Origin: Mobula hypostoma
Lineage: Eukaryota
Length of the DNA: 64,000 nt
Reading direction: 5' to 3'
NCBI RefSeq assembly: GCF_963921235.1
Contig: NC_086097.1
Coordinates: 127,164,001 to 127,228,000 of the forward strand
Position numbers and translations under genes: made by a program. The notes under the pieces were generated by a model. It searched no databases. It was not told the origin of the DNA and saw only the letters and a list, made by a program, of their open reading frames with translations. Of this stretch, positions 1 to 64,000 are shown piece by piece (position 1 is the first letter of the stretch; every line of letters starts with the position of its first letter).

Positions 1-146
1 GGTAGGATCAATCAGAGATAAAAAAAAAGAAAACCTGCCTGAAGTCAGGATGTAGAGGAGATTCTTAATGAATACTTTGTTTCAGTATTCACCAGTAAGA
101 GAGACGTTGACAGATGTGAGGACAGCATAGAATAGGCTAATATGCT

Positions 147-977
147 CAAGTTTAAGTTTAATTATCATTCAACCATTTATGAATACCCATGAATATAGCC
201 AAACAAAACAGTGTTTCACTGTGACCAAGATGCAAAACACAAGTCATACACAGCACAAGGCACATATAGCACATTTAATACAGCAGTAAAACATACACTC
301 ACATAAAAAAGTAAAATATATCCCAAGTCTCTGAGTGACCTGACCTGTAGATTGATGGTACATGAATGGGTGTTATCGACAAGGACAGGCAGCTGTCAGC
401 AGTCCGCAGACGAATGTACGCACACTTGCACGTATGCAATCCAGCTTGTTATTGCACAGACCGATCACTGGAGGGCAGCATGGACAGGAGGGGCCAAAAC
501 GGACACCACACTACATCGTGAGTCTTCTCCTGGACTGCTGCAGCAGGCAAGACCACAGCTTGAGGGCTAGTCCTCTCTGCAACCGAGGCAACGCAGCTCG
601 CCTGCCGTCTGTCTCACCTATAAACGAGGGAAATAAATAGACGTGTAGCATTTTACATTATTAATGTCCAACAGGGCCTTGTGATTGCAAAAGAAACACC
701 TGAGACAATCACTTGCTACTGGACTGCACATCACCTTCGCACACCGACTGCGATGCCTTCCTGTAGCAGGCAGTAACATGGTCCGCACCAGGTCCTGCTC
801 CTCCGCCAAAAAGCAGCTCCCTGGTGGGTAGACCTGCAGTGTCTGAAGGTTTTAATGTCTGGAATTGTCCTGCAGTCGTAAAAAAGACATTTAAAAAAGA
901 CAAAAGCACCTTTGGTTGGCCTCCCGAGAGGCCGTTGCATCTGAACATGCTGCCATCTTACTGGAAAACCCCGGAGC
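147..977 (-). mobile_element. Non-autonomous ~830 bp retroelement inserted in CR1
   Basis: ATGCT duplicated at 142-146 and 978-982, and the host CR1 resumes afterwards. The minus strand has AAGATGGC near its 5' end (952-959) and ends in an AAACTTAAACTTG tail. No credible ORF. Confidence 0.65.
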
Positions 978-2155
978 ATGCTGGAATATGTCGGCATTAT
1001 GAAAGAGACTGTACTGGAAGGTTTGGAAAACATTAGAATAGATAAACCCCTGGGCTGGACAGGATCTACCCCAGGTTACTATGGGAAGTGAGGGAAGAGA
1101 TTGCTGTGTAGTTGGGGATGATTTTTGTGTCCTCACTTGCCACATAAGTGGTACCAGAGGATTGGAGGGTGGCAAATGTTATTCCTTTGTTCAATTAAGG
1201 TAACAGGGTTAATCGCTGGAATTAAAGAACAGTGAGTCTTACATCAATAGTGGGCAAACTCAGGATTCTTGGAAGCAGGATTTATAAGCAGTTGTAGAAG
1301 CATTGTCTGACTCCTTTTCTGAGGGGCAGTTCATGCCTCACGAGGCCTGATTGAATTCTTTGAGGAAGTGACAAAACAAGCTGATAAGGTGGAGAAATGG
1401 ATGTTGTGTGCATTACAAGGCATTTGATAATGTTTTCTATGGTAGGCTCATTCAGAAAGTCTGGAGACATGGGATGCAAGGAAACCTGGCTGCGTGGCTT
1501 CAGAATTGACATTCCTACAGAAGGCAGGGTGGTAGTTGATGCAGTGTATCCTGCTTGGAGGTGACTAGTGGTGTTCCACAGGGACCTGTTATGGGACCCC
1601 TGCACTTTGTGATTTTTTATAAATGACTTGGATGAGGAAGTGGAAGGGTGGGTTAGTTGAAACAAATGTTGATAGTGCTGTGGATAGTCCAGAAGGTTGT
1701 TGCTGGTTACCATGGGACATTGATAGGATGTAGAGCTGGGCTGAAAAGTAGCATATTGAGTTCATTCGGAAAAGTGTGAAGCGATTCACTTTGGGAAGTT
1801 GAACTTGAAGGCAGGATGCAAAGTTAGTGGCAGGATACTTAACAATGTGGAGAAGCAGAGGGATCCAATCCATTGATCACTCAAAGTTGCCATGTAAATT
1901 GATAGGGTGGTCAAGAAGGCATATGGTGTGTTGGCCTTCATTATGCAGTGGATTGAGTTCATGGGACCTGAGGTAATGTTGCAGCTCTACAAAACTCTGG
2001 TTAGACCACATCTGGAATGTTGGTAGCCTCATTTTAGGAAGGTTGTGGAAGCATTAGAGAGGGTGCAAAGATTTACCAGGATGCTGCCTGGATTAGAGAG
2101 CATGATTTATGAGTGAGCTGGGGCTTTTTTATTTGGAGTAAAGGAGAATAAAAGA

Positions 2156-2651
2156 TCATAGTCATAGTCATAGTCATACCTTATTGATCCCAGGGAAATT
2201 GGTTTTCGTTACAGTTGCACCATAAATAATTAAATAGTAATAAAACCATAAATAGTTAAATAGTAATATGTAAATTATGCCAGGAAATAAGTCCAGGACC
2301 AGCCTATTGGCTCAGGGTGTCTGACCCTCCAAGGGAGGAGTTGTAAAGTTTGATGGCCACAGGCCGGAATGACTTCCTATGACGCTCTGTGTTGCATCTC
2401 AGTGGAATGAGTCTCTGCTGAATGTACTCCTGTGCCCAACCAGTACATTATGTAGTGGATGGGAGACATTGTCCAAGATGGCATGCAACCTGGACAGCAT
2501 CCTCTTTTCAGACACCACCGTCAGAGAGTCCAGTTCCATCCCCACAACATCACTGGCCTTACGAATGAGTTTGTTGATTCTGTTGGTGTCTGCTACCCTC
2601 AGCCTGCTGCCCCAGCACACAACAGCAAACATGATCACACTGGCCACCACA
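2156..2651 (-). mobile_element. 5'-truncated Rex1/Babar LINE 3' end
   Basis: Near-identical to 26605-27090. It has a (TATGAC)n tail and encodes VASVIMFAVVCWG...INKLIRKAS. Confidence 0.85.
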
Positions 2652-4329
2652 TACAAGGTGACTTGTATAAGATGATAAAAAGCATTGATAGATTGGACAG
2701 CCAACATCTTATTCCAGCATGGAAATGATTAATATGAGGGGCATAATTTTAAGGTGATTGGAAGAAAGTGTAGGGAGGATGTCAGAAGAAGGTTTTTTTT
2801 TAACACAGAGAGTGGTAGCTGTGTGCAATGTGTTGCTAGAGGTGCTGGAGGATGAAGTCACACTCGATAGACTCTTTGATAGGCACATGGATGAAAAAAA
2901 ATGGAGGGCTATTTATAGATTGATTAATCTATAGATTGATCTTGGAGTAGGTTAAAAAGTCAACAGGGCATCACGGTCCAAAGGACCTGTACTATGCTGT
3001 ACTGATCTATGTTCTTAATAGGACTATTCTCAAACTGCATACGTAGGTGGTGCAGAGGAGGAATCTGCTGGAACAACACAGAAGCCTCACAATAAATAAT
3101 GCCGTACCTGGGCACTACAGGAATCTACAAGGCAGGAAATGAAACGCGAGGGATAGGATGCTGCAGTGAATTGATATTGATGGTGTCCACTAAAGTTTAT
3201 GTAAATAGAGCTAATTGTGCAAATTCTGGAGAAGACCTCAGTGTGCATAACACACTTGCTTTTGAATTGTGAGTGCATGGAATCGGGCTGAGCTGTGTGC
3301 TTTGAGACTGCAATGTGCTAATATTTCTAAAGCTCTGAAGACCCTGCAATGTATACAACAGTATGTTTAGATGTCATAAGTATTAGCCCAGTATATTATG
3401 ACCAGACACAACAGGACAGACTGAAGTAGAAAACCTTAGAGATAATCCAAATAGGGGAAGTTAAGACCTCAGCAGGAGATAGCATAAACGAGGAATTGTT
3501 TCATGTTTTCAGGGAATCTGGTGGGATCCAGGATACAAGATAGTGTGAAAACAAATGTGTAAGGATGGAAAGTTTTAAAAAATCAACTGAACACAGCTGA
3601 GTTCATGGTATCCAGTAAAATACCAAACACAGTTCCTGACTATAAGCAAGCTCACTGCTAAACAGGTTCATGAGAATCTTGTTTCTCTTCACCCAGAGCC
3701 GTTATTGTGCCATTCTTTTCCATTCCCACTACAGTTCCTGGTCGCGGTCACATAGCATTTGACCCACTGATCTCTCCTGCACTTTGCTCTGACTTTCACT
3801 CTCCACAGAGAGACTTTCTTACAGTGCCAATATTTGACTCAGCCGTGAAGGAATGTCTATGCTTTGCAGTAGTTTGCAAAAATAAAAGAGCTTTACTTCC
3901 TCCATTAAAATCACTGACCTTGAAATTATTCTGAGGGAACATAATGAACGCTTAAGAGATACTGCAGGAATTGCATCTATCTGGTGTTTCAATACAGGCT
4001 GTACGAAGCTTCAGATAATAGGTGAACACTACAATTAAAATAACGGACATTAAGTATTTGAAGCAAACAGACGAAGCATCCCTATTAGTGAAGTATAGTG
4101 TCAAGGCCAGTGCATCAACTTTATTTCCACTGTCAATCTGTTTAAATCTAGCTATTTCATTAGGTATACATTGATGTGGGGACAGAATTCATTGCACAAC
4201 TCTAATTACCCTCAAATGACTTGTGCCATTTTTGAGGACAGTTATATTCAAGGAAAATCCTGGATGAGATCAGCAGACTTCCTTCCCTAAAGTACTTTTC
4301 AGAACAAGATGGTCTTTTAGTACAATCTG

Positions 4330-5260
4330 TTCTTTGTGATTTCTATAAATGACTTACATGAGGAAGTGGAAGGGTGGGTTAGTAAGTTTACAGGTGACAT
4401 GAAGATTGGTGATTGTAGAAGGTTGTCTGAAGTTCCAACAGGACATCGACAGGATGCAGATTTGGGCTGATAAGTGGCAGATGGAGTTCAATCCAAAAAA
4501 GGGTGAAGTGGTTCACTTTGGGAGGTTGAACTTGAAGGCAGAGTACAACGTTAATGGCAAAATTCTTGGCGGTGTGGAGGAACAGAAGAATTGTGGTGTC
4601 TAGGTCCATAGATCACTCACAGTTGCCATGCATTGATAGGGTGGTTAAGAAGATGTGTTGGCCTTCATTAGTCGGGAGATTAAATTCAAGAGCCGCGAGT
4701 TAATGTTGCATAAAACTATGGTTAGACCACACTTGGAGTATTGTGTTCCATTCTGGTTGCTTCATTATAGGAACGATGTTAGAGAGGGTGTAGGGGAGAT
4801 TTATCAGGATGCTGCCTAGATTAGAGAACACATCTTATAAGAAAAGATTGACGTGGTAGCGCTTTTCTCTTTGGAGCAAAGGAGGATGAAAAGTGAATTG
4901 ATAGAGGTGTATAAGGTGATAAAAAGCATAGATAAAGTAGACAGCCAGAACCTTTCTTCTAGGGTGACTAATACAAGAGGCCATACTTCTGAAGTGATTG
5001 GAGAAAAGCTTAAGGGGATGTCAGAGGTCGTTTTTTCTTTATACCGAGAGTGTTAAGTGCATGGAGCGCACTGCCAGGGGTGATAGTGCAGGCTAGTACT
5101 TTAGAGACGTTTAAGAGTCTCTCATATAGGCCATGGATGAAAGAAAAAATAGGAGGCTATATGGGAGGAAATGGTTAAATTGATCTTGGTGTAGGTTGAA
5201 AGGTAGGCACAACATTCTAGGATGAAAGGCCTACACCGCACTGTTCTATTCATTGTTCTT
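4330..5260 (+). mobile_element. CR1 LINE 3' fragment (RT C-terminus and tail)
   Basis: ORF pieces WADKWQMEFNP..VVHFG and LFSLEQRRM match the CR1 RT seen elsewhere in the window. Confidence 0.85.
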
Positions 5261-5482
5261 AACACACTAGCTTCATGGTAACCCACAGTGCACTGAATCC
5301 CCTTTATAAACAATAAGCATAGCCATGATCTGGTATAAAGGGACACTTACATTTTGCTTACGTGATCCAAACTTACTGGAGGCAAGAACACAGTCTTTGT
5401 TAATTTCACCGTATCAGAATCCCCTCTGGAAATTCCCAGAACAATGAATTACAGCATCAGCTCTGAACAACTCCTTAGCAGT

Positions 5483-5645
5483 CGCGAGGAATTCTGCAGA
5501 TGCTGGAAATTCAAGCAACAGACATCAAAGTTGCTGGTGAACGCAGCAGGCCAGGCAGCATCTCTAGGAAGAGGTACAGTCGACGTTACCTCTTCCTAGA
5601 GATGCTGCCTGGCCTGCTGCGTTCACCAGCAACTTTGATGTGTGT
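5483..5645. mobile_element. Palindromic Penelope 3'-end insertion
   Basis: 14-bp TSD AACTCCTTAGCAGT (5469-5482 and 5646-5659). 55-bp perfect inverted repeat (5522-5576 / 5587-5641). Sequence matches the Penelope end at 34150-34220. Confidence 0.85.
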
Positions 5646-5659
5646 AACTCCTTAGCAGT

Positions 5660-6390
5660 TATGGATGGTGTCACATATTTCATCACGATGCCAATTCCAC
5701 ACCTTCATTTCCCAATTACTCTACACTAATTTTGTTAACTATGTATGGCATTTCCATCTATAATCAAATGCACAACAGCATGCAAACCATGATCTGGCCA
5801 CTGGGTCTACAGCAAACTCATCTCTATGCAGACTGGTGTTAAGCAAGACTGTGTTGTCAGCCCAGTACTTTTCTCAGTCCCCCTTACTGCATAACTACAT
5901 CTTGCCTCAAATGAACTTCAACTTGGATTGGAGATAATGTACCGGACAAATGGGAAAATATTCAGCCTCCATTGTCACTACTCCAGAGTGAGGGTCACCC
6001 CAATCCAAATCTTGATGCTTGCACCTGCTTACAATTGGACGTTGATCTCAAATTCATTGTCAACTTTGTTTAAGGAAAAGAGATCAAGGTTTCAGATGCA
6101 GCACTAAGTTCATGGCCTACCATGGCAATCCATTGGGGAGGCAACACAAACACCATCTCTACAAAAATCCTCCAAATCCACTGGTATGATAAGCAAACTA
6201 ATATCGACATCCCCTCCCAAGTCAACATCTTTGGGACTGAAGCTTTAGTTACATGTAATCAGCTCTGATGTGCAGGCAATGTTACTTGCATCTCCTAAAG
6301 GGAGAGTCTACTCCAAGCTCCATCACAGCCAGCGATTGCCAGGAAGACTGAGGAAATGATTCAAGGATGTTCTCAACATCCGTGACATCA
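5660..6390 (+). mobile_element. Old RTE-clade LINE remnant
   Basis: GVKQDCVVSPVLF near 5835 resembles the RTE RT motif GVKQGCVL.P.LF. Heavily decayed. Confidence 0.55.
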
Positions 6391-6953
6391 CTTGAGGCTT
6401 ATACTATTCTTTGGATCTGATATGACATTTGTTGGGATTTGGGTGGGATTAGCACACACGTCCTTCCCAGGCTACGGTAGGGTTCCTTAAGCCGAACAAT
6501 TCACAAGTTGGAAATGCAGCCACAAACCAACTTCCCACCAGGCGGAAAATGCCTGCAACCCCACAGCCGCTGGCAAATCCATTCCACTGCTCCCCCAGTG
6601 CTCATTTGCACGTAGGAGCTGCACATAAGTAGGGTGTTCACAAGGTGGGCAGGACCTATAAATGCATACTTGATGGTCAGCATGGACTCAATAGGGCAAA
6701 GAATCAGTTACTGTGCTTTATGACTCTGATATTGAAAACTATTAAAAATGCATTTTTAAGATTAACAAAAAGCTTTTAAAACATTTTTATAAGTAGTTAA
6801 AAACATTAAACGCCTATGGAACACCATTAGTCATCGGCAGCCAACCAGAAAAGGCTCCGTTTATTCCCACTCTTTGCCTCCTGCCAATCAGCCAGTGATC
6901 TATCCGTGCTAGTACCATGGGCTCTTTCCTCACTAAACAGCCTCAAGTATGGC

Positions 6954-9900
6954 CAGGGGCGTATCTACGGAGAATTGTGCCTATGGCAAGCACTGAAATT
7001 GCGCCCGTCCAAACATCTGACACCCATCTTTTAGATAACGTTACCATAATATCAGCTCAAAAATACAAGTCAAGCTTGATAATCTTTTAATTAATAAATT
7101 ATGGCACTTCATGAAAATTATAACTGCACCTTCCTTGCTTTCACTGATGCAAATTGGTCTATGATGTGATCAAAGTCAGTTTTTTCAGTTTCTTCTCTTT
7201 CTACACTCAGCAGAGCAAGATCACAGAGTCTGCCTTGACCCATGGAGGCTCTCAAATACAAAAGTATTCGTTTTAATTTGCTGAATGAACTCTCACAGCT
7301 GGTGATGGAAACTGCGACAGTTAGCATTATCTGAATAGCAATGCGAAGACTGGGGAAGACGCTCTCATCTCCATACTGAAAAATAAATTCAAGAAGCTCC
7401 TCAGGTCTTGATATTTTCATGTTGACCCACCTTGATAGCAACATTCTGCAATCCAAAATTTCTTCATATAGCTGCTGTCCATCAACATCAGAGCTGTACA
7501 ATTCGCCCAATTTTTCGCACTTCTTCTTTAGGTCGTTACTGTCGGCGCCATAACACAGTCCCTCGACATTGAGACGGAACCCAAACTTGGCGTCAGCGTC
7601 GTGCAAACGAGCGAACCTTTCATCCATTTCTTTGTGAAGATGGTCGAGTGTTCCCTTCATGACTCTTTCCATTTCCTCCTTAGCTGTTAACCCAGCATCT
7701 CTCAAGTTTTTATCAGTCATTCGTTTCTTTCATCTCTGACATCTTTCAACTTCAATATTCCATTCTTGACAGAGACCGACTCCTTCTTCAAGTGACTCAC
7801 TGACCAACACTTCTCTTTCATCATAAAAATGATCTCGGAGGGCTTTCAACTCCAGGGCAGCATCATGGAAGTTCATGCTAGGATCCTGCAGCCTCTTTTG
7901 AATACGGTCAATGCAAATGAGTACTTGTTCCAAAATCCTAGCAGAATCAGAAAATTGTAACGCAACATGCGGTTGTACAGCTGCCTTGCGTCACTTCTTG
8001 TTTCACTGATCTCGTTTTCATTGTCTATCATGTCCTGGAGAACTTGAAGTATCTCTTCAAGGTGCTTGTTGACGGGCTTCACTGCTTCTGTCCTTGCACT
8101 CCACCTGGTTTCGGACTCCAACTTATCAACCACAGGCACGGTGCTTTTGAGTTTTTCCCAGCGCTGTGTTGAACGAGAGAAAAACACATAGAGAGCTTCG
8201 ATGGTTCCAAAAAACGTGACCATCATTGTATCCTGCTTGGCTGCATGTACACACACCAAGCTGAGTGAGTGATTGTCACAATTCACAAACACTGCCAGGT
8301 TGTTTTTCTCACATATTCTTTGATGAACACCACTTCTGTGTCCAGCCAACACAGCAGCGTTGTCATAGCACTGTGACCGACAATCTTGTAGCTCCATTTC
8401 ATCCTTCTCTAGCTGTTTCAAGATGTCTTCAACCAAGCTCTCAGCATCCTTCTGGCTTATCTGGATAAAGCCAAGGAAGGACTCTCTAACATGGACTGTT
8501 TTCCTCTCAAAATCAACTTCCACATACCTCACCACTTCCGACATCTGCTCACGGTGTGCCTGATCAGGAGTCGAGTCGAACATGAGTCCATAGTACTTGG
8601 CTTTACGAATGCTTCTCAGTAAACTCTGGTGAACAGTGGAGATGCCATCATGTGGATGAATTTGTTCTGGACACCCGGTGAAAGATAAGACGTGGATCTA
8701 GGATGACTTTCCAAATGAGTGAGGTGTTCTTTTATGATAGGGTCAAAGATGGCCAGTAGTTTCAGTAAGCCAAGGAAATTTCCCACATTGAAGTCATTGT
8801 CTAGCTGAAGTGACTCCCTGTGTCCTGGCAAAGCCAGGTTCTGAGTCACAAGGAATTTTATGCAGTGAAGGATTCTTGTCAAGATATCACACCACTTCTG
8901 CTTTTCCTTCTCAATCTGTGACTGAAATACCGTGTTAATAACCCCTCTGTTTCCAGCTAAATTTCTTTCCACTGTGTGAAGCATTCCCGATGATTCTTGG
9001 CATTTTCATGAACACTAATCCTTTCAGGTGCTTTCCACTGGTTGAATCCACTTTCCTGCTCCAATGAAGATTGATGGTCTGACTGGGAACAGAGAAGACA
9101 ACAGATACAAAATGCAGACTTTTTAGAAGGGGAATAGACCAGCCATGAGCGAGTCACTTCCTCACCACGACCATTTCCCAATTTCCTCTTGAACCAATTT
9201 TTGTTCAATGAGCGGTTATTTGTTGGTAGGAAAGGCCCCTCACTGTTCTGGAAATACTTCGAACCCAGCTTTATTATTTCTGTTCTCAACGCGTCAGGCA
9301 GAATTCCTTTTCCAGTATCCTTGTCGAACTTCGGAAGTCCGATGTCATGCTGTTCAATCACCTCTGGTATGACAGTTCGAGGCTCTTTGACACCATCCAG
9401 TTCACTAGGTTCAGTGTCGTCAGGTTCAATCTCGTCAGGTAAAATCTCGTCAATAAACTCCACATCACCACCACCACCATCGCCTTCCCCTCCTGTCATG
9501 TCCACGTTCTCTGTGGCAGTCTCACTCTTAATCTTGTCATACTTGGATTTATCTGACTTGACTTCCTCCCCGGCTTGTGACGCATTTGTACCTGATCCAC
9601 CTTCGGTTTCTAACAAACTTGTAGCAGGTGCAGGTGACTCCATGGAACGTGTTGAACTACTTGTTCCGGGCTTTTCAAAGAAGGGCATGAAGAACTTGCT
9701 CGACTTCCTGGCTTCCTCTGCCTCTAACTTTCATCTCTTCCGTCCTTCAGCTCCACTTCCCTTCTTCTTCATGAAGAAACGTTTCATGGTCTTCTTACAC
9801 AGTGCTCTGAAATAAGGCCATCCTAGTGCTTCTCACCCATGATAATCAAAGACAGATCATACATCTGAAGAAAAGTCTTTTTCCACTATCTGAGGATGGC

Positions 9901-9993
9901 TTGTCTGACTTTAATAGAAACTGCTCAGTGGCGCCCCCTTCAAGTGACGCCCAGGGCACGTGCCATATCTACCATACCTTAGATACACCACTG
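6954..9993 (-). mobile_element. Full-length hAT DNA transposon (Tip100/ZMYM1-like type)
   Basis: TIRs CAGGGGCGTATCTA (6954) and CAGTGGTGTATCTA (reverse complement, ends 9993), 12/14 match. Degenerate 8-bp TSD AGTATGGC / TGTGTGGC. Confidence 0.92.
7118..9787 (-). pseudogene. Frameshifted hAT transposase, about 890 codons when joined
   Basis: Consecutive ORFs give the TTF-type Zn finger (WLVYS...FCICC), NFLGLLKLLA, MFDSTPD (catalytic D), YDNA, CDNH, ETRW and SCESSFSKLK (catalytic E, dimerization domain). An in-frame upstream ATG at 9787 is followed by a premature TGA. Confidence 0.9.
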
Positions 9994-10224
9994 TGTGTGG
10001 CACCTTGTCAAAGACCTTCTGAAAATCCAAGTACACAACATCAAACAATTCTCCTCTCTCTTTTCTGCTTGTTATTTCCTGAAAGTTTTGTCAGGCAAGA
10101 TTTCCCCTGAGGAAAGCATGTTGACTTTGGCCTAGTTTACTATGTGCCTCTAAGTACCCGGAAACCTTATCCTTAACAATCGACTCCAACATCTTCCCAA
10201 CCACTGTGGTTTAGCTAACTGGTC

Positions 10225-10372
10225 AAACTTTTTTCTCTAGTCCTGATCAAGGGTCTCGGCCTGAAACATCGACTGTTTATTCTTTTCCATAGATGCTGCC
10301 TGGCCTGCTGAGTTCCTCCAGCATTTGCGTGTGTTGCCTAGATTTCCAAATTCTGCAGATTATCTCATTTCG
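10225..10372 (+). mobile_element. ~150 bp Penelope 3'-end insert with degenerate hammerhead
   Basis: TSD AACTGGTC (10217-10224 and 10373-10380). AGTC-CTGATCA-AGG..CCT-GAAACATC-GACT at 10239-10274. Confidence 0.8.
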
Positions 10373-10847
10373 AACTGGTCTATAATTTCCTTTCTTCTGT
10401 CTCCCTCTCTTCTGAAAGAGAAGATTGACATTTGCAATTTTCCAGTTCTCCAAAAACAGTCCTCCAAAATCTAGAGATTATTTAAAGATAATTACTAATG
10501 CCTCCAACATCTCTTCAGCTACATCTTTCAGACCCTAGGGTGTAGTCCATCTAGTCCAGTTGACTTTACCTTCAGAACTTTCAACTTACCAAGCACCTTC
10601 TCTGTAGTAATAGCAATTCCCAACCACTGAGGTCACACTAACTGCCATATAAGTTCCTTTCTTCTACTTCTCTCCCTTCTTGAAAAATGGAGTGACATTT
10701 GCAATTTTCCAGTCCTCCGGAACCGTGCCGGAATCTAATGATTCTTGAAAGATCATTAATCGTGCCTCCATAATCTCTTCAGCTACTTCTTTAGGAATCC
10801 CAGGGTGTAGTCCATCTGGTCCAGGTGACTTAATTACCTTCAGACCT

Positions 10848-10977
10848 CAAACAAGAGAAAATCTGCAGATGCTGGAAATCCGAGCAACACACACAAAATG
10901 CTGGAGGAACTCAGCAGCTGTGCAAAAAGTACAGTCGACGTTTCAGGCCGAGACCCTTCGGCAGGTCTTAAGGTGTG
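10848..10977 (-). mobile_element. ~130 bp Penelope 3'-end insert with degenerate hammerhead
   Basis: 14-bp TSD TTACCTTCAGACCT (10834-10847 and 10978-10991). The minus strand reads CTGCCGA-AGG..CCT-GAAACGTC-GACT. Confidence 0.8.
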
Positions 10978-11609
10978 TTACCTTCAGACCTTTCAGCTTC
11001 CCAAGCACCCTCTCTGTAGTAATAGCAACTGCACTCATTTCTGTCCCGATACTCTTGAACTTTCAGCATACTGCTAGTGCCTTCCGCATTGAAGAATGAT
11101 GCAAAATACTTATTCAATTCATCCGTCATTTCCTTGTCTCCCATTACTATCTCTCCAGTATAATTTTCTAGTGGTCTGATATCTATTCTTGACCTCTCTT
11201 TTACACTTTATATATCTGAGAAAACATTTGGTATCCTCTCTGATATTATTTGACATTATTGACTAGCTTACCTTCATATTTCATATTTTCCCTCCTTGTG
11301 GCATTTTCAGCTGCTTTCTGTTGGTTTTTAAAAGTTGCCCAATCCTCTAACTTCCCACTAATTTTTGCCCTCGCTTTTGCTTTTAAGTTGGCCTTAACTT
11401 CCCTTGTTAGCCACGGTTGTGTCATCCTGCCTTTAGAATAATTCTTCATCTTTGGGATGTCTCTATCTGGTGCCTTTTGAATTGCTCCTAAAAATTCCAG
11501 CCACTGCTGCTCTGCCATCATCCCAGCTAGTATCCCCTTCCAATCAGCTTTGGCCAGCTCCTCTCTCATGCCTCTGCAATTCCCTTTACTCCACTGTAAA
11601 TATAAGCAT

Positions 11610-12401
11610 CATAGAAACATAGAAACATAGAAAATAGGTGCAGGAGTAGGCCATTCGGCCCTTCGAGCCTGCACCGCCATTTATTATGATCATGGCTGAT
11701 CATCCAACTCAGAACCCAGCCTTCCCTCCATACCCCCTGACCCCTGTAGCCACAAGGGCCATATCTAACTTCCTTTTAAACATAGCTAATGAACTGGCCT
11801 CAACAGTTTGCTGTGGCAGAGAATTCCACAGATTCACCACTCTCTGTGTGAAGAAGTTTTTCCTAATCTCGGTCCTAAAAGGCTTCCCCTCTATCCTCAA
11901 ACTGTGACCCCTCGTTCTGGACCTCCCCAACATCGGGAACAATCTTCCCGCATCTAGCCTGTCCAATCCCTTTAGGATCTTATACGTTTCAATCAGATCC
12001 CCCCTCAATCTTCTAAATTCCAACGAGTACAAGCCCAGTTCATCCAGTCTTTCTTCATATGAAAGACCTGCCATCCCAGGAATCAATCTGGTGAACCTTC
12101 TTTGTACTCCCTCTATGGCAAAGATGTCTTTCCTCAGATTAGGGGACCAAAACTGCACACAATACTCCAGGTGTGGTCTCACCAAGGCCTTGTACAACTG
12201 CAGTAGTACCTCCCTGCTCCTGTACTCGAATCCTCTCGCTATAAATGCCAGCATACCGTTCGCCTTTTTCACCGCCTGCTGTACCTGCATGCCCACTTTC
12301 AATGACTGGTGTATAATGACACCCAGGTCTCGTTGCACCTCCCCTTTTCCTAATCGGCCACCATTCAGATAATAATCTGTTTTCCTATTTTTGCCACCAT
12401 C
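11610..12401 (-). mobile_element. Young 5'-truncated CR1 LINE
   Basis: Open RT C-terminal frame, (TTTCTATG)n tail and 10-bp TSD ATATAAGCAT (11600-11609 and 12402-12411). Almost identical to 45047-45836. Confidence 0.93.
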
Positions 12402-12411
12402 ATATAAGCAT

Positions 12412-12850
12412 AATTTGGGAGAAAAATATAAATTAAACATAAATTATACATAATTTTTACGAGGGAGAACACAATTTAAAGTAAAGACGAAGTCCATTTT
12501 AGTACAAAGAGTAGCTAGTGTAGTGAGTAGTGTTGTGCTGATTGGCTTAAGAACAGAATAGTTGAAAGGAGGTGGCTGTTCGTAACCCTGGGGGTGTGGG
12601 ATTTGAGACTACTGTACTTCCTGCTCAATGGTAGCTGGAAAAGGATGGCACGGCCTGGATGGAGGGGGTCTTTAATGACGGATGTTGCCTTCCTGAGGTG
12701 ACACCCCTTGTGCTACTACCGATGGTGGGGAGGGATGTGCCCATGATGTATTTAACAAAGTCCACTGTTCTCTGCAGCTACTTCTGTTCCTGCACATTCG
12801 AATTGCTTTATCAGATCATGTCAGGGCATTTTCAGCAGTAGTTCTGTAAA
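12412..12850 (-). mobile_element. Old Rex1-like 3' fragment
   Basis: Resembles 29520-29880 and 62208-62510 (GGATGTTGCCTTCCTGAGG..., CTCTGCAGCT...CCTGCACA). Confidence 0.55.
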
Positions 12851-12934
12851 GTGCTCAGCACGGATACGTAACAGTAGCTTACCAAGTCGGTCGATGTAAT
12901 TGTGAATGGGCTGTGGAGCCACATAATTTTTGAA

Positions 12935-13250
12935 GCGAAGGAGAATGAGGGGTGACGAGACAGAGTGTACAAGATGCATAGATTGAGCGGCTAGCCACAG
13001 GCTTGTTCCCAGGGTGGAAATGGCTACTACCAAGCGGCATAACTTTAAGACGATTGGTGAAAAGTATGAATGATAGAGGCAGGTTTCTTACACAGAGAGT
13101 GGTGGGTGTGTGTAATGCCCCGCCAGGCATGGTGGTAGAGGCAGATACCCTAGGGACATTTAAGAAACATAGATACATGGATAATAGAAAAATAGACAAC
13201 TTTGTGGGCTAAAGGGTTTGTACTGTGCTGTAGTGTTCTATGTCCTATTT
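12935..13250 (+). mobile_element. CR1 3' end
   Basis: FLTQRVVGVCNAPPGMVVEADT peptide and a TGTACTGTGCTGTAGTGTTCTATG tail. Confidence 0.8.
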
Positions 13251-14489
13251 AATCCAGTACCCACAGATGCTGAGCAGTAGATGAGAAAACCTCAAACTAA
13301 AGCTGGTAGCTGCACATCATTTCATGGTGTGAGCAATCCATGATGTGTTTACTAAGCAGACGTATTGGAGGAATTCTTTGATAAGGTAGTCATCTTCGTA
13401 TAGGGGGCGATCAACATTATTATCATATGGAATTATGTAATGCCACTCCCAAAGACAAAGGAAGTGACCTTAAGATGAACAAATGTTGTAATCCTGGACA
13501 TTTTGTGGGCAGGGATCTGTTGGGTTTTTTTGTGCTTACAGAGCCTCTCCCACACAATCATAATTTGGACTTGTAATGTGTGTACATGTGAAGCAGCATA
13601 GGCATGGCTCTGCGCCAGTTCCCAGACTTTGCTCACTCTCCAAACAATGTACAGTTTGTTGACAAACTCGGTGTCAGGTTTTATTTTTCAACATATTTGG
13701 TTTGATTTAATGGCGCCAATATCCTCTCACACCCTATGCAGGACAACGTAGCTTCCGTGATTTATTGACGTGGGCTCTCAGCGCCAGAGCCAGGCACGTG
13801 AGCAAGACGGTCAACAAGATGGTACATGCAGGTGAATTGAAGCTGGCATCCTTGGGCCCAAAGAGTGAAAGGAGCATAAATATCCTTAAGTGTGGCACAA
13901 CCAGTCCAAACATTGACCAAGTCCAGCATTCACCCTGCATTTTCCTGCAGGACCTTCTGAATGTTTGTGGATGGATTAGAGGTTGACAAGGCTGGTTTAG
14001 AATTCCTGTGGTTAAAAACACCAAAATATTCAAATCCAACCTCGAAGTAAACACATATTTTAAATGGAAATGATGAGGCATCCTGACCGGCAAGTCAAAT
14101 ATTCCACTACTTAAATAACTCTAGTTCAGAGGAGGCGCATCTTAAAATGTGTTGCCCATGCAAATCTGCCATATTTTTTCATAGCGTAGTAAGTCATTTC
14201 TCAGATGACCCAATGTGCCAAGGTTGGCTCCTGTGCCAAGGCAGAAAGTCTGGCTTAACCCAACAAACCGAAGTGAAAGTGGAAAGATCTGAGTCATTGG
14301 GAATGGGTTTTGTTGTATTTGTTGGGGCTGTCCTCTCTACCGTCAAGACTGGGGAAAGAAGTACCGCTAATACCGGATTATTTTAATGCCGCTAATTATA
14401 AAATTATGTGAGGCAAGGATAAACAGGATCAAAATGTCTAATACTGAAGGGCATGCTTTTGAAGTGAGTGGGAGTTCAAAGACCAAAAA

Positions 14490-15715
14490 ACCATAAGACA
14501 AAGGAGCAAGATTAGGCCATTTGACGTGTCGCGAATGCTCCAGCATTGCATTATTTCTGATTTCTCAACCCCTTTCTCCTGCCTTCTCCCTGAACCCTTG
14601 ATGCCCTGAGTGATCAAGAACCTATCAATCTCTGCTTCAAATATACCCAGTGACTTTGCCTCCACAGCTCTCCTTGGCATTGAATTCCACAGACTCATGA
14701 CCCTCAGGCTACAGAAATTCCTCCTCATTTCTGTTCTAAGAAGAGGCTCTGCCCTCTGGTCCTAGAAGTTCGCACTATGGGAAACACCCTCTCCATACAC
14801 ACTCTATCTAAGCCTTTCAATATTCTCGCTAGGTTTCAATGAGATCTTCCCTCATTCTTCTAAACACCAGTGAGAACAGACACTCCTCATATGTTAAACC
14901 CTTTCATTCCCGGAATCATTCTCATGAACCTGCTCTCAAGCAGTAAGGGGCCCAAAACTGCTCACAATACTCCAAGTGTACTCTGACCAATTCCTTACAA
15001 AGCCTCAGCATACCTTCCTTCCTTTTATATTCTTGTCCTCTTAAAATGAATGCTAACATGGCGTTTGCCTTTCTTACCACTGACTCAACCTGCAGGTTAA
15101 CCTTTAGGGAAGCTTACATGAGGGCTCCCAAATCCCTTTGCACCTCTCATTTTTGAATTTTCTCTCTGTTTAGAAAATAGTCTACGCCTTTATTCCTTCT
15201 ACCAAGGTACATGCTCATACACTTCCCTACTCTATATTCCATCTGCCAACTTCTTTACCTATTCCTCCCACCGGTCTTTGTCCTTCTGTAAACTACCTGC
15301 TTCCTTAGCACTACCTACTCCTCCACCTATCTTTGTATCTCCTGTAAACTGGGCCATGAAGCCATCAATTTCATCATCCAAATTACTGGCATATAACATG
15401 AAAAGAAGTGGTCCCAACACTGACCCCTGCAGAACACCACTAGTTAACCAGTAAAAGGCTTCTTTCACTCCCACTCTTTGCCTCCTGCTAATCAGCTAAT
15501 GCTCCATCTATGCTAGTATCATACCCGTAATACCCTCTTAATTGTCACACCCCTTCTGAAAATCCAAGTAACCAACATCCACTGACTCTCCTCTCTCTAC
15601 TCTGCTTGTCGTTTCCTCAAAGAATTCCAACGGTGTTGTCAAGAAGATTTCCCATGCTGACTCTGGCCGCCTATTTTATCATGTGCCTCCAAGTACCATG
15701 AAACCTCATCCTTAG
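14490..15715 (-). mobile_element. Decayed CR1 RT and 3' end
   Basis: ORF pieces SGVLQGSVLGPLLF and MRRNF.S.RV..LWNS. Confidence 0.85.
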
Positions 15716-15918
15716 AAAGCTGTGGGTCTCTGCAATGTACTGCCTGGGCTGGTAGTGGAGACAGATATGGTAGAGGTAGAGATGATAGAGGCTCTGAGAC
15801 AGGCACATGAAAAGCAGAGCTACGGGCCATCGGCAGGCAGAAGGAGTTAGTGCAATTAGGCATCATTGGCATAATTAGTTTAGCACAACAATGTGGGCTG
15901 AAAGCCCTTTTCCTGAAC

Positions 15919-16289
15919 AACAGGAATTCTGCAGATGCTGGAAATTCAAGCAACACACATCAAAGTTGCTGGTGAATGCAGCAGGCCAGGCAGCATCTGT
16001 AGGAAGAGGTGCAGTTGTGGTTAAGGGTCACTCTCTTTTTTCTCCCTCTGTCCCTCTGAATATACCTCTTGCCCATCCTCTGGGTCCCCCCCCACTCCTT
16101 GTCTTTCTTCCCAGACCTCCTGTCCCATGATCCTCTCATATCCCCTTTTGCCAATCACCTGTCCAGCTGTTGGCTCTATCCCTCCCCCTCCTGTCTTCTC
16201 CTATCATCTTGGATCTCCCCCTCCCCTTCCAACTTTCAAATCCCTTACTAAATCTTCCTTCAGTTAGTCCTGACGAAGGGTCTCGGCCT
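15919..16289. mobile_element. Inverted-structure Penelope 3'-end insertion within a CR1 tail
   Basis: 13-bp TSD CCTTTTCCTGAAC (15906-15918 and 16287-16299). The first ~100 bp are antisense and the rest is sense relative to the Penelope 3' UTR at 34150-34490. It ends inside the hammerhead (AGTCCTGACGAAGGGTCTCGGCCT). Confidence 0.85.
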
Positions 16290-16657
16290 TTTCCTGAACT
16301 GTTCTACGTTCTACTGTATGTTCTATGAAGTCTCAGGCGAAATTTTGACTGACACCAGCTTTGAACATGGGATGCCACTTACTGACAGCATTGTCAAGAT
16401 TAACGAAAGTGGAGGGCGGAAATCAGACTGCTCCCACTTAGGACTGAAACCTCCTTGTAGCCTGCAAAGGATCCCTCTCTCTCACTTCTTCTTACAACCT
16501 GTGGCCATCGCTTGAACCCCTGCTTCCTACGACTGCCTCTCTCTTTGGTCTTTGTAAGCAAGGAGAAGGAAATAGGATGACAGAGTGGTACAGCTGTCGA
16601 GCTGTCGAGTTCCAGTGACGGGGTTTGACCATGTTTAATTTTTATTTAGAGTCTGAC

Positions 16658-16950
16658 CACAGACATCCCACCTCTCCCGGAACTTCCGGGAGTCTCCCAC
16701 ATATTAATAGTGGCTCCCTGATGCCCTCAAATTATATACAATATCACAGAAATCAATTTTTTTGAGAGCGAGCAAGAGAGAAAGCAAGAGAGAGTGCAAG
16801 AGCAACCACGAGAGAGAGCGCGCGCGGATGAGAGAGCAAGAGCGAGCGAGAGTGACCACGAGAGCAAGCGAGAGCGACCACGAGAGAGAGCGCGCGCGGA
16901 TGAGAGAGCAAGAGCGAGCAAGAGCGACCACGAGAGCAAGCGAGAGCGAC

Positions 16951-16987
<37 letters not shown>

Positions 16988-17354
16988 GAGAGAGAGAGAG
17001 AGAGAGAGCGATTGCAGAGTGTTCCAAAAAAGAATATATAAAACGTACGTCACCCCAGACTACACTAAAGTGTACCCCTGCCTAATAGGGGTCAAAATAA
17101 TGACAGTGTTGCTTGCTGCACTGTTTGCAACAGTGACTTTTCTATTGCCCATGGTGGGTTCAGACTGTAAAAGACATGTTGAGGTGAGTTTAACAGGTGT
17201 CATTCATTCATTAGCATAGCTAACGTTATTTAAACTAGCTGGCTGGCTGGTAAGGAGCTACTCTATTGCAGACATCCCACCTCTCCTGGAAGCCTCCCAC
17301 AAATTGATGGTGCTACCTCCCTGAAATGAGTTTTTGCAGGGTGGGATGTCTGTG
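16658..17354. mobile_element. Non-autonomous TIR element (MITE, possibly hAT-related)
   Basis: Perfect 15-bp terminal inverted repeat CACAGACATCCCACC (16658-16672 / 17340-17354) and an internal copy of the left end near 17269. No clean TSD. Confidence 0.75.
16801..17008 (+). repeat. 72-bp GA-rich tandem repeat (2+ units) running into (GA)n
   Basis: Units start at 16801, 16873 and 16945, followed by a GA microsatellite. Confidence 0.9.
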
Positions 17355-17545
17355 AGCATGTCAATAGGCCTTTACAGACCAACAAGTCCAACATGACCAA
17401 TTAACCTACTAACCTGTACATCTTTGGAATGTGACAGGTACAGGGAGAACGTACAAGCTCCTTACAGACAGCAGTGGATTCGAACCGGGGTCCCTAGTGC
17501 TGTAACAGCGTTACACTAACCTCGAGGCTACCCTGCCGTCCAGAC
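17355..17545 (-). mobile_element. tRNA-derived SINE (continues left of the MITE), nested in another SINE
   Basis: The minus strand has A/B-box-like GGTAGCCTCGAGGTTAG and GGTTCGAATCC, plus a body resembling 48620-48845. Confidence 0.65.
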
Positions 17546-18449
17546 CACAGCACCACCTGCTTGGAGCTTGCATGTTCTCCCTGTGGTCATGTGGGTTTGT
17601 CCCTCGGAGTTCCTGGTTCCTCTCACATCCCAGGCATGTTGGTAGGTTAATTGGCCACAGTATATTGTCTGAACTGTGTGGCAGCATGGGAGAAGCTGAG
17701 GGGAAATGGTGGGAATGTGGAGAGAATAAGACAGGGCTAGTGTATAATAAGTGGGGACTTCTTAGTCAGAAAGGAAAGGCACCTTTCTGCATCTTGTGAC
17801 AATGGTTCCAAGAGTGTAGAAGGAGATTTACCTTCCCTAACTGACCTCCACTATACATGACTCTGGAGCCACCAATTGATTGATTTTGACTTCAGAACAC
17901 AAGATGTATCCAACAAATGTAGGTCTTGCCTTCAATATCCAAATCCCTTGAAAGACTAACAACCTTTTTTCTACTGCTGTCAGAGTTTTGAAGCAATCAG
18001 CACTTTCAGGTCCCCTTCTTAGAGGTGCTGTCACATTCTCTGTTCTGCTATGTCATTTCTTCTTGCATTACCTCAGTTTGTACTACTATACTTCGCACCA
18101 TTCCATGGTTTATTTATTATCCCCATGTAGTAGAGTCATAGAACATTGAATTATAGAAACAAGCCCTTTGGCCCATCAAATCTGTGTCAAACTGTTAATC
18201 TGCTGAGTCCCATCGACTTGCACCTGGACTATAACCCTCCAAACCTTCCTATCTATGTACCTATCCAAACTTCCCTTAAATGTGGAAATTGAACCTGCAT
18301 CCACCACTTCCGCTAGCATTTTGTTCCATCTGCTCAACACCCTCTGAGTGAATAAGTTCCCTCTCAAACATTTTCCTTTACACCCTTAATCAATGACCTC
18401 TAGTTCTAGTATCAGCCAACTTCAGTGGAAAAAGCCTACTTGTATTTCC

Positions 18450-19236
18450 TCTAGAAGAAATAAACAGGCAGACTATTATTTAAATGGGGGGAGAATTCAA
18501 AGTTCGGAGATGCAATGGGACTTGGGAGTCCTTGTGCAGGATACCCTTAAGGTTAACCTCCAGGTTGAGTCGGTGGTGAAGAAGGCGAATGCAATTGTTG
18601 GCATTCATTTCTAGAGGAATAGAGTATAGGAGCAGGGATGTGATGTTGAGGCTCTATAAAGTGCTGGTGAGACCTCACTTGGAGTACTGTGGGCAGTTTT
18701 GGGCTCCTTATTTAAGAAAGGATGTACTGACATTGGAGAGGGTTCAGAGAAGAGTAACTAGAATGATTCCGGGAATGAGAGGGTTAACATATGAGGAACG
18801 TTTGACCGCTCTTGGACTGTACTCCTTGGGGTTTAGAAGAATGAGGGGGGATCCTCATAGAAACATTTCGAATGTTGAAAGGCATGGACAGAGTGGATGT
18901 GGCAAAGTTGTTTCCCATGATGGGGGAGTCTAGTACGAGAGGGCATGACTTAAGGATTGAAGGATGCCCATTCAGTACGGAGATGCGAAGAAATTTTTTT
19001 AGCCAGAGGGTGGTGAATCTGTGGAATTTGTTGCCACAGGCAGCAGTGGAGGTGAAGTCATTGGGTGTACTTAAGGCAGAGATTGATAGGTATCTGAGTA
19101 GACAGGGTATCAAAGCTTATGGTGAGAAGGCGGGGGAGTGGGACTAAGTGGGAGAATGGAGCAGCTCATGATAAAATGGCAGAGCAGACTCGATGGGCTG
19201 AATGGCCAACTTCTGCTCCTTTGTCTTGTGGTCTTA
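18450..19236 (+). mobile_element. 5'-truncated CR1
   Basis: YYLNG..DLGVLV, LYKVLVRPHLEYC and RRNFFSQRVVNLWN, then a CR1 3' UTR. Confidence 0.9.
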
Positions 19237-19252
19237 TCTATACCCCTCATAA

Positions 19253-19952
19253 CTCCCCGGGAGGGGGGGTTGAAGATGGCGGCGCGACGGCAGCGCGCGT
19301 GGCCACTTCAGTGGTGATGTCTGTTATTTGTCAAGTAGGGGACCGTGCACAATCCTGATTTGATGGAGACAGACGTGAGTGCACAGCAGAACAGGAAAAC
19401 TTCTGAAATGACTGCTTTGCTACCGCTGCTACTGTGTGGTAATTGGAATCTCTGGAGCTGAAGGCCCTGAAATCCTCAGCTTTGCGTGTTTCAGCAGCCG
19501 GGGAGAGGTCGAAGGCGCTCAGCAGAGGATGGTGCTCAGGACGCTGTGTCAGAGAGGCTGCTCGGAAGCTCAGCGTTTTCAGATGGATGGACTCAGGGTC
19601 GGCTGGGGTCGGCTGCTTCCAAGGTATCGGCAAGTTGACGGTGCCTGGAGGTTTATGGCAGGGAGTTTCTCCCTTTTGCCGCCTGCTATCAGGGACTCAG
19701 GAGTCGATGAACTCAGGACTTTGAGAATTTTTTTTTACTGTGCCCATGGTCTGTTCTTTATCAAATTATGGTATTGCTTTGCACTGCTGTAACTATATGT
19801 TATAATTATGTGGTTTTGTCAGTGTTAGTCTTTGGTCTGTCTTGTTTTCTGTGATATCACTCTGGAGAAACATTGTATCATTTCTTAATGCAAGTATGTA
19901 TTTCTAAATGACAATAAAAGAGGACTGAGTGTTCTTATAATCTAAAAAAAAA
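19253..19952 (+). mobile_element. Non-autonomous ~700 bp retroelement
   Basis: GC-rich head with AAGATGGCGG (19273-19282), an AT-rich tail with AAATGACAATAAA and a terminal A run. It interrupts the host CR1. Confidence 0.7.
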
Positions 19953-22364
19953 TTGTACCTCTATCAAATCTTCCCTCATTTTCCTACATTCTCAGGAATA
20001 AACTCTTAATCTATCCAACCTTTCCTTATAACTCAAGTCCTCAAGCCCTGGAAAACCTTGTAAATTTTCTCTGCACTCTTTTAATCTTATTGACCTCTTT
20101 CCTGTAGGTAGGAGACCAAAATTGCACACAATACTCCAAATTAGCCTCACCAACATTTATTAAAACTTCAACATAACATCCCATCTCCTGTACTCAGTAT
20201 ACTTTAATTTATGAAAGGCCAGTGTGCCAGAAGCTTTCTTTATGACCCTATCTACCTGTGGCACTACTTTCAAGGAACTATGTATCTGTATTCCCAGATC
20301 ACTCTGTTTGTTCTACTGCACTCCTCAGTTCCCTACCACTAACTGTGTAACTGGTTGTCCTCCAAAAATTTATCATTTCACACTTGTCTGCATTAAATTC
20401 CACCTGGGATTTTTCATTCTATTTTTCTGGCTGGTCCAGATCCCAATGCAAGCTTTGATAGTCTTCCTTGCTCTCCACTACACCTCCAATCTTGATGTCA
20501 TCTGCAAATTTGGTGATCCTATTTACCCATTTTCATCCAGGTCATTGATATCGATGACCATCAGCAATGGACACAGCACTGATCCCAGCCAATGTCTAAT
20601 CCAATTTACTACCTCATCTTGAATACCATGCAACTAAACCTTCTTGACCAACGTCCCGAGTGGAACCTTGTCAAAGACCTTCCTAAAGTCTGTGTAGACA
20701 ACATCCACTGCTTTGCCTTCATCAACTAGACAGTGTATTCTATCTACACCGTGTGCTTCACATGAGCAAAGGATTTCTTTGCACACTGGGAGTACGTAAT
20801 CTGAATATAGTTCCATAGGGACCACAGAGCGTTGCAGTCTTTCAGACTTTAGCAGGGTTCGATCACAAGGCATACAGACCCTGACTCAGTCAGCAGAAAT
20901 GTGCTCTGAATTCCAGAAATAGGTCTGCTGTGTGTGGGTTTTGGTCAACTGAATGGAGTTCATGAGCTGGACCAGGAGAGAGTGCATGTGTCATCTGCCG
21001 TTGCTTTAGAGGGTAGCCGTGATCTGCCGGGACTCACTCCGTCATGTTCCCAGACCAAGGTGTTGTGGAGTAAAGCCATGGTGACAGCTGCCAGGAAAGC
21101 AACCATCAGCATGCAGGATGTGGTGTTCCTGACATAAAACAACTCACTCACCAAGTGTCTGGAATGTTTCCCTGTTGGATGGGACTGGTCAAGAGACAGC
21201 CGATGACTAAATCATTTTCCAGAAGGGAATGATCTCCCTGTGTCCCACCAAGCAGATGGTAAACATGCACAGGGAAAGCCATTTGGTTGGTCTTGTTCAC
21301 TGCGGTCTACAGTTTATTACACATTTAACAGGAAAATAAGTTGGGCTGCATTGAGCTGGGCCGATGCCACTACTTGGACACGCTGCACAAGGAGCCTCTG
21401 CACCCAAATGATTCCAGATGTGGAGGGCCAAAGGAACTGATTTTCCACTACACCCACCTTCCAACATCTACCTGCATGGAAGAGGCCCCAGCGAGGCTGA
21501 CAGTGAGTAGGATCTGCACTAAGTATTGTTCAAGCCCTATGTCCAAAGACGCCTGGCAGTCTTTGACAGCTTATCAGTTGTCAGTTTTCAATTTTTTTAT
21601 ATATAAAGGGACAGGTTGTTTTCTTACTGGTATCCTTTGTGTTCCCATTTGTCAACCTCCCAGCTGTCTTCACTTTGTTCTTCCCTCCTCCCCACACCAG
21701 GCTCCATCTTTTTTTTTTATTCCGTTTCTATCCACCATCCTCCTGCCTTTGTCTCCCAACTCCATCCCTCTTCCTGTCCCTCCTCCCCCACTGGCCGAAT
21801 CTGCCCATCATCTTCACCCCTCTAGAGTCCATCAATCCCATCTCATTACTCCCTGTCCCCTTTACTATCTCCCCTCTCCACTCTCAGTCCTCCTTATTAT
21901 AGAACATTACCACACAGTACAGGCCCTTCGGCCCACAAAATTTTAGCCTACTCTAAAATCAATCTAAACCTTCCCTCCTATAATTGTTTTCTTCAAGCTC
22001 TTCAATGTGCGCTGGAGATGGCAGAGCAGATATCTGCATTTCCTCAGTTTGTTACATACACCTGTTAGGGTGCATTCTCCAGATACCTTATAAGGTAACT
22101 GTAGCCTTCAGCTAGGAGCAGATGTCATCAGGTGTTTCCCAACCTTCACAGAGTGTTTTGACCCTTAACCACAACACTTTATGAGTGCTGACAGAGCCTC
22201 CGCTTATGTTTGATATCTCAAGCTTCAATGAAGTTCTCCATTATGAATTTGGCAATCCTAATTCAACGGAATCCATTTCTAGTGCAAAGAATTTCATCTC
22301 AGGAATCAGAGGCAAGGAAAATTCACTTAACCTCCAGCAAACTATCCAAACAAGACATTTTCCC

Positions 22365-25300
22365 CCCCCAGTGGCCCAATTGAATTGGGACTGAGAGAGG
22401 AGGCAACTCACAGGTCCACATGAGAGATTTAAAAATAAGTGTTTGCAGGCGTTCGGCATTTTCCCGTCAGCCCAATTTAATCGGGAGTGAGAGAGGAGGC
22501 AACTCACAGTTCTGTGAGTGAGATTTAAAAAGGAGTGCTTGAGGGCTTCCAGTGGCCCAATCAAACGGCAATTGATTAGTAAGGGCAAATAAAAATAAGG
22601 TAGGGACGAACGGAGCAGCCACTGTGTGAGTGGACCGGCGTTAGAGTGGGGAAGCTCTGGGTCATTAAGCTTCAGTGAGAACAGGCTTGGGTGAGGTAAG
22701 CATCTGGCAAGTTTCTTCTTCTTCAGTCTTCCTCTGTTAGTGCATAGTTAGAGCAGTGAGAATGACTCAGGGGTTGTGTTGTGTTCTCTGTGTGAGATGT
22801 TGAGATCCTGGGAGATCTCCAGCCCCCGGATAACCTCTTCTGCACCAGGTGACCGAGCTGCAGCTTCTCAGAGAACGTGCTAAAGAACTGGAGCTGCAGC
22901 CTGATGAACTTTGTCTCATTCAGGAAAAAGAGGAGTTGATGGATAGGAGCTACACTGAGGTAGTCAACCCTAAGTTGCAAGAGCCAGGTGCCTGGGTGTC
23001 TGTCAGGAGAGGGAAAGAAAATAGGCAGCCATTGCAGAGTACCCCTGTAACTGTTCCTCCTCACTGTTAGAGGAGTAGATATGAGATTCTGTGGACACCA
23101 TAGAGGCACCTGGATAGGATGTTGCCTCCCAGATGCCAGGGTCAGGGATGTCTCAGATCTGGTCCACAGCATTCTAAAGGGGAGGGTGTACAGCCAGAAG
23201 TCTTGGTACATATTGGCAACAATGACATAGGTAGGAAAAAGGAGGAGGTCCTGAAGTGAGAATTTAGGGAACTAGGTAGAAAGCTGAAAAGCAGGACCTC
23301 CAGAGTAGTGATCTCTGGATTACAGCCTGTGCCACGTGCCAGTGAGGGTAAGAATAGGATGATTTGGCAGATGAATACGTGGCTGAGGAACTGGTGCAGG
23401 AAGCAGGGTTTTGGATTTCTGGATCATTGGGATCTCCTCTGGGGAAGGCTTGACCTGTACAAAAGGGACGGGTTACACCTGACCCAAGCCAGACCAATAT
23501 GGTAGCGGACAGGTTTCCTAGAACTGTTGGGGAAGGTTTAAACTAATCTGGCAGGGGAGTGGGAAACTGAATGATAGGACTAAGGATGGGACAGTCAGTA
23601 TTCCAGTAGAGGCAATGTGTAGTGAAACTGTCAGGAAAAACAGGCAGATGATAGGGCAAAATTGCAGGTAGTGGGATGAGTTGCAGCGTAATGGGGGAAA
23701 AAATTGAAAAGGGTGATGAATACAGGACTGTAAGTGTTATATTGGAATGCACACAGTATATGGAATAAAATAGATGATCTTGTAGTGCAATTAGAAATTG
23801 GCAGGTATGACTTTGTGGGCATCACTGAGTCACCAAAAGAAAATTACAGTTGGGAGCTTAACATTCAACGATATACATTGTATGGAAAGGACAGGCTCTG
23901 TTGGTAAAAAATGAAATCAAATCATTAGAAAGAGGTGACATAGGATTGGAAGATATAGAATTGTTGTAGGTGGAGTTAAGGAACTATAAGGCAACCATGG
24001 CTGACAAGGGAAGTCAAATCCAACATAAAAGCAAAGGAGAGGGCATATAATATAGCAAAAATTAGGGAGAAGCTTTTAAAAACCAGCAGAAACAACTAAA
24101 AAAGCCATAAAGAGGGGCAAGATGAAATATGAAGGTAAGCTAACCAATAATATCAAAGAGGATACAAAAAGGTTTTTCCCTAAAAAGAATAAAAGATAGG
24201 ACAAAGTAGATATCAGACAGCTGGAACTTGACACAGGAGAAGCAGTAATGGGGGAGAAAGAAATGACAGATGAACTGAAAAAGTATTTTCTGTCAGTGTG
24301 GAAGACACTGGCAGTATGCCAGAAGTTCAAGAGTGTCAGGAGGCAGAAGTGAGATCAATTGCTATTAATAGGGAGAAGGTGCTTACGAAGCTGTAAGGTC
24401 TAAAGGTAGTTAAGTCACCTGAACCAGATAGACTACACTCTGGGGTTCCTAAAAAGGTAGCTTAAAATATTATGAAGGCATAAGTAATGACCTTTCAAGA
24501 ATCTGGAGGACTGAAAAATTGCAAATATTACTCCACTCTTCAAGAAGGGAGAGCAGCAGAATAAAGGAAATTATAGGCCAGTTAGCCTGACCTCAGTGGT
24601 TGGGAAGATATTGGAGTCAATTATTAAGGTTTCGGGGTACTTGGAGGAACATGACAAAATAGACCAAAGCTGGCATGGTTTCCTTCAGGGAAGATCTTGC
24701 CTGACAAACCTGCTGGAACTCTTTGAGGAAATAACAAGCAGGATAGACAACGTCAGAGGATGTTGTGTACTTGGATTTTCAGAAGGTGTTTGACAAGGTG
24801 CTGCACATGAGGCTGATTAACACTATGGTATTACAGGAAAGATACTGGCATGGATAGAGCAGTAGCTGATTGGCAGAAGGCAAAGAGTGAGAATAAAAGG
24901 AGACCTTTCTGATTGGCTGCTAGTGACTAGTGGTGTTCCGCAGAGGTCAGTGTTGGGACTGCTTCTTTTTACGTATCTCAATGATTTGGATGATGGAATT
25001 GATGGCTTTGTGGCCAAGTTTGCAGACATTATGAATATAGGTGGAGGGGCAGGTAGTGTTGAGGAAGCAGGGAGTCTGCAGGACTTAGACACACTAGGAG
25101 AACGGGCAGAGAAGTGGCAGGTGGAATACAGTGTCAGGAAGTGTATGGTCATGCACTTCAGCTGAAGGAATAAAAGCCTAGACTATCTTTTAAATGGAGA
25201 AAAAAATGCAGAAAACCAAGAAGCACATGGGCTTGGGAGCCCGTGTGCAGGATTCCCTACAGGTTAATCTGCAGGTTGAGTCTGTGGTGAGTAAGGCAAA

Positions 25301-25855
25301 TGCAATGTTAGCATTCACTTCAAGATGACTAGAATATAAAAGCAGAAATGACTGGTGAGACCTCACTTGGGAGTGTGGTGAGCAATTTTAAACCCCTTAT
25401 CTAAGAACATTGGAGGAGGTTTAAAGGACGTTCACAAAATGATTCTGGGAATGAGAAGCTCTGGGCCTGTACTCACTAGGGTTTAGAAGAATGATAGGGA
25501 TCTCATTGAAAGGTCTAAATAGAGTGGATGTGGAGAGGCTGTTTCCTATAGTGGGGGGTGTGTAGGACCACAAGGCACAGCCTCAGAATAGAGGGATATC
25601 CATTCAGAGCGGAGATGAGGAGGAATTTCTTTAGCCAGAGAGTGATGAATCTGCGGAATTCAGTACCATAGGCAGCTATAGAGGCTAGTCATTCTGTGTG
25701 TTTCAGGCAGCAATTAATAGATTCTTGATAAGTCAGGGCAAGCAAGGTTACAGGGAGAAGGCAGGAGAGTGGGGCTGAGAGGGAAATGGATCAGCCATGA
25801 TAAAATGGCAGAGGAGACTCAATCGGCCCAATGGCCTAACTTTGTATCTTATCAT
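22365..25855 (+). mobile_element. Decayed near full-length CR1 (5' UTR, ORF1, internally deleted ORF2, 3' UTR)
   Basis: ORF1 leucine-zipper (ELQLLRERAKELELQ) and esterase (ISGL.PVPR..DGLH) pieces, plus RT pieces SCLTNLLE and SGVPQ..FAD. Confidence 0.88.
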
Positions 25856-26604
25856 CTGAATGACTAGAAGAGTTTATTTGTAAAGAGAAGGATTGATGGG
25901 ACGTTTTTATTGTCCAGAATGCACTGCTTGATTTTAGCGTTCTGTTTGTTACAGGTTCCATTCCAAGCAATTACTAATAATTGTATTTTCATGCACTCTG
26001 AAAGGTCATATATAATCCCACGGGTGGGTAAAAGCTGTCTACAAATAACAAGGGAGGGGTAGAGTAATTTTAAAAAGTTTTCCTTTATTTAACTTAATGT
26101 TGATTAATATTACACAAAATAGCTGTGAAGAAAATTTCTTTAAGAACTGAAATGTTGGTAGAAAGATACATTTTATAATAAAAGCAAAAGATGTTTGATG
26201 CACTCAGCGGTTTAGGCAGCATCTGGGTAAACAGAAAGATGCGATTCAACTCCCCACAGACTAACTGAGAACGTCCAGCATTTCTGTTTGATTTCATTTC
26301 TAACATCTACATTATTTGCTTTTTGCTCTTGAGCGCAAGTTGAAGAGAACTGTCTTTTTGGTGTTCTTTGTCATTATTATTTGATTGTGAAGAACAGTTC
26401 AGTTTGGGAATGGCTTGCTTAAACATTCATTTGATGGGAACCAAACCTGGTATCTTTGATGTGATGCCTGAAGTTCTGCAAAACTTTCCACCATGAGCAC
26501 TGGTTTCCAACAAAAGCTTAGCCGACGGTCTAAGTGTTGAGTTTCTGAGTTTTGGCTTGCAAAGCAGGTGATGAACCTTGCCAAAGCATGTTCTTACAAA
26601 ATAC

Positions 26605-27736
26605 TCATAGTCATAGTCATACTTTATTGATCCCAGGGGAAATTGGTTTTCGTTACAGTTGCTCCATAAATATAAATAGTAATAGAACCATAAATAGTTA
26701 AATAGTAATATGTAAATTATGCCAGGAAATAAGTCCAGGACCAGCCTATTGGCTCAGGGTGTCTGACACTCCAAGGGAGGAGTTGTAAAGTTTGATGGTC
26801 ACAGGCAGGAATGTTCCTATGATGCTCTGTGTTGCATCTCAGTGGAATGAGTCTCCGGCTGAATGTACTCCTGTGCCCAACCAGTACATTATGTAGAGGA
26901 TGGGAGACATTGTCCAAGATGGCATGCAACTTGGACAGCATCCTCTTTTCAGACACCACCGTCAGAGAGTCCAGTTCCATCCCCACAACATCACTGGCCT
27001 TACGAATGAGTTTGTTGATTCTGTTGGTGTCTGTTACCCTCAGCCTGCTGCCCCAGCACACAACAGCAAACATGATCGCACTGGCCACCACAGACTCGTA
27101 GAACATCCTCAGCGTCGTCCGACAGATGTTAAAGGACCTCAGTCTCCTCAGGAAATAGAGACAGCTCTGACCCTTCTTGTAGACAGCCTCAGTGTTCTTA
27201 GACCAGTCCAGTTTGTTGTCAATTCGTATCCCCAGGTATTTGTAATCCTCCACCATGTCCACACTGACCCCCTTGATGGAAACTCTCCTCAGGTCTACCA
27301 CCAGCTCCTTAGTCCTTTTCCCATTAAGCTGCAGATAATTCTGCTCACACCATGTGACAAAGTTTCCTACCGTAGCCCTGTACTCAGCCTCATCTCCCTT
27401 GCTGATGCATCCAACTATGGCAGAGTCATCCAAAAACTTCTGAAGATGACAAGACTCTGTGCAGTAGTTGAAGTCCGACGTGTAAATGGTGAAGAGAAAG
27501 GGAGACAAGACAGTCCCCTGTGGAGCCCCAGTGCTGCTGATCACTCTGTCGGACACACAGTGTTGCAAGCACATGTACTGTGGTCTGCCAGTCAGGTAAT
27601 CAAGAATCCATGATACCAGGGAAGCATCCACCTGCATCGCTGTCAGCTTCTCTCCCAGCGGGGCAGGGCGGATGGTGTTGAACGCACTGGAGAAGTCAAA
27701 AAACATGACCCTCACAGTGCTGGCTGGCTTGTCCAG
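26605..27736 (-). mobile_element. 5'-truncated Rex1/Babar LINE with 332-aa RT ORF (26717-27715)
   Basis: FFDFSSAFNTI, GAPQGTVLSPFLF, KFLDDSAIVG, YKYLG and LYFLRRLRSF motifs, with a (TATGAC)n tail. Confidence 0.92.
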
Positions 27737-28546
27737 AGGTGTGGACGGAGGTGTACCTATTCATTGCATAAGTGGTGAATTAAAGAATTTTTCAGTTTCA
27801 GTCTGAGTTACTCCATGTACTTAAAAGACCTAGCATTCAGTCAGAAAAACTGATTGCATACCGATTATGAAATGATGCCTCAACACACCTCACACCCTCA
27901 GGCATCAAGTATGATGAGCAAATGAGCTGCAATCTTCCCTGGCAAAGGATATCTCAGTGTGGCATCCTTTTTCACCACATGGTCACATCATTCCCTTTTT
28001 GGTTTTTCATTCGCAGCCTAACAAGAGAAGACATTTCTCCTCTGCCTTAAATGGACAATTCTTCATTCTGAAAGAATGTCTCCTGTTTGTAGATTTTCTC
28101 ATGAGGGTAATCATTCAGAATCCAATGTCAAACCCTTCAATGAAAAACACATAAACCTCTCACCCTTGTAAATGCTCATGCCAGTGAGATTAAATCCAAG
28201 CTACACTCCTCTTTTCATCATACCTCAAAACCTTCTTCCCAGGAATTAACCTTGATGGGATGGTTGGCACAGATACCTGGGCCAAATGTATGAAATGAAG
28301 ATGCTACAATATTGCTCCTGAAATGAAAATACCTAACAGAGTATTCCTTGCAGTTGAACAACAATCATCCCTGCCTTCAGTTGGTTAAAAAAAAAGAGGA
28401 AAACCAAGCACAGAAGACCATAAACTAGACTTTCACTTTGATCAGATTAATATTAATAAAATATACAATTGGGTCCTTGGGGGTTGATATGCAGCACAGT
28501 ATTACTAGCTGCACTATAGGCATGCATCAAAACATATATGTTTCTA

Positions 28547-28570
28547 TGTGTGTGTGTGTGTGTGTGTGTG
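28547..28570 (+). repeat. (TG)12 microsatellite
   Basis: Read directly. Confidence 0.95.
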
Positions 28571-29242
28571 GGTGTCAGACAGCTTATTAAAATTAAAATA
28601 GATAAGTTAGTTTCTCAGTGTAACTTACTTTCATTAATTTATTTCTACTTTCTCTGTGTCAATGGGTTACCCAAAACCTTGCACTGGCAGAGTGGGACGA
28701 GGAAAAGAGCTGACAAATTTTCATGAATATGCATTGCTCTGCCTCCTATTCCAGTGGAAACACCAGTACCAATTCAAGCCCTGACGAAAACTCATCAACC
28801 TCTTACCACAGATGCTGACTGACCTGCCAAGTATTTCAGCATTTGCTGCTATTATCTTAGATTGAACTGCCTTTCTTTTTTTGCAAATGCCACATCTGAT
28901 GTGTTGTTTAACTTGGCTTTTTATGGGTTAATTGCTGCAATAAGAGTATAAGGAATGGAAGGCCCTTTGAATACGTTCCAACCCTCAGTATCATGGCCTT
29001 GTCCACTTTGTCAATCATTTTCCACATCATCCTACCCCTTAAATATCAGAGCAGTCACAGCCTGCCAGGAAATGCTGCAAAAGGAATTGTTCTGTGTATT
29101 CCTTGTTTCCAGCTCTATACCTCAGAATCACCTCTCAGTCTTTAATCACTACTGACTACAGTAAAACTCTGTTAATCCACATGCATTGTACTTTGGTGGA
29201 GCTGGAACAGCAGATTTTTATCCCCAGGCCCATGGGATGGGT

Positions 29243-29885
29243 TCAAGATTGTTTAATGTCATTTCCAGTACACAAGTATAAGTGGAATGAAATACTGTAA
29301 TCGTTACTCCGAATCTAATGCAGCACAAAAAAAAACAGAAAGATAAAGTACACAATAATAATAAAAAAACACAATAAATTTAAATGTGTAAGATAGCTTA
29401 TAAACTTATGCTGACTGATTGCATGACCAAAAATGACGCTAGACACAAAAGTATCTGTACATAAGGCGACTGACAGGAAATCATAAAGGGATGATGGTTG
29501 GAAGTGTGGAGGGGTGTGTTAGTGAGTGGAGGTGTTGATCAGCCCTGCTGCTTGGGTAAAATAACTGGTTTTGAATCTGGTGGTCCTGGCATGGATGTTA
29601 CATAGCCTCCTCCCTGATAGGAGTAGGACAAACAGTCCGTGAGTAGGGTGGGTGGGAACCTTGATGATATTACTGGTCATTTCCCGGCACCTTTCTGTAA
29701 ATATATCCTTGATGGCAGATTGACTGGTGCTGGTGATGTGTTGGGCAGTTTTGACTGCCACAGTAGAGCCTTCATGTCTGCCGCTATACAGTATCCATAC
29801 CATGTAGTGATGCAGCATGTTATGAAAGACATTAGTGTAGATGTGCATAATCCAATTCTCTTCAGTCTTCTCAGGAAGTAGCGGC
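29243..29885 (-). mobile_element. Rex1-like LINE 3' fragment (second subfamily)
   Basis: VKTAQHIT..HPTHGLFVLLLSGRR..ARTTRFKTSY peptide and an AAATGACATTAAACAATCTTGAAC tail. Confidence 0.8.
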
Positions 29886-30585
29886 ATTAGGGAATGAGAC
29901 AGGACAGGTCACACAAGTTTGTGTAGGGGAAAACTTTGCATCTACTGACCACAATGCCATTAGTTTCAAAATAAATATGCATAAAGATAGGTCTGGAACA
30001 AGGGTTGAGATTCTAAATTGGAGAAAGGCTAATATTGATGGTATCAGAAAGGATCTGGCAAGTGTGGATTGGGACAGGCTGTTTTCTGGCCAAGGCATCC
30101 TTGGTAAGTGGGAGACCTGCAAAAGGGATATTTTGAGAATACAAAGCTTGTATGTGCCTGTCAGAATACGAGGGTAAAGATAACAAGTGTAGGGAACCTT
30201 CATTTTCAAGCGATGTTGAGGCCCTGGTTAAGAGAAAGAAGGAGGTGCATAGCAGGTATAGGCAGGTAGGAACAAAAGGAGTATATCAAATGCAAGAGAA
30301 CACTTAAGAAAATCAGGAGGGCTAAAAGAAGACATGAAGTTGCTCTAGCAGACAAGGTGAAGGAGAATCCTTAGGAGGTGTACAGACATGTCAAGAGCAA
30401 AAGGATTCAAAGGGACAAGATTAGTCCCTGGGTGTCCAGAATAGCAATCCATGTGTGGAGCCAAAACAGATGGGGGATATCTTAAATAACTTTTTTGCAT
30501 CTGTATTTACTCAGGAGATGGACACAGAGTCTATAGTACTGAGGCAAAGCAGCATCAACTTCATGAACCCTGTACAGATTACAGA
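29886..30585 (+). mobile_element. CR1 ORF2 internal fragment
   Basis: LNWRKAN..IRKDLASVDW peptide, colinear with 59960-60650. Confidence 0.8.
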
Positions 30586-31220
30586 GGCGGCTCCTCTGCA
30601 TTGGTGACACCCGACATAAATTGGGGAACCGCTTTTTCGAGCACCTCTGCTCCTTCCGCCAAAAACACAACTTCCCGGTGGCCAAACAATTTAATTCCTA
30701 TTCCCATTGCCATTGCAGCATGTCAGTCCATGGCCTCTTCTTTGGCCATGATGAGGCTACTCTCAGTGTGGAGGAGCAACACTCTATACTCTATATAGGT
30801 AGCCTCCAATCTGATAGCAGACACATCCATTTCTCCTCCCGGTAATTCTTTTTCTCCTCTTCTATTCGCCACTCTGACCGCTTACCTCTTCTCCTCACCA
30901 GTCTATCACCTCCCAGATGTGCCCCTCCTTTTTCCCTTTCTCCCATGGTCCACTCCCCTCTCCAATCAGGTTCTTTCTTCGCCAGCCCTTTACCTTTCCC
31001 ACCCACCTGGCTTCACCCATCACCTTCCAGCCATCCTCATTCCCCTCCCCCCCCAACTTTTTATTTTGGCGTCTTCCCTCTTCCTTTTCAGTCCTGAGGA
31101 AGGGTTTCGGCCTGTAACGCCGACTATTTATTCATTTCCACAGATGCTGCCTGACCTGCTGAGTTCCTCCAGCATTTTGTGTGCGTTGCTGTAGATTTCC
31201 AGCATTTGCAGAAACTCCTG
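30586..31220 (+). mobile_element. Penelope 3' fragment (GIY-YIG end, 3' UTR, degenerate hammerhead at 31090-31125)
   Basis: NRFFEHLCSFRQKHNFPVAKQFNS is homologous to the 34544-35905 ORF. Ribozyme core reads CTGAGGA..GTAACGCC. Confidence 0.82.
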
Positions 31221-31465
31221 TGTTTGAAACTGCTCACTGCTTCCACTGCTGTGCCACTGATGATAGAAGGGGTGTGAGTACTGCAGGTTCTCCTGAAGTT
31301 GTTAAACATCTCGTTTGTTTTGCTGACATTGAGGAAGAAGTTATTTGCCTGAAAACAAGACTCGAGTTCTTCCACCTCCAATCTGTAGGCTGTCTCATCA
31401 CTATTCGTGATGAGCCCCACCACTATCATGTCATTGGCAAACTTGACAACTTGACTACTCGGGTG
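31221..31465 (-). mobile_element. Rex1-like RT fragment
   Basis: VVGLITNSDETAYR.EV...NN..LNVSKT peptide. Confidence 0.75.
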
Positions 31466-34210
31466 TGGGGACGGGAAGGGCAGAAGATTTTTGGATCATT
31501 GGTCTCTCTTACAGGGAAGGTGGGACCTGTACAGAAGGGACGGTTTGCACCTGAACTGGAGAGGGACTAATATCCTAGCAGGAAGGTTTGTGAATGCTGC
31601 ACAGTAGAGTTTAGACTAAAGTTGCAGAGGGATGGGAACCAGAGTGCCAGAACGGTTAGTGGAGAGTTTGTGAGGCAGATGGTGGTAAGACCTGAGACAA
31701 TGTTAGGAAACAAAATGTTGAGCATGGTGTGACTAGTGTCCTGAGCTGCCTGTATTTCAATGCAAGAGCTATCATAGGAAAGGAGGATAATCGTGCTCAA
31801 GATGAGGTAGCTGGTTTACAAACACAGGCACTGTATAGTGAGGAGAGGCTGTTGATAGGGCAAAACTGCAATCAACAGGATAAGTTGCAACATAAAAGGC
31901 AGACAAAATCGAAAAGGGTGAATACAGGACTGAAGGAGTTGTATCTGGATGTGTGCAGCATATTGAATAAGCTAGATGAACTTGCAGCACAGTTGGGGAT
32001 TGGCAGGTACAATGTTGTAGGCATCACTGTATCATAGCTGAAAGATTATAGCTGGGAGCTTAATGTCCACGGATACACATTGTATCGAAAGGGTAGGCAG
32101 GAAGGCAGAGGGGGTGGCATTGCTCTGTTGGTAAAAAATGAAATCAAATCATTAGAAAGTGGTGACATAGGGTTGGAAGGAGTTGAATCATTGTGGATAG
32201 AGCTCAGGAACTGCAATGGATCCTAATGGGAGTTGCATACAGACCCACAAACTTTAGTAAGGAGATGGCCTACAAATTATAATAGGAGATAGAAAATGCA
32301 TGGCAAAAGGGCAATTTTACAATAGGCATGGGGGACTTCAATATGCAGGTAGATTGGGAAAATGAGGTTGGTGCTGGTTTATGGGGGGGGAGGGGTGTTG
32401 GATTTCTCGAGTGCCTATGAGATGGCTTTTTAGAGCAGCTTGTAATTGAGCCCACTAGGGGATCAGCTATTCTGGATTGAGTGATGTGCAATGAGCCAGA
32501 ATTGATTAGAGAGCTTAAGGTAAAAGAACCTTTTGGGGAAAGTGATCATAATATGATCAAATTCACCCTGAAATTTGAGAAGGAGAAGCTAAAGTCAGAT
32601 GTATCAGTATTACAGTGGTGTTTAAGAAATTAAAGGGACATAAGAGAGGAGTTGGCCAGAATTGTTTGGAGAAACTGGCAGGGATGACGGCAGAGCAGCA
32701 GTGGCTGGAATTTCTGGAAGCAATTCGGAAGGTACAGAATATATACATCCCAAAGAGGAAGAAGTAGTCTAAAGGAAAGATGACACAAATGTGGCTAACA
32801 AGAGATATCAATGTCAACATAAAAGACAAAGGCAGGACATATAATACAGCAAAATTTAGTGGGAAATTAGAAGATTGGAAAACTTTTAAAAACAAACAGA
32901 AGGCAACACAAAAGTAAGCTGGCCAATAATATTAAAGACAATATCAAAAGTTTCTTCAGATACATAAAGTGTAAAAGAGAGGTGAGAGTGGATATCGGAC
33001 TGCTGGAAAATGATGCTGGAGAGGCAGTAATGGGGGAAAATGAAATAGCGAATGAACTGAATAAGTATTTTGCATCAGTCTTCACTGTGGAAGACACTGG
33101 CAGTATGGTGGAAGTCCGAGGTGTCAGGGAGCATCGAGTGTGTGGAGCTACCATAACTAGAGAGAAAGTTCTTGGGAAACTGAAAGGTCCAAAGGTAAAT
33201 AAGTCAGCTGGACCAGATGGACTTCACCCCAGAGTTCTGAAAGAGGTGGCTGAAAGCTTATGGAGACATTATTAATAATTTTTAAAGAATCACTAGATTC
33301 TGGAATCATTCTGGAATGCTGGAAAATTGCAAATGTCACTCCACTCTTCAAAAATGGAGAGAGGCAGAAGAAAGGAAACTACAGGCCAGTTAGTCTGACC
33401 TCAGTGGTTGAGAAGATGTTGGAGTTGATTATTAAGGATGAGGTCTCATGGTACTTGGAGGCACATGATAAGATAGACCATAGTCAGCATGGTTTTCTTG
33501 CCTGACAGATTTGTCGGAATCCTTCGAAGAAATGACAAAGTTTAGACAAAGAAGAATCGGTTGATGTTGTGTACTTGGATTTTCAGAAGACCTTTGACAA
33601 GGTGCCATACATGAGGCTGCATGACAAGCTATGAGCCTGTGGTATTACAGGAAAGATTATAGCCTGGATAAAGCAGTATCTGATTAGCAGGAGGCAAGGG
33701 ATCCTTTTCTGACTGGATACCGGTGACTAGTGGTATTCCACAGGGGTCTGTGTTGGGGCTGATTCCCTTATGTTATGTGGTAATGATTTGGATGATGGAA
33801 TTGATGGCTTTGTTGAAAAGTTTGCAGAGGATATGAAGGTAGGTGGAGGGGCAGGTAGTTTTGAGGAAGTAGAGAGGCTATAGAAGGATTTAGACAGATT
33901 AGGAGAATGGGCAAAGAAATGACAGATAGAATACAGTATCAGGAAGTGTATGGTCATACTCTTCAGTGGAAGAAATGAAAGGGTCGACTATTTTCTAAAT
34001 GGAGAGAAAATACAGAAAACTGAGGTGCAAAGTGCAAGATTCCCTAAAGGTTAATTTGCAGGTTGAGTCTGTGGTGAGGAAGGCAAATGTAATGTTAGCA
34101 TTCATTTCAAGAGAACTAGAATATTAAAGCAAGGATGTAATGTTGAGGCAACACACATCAAAGTCGCTGGTGAACGCAGCAGGCCAGGCAGCATCTGTAG
34201 GAAGAGGTGC

Positions 34211-34246
34211 AGTCGACGTTTCAGGCCGAGACCCTTCGTCAGGACT
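34211..34246 (-). ncRNA. Minimal type I hammerhead ribozyme
   Basis: Minus strand AGUC-CUGACGA-AGG(GUCUCGG)CCU-GAAA-C-GUC-GACU: intact core, helix I AGUC/GACU, helix II AGG/CCU, and palindromic ACGU in place of helix III. Confidence 0.85.
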
Positions 34247-34543
34247 AACTGAAGGAAGAGTGAGTAAGGGATTTGAAAGTTGGAGGGGGAGGGGGAGATC
34301 CAAAATGACAGGAGAAGACAGGAGGGGGAGGGATAGAGCCGAGAGCTGGACAGGTGATAGGCAAAAGGGGATACGAGAGGATCATGGGACAGGAGGTCTG
34401 GGAAGAAAGACAAGGGGGGGGGGGAGACCCAGAGGATGGGCAAGAGGTATATTCAGAGGGACAGAGGGAGAAAAAGGAGAGTGAGAGAAAGAATGTGTGC
34501 ATAAAAATAAGTAACAGATGGGGTACGAGGGGGAGGTGGGGCC

Positions 34544-35905
34544 TTAGCGGAAGTTAGAGAAATCGATGTTCATGCCATCAGGTTGGAGGCTACCCAGACG
34601 GAATATAAGGTGTTGTTCCTCCAACCTGAGTGTGGCTTCATCTTTACAGTAGAGGAGGCCGTGGATAGACATGTCAGAATGGGAATGGGATGTGGAATTA
34701 AAATGTGTGGCCACTGGGAGATCCTGCTTTCTCTGGCGGACAAAGCGTAGATGTTCAGCAAAGCGGTCTCCCAGTCTGCGTCGGGTCTCGCCAATATATA
34801 AAAGGCCACATCGGGAGCACCGGACGCAGTATATCACCCCAGCCGACTCACAGGTGAAGTGTTGCCTCACCTGGAAGGACTGTTTGGGGCCCTGAATGGT
34901 GGTAAGGGAGGAAGTGTAAGGGCATATGTAGCACTTGTTCTGCTTACACGGATAAGTGCCAGGAGGGAGATCAGTGGGGAGGGATGGGGGGGACAAATGG
35001 ACAAGGGAGTTGTGTAGGGAGCGATCCCTGCGGAATGCAGAGAGAGAGGGGGAGGGAAAGATGTGCTTAGTGGTGGGATCCCGTTGGAGGTGGCGGAAGT
35101 TACGGAGAATAATATGTTGGACCCGGAGGCTGGTGGGATGGTAGGTGAGGACCAGGAGAACCCTGTTCCTAGTGGGGTGGTGGGAGGATGGAGTGAGAGC
35201 AGATATACGTGAAATGGGGGAGATGCGCTTAAGAGCAGAGTTGATAGTGGAGGAAGGGAAGCCCCTTTCTCTAAAAAAGGAAGACATCTCCCTCGTCCTA
35301 GAATGAAAAGCCTCATCCTGAGAGCAGATGGGGCGGAGACGGAGGAATTGCGAGAAGGGGATGGCGTTTTTGCAAGAGACAGGGTGAGAAGAGGAATAGT
35401 CCAGATAGCTGTGAGAGTCAGTAGGCTTATAGTAGACATCAGTGGATAAGCTGTCTCCAGAGACAGAGACAGAAAGATCTAGAAAGGGGAGGGAGGTGTC
35501 GGAAATGGACCAGGAAAACTTGAGGGCAGGGTGAAAGTTGGAGGCAAAGTTAATAAAGTCAACGAGTTCTGCATGTGTGCAGGAAGCAGCACCAATGCAG
35601 TCGTCGATGTAGCGAAGGAAAAGTGGGGGACAGATACCAGAATAGGCACGGAACATAGATTGTTCCACAAAGCCAACAAAAAGGCAGGCATAGCTAGGAC
35701 CCATACAGGTGCCCATAGCTACACCTTTAGTTTGGAGGAAGTGGGAGGAGCCAAAGGAGAAATTATTAAGAGTAAGGACTAATTCCGCTAGACGGAGCAG
35801 AGTGGTGGTAGAGGGGAACTGATTAGGTCTGGAATCCAAAAAGAAGCGTAGCGCTTTGAGACCTTCCTGATGGGGGATGGAAGTATATAAGGACTGGACA
35901 TCCAT
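34544..35905 (-). CDS. Penelope RT/GIY-YIG endonuclease, 453-aa open C-terminal part
   Basis: DVQSLYTSIP, GVAMGT, RYIDD, FLDL, YKPTD, Cys linker CKQNKCYIC, and VIYCVRC..C..LYIGETRR.L..RF.EH. Confidence 0.92.
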   Translation of the reverse strand: MDVQSLYTSIPHQEGLKALRFFLDSRPNQFPSTTTLLRLAELVLTLNNFSFGSSHFLQTKGVAMGTCMGPSYACLFVGFVEQSMFRAYSGICPPLFLRYIDDCIGAASCTHAELVDFINFASNFHPALKFSWSISDTSLPFLDLSVSVSGDSLSTDVYYKPTDSHSYLDYSSSHPVSCKNAIPFSQFLRLRPICSQDEAFHSRTREMSSFFRERGFPSSTINSALKRISPISRISALTPSSHHPTRNRVLLVLTYHPTSLRVQHIILRNFRHLQRDPTTKHIFPSPSLSAFRRDRSLHNSLVHLSPPSLPTDLPPGTYPCKQNKCYICPYTSSLTTIQGPKQSFQVRQHFTCESAGVIYCVRCSRCGLLYIGETRRRLGDRFAEHLRFVRQRKQDLPVATHFNSTSHSHSDMSIHGLLYCKDEATLRLEEQHLIFRLGSLQPDGMNIDFSNFR

Positions 35906-36619
35906 GGTGAAAATAAAGCGGTGTGGGCCAGGGAACTTAAAATCATCGAAAAGTTTAAGAGCGTGAGAAGTGTCACGAACATAAGTCGGAAGGGATTGAA
36001 CAAGGGGTGATAAAACAGTGTCGAGGTATGCAGAAACGAGAACAAGGGGTGTTGAGGCCTCACTTGGAGTATTGTGAGTGGTTTAGGGCCCTTTATCTGA
36101 GAAAGGATGTGCAGAAACGGGAGAGGGTTCAAAGGAAGTTCACAGAAATGATTCCAGGATTGAATGGTTTGTCATATGAAGAACGCTTGTTGGCTCTGGG
36201 CCTGTATTCACTGGAATTCAGAAGAATGAGGGGGGACTTCATTGAAAGCTATCAAATGGTGAAAGATCTTGATAGAGTGGATGGGGAGAGGATGTTTCCT
36301 ATGGTGAGACAGTCTAACACCAGAGGACATAGCCTCAGAATAGAGGGGTGTCCTTTTAGAATGAAAATGAGGAGGAATTTCTTTAGCCAGAGAATGGTGA
36401 ATCTGTGGAATCCTTTGCCACAGGCAATTGTGGAGGCCAAGTCTTCACGTATATTTAAGGCAGAGATTGATAAATTCTTGGTCAGGGCTTGAAGGGATAC
36501 AGGAGATCGGGGCTGAGAGGAAAATTGGATCGGCCATGATGAAATGGTGGAGCAGACTCGATGGGTCAAATGGCTTCTGTATCTTATGGTGTTTGGCCAC
36601 GTGAACAGTGTGCACAGGA

Positions 36620-37225
36620 ATGGGATCAGCACACAGCACACAACTCAGGGCACCTGTGTTGAGGATGATGGGGAGGGAGGAGTGCTCGGGATCCTAACTA
36701 TCTGAGGTCTGTTGATTATGAAGTCCAACACCCAGTTGTATAATTGTGCATCTAGACCAAAGAGCAGGAGTTTGTTCCCCAGGGTCTGTGGGACAACGGT
36801 GTTGAATGCCGAACTGGAATCCAGAAACAGCATTCTGGCAGGAGCCGTTGCTTTCTAGGCAAGTCCTGACAGATGCTGTGGCATCTGTTGTAGTACAGTT
36901 CTGCTGGTAAGCATGTTGTTGAGTGTCCAATGTGTCAGGAATGGAGTTTTTGATGCATCCCATCATCAGCAGTCCAAAGCACTCCCTGATGATTGACTTC
37001 AGTGCCACCTGACGGTAGTTGTTTAGTGCTTCATCTGTAGATTTCATTGATACAGGGCTGATGGAGGGTGAATTGAAGCACGTGGGGACAGCAGCCTGGG
37101 TGAGTGAAGAGTTGATGTCCAAGAGGAGGTCAGTGAGCTGGTGTGCACACTCCCTGGGCAGTCGGCCTTTGATGTTATCTCACCGGGCCTTAAGGGGGCT
37201 GACTCTGCAGATCCTTGTCCCGTTA
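36620..37225 (-). mobile_element. Old Rex1-like RT fragment
   Basis: [23 protein letters not shown] and NNYRQVAL peptides. Confidence 0.8.
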
Positions 37226-38399
37226 GTACATTAATGCCCCAACACATTTTAATTCACCTCTTAAAGATGTTACACGGTGGAATTTTCCAGCGAAGCGTGT
37301 TAATTTCCAGGATGCGCCGGAATTAGGGGCCCGACGATTGGAAAGGGAGAGCGGCTGATATCAACTGGTGAGCCAGATGCCGTACCAATGGGATTTCTGA
37401 AAACTATTAACCCTGGGTCAGAAATTAATAGTGAACAATTCATTTTAGAAAATGATAACGTGGCGTCAGGAGAGACAGCGGACGCCGGAATCTAACACGC
37501 GTGGTAACGGCGTGCATCATCGTGCACCTTCAGCCAGTGGCGAGTCTGATTTCACGGCCACAGCACCAGGTGGCGCTCCTCCAAGGGCTATTTCCATCTG
37601 AAAATAATGCCACACACACAAAAAGGTGTGAAACTCAAAAGTGATTTGGAACCACCCAGCGTTGCATGTTCGCTCCCACCTGGCTTGTGACCACCACGTG
37701 ACGCCGGACACCACCGAAAGAAACTTTGCCCAGTTTCTGCCCTTCCAGCTGATTTATGCAGCAGTACCGCACATGATCCGACCTTCCGGTTTTATTGATC
37801 ACCGCAGTCTATCAATATTACGGCATGGCCGGAATCATAGAATACGCGATTTTTGTCAGACGCTGATTGTTGTGCGATAAATTGATCAAATACATTACGG
37901 ACGAAGTGTGAATCGCTTAATATCTAAAATTGTAGAATGAATCTCCTTTACGCACACTCCGCCTATTTTTGTAGAAATCGAATCACTGACCATTGCAAAA
38001 GAAAACAAAACGCCTAAATTTCATCCTTTCAGAAAAAAATAAACTGTGCTAATCCGAATATTTCCGGTGAAACACTCTGCCCCATTATCACGGAGCAAGG
38101 AATGCAGTAGATAACCGCTAGAATAACACTTAGTTAATAGCCAACTTGGAAAACAGTGTCCTGATTGTGAATGTTTTACTTGCAACGGATGAAGTGACTC
38201 CCAATGACAACAAAACCCCCTAATCTGAAAACATTCATACCAAACTTTGGAATATAAAGGTCACGAACCTGATTATTAAAAAAAACTTAATGCCTTTTAC
38301 CTCTCCTTCCTGAGCGATCTGTTGGCAGAACAAAAATGAAACAATGGATAATCTTACGAAGAGAGTTGGAAAAAAAAGCACTTCCTAGGCTGTAAAGCT

Positions 38400-38788
38400 C
38401 TTGAAATCTCCTGATTTAGCGTTAGAGGATGCTTTATATTCCTCTTTTTGCAAAGGGCAGCCCGTTTCGGTGGAGAAAAGGGGGAATAAATTGGAGGAAG
38501 CAGCACAACGAAATCCCGCCTATGCTGGGAGCAAATGGAGCACGTGTCAATCAGATGACGTAACAGATTTTGGCGTGTTACCTGCTGCGAAGTTCGAATC
38601 GTTCATTGATAACATGTGAAGAGCAGAGATAGAGTGTGAGAGTGTGCGGTACACACATGGACTGAGTCGTTGCAGATATAGGGTGTATTTATATATATAC
38701 ATTTATTTATATTTTTAAAATATATATAGAGAGAGTTGTATTTTGTTTCACATCGAAAAGCAAAGTTTGTATCTGTCTGTTCTGGACA
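38400..38788 (+). promoter_or_regulatory. Putative promoter and 5' leader of the BMP7-like gene
   Basis: Repeat-free, CpG-containing DNA directly upstream of the ATG. CCCGCC at 38515, E-box CACGTG at 38541, CRE-like TGACGTAA at 38556 and a TA-rich tract near 38690. The TSS is not determined. Confidence 0.55.
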
Positions 38789-39215
38789 ATGGGACCATTT
38801 GCAGTCGAGCGGGGAGTCGCGCTCGGGTTGTTGTGGAGTTGTTGCCTGGTGGTCGAGTGGCTGTCCGTGGCGGGTAGCTTGCTGCTGGACACGGGCAGCC
38901 ACAGCGATCTCCACTCGAGTTTTGTGCACCGCCGCCTCAAACACCACGAGAAGAAGAACATGCAGCGGGAGATCCTCTCCATCCTGGGGCTGCCGCACCG
39001 GCCCAGACCTCACTCGCACGGGAAGCACAACTCGGCGCCCCTCTTCATGCTTGACCTGTACAATGCCATGTCCACCGGGGGCGAAGAGGAGGAGGAAGAG
39101 GGTTTTTCGCATCGGTACAGACCAGTCTTCACCACGCAGAGTCCACCGCTGGCCAGCTTACAGGACAGCTCTTTTCTCAACCAGGCGGACTTGGTCATGA
39201 GTTTCGTGAACCTAG
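38789..39215 (+). CDS. BMP7: Bone morphogenetic protein 7-like, coding exon 1 (signal peptide and N-terminal propeptide)
   Basis: [45 protein letters not shown] and [20 protein letters not shown] match the vertebrate BMP7 prodomain. Strong Kozak context (ACAATGG). Phase-1 donor CTAG|GTAAG after 39215. A BMP8-type paralog is not excluded. Confidence 0.85.
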
Positions 39216-41221
39216 GTAAGATTAAACTTTATAAATGAAAGCACACAGGCAGTACTCGTATGCATACTTACATCCGCACAGATATACACCGACTGTTCAC
39301 ACGTGCACATCTGCGCATGGACACGGAGACCTGCATATCTCTCTCCCAGACACGTACGCACGCAGGTTTAAACCCACCGTTTTCACAGAGTTCTTCATTT
39401 AAAATAAATCGATAAAATGTTTGCGGCTTTCCTTTTTTAAACCAAAGCTGATTAGAATCAACATCCAGGCAACAGAGTGTTCATTTTTGTTTTCAGGAGT
39501 GATTTGTTTTTATCAGATCGGAGTAGTTCGCAGTACCAGTAACTCAAAGAGTGGGTGAATTTTCTGCTTCGCATCCATAAAACAATTTATTAAACGTACC
39601 CGCATTATGACGGGGAACGCTAGCGCCGTGCAATACTTTAAAGTGCCCAGTGATCTAAGTGTGGACGGAGCCAAAACATGTGCTTTCGGGAGTTCAGTTA
39701 GATGCCTCCGACCCTGTTGCTGGGGCTTTCTTTGAATGTGTTAATTCAAAAGAACAAAAACAAAACCTTTGGCGTGGAATCTCGGAATGCCACTGTTTTG
39801 GTAGAGTTCTTAATTAGTATTGCGAAACTGTATACTCCGTGATAACGCGGCAAAGGAAGATATTTTAATCGTAAACTTACAAGCCATTATCCTAAATTGT
39901 GCTATGTGTGATTTATGGGGTGCAATGCACCTGCTACAGTGTTTCTCTGGAAGTAAACCGCGCGATTTTACTTTACTGGACTTCATTCGTAAATTGTACT
40001 GTATGTTTAATATTCTTCAATGAAACAGTGTGAAATCCCCTGTATGTTGCAATCTTGCAGCTGTAATCTTTAGTTAACTGGCATGCATTCTGACGGCTCG
40101 TTGAATGCAAACGTGCTATTTACTGTGTCAGATCTCGAAAAGTGCTCGGGGAGACCTTTCTCCTCTGTAAGGTGGGCCACCGTTCTGCACGCTTCTCAAA
40201 GCTTCCAGTCTGCGTGGTAGCTGACTTGGGATCTTTCTAACATCAACACCAGATTCTTTGACTGGTCTGTTTATTTGCCATAAATCTGACTGATGTTTGG
40301 AGACATTACCGAGGCTACTGTGCTCCGAAGCGGAAGAAGATTAAAAAAAATTGGCAAATAATGGTGCCTGTTAAAGCCGATCCCACTGGGTAAATAGTAT
40401 GTATCTACAGTCAAAACATCCTTGCTTAATAATGATGATGTGTTTGGAAAAAACAGAGAAAGGAAATAGTTCTGTATTTTTCTGGCAGAATCCAGATGAT
40501 TTTGCAGAGTATGTTTCCACCATAAATATCGAGCTGTCTATTGGATAAGAGGCACTTCTAGTAAATTAAACGCAGTTTTCGACGTAATTTAAAAGCTTTA
40601 CACTTCAGTGAAGATTTAAGTTAAATTAGCACGATAAGTAAATGCAGATATTCGTTCACGCTAAACTCCTGAAAGGATTCCACACCTGTGAAGCAACTTG
40701 ATGCTACTGGACTTTGGTTAGCGAGACTAGAGCTTTCATGGAGACATGGAGTGTGACCATTCACCCATTCGTTGTCACCTCAACCCTCCATCAGAAGCGG
40801 CTGTTTGCGTTTGTTACCCGGTGGCAGAAATCCAATGTCAAACTGCTAATATAAAATCGCATTGGGATGTCTCTAAAACTTGGAGTCACTGATGCATCAT
40901 GTCCTTGCTGACTGCCCACAACAATCCCATTCACCAGAAGACACTCCGTAGCCTTCCATGCCTTGGCAGTTCAAGAGCTAGTCCAGATGCTTGAAAGCCT
41001 TTGCTTACATCACCCACTCCATTCCAATAGAGGAAAATGTCCGTCCTCTGATTCCTTCTAAGCTTCCTTTCCCTTACCCTAACCCTATCCCCTTTAGTTT
41101 AGACACCTTGGTTATAAGAAAAAGTTCCCTGTTACCTACCCTATCTATGCCCACTCGCTCTTAACTTCCTTTGGTTCTACCCAGTTTCTTCCCCCCCCCC
41201 CCACTTCTGCCTCTTGTGCTC

Positions 41222-42072
41222 TGTGACAAGAATACACATAGATTACGATGTAGCTGTCCTGTGCTGGCACCAGTGGGATCAGCAGTTAGTCTGCCACCTG
41301 TCTTCAGGAAAGAGAGAGATAAGGAAAACCATGAAGCAGCACTTGGAGATGTTAATGAAGGGGAAGGAGAGCTGTCAAGATCGGCTCCCCCTTTGAACCC
41401 TGAATTGTTTGAAGTGATGGACAGGCGATACTCCAGCAGGGGGATAAAAAGGGACAGGTTCACTAAGGCAAGACACACACGACACCCGAGGTAACAAGAC
41501 CCTGGAAGCGGTGCATCTCTCACAAGTCGGTGGGAAGTACCGGGCCATAGACGCACAGGATGGAAAGGCACGATCGGCAGGAACCTGGTGTGTGTCCACC
41601 CTTGCCTGGGTGCTGGGTTCACCGCGGAGAAATGATCGTATCTGGAAACGGAGGGGGTCACGGCCGGTGACCTCAGATGACATCACAAAGGACTCACCCG
41701 AAAGCTGACTGCGAAGGTCTGTGTGGAAGCCTTGAATATTCATTCGTTTTGCTCTCTCTCTCCTTCCCCCCACTGTCCATCGCCACGGCAGCGATTACTG
41801 CGAACTGAACTGAACTAAATTGAACTGAACTTTGCGTCACTTTGAAACTGGTCATTTACCCCTAGACAACGATAGAGCTTGATTAATCCTGTTATCTTAA
41901 TTCTGTGTGCATGTGTGTTTATCATTGCTGAACTGTTGCATTGATTATCCTTTTGATTAGAGTACTGTGTTGCTTGTTTCTTTAATAAAACTTTCTTAGT
42001 TCTAGTAATCCAGACTCCAACTGAGTGATCCATTTCTGCTGGTTTGGCAACCCAGTTACGGGGTACGTAACA
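41222..42072 (+). mobile_element. Solo LTR (~850 bp, probably Ty3/Gypsy)
   Basis: TGTGAC...GTAACA termini and a 4-bp TSD GCTC / CCTC (3/4 match). TATA-like GATAAAA near 41443 and AATAAA near 41984. No internal genes. Confidence 0.8.
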
Positions 42073-43962
42073 CCTCCATGAGAAACAATCCCATTCTATC
42101 CATCCTCTTCTCGTAACTGAAATGGTCCATCGCATGCAACGTCCCCTGTGTAACCACCACCTTCAGATCTAGTTCAACAACCAACACGGACACTGTGAAT
42201 TACTTCCACTTAATTCAATAGCCACAATGGATCAGATTCCAGACCACCCTGCTCCCAGGAAAGGTGTGCACTTCACTGGAAGTTCAGCCTCGGCAGGAGT
42301 CCCAGTGTGATTTGTAGTGCTATTTCTTCTGCAGAGAATATTCTGTCTTGCTTTTTCTGTCAAGCGGTGGAAATGCGCTTGTTGGTGTGAATATGTATGT
42401 TATTACTGTGGTGCACACCCTATGTAAATGTGATGGACTACTGGGATGCTTGTTGAGTTTTTTAAAAAATCAGCAATAAATGTTAGCATCTGCAATACCG
42501 GTGTAGTGAACAACATGTCTGACACTGTTATAGGGTAATAATATACTCCAGGGTTTTGAAAGGCTCCTAAACCAAGGGCAGGACTTGTGGGTAAGTAGTT
42601 CAGTACATCTGTTTTACCTTGGAGAATTCAACAACAAGATAGATTTGTTGTGTTAAATTCCTCTCTTTTTCTCTATCGATAGGCGTTTAAGAGAACAGTT
42701 GTTAGCAGTTTTGACTGATGGAGGTAGTGTTGGTGTCATTCTTTGGCATTGAATTTAGTTGAGAGTTTTTAACAATGGCAACAAGGTAGATGAAATACAA
42801 CTTGACATTTCATATATTGTGCCAGACATTTCTAAAACAGGCAGGCTTGCGGACGTTCACCCTGGTGAGTACTCTTGTTCTCCCCTTTCAACTTGTGAGA
42901 ATATACACCACACAAACACAGTGGTCATGAATGGCTATCAGTTATGCTCTCGCACAGCTCATTTTGCCTTGAGAAGGATTTAAAGAATCTGTGACTGCAG
43001 GGATGTGACCTACATTCCAAAGGGTAGACTCATGAGACACAAACTCTGCCTCTGAAGGAGCTGGAATCTCTGGCAGGATTAAAGGATGTGGGAAAGGAAG
43101 GATGTCTGGAGAAGATGGCAGAGGCCGTCTGCGAACTGACTGGTGCCACAGGAGAGAGCGCGGGTGCTAGAGCTCTGAAGCAGCACACAACAGCACTGCA
43201 AGAATTCAGTCAATGGTTTTTAATACGGGATCTTTCATATGGACTGGAGAGAAAGGGGAGGGAAGGGGTTCTCTCTCTGTAATGTCATTTGTTGACTCTG
43301 AATGAGTGGTCTGGGAACTTGACTAGTTAATGGAAAAGGTGAAGAGTTCTTGATGGAGGTAGAATACAGTGTCCAGTTATGGTAAGTGGGCCTTATCCAG
43401 GGTCTCCACTGTGTGGTCGGAACACAGGGAGTTACTAGAAGGAAGCATCTGAGGGTTGGAGAGCTGTGTTGATGGGTCTGCACAGTGACATAGCTACTAT
43501 TGCTCTGCTTCACAATTTGTGTCCAATCTTGGCTTCCAGTGTTGTCTGAGTGGAGTTCATATGCTCTCTGTGATCACGTTAGTGACCCAGGTCTCAAATT
43601 TCCTCCCACATTCCAACAGAATATAGCTTGGTAGGTTGATTGACTATTAAGTTGCCCATGGTGAAATTTACTTCATGAAAGCTTGAAGTCTCGTTAGGAG
43701 TGAGTCCCTGAAGTGTCGAGTGACAGAGTAACATCTTGCAGGGTGGGAGCCATTTGAAACCTGCAAGTCCCACCAGGAATGAGTCACTGTGTGAGCCAAT
43801 AAAAAGGGAGGTGTAAGTGGAGCAGCCACTCTGTGAGTGGACCATGTTAGAGTGATCCGGCTCTGGCTCAATAGGCTTAGGCAAGCACAGGATTGGACAA
43901 GCACAAATCAGGCGCCAAGTGATTTTCCAGGGATTTTTTTTTCCAGTTTATACATAACTAGT

Positions 43963-44262
43963 TGTAACAAGCTCTTGGGCCTGTGTGGAGAGCTGGAGAG
44001 TGTAGAGCTCTGAAGTTTTTATAGCACCTAAACTGGTTAACTGTCATTTAACGCGAGTCGTTAATTGTTTAGATTTACTTGTGTTTTCTCGAGTGACTTG
44101 CTCTTTGTAATGTGGTGTCCTGGTGCTTTCTGTGTGAACTTGTTAAGTTTATTTTGATGCTCTGTTGGAACTCTTAAGAATAAACTTTGGTAGCTGTCTC
44201 TACATTGGAGTCTGTCTTTCCTCCGCATCTGGGTTCCAACATTGCCTGCACACGTCATGACA
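43963..44262 (+). mobile_element. Short solo-LTR-like element (300 bp)
   Basis: TGTAACA...TGACA termini, internal AATAAA, and flanks ACTAGT / GCTAGT. It interrupts the CR1 5' region. Confidence 0.6.
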
Positions 44263-45046
44263 GCTAGTGTGCTGAGAATGGCTCCAGAGTTCCGGGTGCT
44301 AGGATCAGGGACATCTCAGATTGAGTCCATGACACTAAGTTAAAGGACAGGACCATCAGGGTTGTGATCGCAGGATTGCTACCTGTGCCACATGCTAGTG
44401 AGTTCAGAAATAACGAAGATCAGATCACACAGTTTAACACGTGGCTAAGAAGTTGGTGCAGGAGGGTGGGCATCAGATCTTTTGGATCATTGGGCTTTCT
44501 TCCAGGAAAGTGGGACCTGTACAGAAGAGATGTTTTGCACCAGAACTGGAGGGGGACAAATATCCTAGCGGGAAGCTTTGCTAATGCTGCACCGGGGGGT
44601 GGGGGGGGGCACGCGGTGGGGGGGTTATTCTAGATTTGGGAACCAGAGTGCCAGAACAGATAGTGGAGTGGTTGTAGAGAAAAATGTTGTTAAGCCTTCA
44701 TACAAGGTCCGGAATCAAAGGATTTAGCACTGTGGCACTAATGTTCTGAGCTGCATATATTTCAATGCAAGAAGTATTGATGGTAAGGTGGATGAGCTTA
44801 GGACATGGAATTATGACATTGTTGCCATTAATGAGATTGGCTGCAGGAGGGGCAGGGCTAGCAGACCAATATTCCAGGTTTCCGTTGTTCTAGATGTGAT
44901 AGAGCAGGAGAGATTAAAGGGGAAGGGCTGGCATTGCTAGTCAGAGAAAGGGTCACGGAAGTGCTCAGTCAGGACAGACTGGAGAGCTCATCTAGTGAGG
45001 CTTTATGAGTAGAACTGAGGAATGAGAAATGTACAGCCAAGTTAAT

Positions 45047-47280
45047 ATAGAAACATAGAAACATAGAAAATAGGTGCAGGAGTAGGCCATTCGGCCCTTC
45101 GAGCCTGCACCGCCATTTATTATGATCATGGCTGATCATCCAACTCAGAACCCAGCCTTCCCTCCATACCCCCTGACCCCTGTAGCCACAAGGGCCATAT
45201 CTAACTTCCTTTTAAACATAGCTAATGAACTGGCCTCAACAGTTTGCTGTGGCAGAGAATTCCACAGATTCACCACTCTCTGTGTGAAGAAGTTTTTCCT
45301 AACCTCGGTCCTAAAAGGCTTCCCCTCTATCCTCAAACTGTGACCCCTCGTTCTAGACCTCCCCAACATCGGGAACAATCTTCCTGCATCTAGCCTGTCC
45401 AATCCCTTTAGGATCTTATACGTTTCAATCAGATCCCCCCTCAATCTTCTAAATTCCAACGAGTACAAGCCCAGTTCATCCAGTCTTTCTTCATATGAAA
45501 GACCTGCCATCCCAGGAATCAATCTGGTGAACCTTCTTTGTACTCCCTCTATGGCAAAGATGTCTTTCCTCAGATTAGGGGACCAAAACTGCACACAATA
45601 CTCCAGGTGTGGTCTCACCAAGGCCTTGTACAACTGCAGTAGTACCTCCCTGCTCCTGTACTCGAATCCTCTCGCTATAAATGCCAGCATACCGTTCGCC
45701 TTTTTCACCGCCTGCTGTACCTGCATGCCCACTTTCAATGACTGGTGTATAATGACACCCAGGTCTCGTTGCACCTCCCCTTTTCCTAATCGGCCACCAT
45801 TCAGATAATAATCTGTTTTCCTATTTTTGCCACCAAAGTGGATAACTTCACATTTATCCACATTAAATTGCATCTGCCATGAGTTTGCCCACTCACCCAA
45901 CCTATCCAAGTCACCCTGCATCCTCTTAGCATCCTCCTCACTGCTAACACTGCCACCCAGCTTCGTGTCATCCGCAAACTTGGAGATGCTGCATTTAATT
46001 CCCTCATCCAAGTCATTAATATATATTGTAAACAACTGGGGTCCCAGCACTGAGCCTTGCGGTACCCCACTAGTCACCGCCTGCCATTCTGAAAAGGTCC
46101 CGTTTATTCCCACTCTTTGCTTCCTGTCTGCTAACCAATTCTCCACCCACACCAATACCTTACCCCCAATACCGTGTGCTTTAAGTTTGCACACTAATCT
46201 CCTATGTGGGACCTTGTCAAAAGCCTTTTGAAAATCCAAATATACCACATCCACTGGTTCTCCCCTATCCACTCTACTAGTTACATCCTCAAAAAATTCT
46301 ATGAGATTCGTCAGACATGATTTTCCTTTCACAAATCCATGCTGACTTTGTCCGATCATTTCACCGCTTTCCAAATGTGCTGTTATCACATCCTTGATAA
46401 CTGACTCCAGCAGTTTCCCCACCACCGACGTTAGGCTAACCGGCCTATAATTCCCCGGTTTCTCTCTCCCTCCTTTTTTAAAAAGTGGGGTTACATTAGC
46501 CACCCTCCAATCCTCAGGAACTAGTCCAGAATCTAACGAGTTTTGAAAAATTATCACTAATGCATCCACTATTTCTTGGGCCACTTCCTTAAGCACTCTG
46601 GGATGCAGACCATCTGGCCCTGGGGATTTATCTGCCTTCAATCCCTTCAATTTACCTAACACCACTTCCCTACTAACATGTATTTCGCTCAGTTCCTCCA
46701 TCTCACTGGACCCTCTGTCCCTTACTATTTCTGGAAGATTATTTATGTCCTCCTTAGTGAAGACAGAACCAAAGTAATTATTCAATTGGTCTGCCATGTC
46801 CTTGCTCCCCATAATCAATTCACCTGTTTCTGTTTGCAGGGGACCTACATTTGTCTTTATCAGTCTTTTCCTTTTTACATATCTATAAAAGCTTTTACAG
46901 TCCGTTTTTATGTTCTCTGCCAGTTTTCTCTCATAATCTTTTTTCCCCTTCCTAATTAAGCCCTTTGTCCTCCTCTGCTGAACTCTGAATTTCTCCCAGT
47001 CCTCAGGTGAGCCACTTTCTCTGGCTAATTTGTATGCTACTTCTTTGGAATTGATACTATCCCTAATTTCTCTTGTCAGCCACGGGTGCACTACCTTCCT
47101 TGATTTATTCTTTTGCCAAACTGGGATGAACAATTGTTGTAGTTCATCCATGCAACCTTTAAATGCCTGCCATTGCATATCCACCGTCAATCCTTGAAGT
47201 GTCATTTGCCAGTCTATCTTAGCTAATTCATGTCTCATACCTTCAAAGTTACCCCTCTTTAAGTTCAGAACCTTTGTTTC
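45047..47280 (-). mobile_element. Young 5'-truncated CR1 with uninterrupted 697-aa RT ORF (45145-47238)
   Basis: NYRPVSLTS, YLDFQKAFDKV, GVPQGSVLGP and KFADD motifs with no stops, plus a (TTTCTATG)n tail. Confidence 0.96.
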
Positions 47281-48619
47281 TATATTGAACCTTTGATACT
47301 ATATTATAGATCACCCAACAGTCCCTTAGATTTGAGGAGCAAATAGATTGCAGACTGTTACAAGAAACATTAGGTTGCGATAGTAGGTGATTTTAACTTT
47401 CAACATATTGACTGGACTCCTTTACTGTAAGAGGGCTGGATGGGATAGACTTGGTCAAATCCTGTTCTGGAAAGTTTCCTTAATCAGTACATAGAAGCCC
47501 TGACTAGAGAGAGTGCAACTATAGATCTCCTATTAGGGAATGAGACAGGGTAGGTAACAGAAGTTTGTGTAGGGGGGGAACACTTTGCATCTATTGATCG
47601 TAATACCATTTGTTTCAATGTCTGTTTCTGTGCTGTAGTGTTGTATTATTCTGACTCTATAGTGCAGGTGAGTGGTAAATGCTGGGGGGAGCTTATAGGA
47701 GTGCGGTAAGAATAAAATGGCATTGGGGTAGGTGGGTACTTGAAGGTCTGATTGAGTGGGTAGTGGAGGCAGAGACTTTCACAACATTATGAAGCATCCA
47801 GACAGGGACATGAGTAACAAGGCATTAAAGACGATACAATAAATTCTGATATGCGGCAGTATTGCAGTTGGTCTGCATGGATGTCATGGTTTGAAGGGAT
47901 GTTTTCTGTGCCTATAACTCTACTCTAGCCAGACATTAAATGGCTGAACCTAGATGAGGAAGAATGTATTACGTTGCAACAGAAAGAAAGGTGGTGAGAA
48001 CAGCATCACCTGATATTTTCCTCACTCTGAACTAAACTCTAAATCAATTTGAGGACTTGGCCAGGTGTGAGGGATTAACTGGAAAATTGAAGGTGATATC
48101 CTGTTTGGAGGCTATGGGAGAATTATCCCTGACAGAGGGAGTTGGGGAGTGATCTGTGTTTGTTGGTTGAGAAGTTCGCTGGTTAAGAAATACTAAGTGA
48201 GAGGCAATTATACACTTAAAACATAACACTGGGTGGACAGTGCAGAGTTTGGGGTCTTGGGAGGAGGGGTGGTTGTGAAACAAGGCTTATGGAAAAGATG
48301 AGCGAAGAGGGAGCAGGAACAGGAGGAAATTACAAATTGATAGAGAGCTTGAGTTCAGATAGCAGACTGGTCAGAAGAGAGGAGGGCTGTTGCATGCGTG
48401 GTCTTGATCTTTGAGATAAAGGAGTGCATGCATTCATGAAGCTCCAAGGAGCCCGGGAACATTCTGTTGTGTGAAGGCATTGTGGGCCATCTTCCCCTGC
48501 CAGGAAGTTACCTGGGTAAAATCATAGGAAGATAGTTCAATAGAATGGCTAAAGCTGACCAAGGGCAACAATGGCTGTTGTGTACCAAGTTAGCTCAGGA
48601 TGGGGAGCGGGGGATGGAA

Positions 48620-48848
48620 TGGTAACATAGCAGTTAGAGTAATGCTGTACTGAGCCAGCAACTCAGGCTCAACTGTGCTGCTGTCAGTAAGGAATTTGTA
48701 CATTCTGCCCACGATCCTGTGGGTGCTCCAGTTTACTTCCATATTCCAAAGCTTATATATGGGTGAGTATGTTAATTGGTCACATGGGTGCAGTTGGGCG
48801 ACACAGGCCTGGAAGGATCTGTTACTGTGCTGTATTCTTAAATAATAA
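48620..48848 (+). mobile_element. tRNA-derived SINE
   Basis: Degenerate A/B-box head, a central GGGTGCTCCAGTTT..CCA..TTCCAAAG core, and a TGTGCTGTA..AAATAA tail. Confidence 0.65.
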
Positions 48849-50285
48849 GAATAATGATTGTGGTCCGCTGTCGTTGTAATATGAGGATGCAGTTGACATG
48901 AGCACTGGTGGACGCAGTGAAGTGTGATGGGGCCACAATGTACTGCAGGTGGTGGATATGTTAAATGAAATTGTTAGAATTGCTCAGCAGGTCAGGCAGC
49001 ACCCATGAAGAGAGAAACCAAGTTAACGTTCTGGGTCGTATGAAGGATGGTCTTAAGAGGAGAGGGAGGTGATGCAGTTTAGGAAGAGGAATTTCAGTGG
49101 AATTGTGACAGGAGTTGGTTAATGTTCTGGCTGTGTCCTGGGGTGGGGGGGCAAGACGAGGCGGGGAGGGCACATGGCAGTGTTGGTCTGCCCATCTGAC
49201 ATCTCGTCTTGGCTTGGGACAGCACTTCATTCACTGTTGAACTGCAAAGATTGGAGGCAATGTCTTGAACTTGAACACCCGTTTGCTGCTGGCATGATCA
49301 ACAACTACACAGTTGTGCAGGAGCCTCCATATCATCTGGCAAAGTGGTCAAAGTGACAATGCCCAGCTCCAGCTCTCTGTCCAGTGAAGAAATTCCCTTC
49401 ACCTCTGTCACTTCCCAACCTCCAGCCCATCCTTGTCCTCCATTTTCCCAAACATCTCCATCTTCACTTTGCTGTCCACCCTTCTCATTGATGATCCATA
49501 GTTCATTTTCACAACCCTGAACCTTAAAACTTAATTCTTATTGAAAAAACGTCTCATTTTTACTGTGTACTGTACCAGCAGTTATGGTTGAAATGACAAT
49601 AAAAAGTGACTTGACTTGACGTAAATCACTTTGTGGCTTGACATTCTATTTCTTTTTAATCTGTTTAGTGTGGCAGTGATAGTACGAATGTTAAATTATT
49701 GGATCAGTAATCTGGTTGATTAACAACCTCCTCTCCAATCCCAGCCATGGAAATACAACTCCAGTTCATAATCTACAAAACTAATCATCAGTACCACAAC
49801 ATTTTAGAGTGTTGTAGAAACCCAGCTAGTTCACTAATGCGGGGAAGGAAATCTGTCATTTTTACCTGGTCAGGCTTGTGTGCGACCTGGTCAGATTTGT
49901 GTGCAAGATAGGGGATCTGTGAGTTTATTCAACACAACGAGATTAGGGTTGGGCAGTAAATTCCAGCCTTAGAAACGCTGAAGATTGCAAATAAATGAAT
50001 GGCTGCAAGTGTGAAGAAGTCCAACAAAGTTTGCTGCGATTTCTTAGACATTCCTGGCTCCTATCTCTCGCCTTATCATATTAAGACCATCCTTAAAAAT
50101 CCATGAATATATTGTTGATGTGTGAAGTATGGAAGGAGTCAGAGGGACTTGAATTCAACAAATGAATTCATATTGTGATGTCTTTTATATTTTTAATTTT
50201 CATTCTTAGTTTTTTAAAAAAATTTCTTTTGATTACAAGGAAGGAAATGTTGGCATGAATTTGATTTTGAGTAATTAAGTAAAAA

Positions 50286-50683
50286 CAGACATCAGAATAT
50301 CTGCAGATGCTGGAAAACTAAGCAACACACACAAAATGCTGTAGGAACTCAGCAGTGTAGGCAGCATCTATTGAAAAGTGTAAACAATCCACGTCTGAGA
50401 CTTGGCTGAGACCCTCCTTCAGGATTAAGAAGAAAGCTGGGGGGGTGGGGGTAGATGCCTGTTTTTTCGTCTCCGGCTCTTGACCTTTCCCACCCACCTG
50501 GCTACACCAATCACCTTCCAGCTAGCTTCTTTCCCCTATTCTCACCTTTTTATTCAGGCATTTCCCATCCCTTCCTTCTCAGTCTTGAAGAGGGCCTCTG
50601 TCTGAAATGTCGACTGTTTACTCTTTTCCATAGATGCTGCCTGGCCTGCTGAGTTCCTCCAATATTTTCTGTGTGTTGATTCA
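50286..50683. mobile_element. Inverted-structure Penelope 3'-end insertion with two decayed hammerheads
   Basis: TSD AATTAAGTAAAAA / AATTAAATAAAAA (50273-50285 and 50684-50696). The arms are inverted copies of each other. AGTC-TTGAAGA..GAAATGTC-GACT at 50581-50615. Confidence 0.78.
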
Positions 50684-50822
50684 AATTAAATAAAAAGTTG
50701 GCTGCACCAAGGTTAACGCTGATCTATATGTGTATTGTTTTAAGGCTGATGAGGTAATGGAACTATTAGTTACGATATTGATTGTAATAGATTAATATTT
50801 TGGCTATGACAGATCTCTGATT

Positions 50823-51988
50823 TTAAAAAAGTATCTGGTGCTTTCCTGGCGTATATGATGAATAAACTCTTCTCAGGCTTCCAGCCAGGTACAGGTATTC
50901 ACAATGGCCATAGGATTGACTTTGACAAAACTACTGCACAGCTCTAATGACTTTTCGGACTACCTGGTGAAGAAAGACATTGAAATAAAACTAGAAGAAA
51001 AGAATTTTAACAAAGACAAAGGTCTCCCTCTATGTAAGAGTTGGAACTTGATTGTAAACAAGGCGGGGCAGGGGAAACCTGATTGGATGAGGACTAATGA
51101 ATCAAGAGGGACGGATGACGGGGGTGTATATATACCACGGACTAGACCAGCCTAGGCATCAATCCTGATGAAGATGGCAGAGTTTGTCAACCCTGAGCAG
51201 ACTGTCTAGTTCATCTGGCAAAATGCCTCATCACCAGATCTAACCAACAGGCACCAAGACCTCGCCTGGCTGGCGGTGAGAGGGGCCCTCCCAGTCAGAG
51301 CCCTCCTGTACGCCCGGAACGTCGTCTCCGCAGCCCACTGCCCACGGGAGGACTGCAGTGAGGAGGAGTCTGTGACCCACCTCTTTGCACACTGCCAGTT
51401 CGCAAAGAGGGTGTGGAGGAGGATGGACGGGCTAGTGTCACGTTTCATCCCCAGCAGCTGCGTAACAGAGGACTCTCAAATCTACGGGCTGTTCCTGGGG
51501 ACACACACGGAGACCAACATCCGGTGCTGCTGGCAGATCATCAACTCGGTGAAAGACGCTCTTTGGTCGGCCCGAAACTTGATGATCTACCAGCACATGG
51601 AGATGTCCGTGGGAGAATGCTGCCGACTGGCACATTCTCGGCTGCAGGAGTACGTGCTGAGGGACGCACTGAAACTTGGTGCGGCCACCGCAAGGGCCCG
51701 GTGGGGAAGGACCACAGTATAGGTTTCTCCACCTGTGGGAGTGGGAGGGGTCGGTGGGCAGGGAGTATACCCCTCAACAATGATATGGTAAGCTGAACTA
51801 CTGGAGTGCCACGTGGGTGGCTATAAATACGGATATGTACCAAGTATAATGGAAACGTATGTAAAGGATGAAAAGTTATTGAATGGTTTATTGTATATAT
51901 TTATTTTTGAATAAAGTATATTTTGAAATTTAAAAAAATCAGTTAAAATCAATACCTGTACCTGGCTGGAAGCCCAAGAAGAGTTCAT
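50823..51988 (+). mobile_element. Second Penelope-like family 3' end, interrupted by Tx1
   Basis: LVKKDIEIKLEEKNFNKDKGL.L..SW resembles a GIY-YIG C-terminus. 12-bp TSD AGATCTCTGATT (50811-50822 and 51989-52000). 50862-50898 is an inverted copy of 51952-51988. Confidence 0.75.
51190..51938 (+). mobile_element. 5'-truncated Tx1/L1-clade LINE 3' end
   Basis: AWLAVRGALPVR..C...C..EESVTHLFAHCQFAKRVW (zf-RVT), with AATAAA and an A-rich tail. Confidence 0.88.
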
Positions 51989-54930
51989 AGATCTCTGATT
52001 GTTAATGCATGAAGTAAGAAAAATCAATCTGTTTAATTTAGTAATACTAAATGCTGTATATTTATCTCTGAAGTTGCAGAGATGACATTTAAATACATCT
52101 CTGGGTGGTTGCTGTACAACATGGCAATGAATGTCCAATCCAAATGTAAAATTGCTTGTTGGAACAGTATAAGCAGGAGCTGCTCGTCCAGCAGATCCAC
52201 AGATTCCATGTTATACACAAGACTCAAATGTTACTTTTATTTACTTAATGGAAAGTATTTTCTCTAGACATAAAGTTAGTTTATTATTCACGTACTTCAT
52301 GCAGTCAATCAATTAATATTTTTGAAATGTGGTTAGATCTGTCTGATGACCACGGACATGCTCATGCTGACTGACGTGGAATAATTCTGCAAACCCACAA
52401 TTCCAGCAGGGAGTTGCCAATGACAGGGGTTTGAGGCAGAAGAACTTGCCTCTGACTCCCACACACTTTGACCAAGAGTGTGATTGTTGAATTAGTTCCC
52501 TTGGGCATTTGCAGCTATCTGGGAAAATATATATTTACAACTATAATTGTCTGATTTAGTGAAGAGAGGCGGGAGAAATAGAAGTTAAACTTGCAAATTA
52601 AGTGTAATTTATGACAAATTCTACATTTTTCATCAGTGTGTCAGTGCTACGTTCTTCTAGGTCTCATGAAAGTGTGGTATTGGATATAGCCTGCAAGACA
52701 TTCCCGAATTGAGAAAGCTGACAGTTTTTTCCCCTGAGGCAATTTCCATTGGTTTTATCAGGGCTAAAACTTGATAATTACTTCTGCCATTATCTTGTTT
52801 CTGTGGAATTCCCTTCTGTGTGGCAATAATCCTTGATGGCGCATGGTGTGTAGGTGTGAGAGAGGCCCACTCTTACAATCAATTTAAAATATTGCCCTTG
52901 TGCTTTGCCAAGTGCACTAGTTGTACCTGGGCATCGCTACGGTTCTTCGTTCGTGAACAACTTTTGATGTAGTGCAGTTAATTGCTGGCAGTCCATGGTT
53001 TGTTCGACTCGCTGGATATGGAAACTTGCACAGGCAAGTTAGAAGACAGATACATTGAAAAATGACAGCAGGAGAAAGCTTCTGGGATTTCAAAGCCACT
53101 CCTTCATTCCATATAACCGTATCTCAAAAACATATTCCTACTCTTTCCCCATACTGTTGAATATCTTTTGTATGTAAAATCCACTTACTAAGGAAAGATG
53201 ATATGACAACTATTAGAGTGAGGAAAAACGAGAACTGGTGTTCAGTAGAAGCACTTTAGAGTTGGTACAACACGGTGTAAAGTAGTTTCCAATGGAGAGA
53301 GGATTTCGTGGAAGGGTACAGGTAAAGAAGTCACGTAGGGTGCAAAGGGCAGAGGATGTGAAGCTGGAAATTTAAATAACACGTTATGTTCAAATCAATC
53401 TTGGTAATTGTTTCTCTCTACACAGATGCTGCCTGATTTGTGGAGTGTTTTGGTATGATCTCCTTTATTGTAACAAACAAATTCTATGTGACTGCTTCTC
53501 TCGATAAAGCTATCAGAGTTAGAGGTGAAACATATCACCTATCAACAAGATTTGGCCTATTTGGAGATCACAGGAATATGCGTTTTCTATAGTTATCTGG
53601 TAGAACAGCGATATGCATTGGCACCCACACTGGCTAGCATCCTGTGATTAATTTCAGATGGGAAGCATTTGTGGTTGATGTGCACAGGGTGTGTGCCTGT
53701 GTTTGAATGAGCTACGTAATTACTCTGTGGGAAAACACAGCAAGAGTAATTGAATGAATGGCAGAAGGGGGTTGCAACCCCCTTGCTGTGTGATTTCAGA
53801 TTGTCATGCAGGAGAGATTCTTCACATTTAGATAAATTCAAATCGAACTAAGTATTATTTCAGTTTCCATTATTCTTGTCCAGGGTCTTATCTGAGCAGC
53901 CCATAAGTGTTTGTGGTGTTTAGTTGTTATTTTCATTGCCGTTTTCTGTTGCTTTTCATTCGTTCATTGTGTGCCTGAGGTCGTATTTCCTTGGGACACA
54001 TTACTTAGCTGGTTTCCATTGGCTGCTTAAGTGCTTTCTGAGGCGAGGGGATTTTGCATACCATGTAACCCATGACTGCAATTAATTATGTCTTTATCAA
54101 CATTGTAATCATTCCTTTTCTATATGGGAAAATTATTGGGCTCAGCATTTAGCGGAAGTATTTTGCCATTGAGGGATTTTTAAACTAGCAATCTTAAATA
54201 GCAGTTGGAGAGCTGATTTCTGACGTCATTTAGGCGGACTTTGCACAGGACAGAGAGCATTCATTACAGAATGTGGTTAATTTTCCTCGCAGTGAATCTT
54301 TTCTCTTCAGCAGACAAGTTTTTAGGCACAAGTACTAACAGGCAGTCTTTGATACCTCCTAATATTTCTGTGATATGAAAGTCAGCGTCTAAGCTTTGTA
54401 CCTTCCAGCTGCCAGTTATGAGGCTGTTCTGTCTCAGAAACCCAGAGCAACCCCTCACCCAGCGACCCCACCACCTCACTGTACTCTTCTTCGTAGGTTA
54501 ATTGGTCATTGTAAACTGTCCCGTGATTAGGCTAGGATGAAATTGAGGGCGTTGTTGAGTGGTGTGGCTCAAAGGGCCGGAAAGGCCTGTTTCACACTGT
54601 ATCTCAATAAATAAACAATCAATTCTGAGCAAGTGTGCCATCAGTTGGTACCAATGTCCCAAGTTCAGATCCTGGTCACTCTCCAAATCTCATCTGGAAC
54701 ACGGCCTTGGTGATCTCCTACCTTTGCTATCCTTGGCTCCTTCTGATCCATATTGGCTGCAATGCCTGCTTTGGTTCAATAGTTGGCAGATTTTTTAAAA
54801 ATTATGAAAATAAACTTTATTCATAATAAAAATATTATTTACAAAAATGAACCGTGCAATGTCTTTTCTTCCTTCTTTTCATTGACAATGCATTATGTTG
54901 TGTTCTATTACATTTCTTGAAACCAGTTTC

Positions 54931-55520
54931 TTTGACTACAAGTACCTCAGGTCAAGAATGATGAGTTTGGAGAAGGACATAAAGATATGGATGGTGCTGG
55001 CATGGAGGGCTATGAACGACATGAAGGAAATCTGGAAGTCGAACCTGACCAGAGGGCTTAAAAAGAGGATTTTCATAGCAGTCATAGAGTCCATTCTCAC
55101 GTATGGATGTGAGACGTGGACACTCACCAAGACTATGCGAAAGTCTCTAGATGGTTGCTGTACATGAATGCTCCGGATGGCTCTTGACGTGAATTGGCAA
55201 CAGCACATGACGAACGTCGAGCTCTATAATGACCTACCGGTGCTCACCACTAAAATCGAGGTGAGAAGACTGCAACTAGCGGGGCACTGTCTACGCCACC
55301 CCGAGCTACCTGCCAGCCTAGTCATCATATGGGAGCCCAAGCATGGGAGGATGAACCCTGGGTGCCCTCCCAAGACTATGGTCAACACGCTCCTAGAAGA
55401 CAGCGGCGCGGCTAATGTAGATGAACTGAACACACTGATGAGGGAGAGGGAGAAGTGGAGAGTCCGTCATCGTGCTTGACGCCAGCCCCCTAGGCCTGAG
55501 TCGACGTAGTAGTAGCAGTA
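54931..55520 (+). mobile_element. 5'-truncated RTE-clade LINE
   Basis: YKYL..IESILTYGCETWTLTK..LDG..MLR.AL...W..H.TN.ELY..RRLQLAGHC.RH peptide and a (GTA)n tail. Confidence 0.85.
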
Positions 55521-55957
55521 ATAACACTGTTGCCATTCATGTAGCCCCTGGGATGATACACTGCAAGAATAAATGAAGGGCTTCCTCAGCCAATCTGGCC
55601 CCTCCCTCTCCAGTCATGGAAGATCCCTGTACTGTGGTCCTTCCCTACCGTGTCTTTGTGGCATTAATGTCCCTTAGCATGTATTCCTGCAGCCTGGAAT
55701 GTGCCAGTTGGCAGCATTCCTCCACGGACATCTCGATGTGCTGGCAGACGAACAAGTTTCTGACAGACCAAAGGATGTCGATGATCTGCCCAGCAGCACT
55801 GGATGGTTGTCTCCGTGTGTGTCCCTGGGAACAGCCCATAGATCACATAGCCCTCTGTCACGCAGCTGCCTGGAATGAACCAGGCCACAGGCCCTCGCAG
55901 CTTTCTCCACACCCTCTTTGCAAACACACAGTCTACAAAGAGGTGACCTACTGTTCT

Positions 55958-57552
55958 GGCGGATTGGAAGGCAAATGTCATGCCACTGTTCAAAAAAGGA
56001 TGTGAGCAAAAGGTAGGTAGCTATAGGCCAGTTAGTTTAACATCTGTAGTTGGGAAAGTGCTTGAAGCTATCATTAGAGAAAAAATAGCGAGGCATCGGG
56101 AAAGAAATGGAGCCATTAGGCAGACGCAGCATGGATTCAGCAAAGATGGGTCCTGTTTGACAAACTTACTAGAGTTCTTTGAGGATATAGCAAGCGCAGT
56201 GGATAGAGGGGAACAGATGGACATTATTTACTTGAATTTCCAGAAGGCGTTCGATACGGTGCCACATGGAAGACTTAACCAGAATATAAGGATGCACAGA
56301 GCTGGGGGTGATGTATTAGTGTGAATAGAGGATTGGGTGACTAATAGAAACAGAGAGTTAGGATAAATGGGTGTTTCTGTGGTTGGCAATCCGTTGTGCG
56401 CGATGTGCTGCAGGGGTTGGTGCTGGGCTTGTAACTGTTCACGATATACGTTAACGATCTGGAAGAGGGGACCGAGTGTAGTATATCTAAGTTTGCTGAT
56501 GACATTAAATTGAGTGGGAAAGCAAATTGTGCAGAGGATACAGAGAGTCTGCAGAGAGATATCGATAGGTTAAGTGAGTGGGCCAGAGTCTGGCAGATGG
56601 AGTACGATGTTGGTAAATGCAAGGTCATCCACTTTGGAAAGAAAAATGGAAGATCAGATTATTATTTAAAAGGACAAAGATTGCAGCATGCTGCTGTGCA
56701 GAAGGACCTGAGAGTGCTTGAATTGCAAAAGTTTGGTTTGCAGATGCAGCAGGCTCTCAAGAAGGCAAATGGAATGTGGCCTTCATTGCTAGAGGAATTG
56801 AATTAAAGAGCAGGGAGGTTATGCTGCAACTGTACAGGATACTGGTGAGGCCACAACTGGAGTACTGTATGCAGTTCTGGTCTCCTTACTTGAAGAAGGA
56901 TATACTGGCTTTGGAGGTGGTGCAGAGGAGCTTCACCAGGTTGATTCCAGAGATGAGGGGGTTAGACTATGAGGAGAGGTTGAGTTGTCTGGGACTGTAA
57001 CTGGAATTCAGAAGGATGAGAGTAGATCTTATAGAAACATATAAAATTATGAAAGGGATAGATCAGATAGAGGCAGGAGAGCTGTTTCCACTGGTAGGTG
57101 ATACGAGAACTAGGAGACATAGCCTCAAGATTCAGGGGAGTAAATTTGGTATGGAGATGAGGAGGAACTTCTTTTCCCAAAGAGTGGTAAATCTGTGGAA
57201 TTCTGTGCCCAGCGAAGCAGTGGAGGCTACCTCGGTAAGTATATTTAAGACAAAAGGGCAGAGACGCAGAATAGAGGGGCACCCTTTCAAAACAGAGATG
57301 CGGAGAAATTTCTTTAGCCAAAGGGTGGTGAATTTGTGGAAATTGCTGCCACGTGCAGCTGTGGAAGCTGGGTCGTTGGGTGTATTTAAGGCAGAGATTG
57401 AAAGGTTGTTGATTGGACATAGCATCAAAGGTTATGGGGAGAAGGCCAGGAACTGGGGTTGAAGAGGAGAAAAAAAAAGGATCAGCCATGATTGAACGGC
57501 GGAGCAGGCTCGACAGGCCAGATGGCCTACTCCTGCTCCTGTTATGTTCTTC
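55958..57552 (+). mobile_element. CR1 RT 3' half with two 3' ends in tandem
   Basis: PLFKKG..YRPVSLTSVV and KFADD motifs. MRRNFFSQRVVNLW occurs twice. Confidence 0.9.
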
Positions 57553-58307
57553 TGGTCATCCTGTGGATAGCATGCTATGGGAGTGATGCTCTGGGGATGC
57601 AGAGAGGATCTGACTGGGAGGACTCCTCTCACCGCCAGCCAGGCACGGGTCTTGGTGCCTGTTGGTGAGATTTGCTGATGAACCATTCTACCAGATGGTC
57701 TGGATGGTCACATAGGAAACCGCCCCACTGTGCCCATTGAGTCCTTCTCCTGTGGTATCCACAGGGTGTTCTGTACAGACCACTGCCTGATGGACTTGTG
57801 GTCACAGATGTTGGTCTGGAGGACTGATAGTGTAGCAATGTCCAGCTGACTGGGGCATTGCCTGCCAACAAGGGGCATGGATAGAATCTCAGCACATAAT
57901 GGTACTTGGTGCCCATGCATTTTGGTTCCACACAGAATCAGAATCAAGGTAAGTATCATTGGTATATGTTGAGCAGTTTGTTGTTTTGCAGTAGCAAACC
58001 ATGCAATACATAATTTTTAAAAACTATAAATTACAATAAGAGGCTGCTCCTAAAATATTGAGTGCATTTCTGTGGCAGTTTGAACGGGGCACGACTGCAC
58101 AAGCGTGTGAAAGTCGGCCCGTGAGACAGTGGGAGAATTTTAAAAATGAGTCAGATTAATGGAGCGGGCGACGGAGTAGTGGGAGACAGAGTAGGAAGGC
58201 TTTGGCTCGAGAGGCTTCAGTGAGCAGAGGCTGAAGACGAGCTTCTTCCCAGTGAGGTAAGGCCGGGTAAGCTCCTTTAATTACTCTAATTAACTTAGGA
58301 GTAGGCA

Positions 58308-59228
58308 ATGGAGGCAGCAGTTTGCAGTATGTGGGAAGTCAGGGCGAGCACAATTGTCCCTGATGACTACACCTGTAAAAGGTGCATCCAGCTGCAGCTC
58401 CTGACAAACCGAATTAGGGAACTGGAGCTGGAGCTGGATGAACTTCGGATCATTCGTGAGGCAGAGGCAGAAATTATCAGGAGTTACAGGGAGATAGTCA
58501 CCCCTTAAAGTCAGGAAGCAGGTAGCTGGGTGACTGTCAGGAGAGGGAAGGGGAATAGACAGAATGAGCAGAGCACCCCTGTGGCCATTACCATCAACAA
58601 TAAGTATATCGTTTTGAATACTGTTGGAGGGGACGACCTACCAGGGACAGGTTGCAGTGGTTGCATCTCTGGCACCGAGATGGGACCCTCAGCTCAGAAG
58701 GGAAGGAGGGAAAAGAGGAGAGCAGTAGTGATAGGGGGTTCGATAGTTAGGGGAACAGATAAGAGGTTCTGTGGAAGAGATCGAGAATCCCGGATGGTCT
58801 GTTGCCTCCCTGGTGCCAGGGTCCACGATATCTCCGATCGAGTTCTCAGTATTCTCAAGAGGAAGGGTGAGCAGCCAGATGTCGTGGTCCATGTAGGGAC
58901 CAATGACGTGGATAGGAAGAAGGAGGAGGTCCTGCAAAGAGAATTTACGGAGTTAGGTGCAAAGTTGAAGGACAGGACTTCCAGGGTTGCAATCTCAGGA
59001 TTGCTACCCATGCCACGTGCTAGTGAGGCTAGAAAAGGGAAGATAATGCAGCTAAATACGTGGCTAAGGAGTTGGTGCAGGAGGGAGGGCTTCATGTTTC
59101 TGGACAATTGGGCCTTGTTCCAGGGAAGGTGGGACCTGTTCCGACTGGACGGGTTGCACCTGAACTGGAGGGGGACTAACATCCTTGTGGGAAGGTTTGC
59201 TAGTGCTATTCCAGGGGGTTTAAACTAG
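58308..59228 (+). pseudogene. CR1 ORF1: Zn finger, leucine zipper and SGNH/GDSL-like esterase; one in-frame stop at 58506-58508
   Basis: C..(C)..YTCKRC, LTNRIRELELELDEL, VIGGSIVR (GDS decayed), CLPGARV, HVGTND and DGLHLN motifs. Confidence 0.88.
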
Positions 59229-59230
59229 AT

Positions 59231-62126
59231 TTGCAGGGGGAGGGGAACCAGAGTGTTAGAGCAGATAGTGAGATGGAGGAGGATAAAGGCCATGTGAGAA
59301 CTGCAAGTATAGGGCATAGAGTAAAGCCAGATCTAACATATAAAGAGGCTTTGATGAAAGAAAAACAGAATAAAGGGTGTAAAGGTAGTAAGGTGGAAGG
59401 GCTAAAGTGTGTGTACTTCAATAAAAGAAGCATCAGGAACAAAGGTGATGAACTGAGAGCTTGGATACATACATGGAATTATGATGTAGTGGCCATTACA
59501 GAGACTTGGCTGGCACCAGGGCAGGATTGGATTCTCAATATTCCCGGATTTCAGTGCTTTAAAAGGGATAGGAGAGGGAAAAGGGGAGGAGGGGTGGCAT
59601 TACTGGTCAAGGATACTATTACAACTACAGAAAGGGTGGGTAATGTAGCAGGATCCTCTTTTGAATCAGTATGGGTAGAAGTCAGGAACAGGAAGGGAGC
59701 AGTTACTCTATTGGGAGTATTACATAGGCCCCCTGGTAGCAGCAGAGATACCGTGGAGCAGATTGGGAGTCAGATTTTGGAAAGGTGCAAAAATAACAGG
59801 GTTGTTACCATGGGTGACTTTAACTTCCCTATTGATTGGCACCTGATTCGTTCCAATGGTTTAGACGGGGCAGAGTTTGTTAAGTGTGTCCAGGACGGAT
59901 TCCTGTCACAGTATGTTGACAGGCCGACTAGGGGGAATGCCATACTAGATCTAGTATTAGGTAACGAACCGGATCAGGTCACAGATCTCTCAGTGGGTAA
60001 GCATCTGGGGGACAGTGACCACCGCTCCTTGGCCTTCAGCATTATCATGGAAAGGGATAGAATCAGAGAGGACAGGAAAATTTTTAATTGGGGAAGGGCA
60101 AATTATGAGGCTACAAGGCTAGAACTTACAGTTGTGAATTGGGATGATGTTTTTGCAGGGAAATATACTATGGACATGTGGTCGATGTTTAGGGATCTCT
60201 CGCAGGATGTTAGGGATAAATTTGTCCCGGTGAGGAAGATAAAGAATGGTAGGGTGAAGGAACCATGGGTGACAGTGAGGTGGAGGATCTAGTCAGGTGG
60301 AAGAAGGCAGCATACATGAGGTTTAGGAAGCAAAGATCAGATGGGTCTATTGAGGAATATAGGGTAGCAAAAAAGGAGCTTAAGAAGGGGCTGAGGAGAG
60401 CAAGAAGGGGGCATGAGAAGGCCTTGGCGAGTAGGGTAAAGGCAAACCCCAAGGCATTCTTCAATTATGTGAAGAACAAAAGGATGACAGGAGTGAAGAT
60501 AGGACTAATTAGAAATAAAGGTGGGAAGATGTGCCTGGAGGCGGTGGAAGTGAGCGAGGTCCTCAATGAATACTTCTCTTCGGTATTCACCAATGAGAGG
60601 GGACTTGATGACGGTGAGGAAAATATGAGTCAGGCTGATGTTCTGGAGCATGTTGATATTAAGGGAGAGGAGGTGTTGGAGTTGTTAAAATACATTAGGA
60701 CAGATAAGTCCCCGGGGCCTGACGGAATATTCCCCAGGCTGCTCCATGAGGCGGGGTAAGAGATTGCTGAGCCTCTGGCCAGGATCTTTATGTCCTCGTT
60801 GTCCACGGGAATGGTATTGGAGGGAGGTTGTCCCCTTGTTCAAAAAAAGGTAGTAGGGATAGTCCAGGTAATTATAGACCAGTGAGCCTTACGTCTGTGG
60901 TGGGAAAGCTGTTGGAAAAGATTCTTAGAGATGGGATCTATGGGCACTTAGAGAATTATGGTCTGATCAGGGACAGTCAGCATGGCTTGTGAAGGGCAGA
61001 TCGTGTCTAACAAGTCTGATAGACTTCTTTGAGGAGGTGACCAGTCATATAGATGAGGGTAGTGCAGTGGATGTGATCTACATGGATTTTAGTAAGGCAT
61101 TTGACAAGGTTCCACATGGTAGGCCTATTCAGAAAGTTAGAAGGCATGGGATCCAGGGAGATTTGGCCAGGTGGATTCAGAATTGGCTTGCCTGCAGAAA
61201 GCAGAGGGTCGTGGTGGAGGGAGTATATTCGGATTGGAGGGTTGTGACTAGTGATGTCCCACAAGGATTGGTTCTGGGACCTCTACTTTTCGTGATTTTT
61301 ATTAACAACCTGGATGTGGGGGTAGAAGGATGGGTTGGCAAGTTGGCAGACAACGCAAAGGTTGGTGATGTTGTGGATAGTGTAGAGGATTGTCGCAGAT
61401 TGCAGAGACATTGATAGGATGCAGAAGTGGGTTGAGAAGTGGCAGATGGAGTTCAACCCGGAGAAGTGTGAGGTGGTACACTTTGGAAGGACAAACTCCA
61501 AGGCAGAGTACAAAGTAAATGGCAGGATACTTGAAAATGTGGAGGAGCAGAGGGATCTGGGGGTTACCTCACAAGTAGATAGGATAGTTAAGAAAGCTTA
61601 TGGAGTGTTAGCTTTCATAAGTCGAGGGATAGAGTTTAAGGGTCGTGGGGTAATGATGCAGCTCTATAAAACTCTGGTTAGGCCACACTTGCAGTACTGC
61701 GTTCTGTTCTGGTTGCCTCACTATAGGAAGGATGTGGAAGCATTGGAAAGGGTACAGAGATTTACCAGGATGCTGCCTGGTTTAGAGAGTATGTGTTATG
61801 ACCAGAGATTAAGGGAGCTGGGGCTTTACTCTCTGGAGAGAAGGAGGATGAGAGGAGACATGATAAAGGTATACGAGATATTAAGAGGAATAGATAGAGT
61901 GGACAGCCAGCGCCTCTTCCCCAGGGCACCACTGCTGAATACAAGAGGACATGGCTTTAAGGTAAGGGGTGGGAAGTTCAAAGGGGGTATTAGAGGAAAG
62001 TTTTTTACTCAGAGAGTGGTTGGTGCGTGGAATGCACTGCCTGAGTCAGTGGTGGAGGCAGATACACGAGTGAAATTTAAGAGACTACTAGACACGTATA
62101 TGGAAGAATTTAAGGTGGGGAGTTAA
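59231..62126 (+). pseudogene. CR1 ORF2: APE endonuclease and reverse transcriptase, frameshifted
   Basis: YFN.RSI, ITETW, GGGVAL, MGDFN, LDLVL, SDH, MDFSKAFDKV, VPQG.VLGP and KLAD motifs across ORFs 59231-60292, 60265-60759, 60989-61414 and 61419-62126. Confidence 0.92.
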
Positions 62127-62207
62127 ATGGGAGGCAGGATTTAAGGGTCGGCACAACATTGTGGGCCGAAGGGCCTGTAGTGTGCTGTACTGTTCTCTGT
62201 TCTATGT

Positions 62208-62510
62208 CTGCAGTCTCCTGTCCCTCCTCTTTGACGGTAGCAATGGGAAGAGTGCATGTCCTGGGTGATGGGGTCAATGATGGATGCTGCCTTTTTGAGG
62301 CATCACCTTCTGAAGGTGTCCTAGATACTGGCGAGGCTAGCCCATGATGGAGCTGGCTGAGCTTCCGATTTTTCTGCAGCTTTTTCCGATCCTGTGCAGT
62401 GGCCTCTCTGTAACAGATGCTGATGCAACCAGTTAGACTGCTCTCCACGGTACATCTGTGCAAATTTGCTGGAGTCTTCAGTGGTATAGGAAATCTCCTC
62501 AAACTCCTAA
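62208..62510 (-). mobile_element. Rex1-like RT C-terminal fragment
   Basis: HRCTVESSLTGCISICY...DRKKLQ peptide. Confidence 0.78.
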
Positions 62511-64000
62511 TGCATGCACAGCCTAACGTAGCCGCACACGTAGGTGGTCATCCGGGTGAGGGAGACATAGTTACGTTTTAGCCCCCATTGCTGTGGGACT
62601 TTGCCTCCATTGTCCAGACACTCTAGGGTTGTGATGTGAAGAATTCTTATCATCAGTTCCTTCGTAAACATAATAGGTAGAGTGAACAACTAACAGCTTT
62701 TTAAAGGTTTTAATAAACATTTGTGTAGCCAGTGATCTCATGTGGGAGGTGACCATGTAGCAAGGACTGCAGCACACAAAGGAAGAGCAATTTTAACAGC
62801 TGTGAAGTGTGGGTGTGTCTGCCTTTTGGTTGTAATTGTTAATTTGGCTCCATTACATACTGTATCTTGTACATTAACTCTCAGTAAATCCCTCAAAGCT
62901 CAGTGCACACTTTTAAGTTCTGCTTTCCAGAAGCAAAAAACAAGTTTGATTTGACTTTTAGTTTAATTCAAAGAGAAGGCAATTCATTCCTGGAGCTGCA
63001 GGGCCAGTAAATAAGTGTGTTGTGTTTAGTTTGGATTATATCCTGATCTGTCTGTTTTACTCTTCTTGAAACAGGAAGGCTAAACTTGGGAAATGTTGAC
63101 AACTGATGCAAACCGTAAAGTGGTGGAAACTCAGTAGACAATTCTAAAGTGTGGTAATTGACTTTTTAAACTGTTCACAAAATCACTGGATTTGGTGTGG
63201 ATTGACCACATTTTATAGAATGGGGGGTGGGGTGTTCTGCTTTTATGGTGGGAGGGGTTGCTAAAGGTGAACTGCTTGCAGAGAACATCAAATTCCAACA
63301 GGTGGTGAAGGGTACAAAACAAGGGACTAATCATTAGTTCCTTTAAAAACCTTCATTCAAAGTCCATCCTGTTTAACTCCTTTTTAGACCTGATCCAGCC
63401 CCTCATCTTCCTCTCTTTCCAGCCTGATCCGACATGGTTACAAGGGAATCACTAATTGCAGTAAACAACCTAAATATAATTAATGATAATTGATATAAAT
63501 CACATGGATGCAATTAGCATGAATGGGAATAGTTGCTTAACTCTGCAGATCAGGAAGTTTTATGCAGGAATTTTCCTCCTACAAATTGAGTGGCTGGGCC
63601 AGTTTTGTAGAAGGATTGGATTACTGTTTAACCATAGAAAAGTGCAGCTTTGATGGGTGGGATGGCATTTTCTCATTCCACTTATAATTACTGCCATTCA
63701 GGGTGGGAAAGTTTAATGAGTGGAGTGCTGAAAAGCTGTGTGTTAAACATGGTAGTCATCGGAGAAACAGTGGAATGAAAAACTCTGTGGAGGGAGTTGC
63801 AGGTTTTTGCATCAGTTCTGGTTGTGGCTGACTCATCTTGCTAAATGGTTTGTAAGCCTTTTTGAATGTATAGTAATATGTTTTATAGCTACCACAGAAT
63901 AGACTGCAAGGTGACTTATTGAAGGACTTGCCATTAGAAATATTATGTGCTGTGAATGTATATTCATTTCTTGCAGTAGATTTAAGGTATGAATTGAGTC

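What the first reader, a model, noticed from the sequence alone, without database searches (positions are those of the whole stretch)
59201..59280. Candidate -1 programmed ribosomal frameshift joining CR1 ORF1 to ORF2
Seen: ORF1 ends GGT TTA AAC TAG. Positions 59219-59225 are T-TTA-AAC, an X-XXY-YYZ heptamer in exactly the ORF1 phase. A -1 slip reads TTT AAA CTA GAT TTG CAG and enters the 353-codon endonuclease frame, which is open from 59204 and has no ATG until 59273. A G-rich tract follows. Known: U-UUA-AAC is the coronavirus slippery site, and vertebrate LINE ORF2 is usually explained by reinitiation. Inference: these CR1s may make an ORF1(esterase)-ORF2 fusion in gag-pol fashion. I cannot identify a clear stimulatory pseudoknot or confirm that this is unreported.
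Basis: partly seen in the sequence, partly recalled or inferred. Interest (0 to 1): 0.72.

Follow-up and report, generated by a model that had tools for sequence, protein, structure and literature searches.

The report
Conserved slippery site in CR1 retrotransposons
A jumping gene (CR1 LINE) in this cartilaginous-fish DNA ends its first gene with a slippery sequence that relatives from sharks to crocodilians and lizards keep, and its second gene has no usable start codon, so the copying enzyme is likely made as a fused protein when ribosomes slip back one base, as in retroviruses; the slip itself is untested.

Summary
Confirmed and strengthened. ORF1 (esterase) of a decayed CR1 LINE ends T-TTA-AAC-TAG (59219-59228); ORF2 continues in the -1 frame. 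The two ATGs upstream of the endonuclease (59273, 59354) are private to this copy (GTG in 557 of 606, AGG in 1427 of 1558 reads); the next ATG (59810) lies deep inside the domain. The heptamer plus stop sits at the ORF1 end in published CR1 consensus rows from sharks, rays, chimaera, coelacanth, bowfin, frog, crocodilians and a lizard, with all three stop codons; 45 of 50 ORF1 homologues end Leu-Asn. Distant esterase ORF1s switch to Gly-Asn or Lys-Asn, as X_XXA_AAC predicts (protein only). No stimulatory fold was found; a G-rich tract 10 nt downstream is conserved. Best reading: -1 ribosomal frameshifting giving an ORF1-ORF2 fusion (0.76), not measured. Against: three published rows have a SART1-like UAAUG. 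Not found in print for CR1 in ten library searches, but the founding CR1 papers were not readable; frameshifts are stated for Dictyostelium TRE LINEs and Penelope elements. This scan noted the same idea before on other DNA.

The parts
58308..59228 (+). CR1 ORF1 (Cys-rich N-terminus, coiled coil, SGNH/GDSL esterase); in-frame premature stop at 58506-58508 in this copy; natural stop TAG 59226-59228
   Evidence: PF13472 E 2.7e-11; best hits ray proteins, 72-75%; N-terminal features read from alignment
59201..59203 (+). -1-frame stop that closes ORF2 upstream, five codons before TTT; a stop lies at the same place in the copy at 23537 and in alligator and dogfish rows
   Evidence: read by eye
59216..59222 (+). 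second, overlapping in-phase heptamer G_GGU_UUA (present only in lineages with GGT before Leu)
59219..59225 (+). slippery heptamer U_UUA_AAC, last two ORF1 sense codons
   Evidence: (loose-end consensus)
59226..59228 (+). ORF1 stop directly 3' of the heptamer (TAG here; TAA and TGA in relatives)
59236..59245 (+). G-rich tract GGGGGA(G/T)GGG 10 nt after the heptamer; same spacing in sharks and crocodilians; candidate stimulator, no fold found
   Evidence: (59242 G/T)
59225..59413 (+). linker between slip site and endonuclease, open only in the -1 frame; ATGs at 59273 and 59354 are private to this copy
59402..60292 (+). APE endonuclease region of ORF2; first non-private in-frame ATG at 59810 (MGDFN motif)
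   Evidence: (PF03372 E 1.9e-16)
60253..62126 (+). rest of ORF2 (reverse transcriptase region), broken into several frames in this copy
   Evidence: RT recognised by eye, not scanned
23537..23546 (+). second CR1 subfamily in the window with the same heptamer and TAA stop; -1 frame open for 44 codons
31610..31619 (+). third junction copy, heptamer with one change (TTTAGAC) plus TAA
44590..44665 (+). fourth junction copy, site disrupted by a G-rich expansion

Best explanation
This is the ORF1/ORF2 junction of a CR1 LINE, where ORF2 lies in the -1 frame behind a conserved U_UUA_AAC-stop and lacks a usable AUG, so ORF2 is likely made by programmed -1 ribosomal frameshifting as an ORF1(esterase)-endonuclease-reverse-transcriptase fusion. 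Shown: the heptamer, phase, -1 frame, open linker, lack of a family AUG ahead of the endonuclease, and conservation across jawed vertebrates. Inferred: most ribosomes stop at the ORF1 stop; a small share slip with tRNA-Leu and tRNA-Asn from UUA-AAC to UUU-AAA and go on with CUA, giving ...GGLN-LDLQG...; a low rate would do, since only one or two ORF2 molecules per RNA are thought to be needed for L1 (PMC2951350, passage). Open: what, if anything, stimulates the slip; the adjacent stop and the G-rich tract 10 nt downstream are the candidates.
For: (1) AUG-less ORF2: A59273 reads G in 557 of 606 reads of run X21 and in 63266.6 of 63437.3 (X2) and 94864.3 of 96163.1 (X5) contig depth; T59355 reads G in 1427 of 1558 reads and 54900.8 of 55417.5, 157738 of 160837.5. 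The next in-frame ATG, 59810, aligns with the LIMGDFN motif near residue 143 of L1 endonuclease, past more than half of the domain. (2) Heptamer kept at the nucleotide level: no position 59214-59241 is among the 40 best-supported variants (158 rows hidden), whereas ORF1 third positions at 59102-59189 vary widely; loose-end consensus of diverged copies in all three runs with laid reads keeps GGGTTTAAACTA(A/G) (630 and 816 reads in X21, 276 in X2, 253 in X5). (3) Published consensus rows (supplement of PMC13343379, first 400 nt of each row only, read by eye): 17 of 23 TTTAAACTA hits are at an ORF1/ORF2 junction; upstream anchors gave 20 rows, 11 at the ORF1 end, and 10 of the 10 that show the junction have heptamer plus stop; a lizard row has TGA. 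The codon before Leu varies (GGT, GCT, CTT, GAT, TAT, TGT) but ends in T. (4) 45 of 50 ORF1 homologues that end near the esterase motif end Leu-Asn, including frog, and hits swallow, snake, lizards, eel and sturgeon. (5) Among 140 new distant hits, 94 show the motif, 60 end in Asn and 56 of these have Leu, Gly or Lys before it (43, 10, 3), the residues of XXA codons; the residue before that has pyrimidine-only third bases in 20 and purine-only in 0 Leu-Asn cases, against 0 and 8 for Gly/Lys-Asn. [quoted passage not shown] (6) Four predicted proteins from mutated copies run from the ORF1 helix straight into FKL and the linker, three of them on into the endonuclease (P0068, P0071, P0072; P0121), showing the -1 frame in other subfamilies.
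Against: No frameshift was measured. No 3' stimulator: folds of the 100 nt after the site give z -0.71, -1.57, -1.58 in three copies, no covarying pairs in three copies, no G-quadruplex in the Vienna model and no long-range partner better than shuffles (-22.3 against mean -19.7, best -24.8 kcal/mol); pseudoknots were not modelled. Three of the 17 published junction rows read TAATG, with ATG in the ORF2 frame (SART1-like stop-start), and three more have ATT, GTG or AGG there. Conserving F-K-L in ORF2 and L-N-stop in ORF1 would fix nearly the same bases. The anchors were chosen; relatives are not independent; the Gly/Lys-Asn proteins are mostly one clade, have no names or DNA and may not be CR1; 34 of 94 distant hits do not end in Asn, and a chimaera gene model (P0064) ends TIF.
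Confidence: 0.76

Rival explanations
1. Termination-reinitiation without a fixed AUG, as proposed for L1: ribosomes stop at the ORF1 stop and restart nearby in the ORF2 frame on a near-cognate or arbitrary codon, giving free ORF2p.
For: Reviews describe ORF2 translation of L1 and SART1 as dependent on ORF1 translation, by reinitiation or recruitment (PMC2881922, passage). It also predicts an open linker. TTG 59231 and GTG 59273 are in frame. AUG-independence of L1 ORF2 is recalled; the primary paper was not held.
Against: It does not explain why a full in-phase X_XXY_YYZ heptamer is kept while the preceding amino acid and the stop codon vary, nor the Leu-Asn / Gly-Asn / Lys-Asn switch. No near-cognate codon is conserved after the stop: 11 of 17 rows have none at the first position.
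Confidence: 0.11
2. SART1-type translational coupling at an overlapping UAAUG (or UAAUH/UAGUG) stop-start, in some or all lineages, possibly alongside frameshifting.
For: 3 of 17 published junction rows (two dogfish, one catshark label) read TAATG with ATG in the ORF2 frame; the -1 frame is what UAAUG coupling needs; SART1 coupling cited in PMC2881922.
Against: This family reads TAG-AT and its neighbours TAA-TC, TAA-AG; 14 of 17 rows lack the AUG; all keep the heptamer.
Confidence: 0.05
3. The bases are fixed by protein constraints alone (ORF1 C-terminal Leu-Asn, ORF2 Phe-Lys-Leu) and ORF2 is entered some other way just upstream.
For: Double coding of F-K-L and L-N-stop would by itself give TTTAAAY (inference).
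Against: The -1 frame is closed by a stop five codons upstream with no AUG between, so F-K-L can only be reached by a shift; Leu is replaced by Gly or Lys in distant ORF1s; two L2-type-looking esterases and their clade lack the ending.
Confidence: 0.04
4. A spliced RNA makes ORF2, with CTA(A/G)...TTGCAG|G (59225-59237) as branch point and acceptor.
For: Shark and ray junctions have TTTGCAG|G; L1 and zebrafish LINE splicing are recalled precedents.
Against: Crocodilian rows have CCG or TTG, not CAG, at that place; branch-to-AG distance would be about 8 nt; TAG lineages lose the branch A; no pile-up of molecules beginning at 59237 and only one contig joint to it in DNA runs (tables 5-6). No RNA reads were laid.
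Confidence: 0.03

Closest known systems
Coronavirus (IBV) ORF1a/1b and retroviral gag-pol -1 frameshift signals (PMC5009743, passages)
   Same: In-phase U_UUA_AAC at the end of an abundant upstream ORF, polymerase ORF in the -1 frame without its own start, non-shifting ribosomes terminate at once.
   Different: No stimulatory pseudoknot or hairpin found here; host element is a non-LTR retrotransposon without a protease, so the fusion would likely stay uncut (inference).
Dictyostelium TRE5-A and TRE3-A non-LTR elements (PMC5911963, figure legend)
   Same: APE-type LINEs stated to need a -1 frameshift for ORF2.
   Different: Different clade, amoeba host, different ORF1; I did not see the slip site or experimental evidence in the passages read.
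Penelope-like elements with ORF1 separated by a frameshift and pseudoknot (PMC8557442, figure legend)
   Same: Non-LTR retroelement with a frameshift between an upstream ORF and the RT; some Penelope-like elements also carry the SGNH esterase (PMC3905857, passage).
   Different: GIY-YIG endonuclease, different RT lineage, a pseudoknot is drawn there.
SART1 UAAUG coupling and L1 unconventional ORF2 translation (PMC2881922, passage)
   Same: Bicistronic LINE RNA, ORF2 translation tied to ORF1; SART1 also has ORF2 in the -1 frame (follows from UAAUG).
   Different: Those give a free ORF2p from a start codon; this family has no AUG at or after the stop ahead of the endonuclease.
Arterivirus (PRRSV) nsp1beta/PCBP-stimulated frameshift (PMC5009743, passage)
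   Same: Short low-complexity motif about 10-11 nt 3' of a slip site and no RNA structure.
   Different: C-rich there, G-rich here; no binding protein known or tested here; analogy only.

Membership tests
CR1 clade LINE with esterase ORF1 | ORF1 with SGNH/GDSL esterase | tested here: met
   esterase ORF1 typical of canonical vertebrate CR1 (PMC13343379 section 15)
CR1 clade LINE with esterase ORF1 | ORF2 with N-terminal APE endonuclease | tested here: met
CR1 clade LINE with esterase ORF1 | RT domain that groups with CR1 in a tree | not tested
   RT pieces seen by eye; no scan or tree; junction matches rows labelled CR1
Canonical eukaryotic -1 frameshift signal | X_XXY_YYZ heptamer in the upstream ORF's phase | tested here: met
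Canonical eukaryotic -1 frameshift signal | downstream ORF overlapping in the -1 frame, open from the site | tested here: met
Canonical eukaryotic -1 frameshift signal | downstream ORF lacks an independent start | tested here: met
   (both upstream ATGs private); not met in 3 of 17 published rows
Canonical eukaryotic -1 frameshift signal | site conserved beyond amino-acid need | tested here: met
   double coding not fully excluded
Canonical eukaryotic -1 frameshift signal | 3' stimulatory hairpin or pseudoknot 5-9 nt downstream | tested here: not met
   pseudoknots not modelled, only three copies folded
Canonical eukaryotic -1 frameshift signal | measured frameshifting or trans-frame peptide | not testable with these tools
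   needs reporter, profiling or mass spectrometry
SART1-type stop-start coupling | overlapping UAAUG | tested here: not met
   window copies TAGAT, TAATC, TAAAG; present in 3 of 17 published rows
L1-type reinitiation | non-overlapping ORFs with a spacer and an ORF2 AUG (recalled) | tested here: not met
   frames overlap 59204-59228; no family AUG before 59810

The most novel reading that the evidence does not exclude
CR1, the dominant LINE of most vertebrates, has used a gag-pol-style -1 frameshift for over 400 million years with no RNA structure: the slip is driven by the adjacent stop and a G-rich motif 10 nt downstream that binds a protein (ORF1p itself or a host G-tract binder), and the esterase ORF1 travels between retroelement lineages together with an X_XXA_AAC slip site.
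Probability: 0.2. Interest if true: 0.85.

Novelty: new variant of a known kind. Interest (0 to 1): 0.66.

Why it matters
How LINEs make ORF2 is described as unconventional and is worked out only for L1 and SART1. CR1 is the dominant retrotransposon in most vertebrates (abstract of PMC13343379). A conserved slip site gives a short, directly testable cassette, predicts a fused esterase-EN-RT protein rather than a free ORF2p, tells how an active CR1 expression construct must be read, explains AUG-less ORF2 annotations, and would add a widespread vertebrate case of -1 frameshifting that seems to lack the usual RNA structure.

Tried and rejected
No whole genome is held. Searches for relatives' DNA found nothing in viral, metagenome or prokaryote contigs, so covariation and indel-frame tests on many loci could not be run. 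Run X23 laid 0 reads. Local hairpin, consensus fold, G-quadruplex and long-range pairing with the element's 3' part (idea from note e1-9772336 seen later; best partner 61906-61930) were not better than shuffles. An 8-bp stem 59229-59236 with 59301-59308 appears in the minimum-energy fold, with a similar stem in the 23537 copy, but neither is significant and the third copy lacks it. A palindrome (GTTTAAAC) as the constraint is rejected: the base before the heptamer is G, C, T or A in different rows. A calicivirus-type UGGGA motif (recalled) lies downstream of the stop, the wrong side. The test on the residue before Leu-Asn in close homologues is weak: 1 of 45 at -3 cannot end in T, against 24 of 45 at -4, but also only 1-3 of 45 at -6, -7, -9, -10. 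One search included 11 extra cluster members; the counts used come from the re-run on 140 proteins. Literature: ten searches (listings only) showed no paper on a CR1 frameshift signal; 'CR1' 0 in the held first 300,000 of 449,034 characters of PMC5009743; 'frameshift' 0 in PMC13343379 text and visible supplement, PMC4120745 and PMC3905857. Two older papers were not held, and the 1997 chicken and turtle CR1 papers and Repbase notes (recalled) were not readable; they may already suggest a frameshift.
Full report
What is there. The window is cartilaginous-fish DNA: the best homologues of the ORF1 protein are ray proteins at 72-75% identity. No genome is held. The finding lies in a decayed CR1 LINE of about 58300-62200 on the + strand. 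ORF1 carries an SGNH/GDSL esterase and ORF2 an APE endonuclease. ORF1 ends GGG GGT TTA AAC TAG; 59219-59225 is TTTAAAC in the X_XXY_YYZ phase; the -1 frame opens at 59204 after a TAG, runs 362 codons to a break in this copy, and has its first ATG at 59273. A second in-phase heptamer, G_GGU_UUA, overlaps the first; no other lies in 58512-59225. The 62-codon linker has 0 stops in the -1 frame and 7 and 10 in the others. Of three other junction copies in the window, 23537 has the same heptamer with TAA, 31610 differs by one base and about 44600 is disrupted by a G-rich expansion.

The ATG is not real for the family. I laid 59090-59440 on four public runs at 80% likeness; three gave reads (9840, 5411, 4895 records), one none. 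A59273 reads G in 557 of 606 raw reads and in over 98% of contig depth in the other two runs; T59355, the middle of the second ATG, reads G in 1427 of 1558 reads and in over 98% of depth. Both ATGs ahead of the endonuclease are therefore private changes of this copy. The next in-frame ATG is 59810, in the MGDFN motif that aligns near residue 143 of L1 endonuclease (E 5e-4); a protein started there would lack more than half of the domain (inference from the alignment). These runs are coded, may include the source organism, and pool several subfamilies.

The site is conserved. In one search no position from 59214 to 59241 is among the 40 best-supported variants (158 rows were hidden, so this is a soft bound), while many ORF1 third positions upstream vary at 20-80%; loose ends of diverged copies give GGGTTTAAACTA(A/G) in all three runs; depth rises again over 59222-59245 after a dip. 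At protein level 45 of 50 homologues that end near the esterase motif end Leu-Asn (75 examined, 22 without the motif, 3 read through). Of the five exceptions two belong to a separate clade with a medaka protein; a chimaera gene model missed by my pattern also does not end Leu-Asn (P0064). In the supplement of a 2026 vertebrate CR1 survey (PMC13343379; only the first 400 nt of each consensus row are visible; read by eye; species inferred from the row labels) 17 of 23 TTTAAACTA hits lie at an ORF1/ORF2 junction, in ray, sawfish, catshark, dogfish, chimaera, coelacanth, bowfin, a halosaur fish, bullfrog, alligator and crocodile, and a bearded-dragon row has the heptamer with TGA. Upstream anchors gave 20 rows, 11 at the ORF1 end; all 10 that show the junction have heptamer plus stop (anchors were chosen, so this is not fully independent). 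The codon before Leu is GGT, GCT, CTT, GAT, TAT or TGT and the stop TAG, TAA or TGA: what stays is the heptamer. A -1-frame stop lies exactly five codons before TTT in this copy, the 23537 copy, an alligator row (TGA) and a dogfish row (TAG), so ORF2 can only be entered at or after the last seven ORF1 codons. Hidden parts of the rows may hold more cases for or against.

A switch of heptamer type. A profile search over 1.84 billion representatives gave 140 new proteins; 94 show the esterase motif near the end, 60 end in Asn, and 56 of those have Leu (43), Gly (10) or Lys (3) before it, the residues of UUA, GGA and AAA; before internal Asn the share of L/G/K/P is 20%. The residue one further back has pyrimidine-only third bases in 20 and purine-only in 0 Leu-Asn cases, and 0 and 8 in Gly/Lys-Asn cases (12/0 and 0/7 after collapsing similar tails). 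This is what U_UUA_AAC, G_GGA_AAC and A_AAA_AAC would give, three of the four heptamers named as most shifty in mammalian ribosomes (PMC5009743, passage). Limits: protein only; the profile contained the terminal Leu-Asn; the Gly/Lys-Asn proteins are mostly one clade and unnamed, so they may be CR1, RTEX or Penelope-like elements, all of which can carry the esterase (PMC3905857, passage); 34 of 94 do not end in Asn. Named Leu-Asn hits include swallow, snake, two lizards, eel and sturgeon. Predicted proteins from mutated copies run from the ORF1 helix into FKL-x-x-QG and on to the endonuclease (P0068, P0071, P0072), which shows the same frame relation in other subfamilies.

No structure found. 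The 100 nt after the site fold no better than shuffles (z -0.71, -1.57, -1.58); a three-copy consensus fold has no compensated pair; no G-quadruplex forms in the Vienna model and the best long-range partner in the element is within the shuffled range. The linker has only 9% C. Pseudoknots were not modelled. What is conserved is GGGGGA(T/G)GGG ten bases after the heptamer in rays, catshark and crocodilians, nine in the chimaera row; the G before Gly-Asp-Gly is a third base of CAG, CCG or TTG, which hints at a nucleotide-level role. The spacing recalls the protein-bound C-rich motif 11 nt after the PRRSV shift site (PMC5009743, passage); that is an analogy, not a result.

Mechanism and rivals. 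I commit to programmed -1 frameshifting (0.76): most ribosomes terminate, a few slip and make an uncut esterase-EN-RT fusion with the junction GGLN-LDLQG. A low rate would be enough if, as hypothesised for L1, one or two ORF2 molecules per RNA suffice (PMC2951350, passage). AUG-independent reinitiation (0.11) explains the open linker but not the heptamer. SART1-type coupling (0.05) has real support in 3 of 17 rows that read TAATG with ATG in frame, but not in this family. Pure protein constraint (0.04) and splicing (0.03) fit worse: the -1 frame is closed just upstream, and crocodilians lack the AG.

Known and new. Frameshifting is stated for Dictyostelium TRE5-A/TRE3-A (PMC5911963, figure legend) and for some Penelope-like elements (PMC8557442, figure legend); reviews explain LINE ORF2 by reinitiation or coupling (PMC2881922, passage). 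I found no statement for CR1 in ten searches (listings), in term searches of PMC5009743 (first two thirds), PMC13343379 (text; abstract and section 15 read), PMC4120745, PMC3905857, PMC8535693 and PMC5006619. The founding CR1 papers were not readable (others recalled), so an earlier suggestion cannot be excluded. This scan noted the same idea on other DNA; those notes are not counted as evidence. Verdict: real, well supported by sequence, unmeasured; a new variant of a known kind; interest 0.66.

Noticed in passing
window 31540-32730: CR1 copy that looks chimeric: junction and endonuclease start of one subfamily (like 44520-45050), then near 31790 a jump into the linker and a second endonuclease start of another (like 23540-23900).
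   Followed up: no
window 59201-59203, 23519-23521; alligator and dogfish rows: A -1-frame stop (TAG, TGA, or TAA in the 44600 copy's subfamily) sits five codons before the heptamer in distant lineages; it may be selected to abort slips further upstream.
   Followed up: partly
supplement of PMC13343379, rows ScyCan_CR1-1a, SquAca_CR1-17a, SquAca_CR1-6c: Heptamer followed by TAATG with ATG in the ORF2 frame: both a slip site and a SART1-like stop-start in the same place.
   Followed up: partly
supplement of PMC13343379, rows SquAca_CR1-18 and SquAca_CR1-3: GGTTTAAACTA also occurs in the 5' leader of two dogfish CR1 rows, upstream of ORF1; unexplained.
   Followed up: no
proteins P0152, P0174, P0185, P0196, P0198, P0219, P0223: A clade of unnamed esterase ORF1s keeps x-Lys-Asn at one fixed place about ten residues before a variable end, as an A_AAA_AAC site not directly followed by a stop would.
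   Followed up: no
protein P0006: A protein labelled Pseudomonas aeruginosa SGNH hydrolase in NCBI is 66% identical to this CR1 ORF1 over its length; likely fish DNA in a bacterial assembly.
   Followed up: no
window 34544-36082 (-): 512-codon open frame that looks like a Penelope-type RT with GIY-YIG end (recognised by eye).
   Followed up: no
window 7118-9815 (-): Broken hAT-like transposase frames (by eye).
   Followed up: no
window 38666-39238 (+): Exon that looks like the signal peptide and prodomain start of a BMP5/6/7-type gene (recalled motif).
   Followed up: no
window 45145-47298 (-) and 11709-12443 (-): Near-identical young CR1 ORF2 pieces, one open for 717 codons, 5'-truncated so without a junction.
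   Followed up: no
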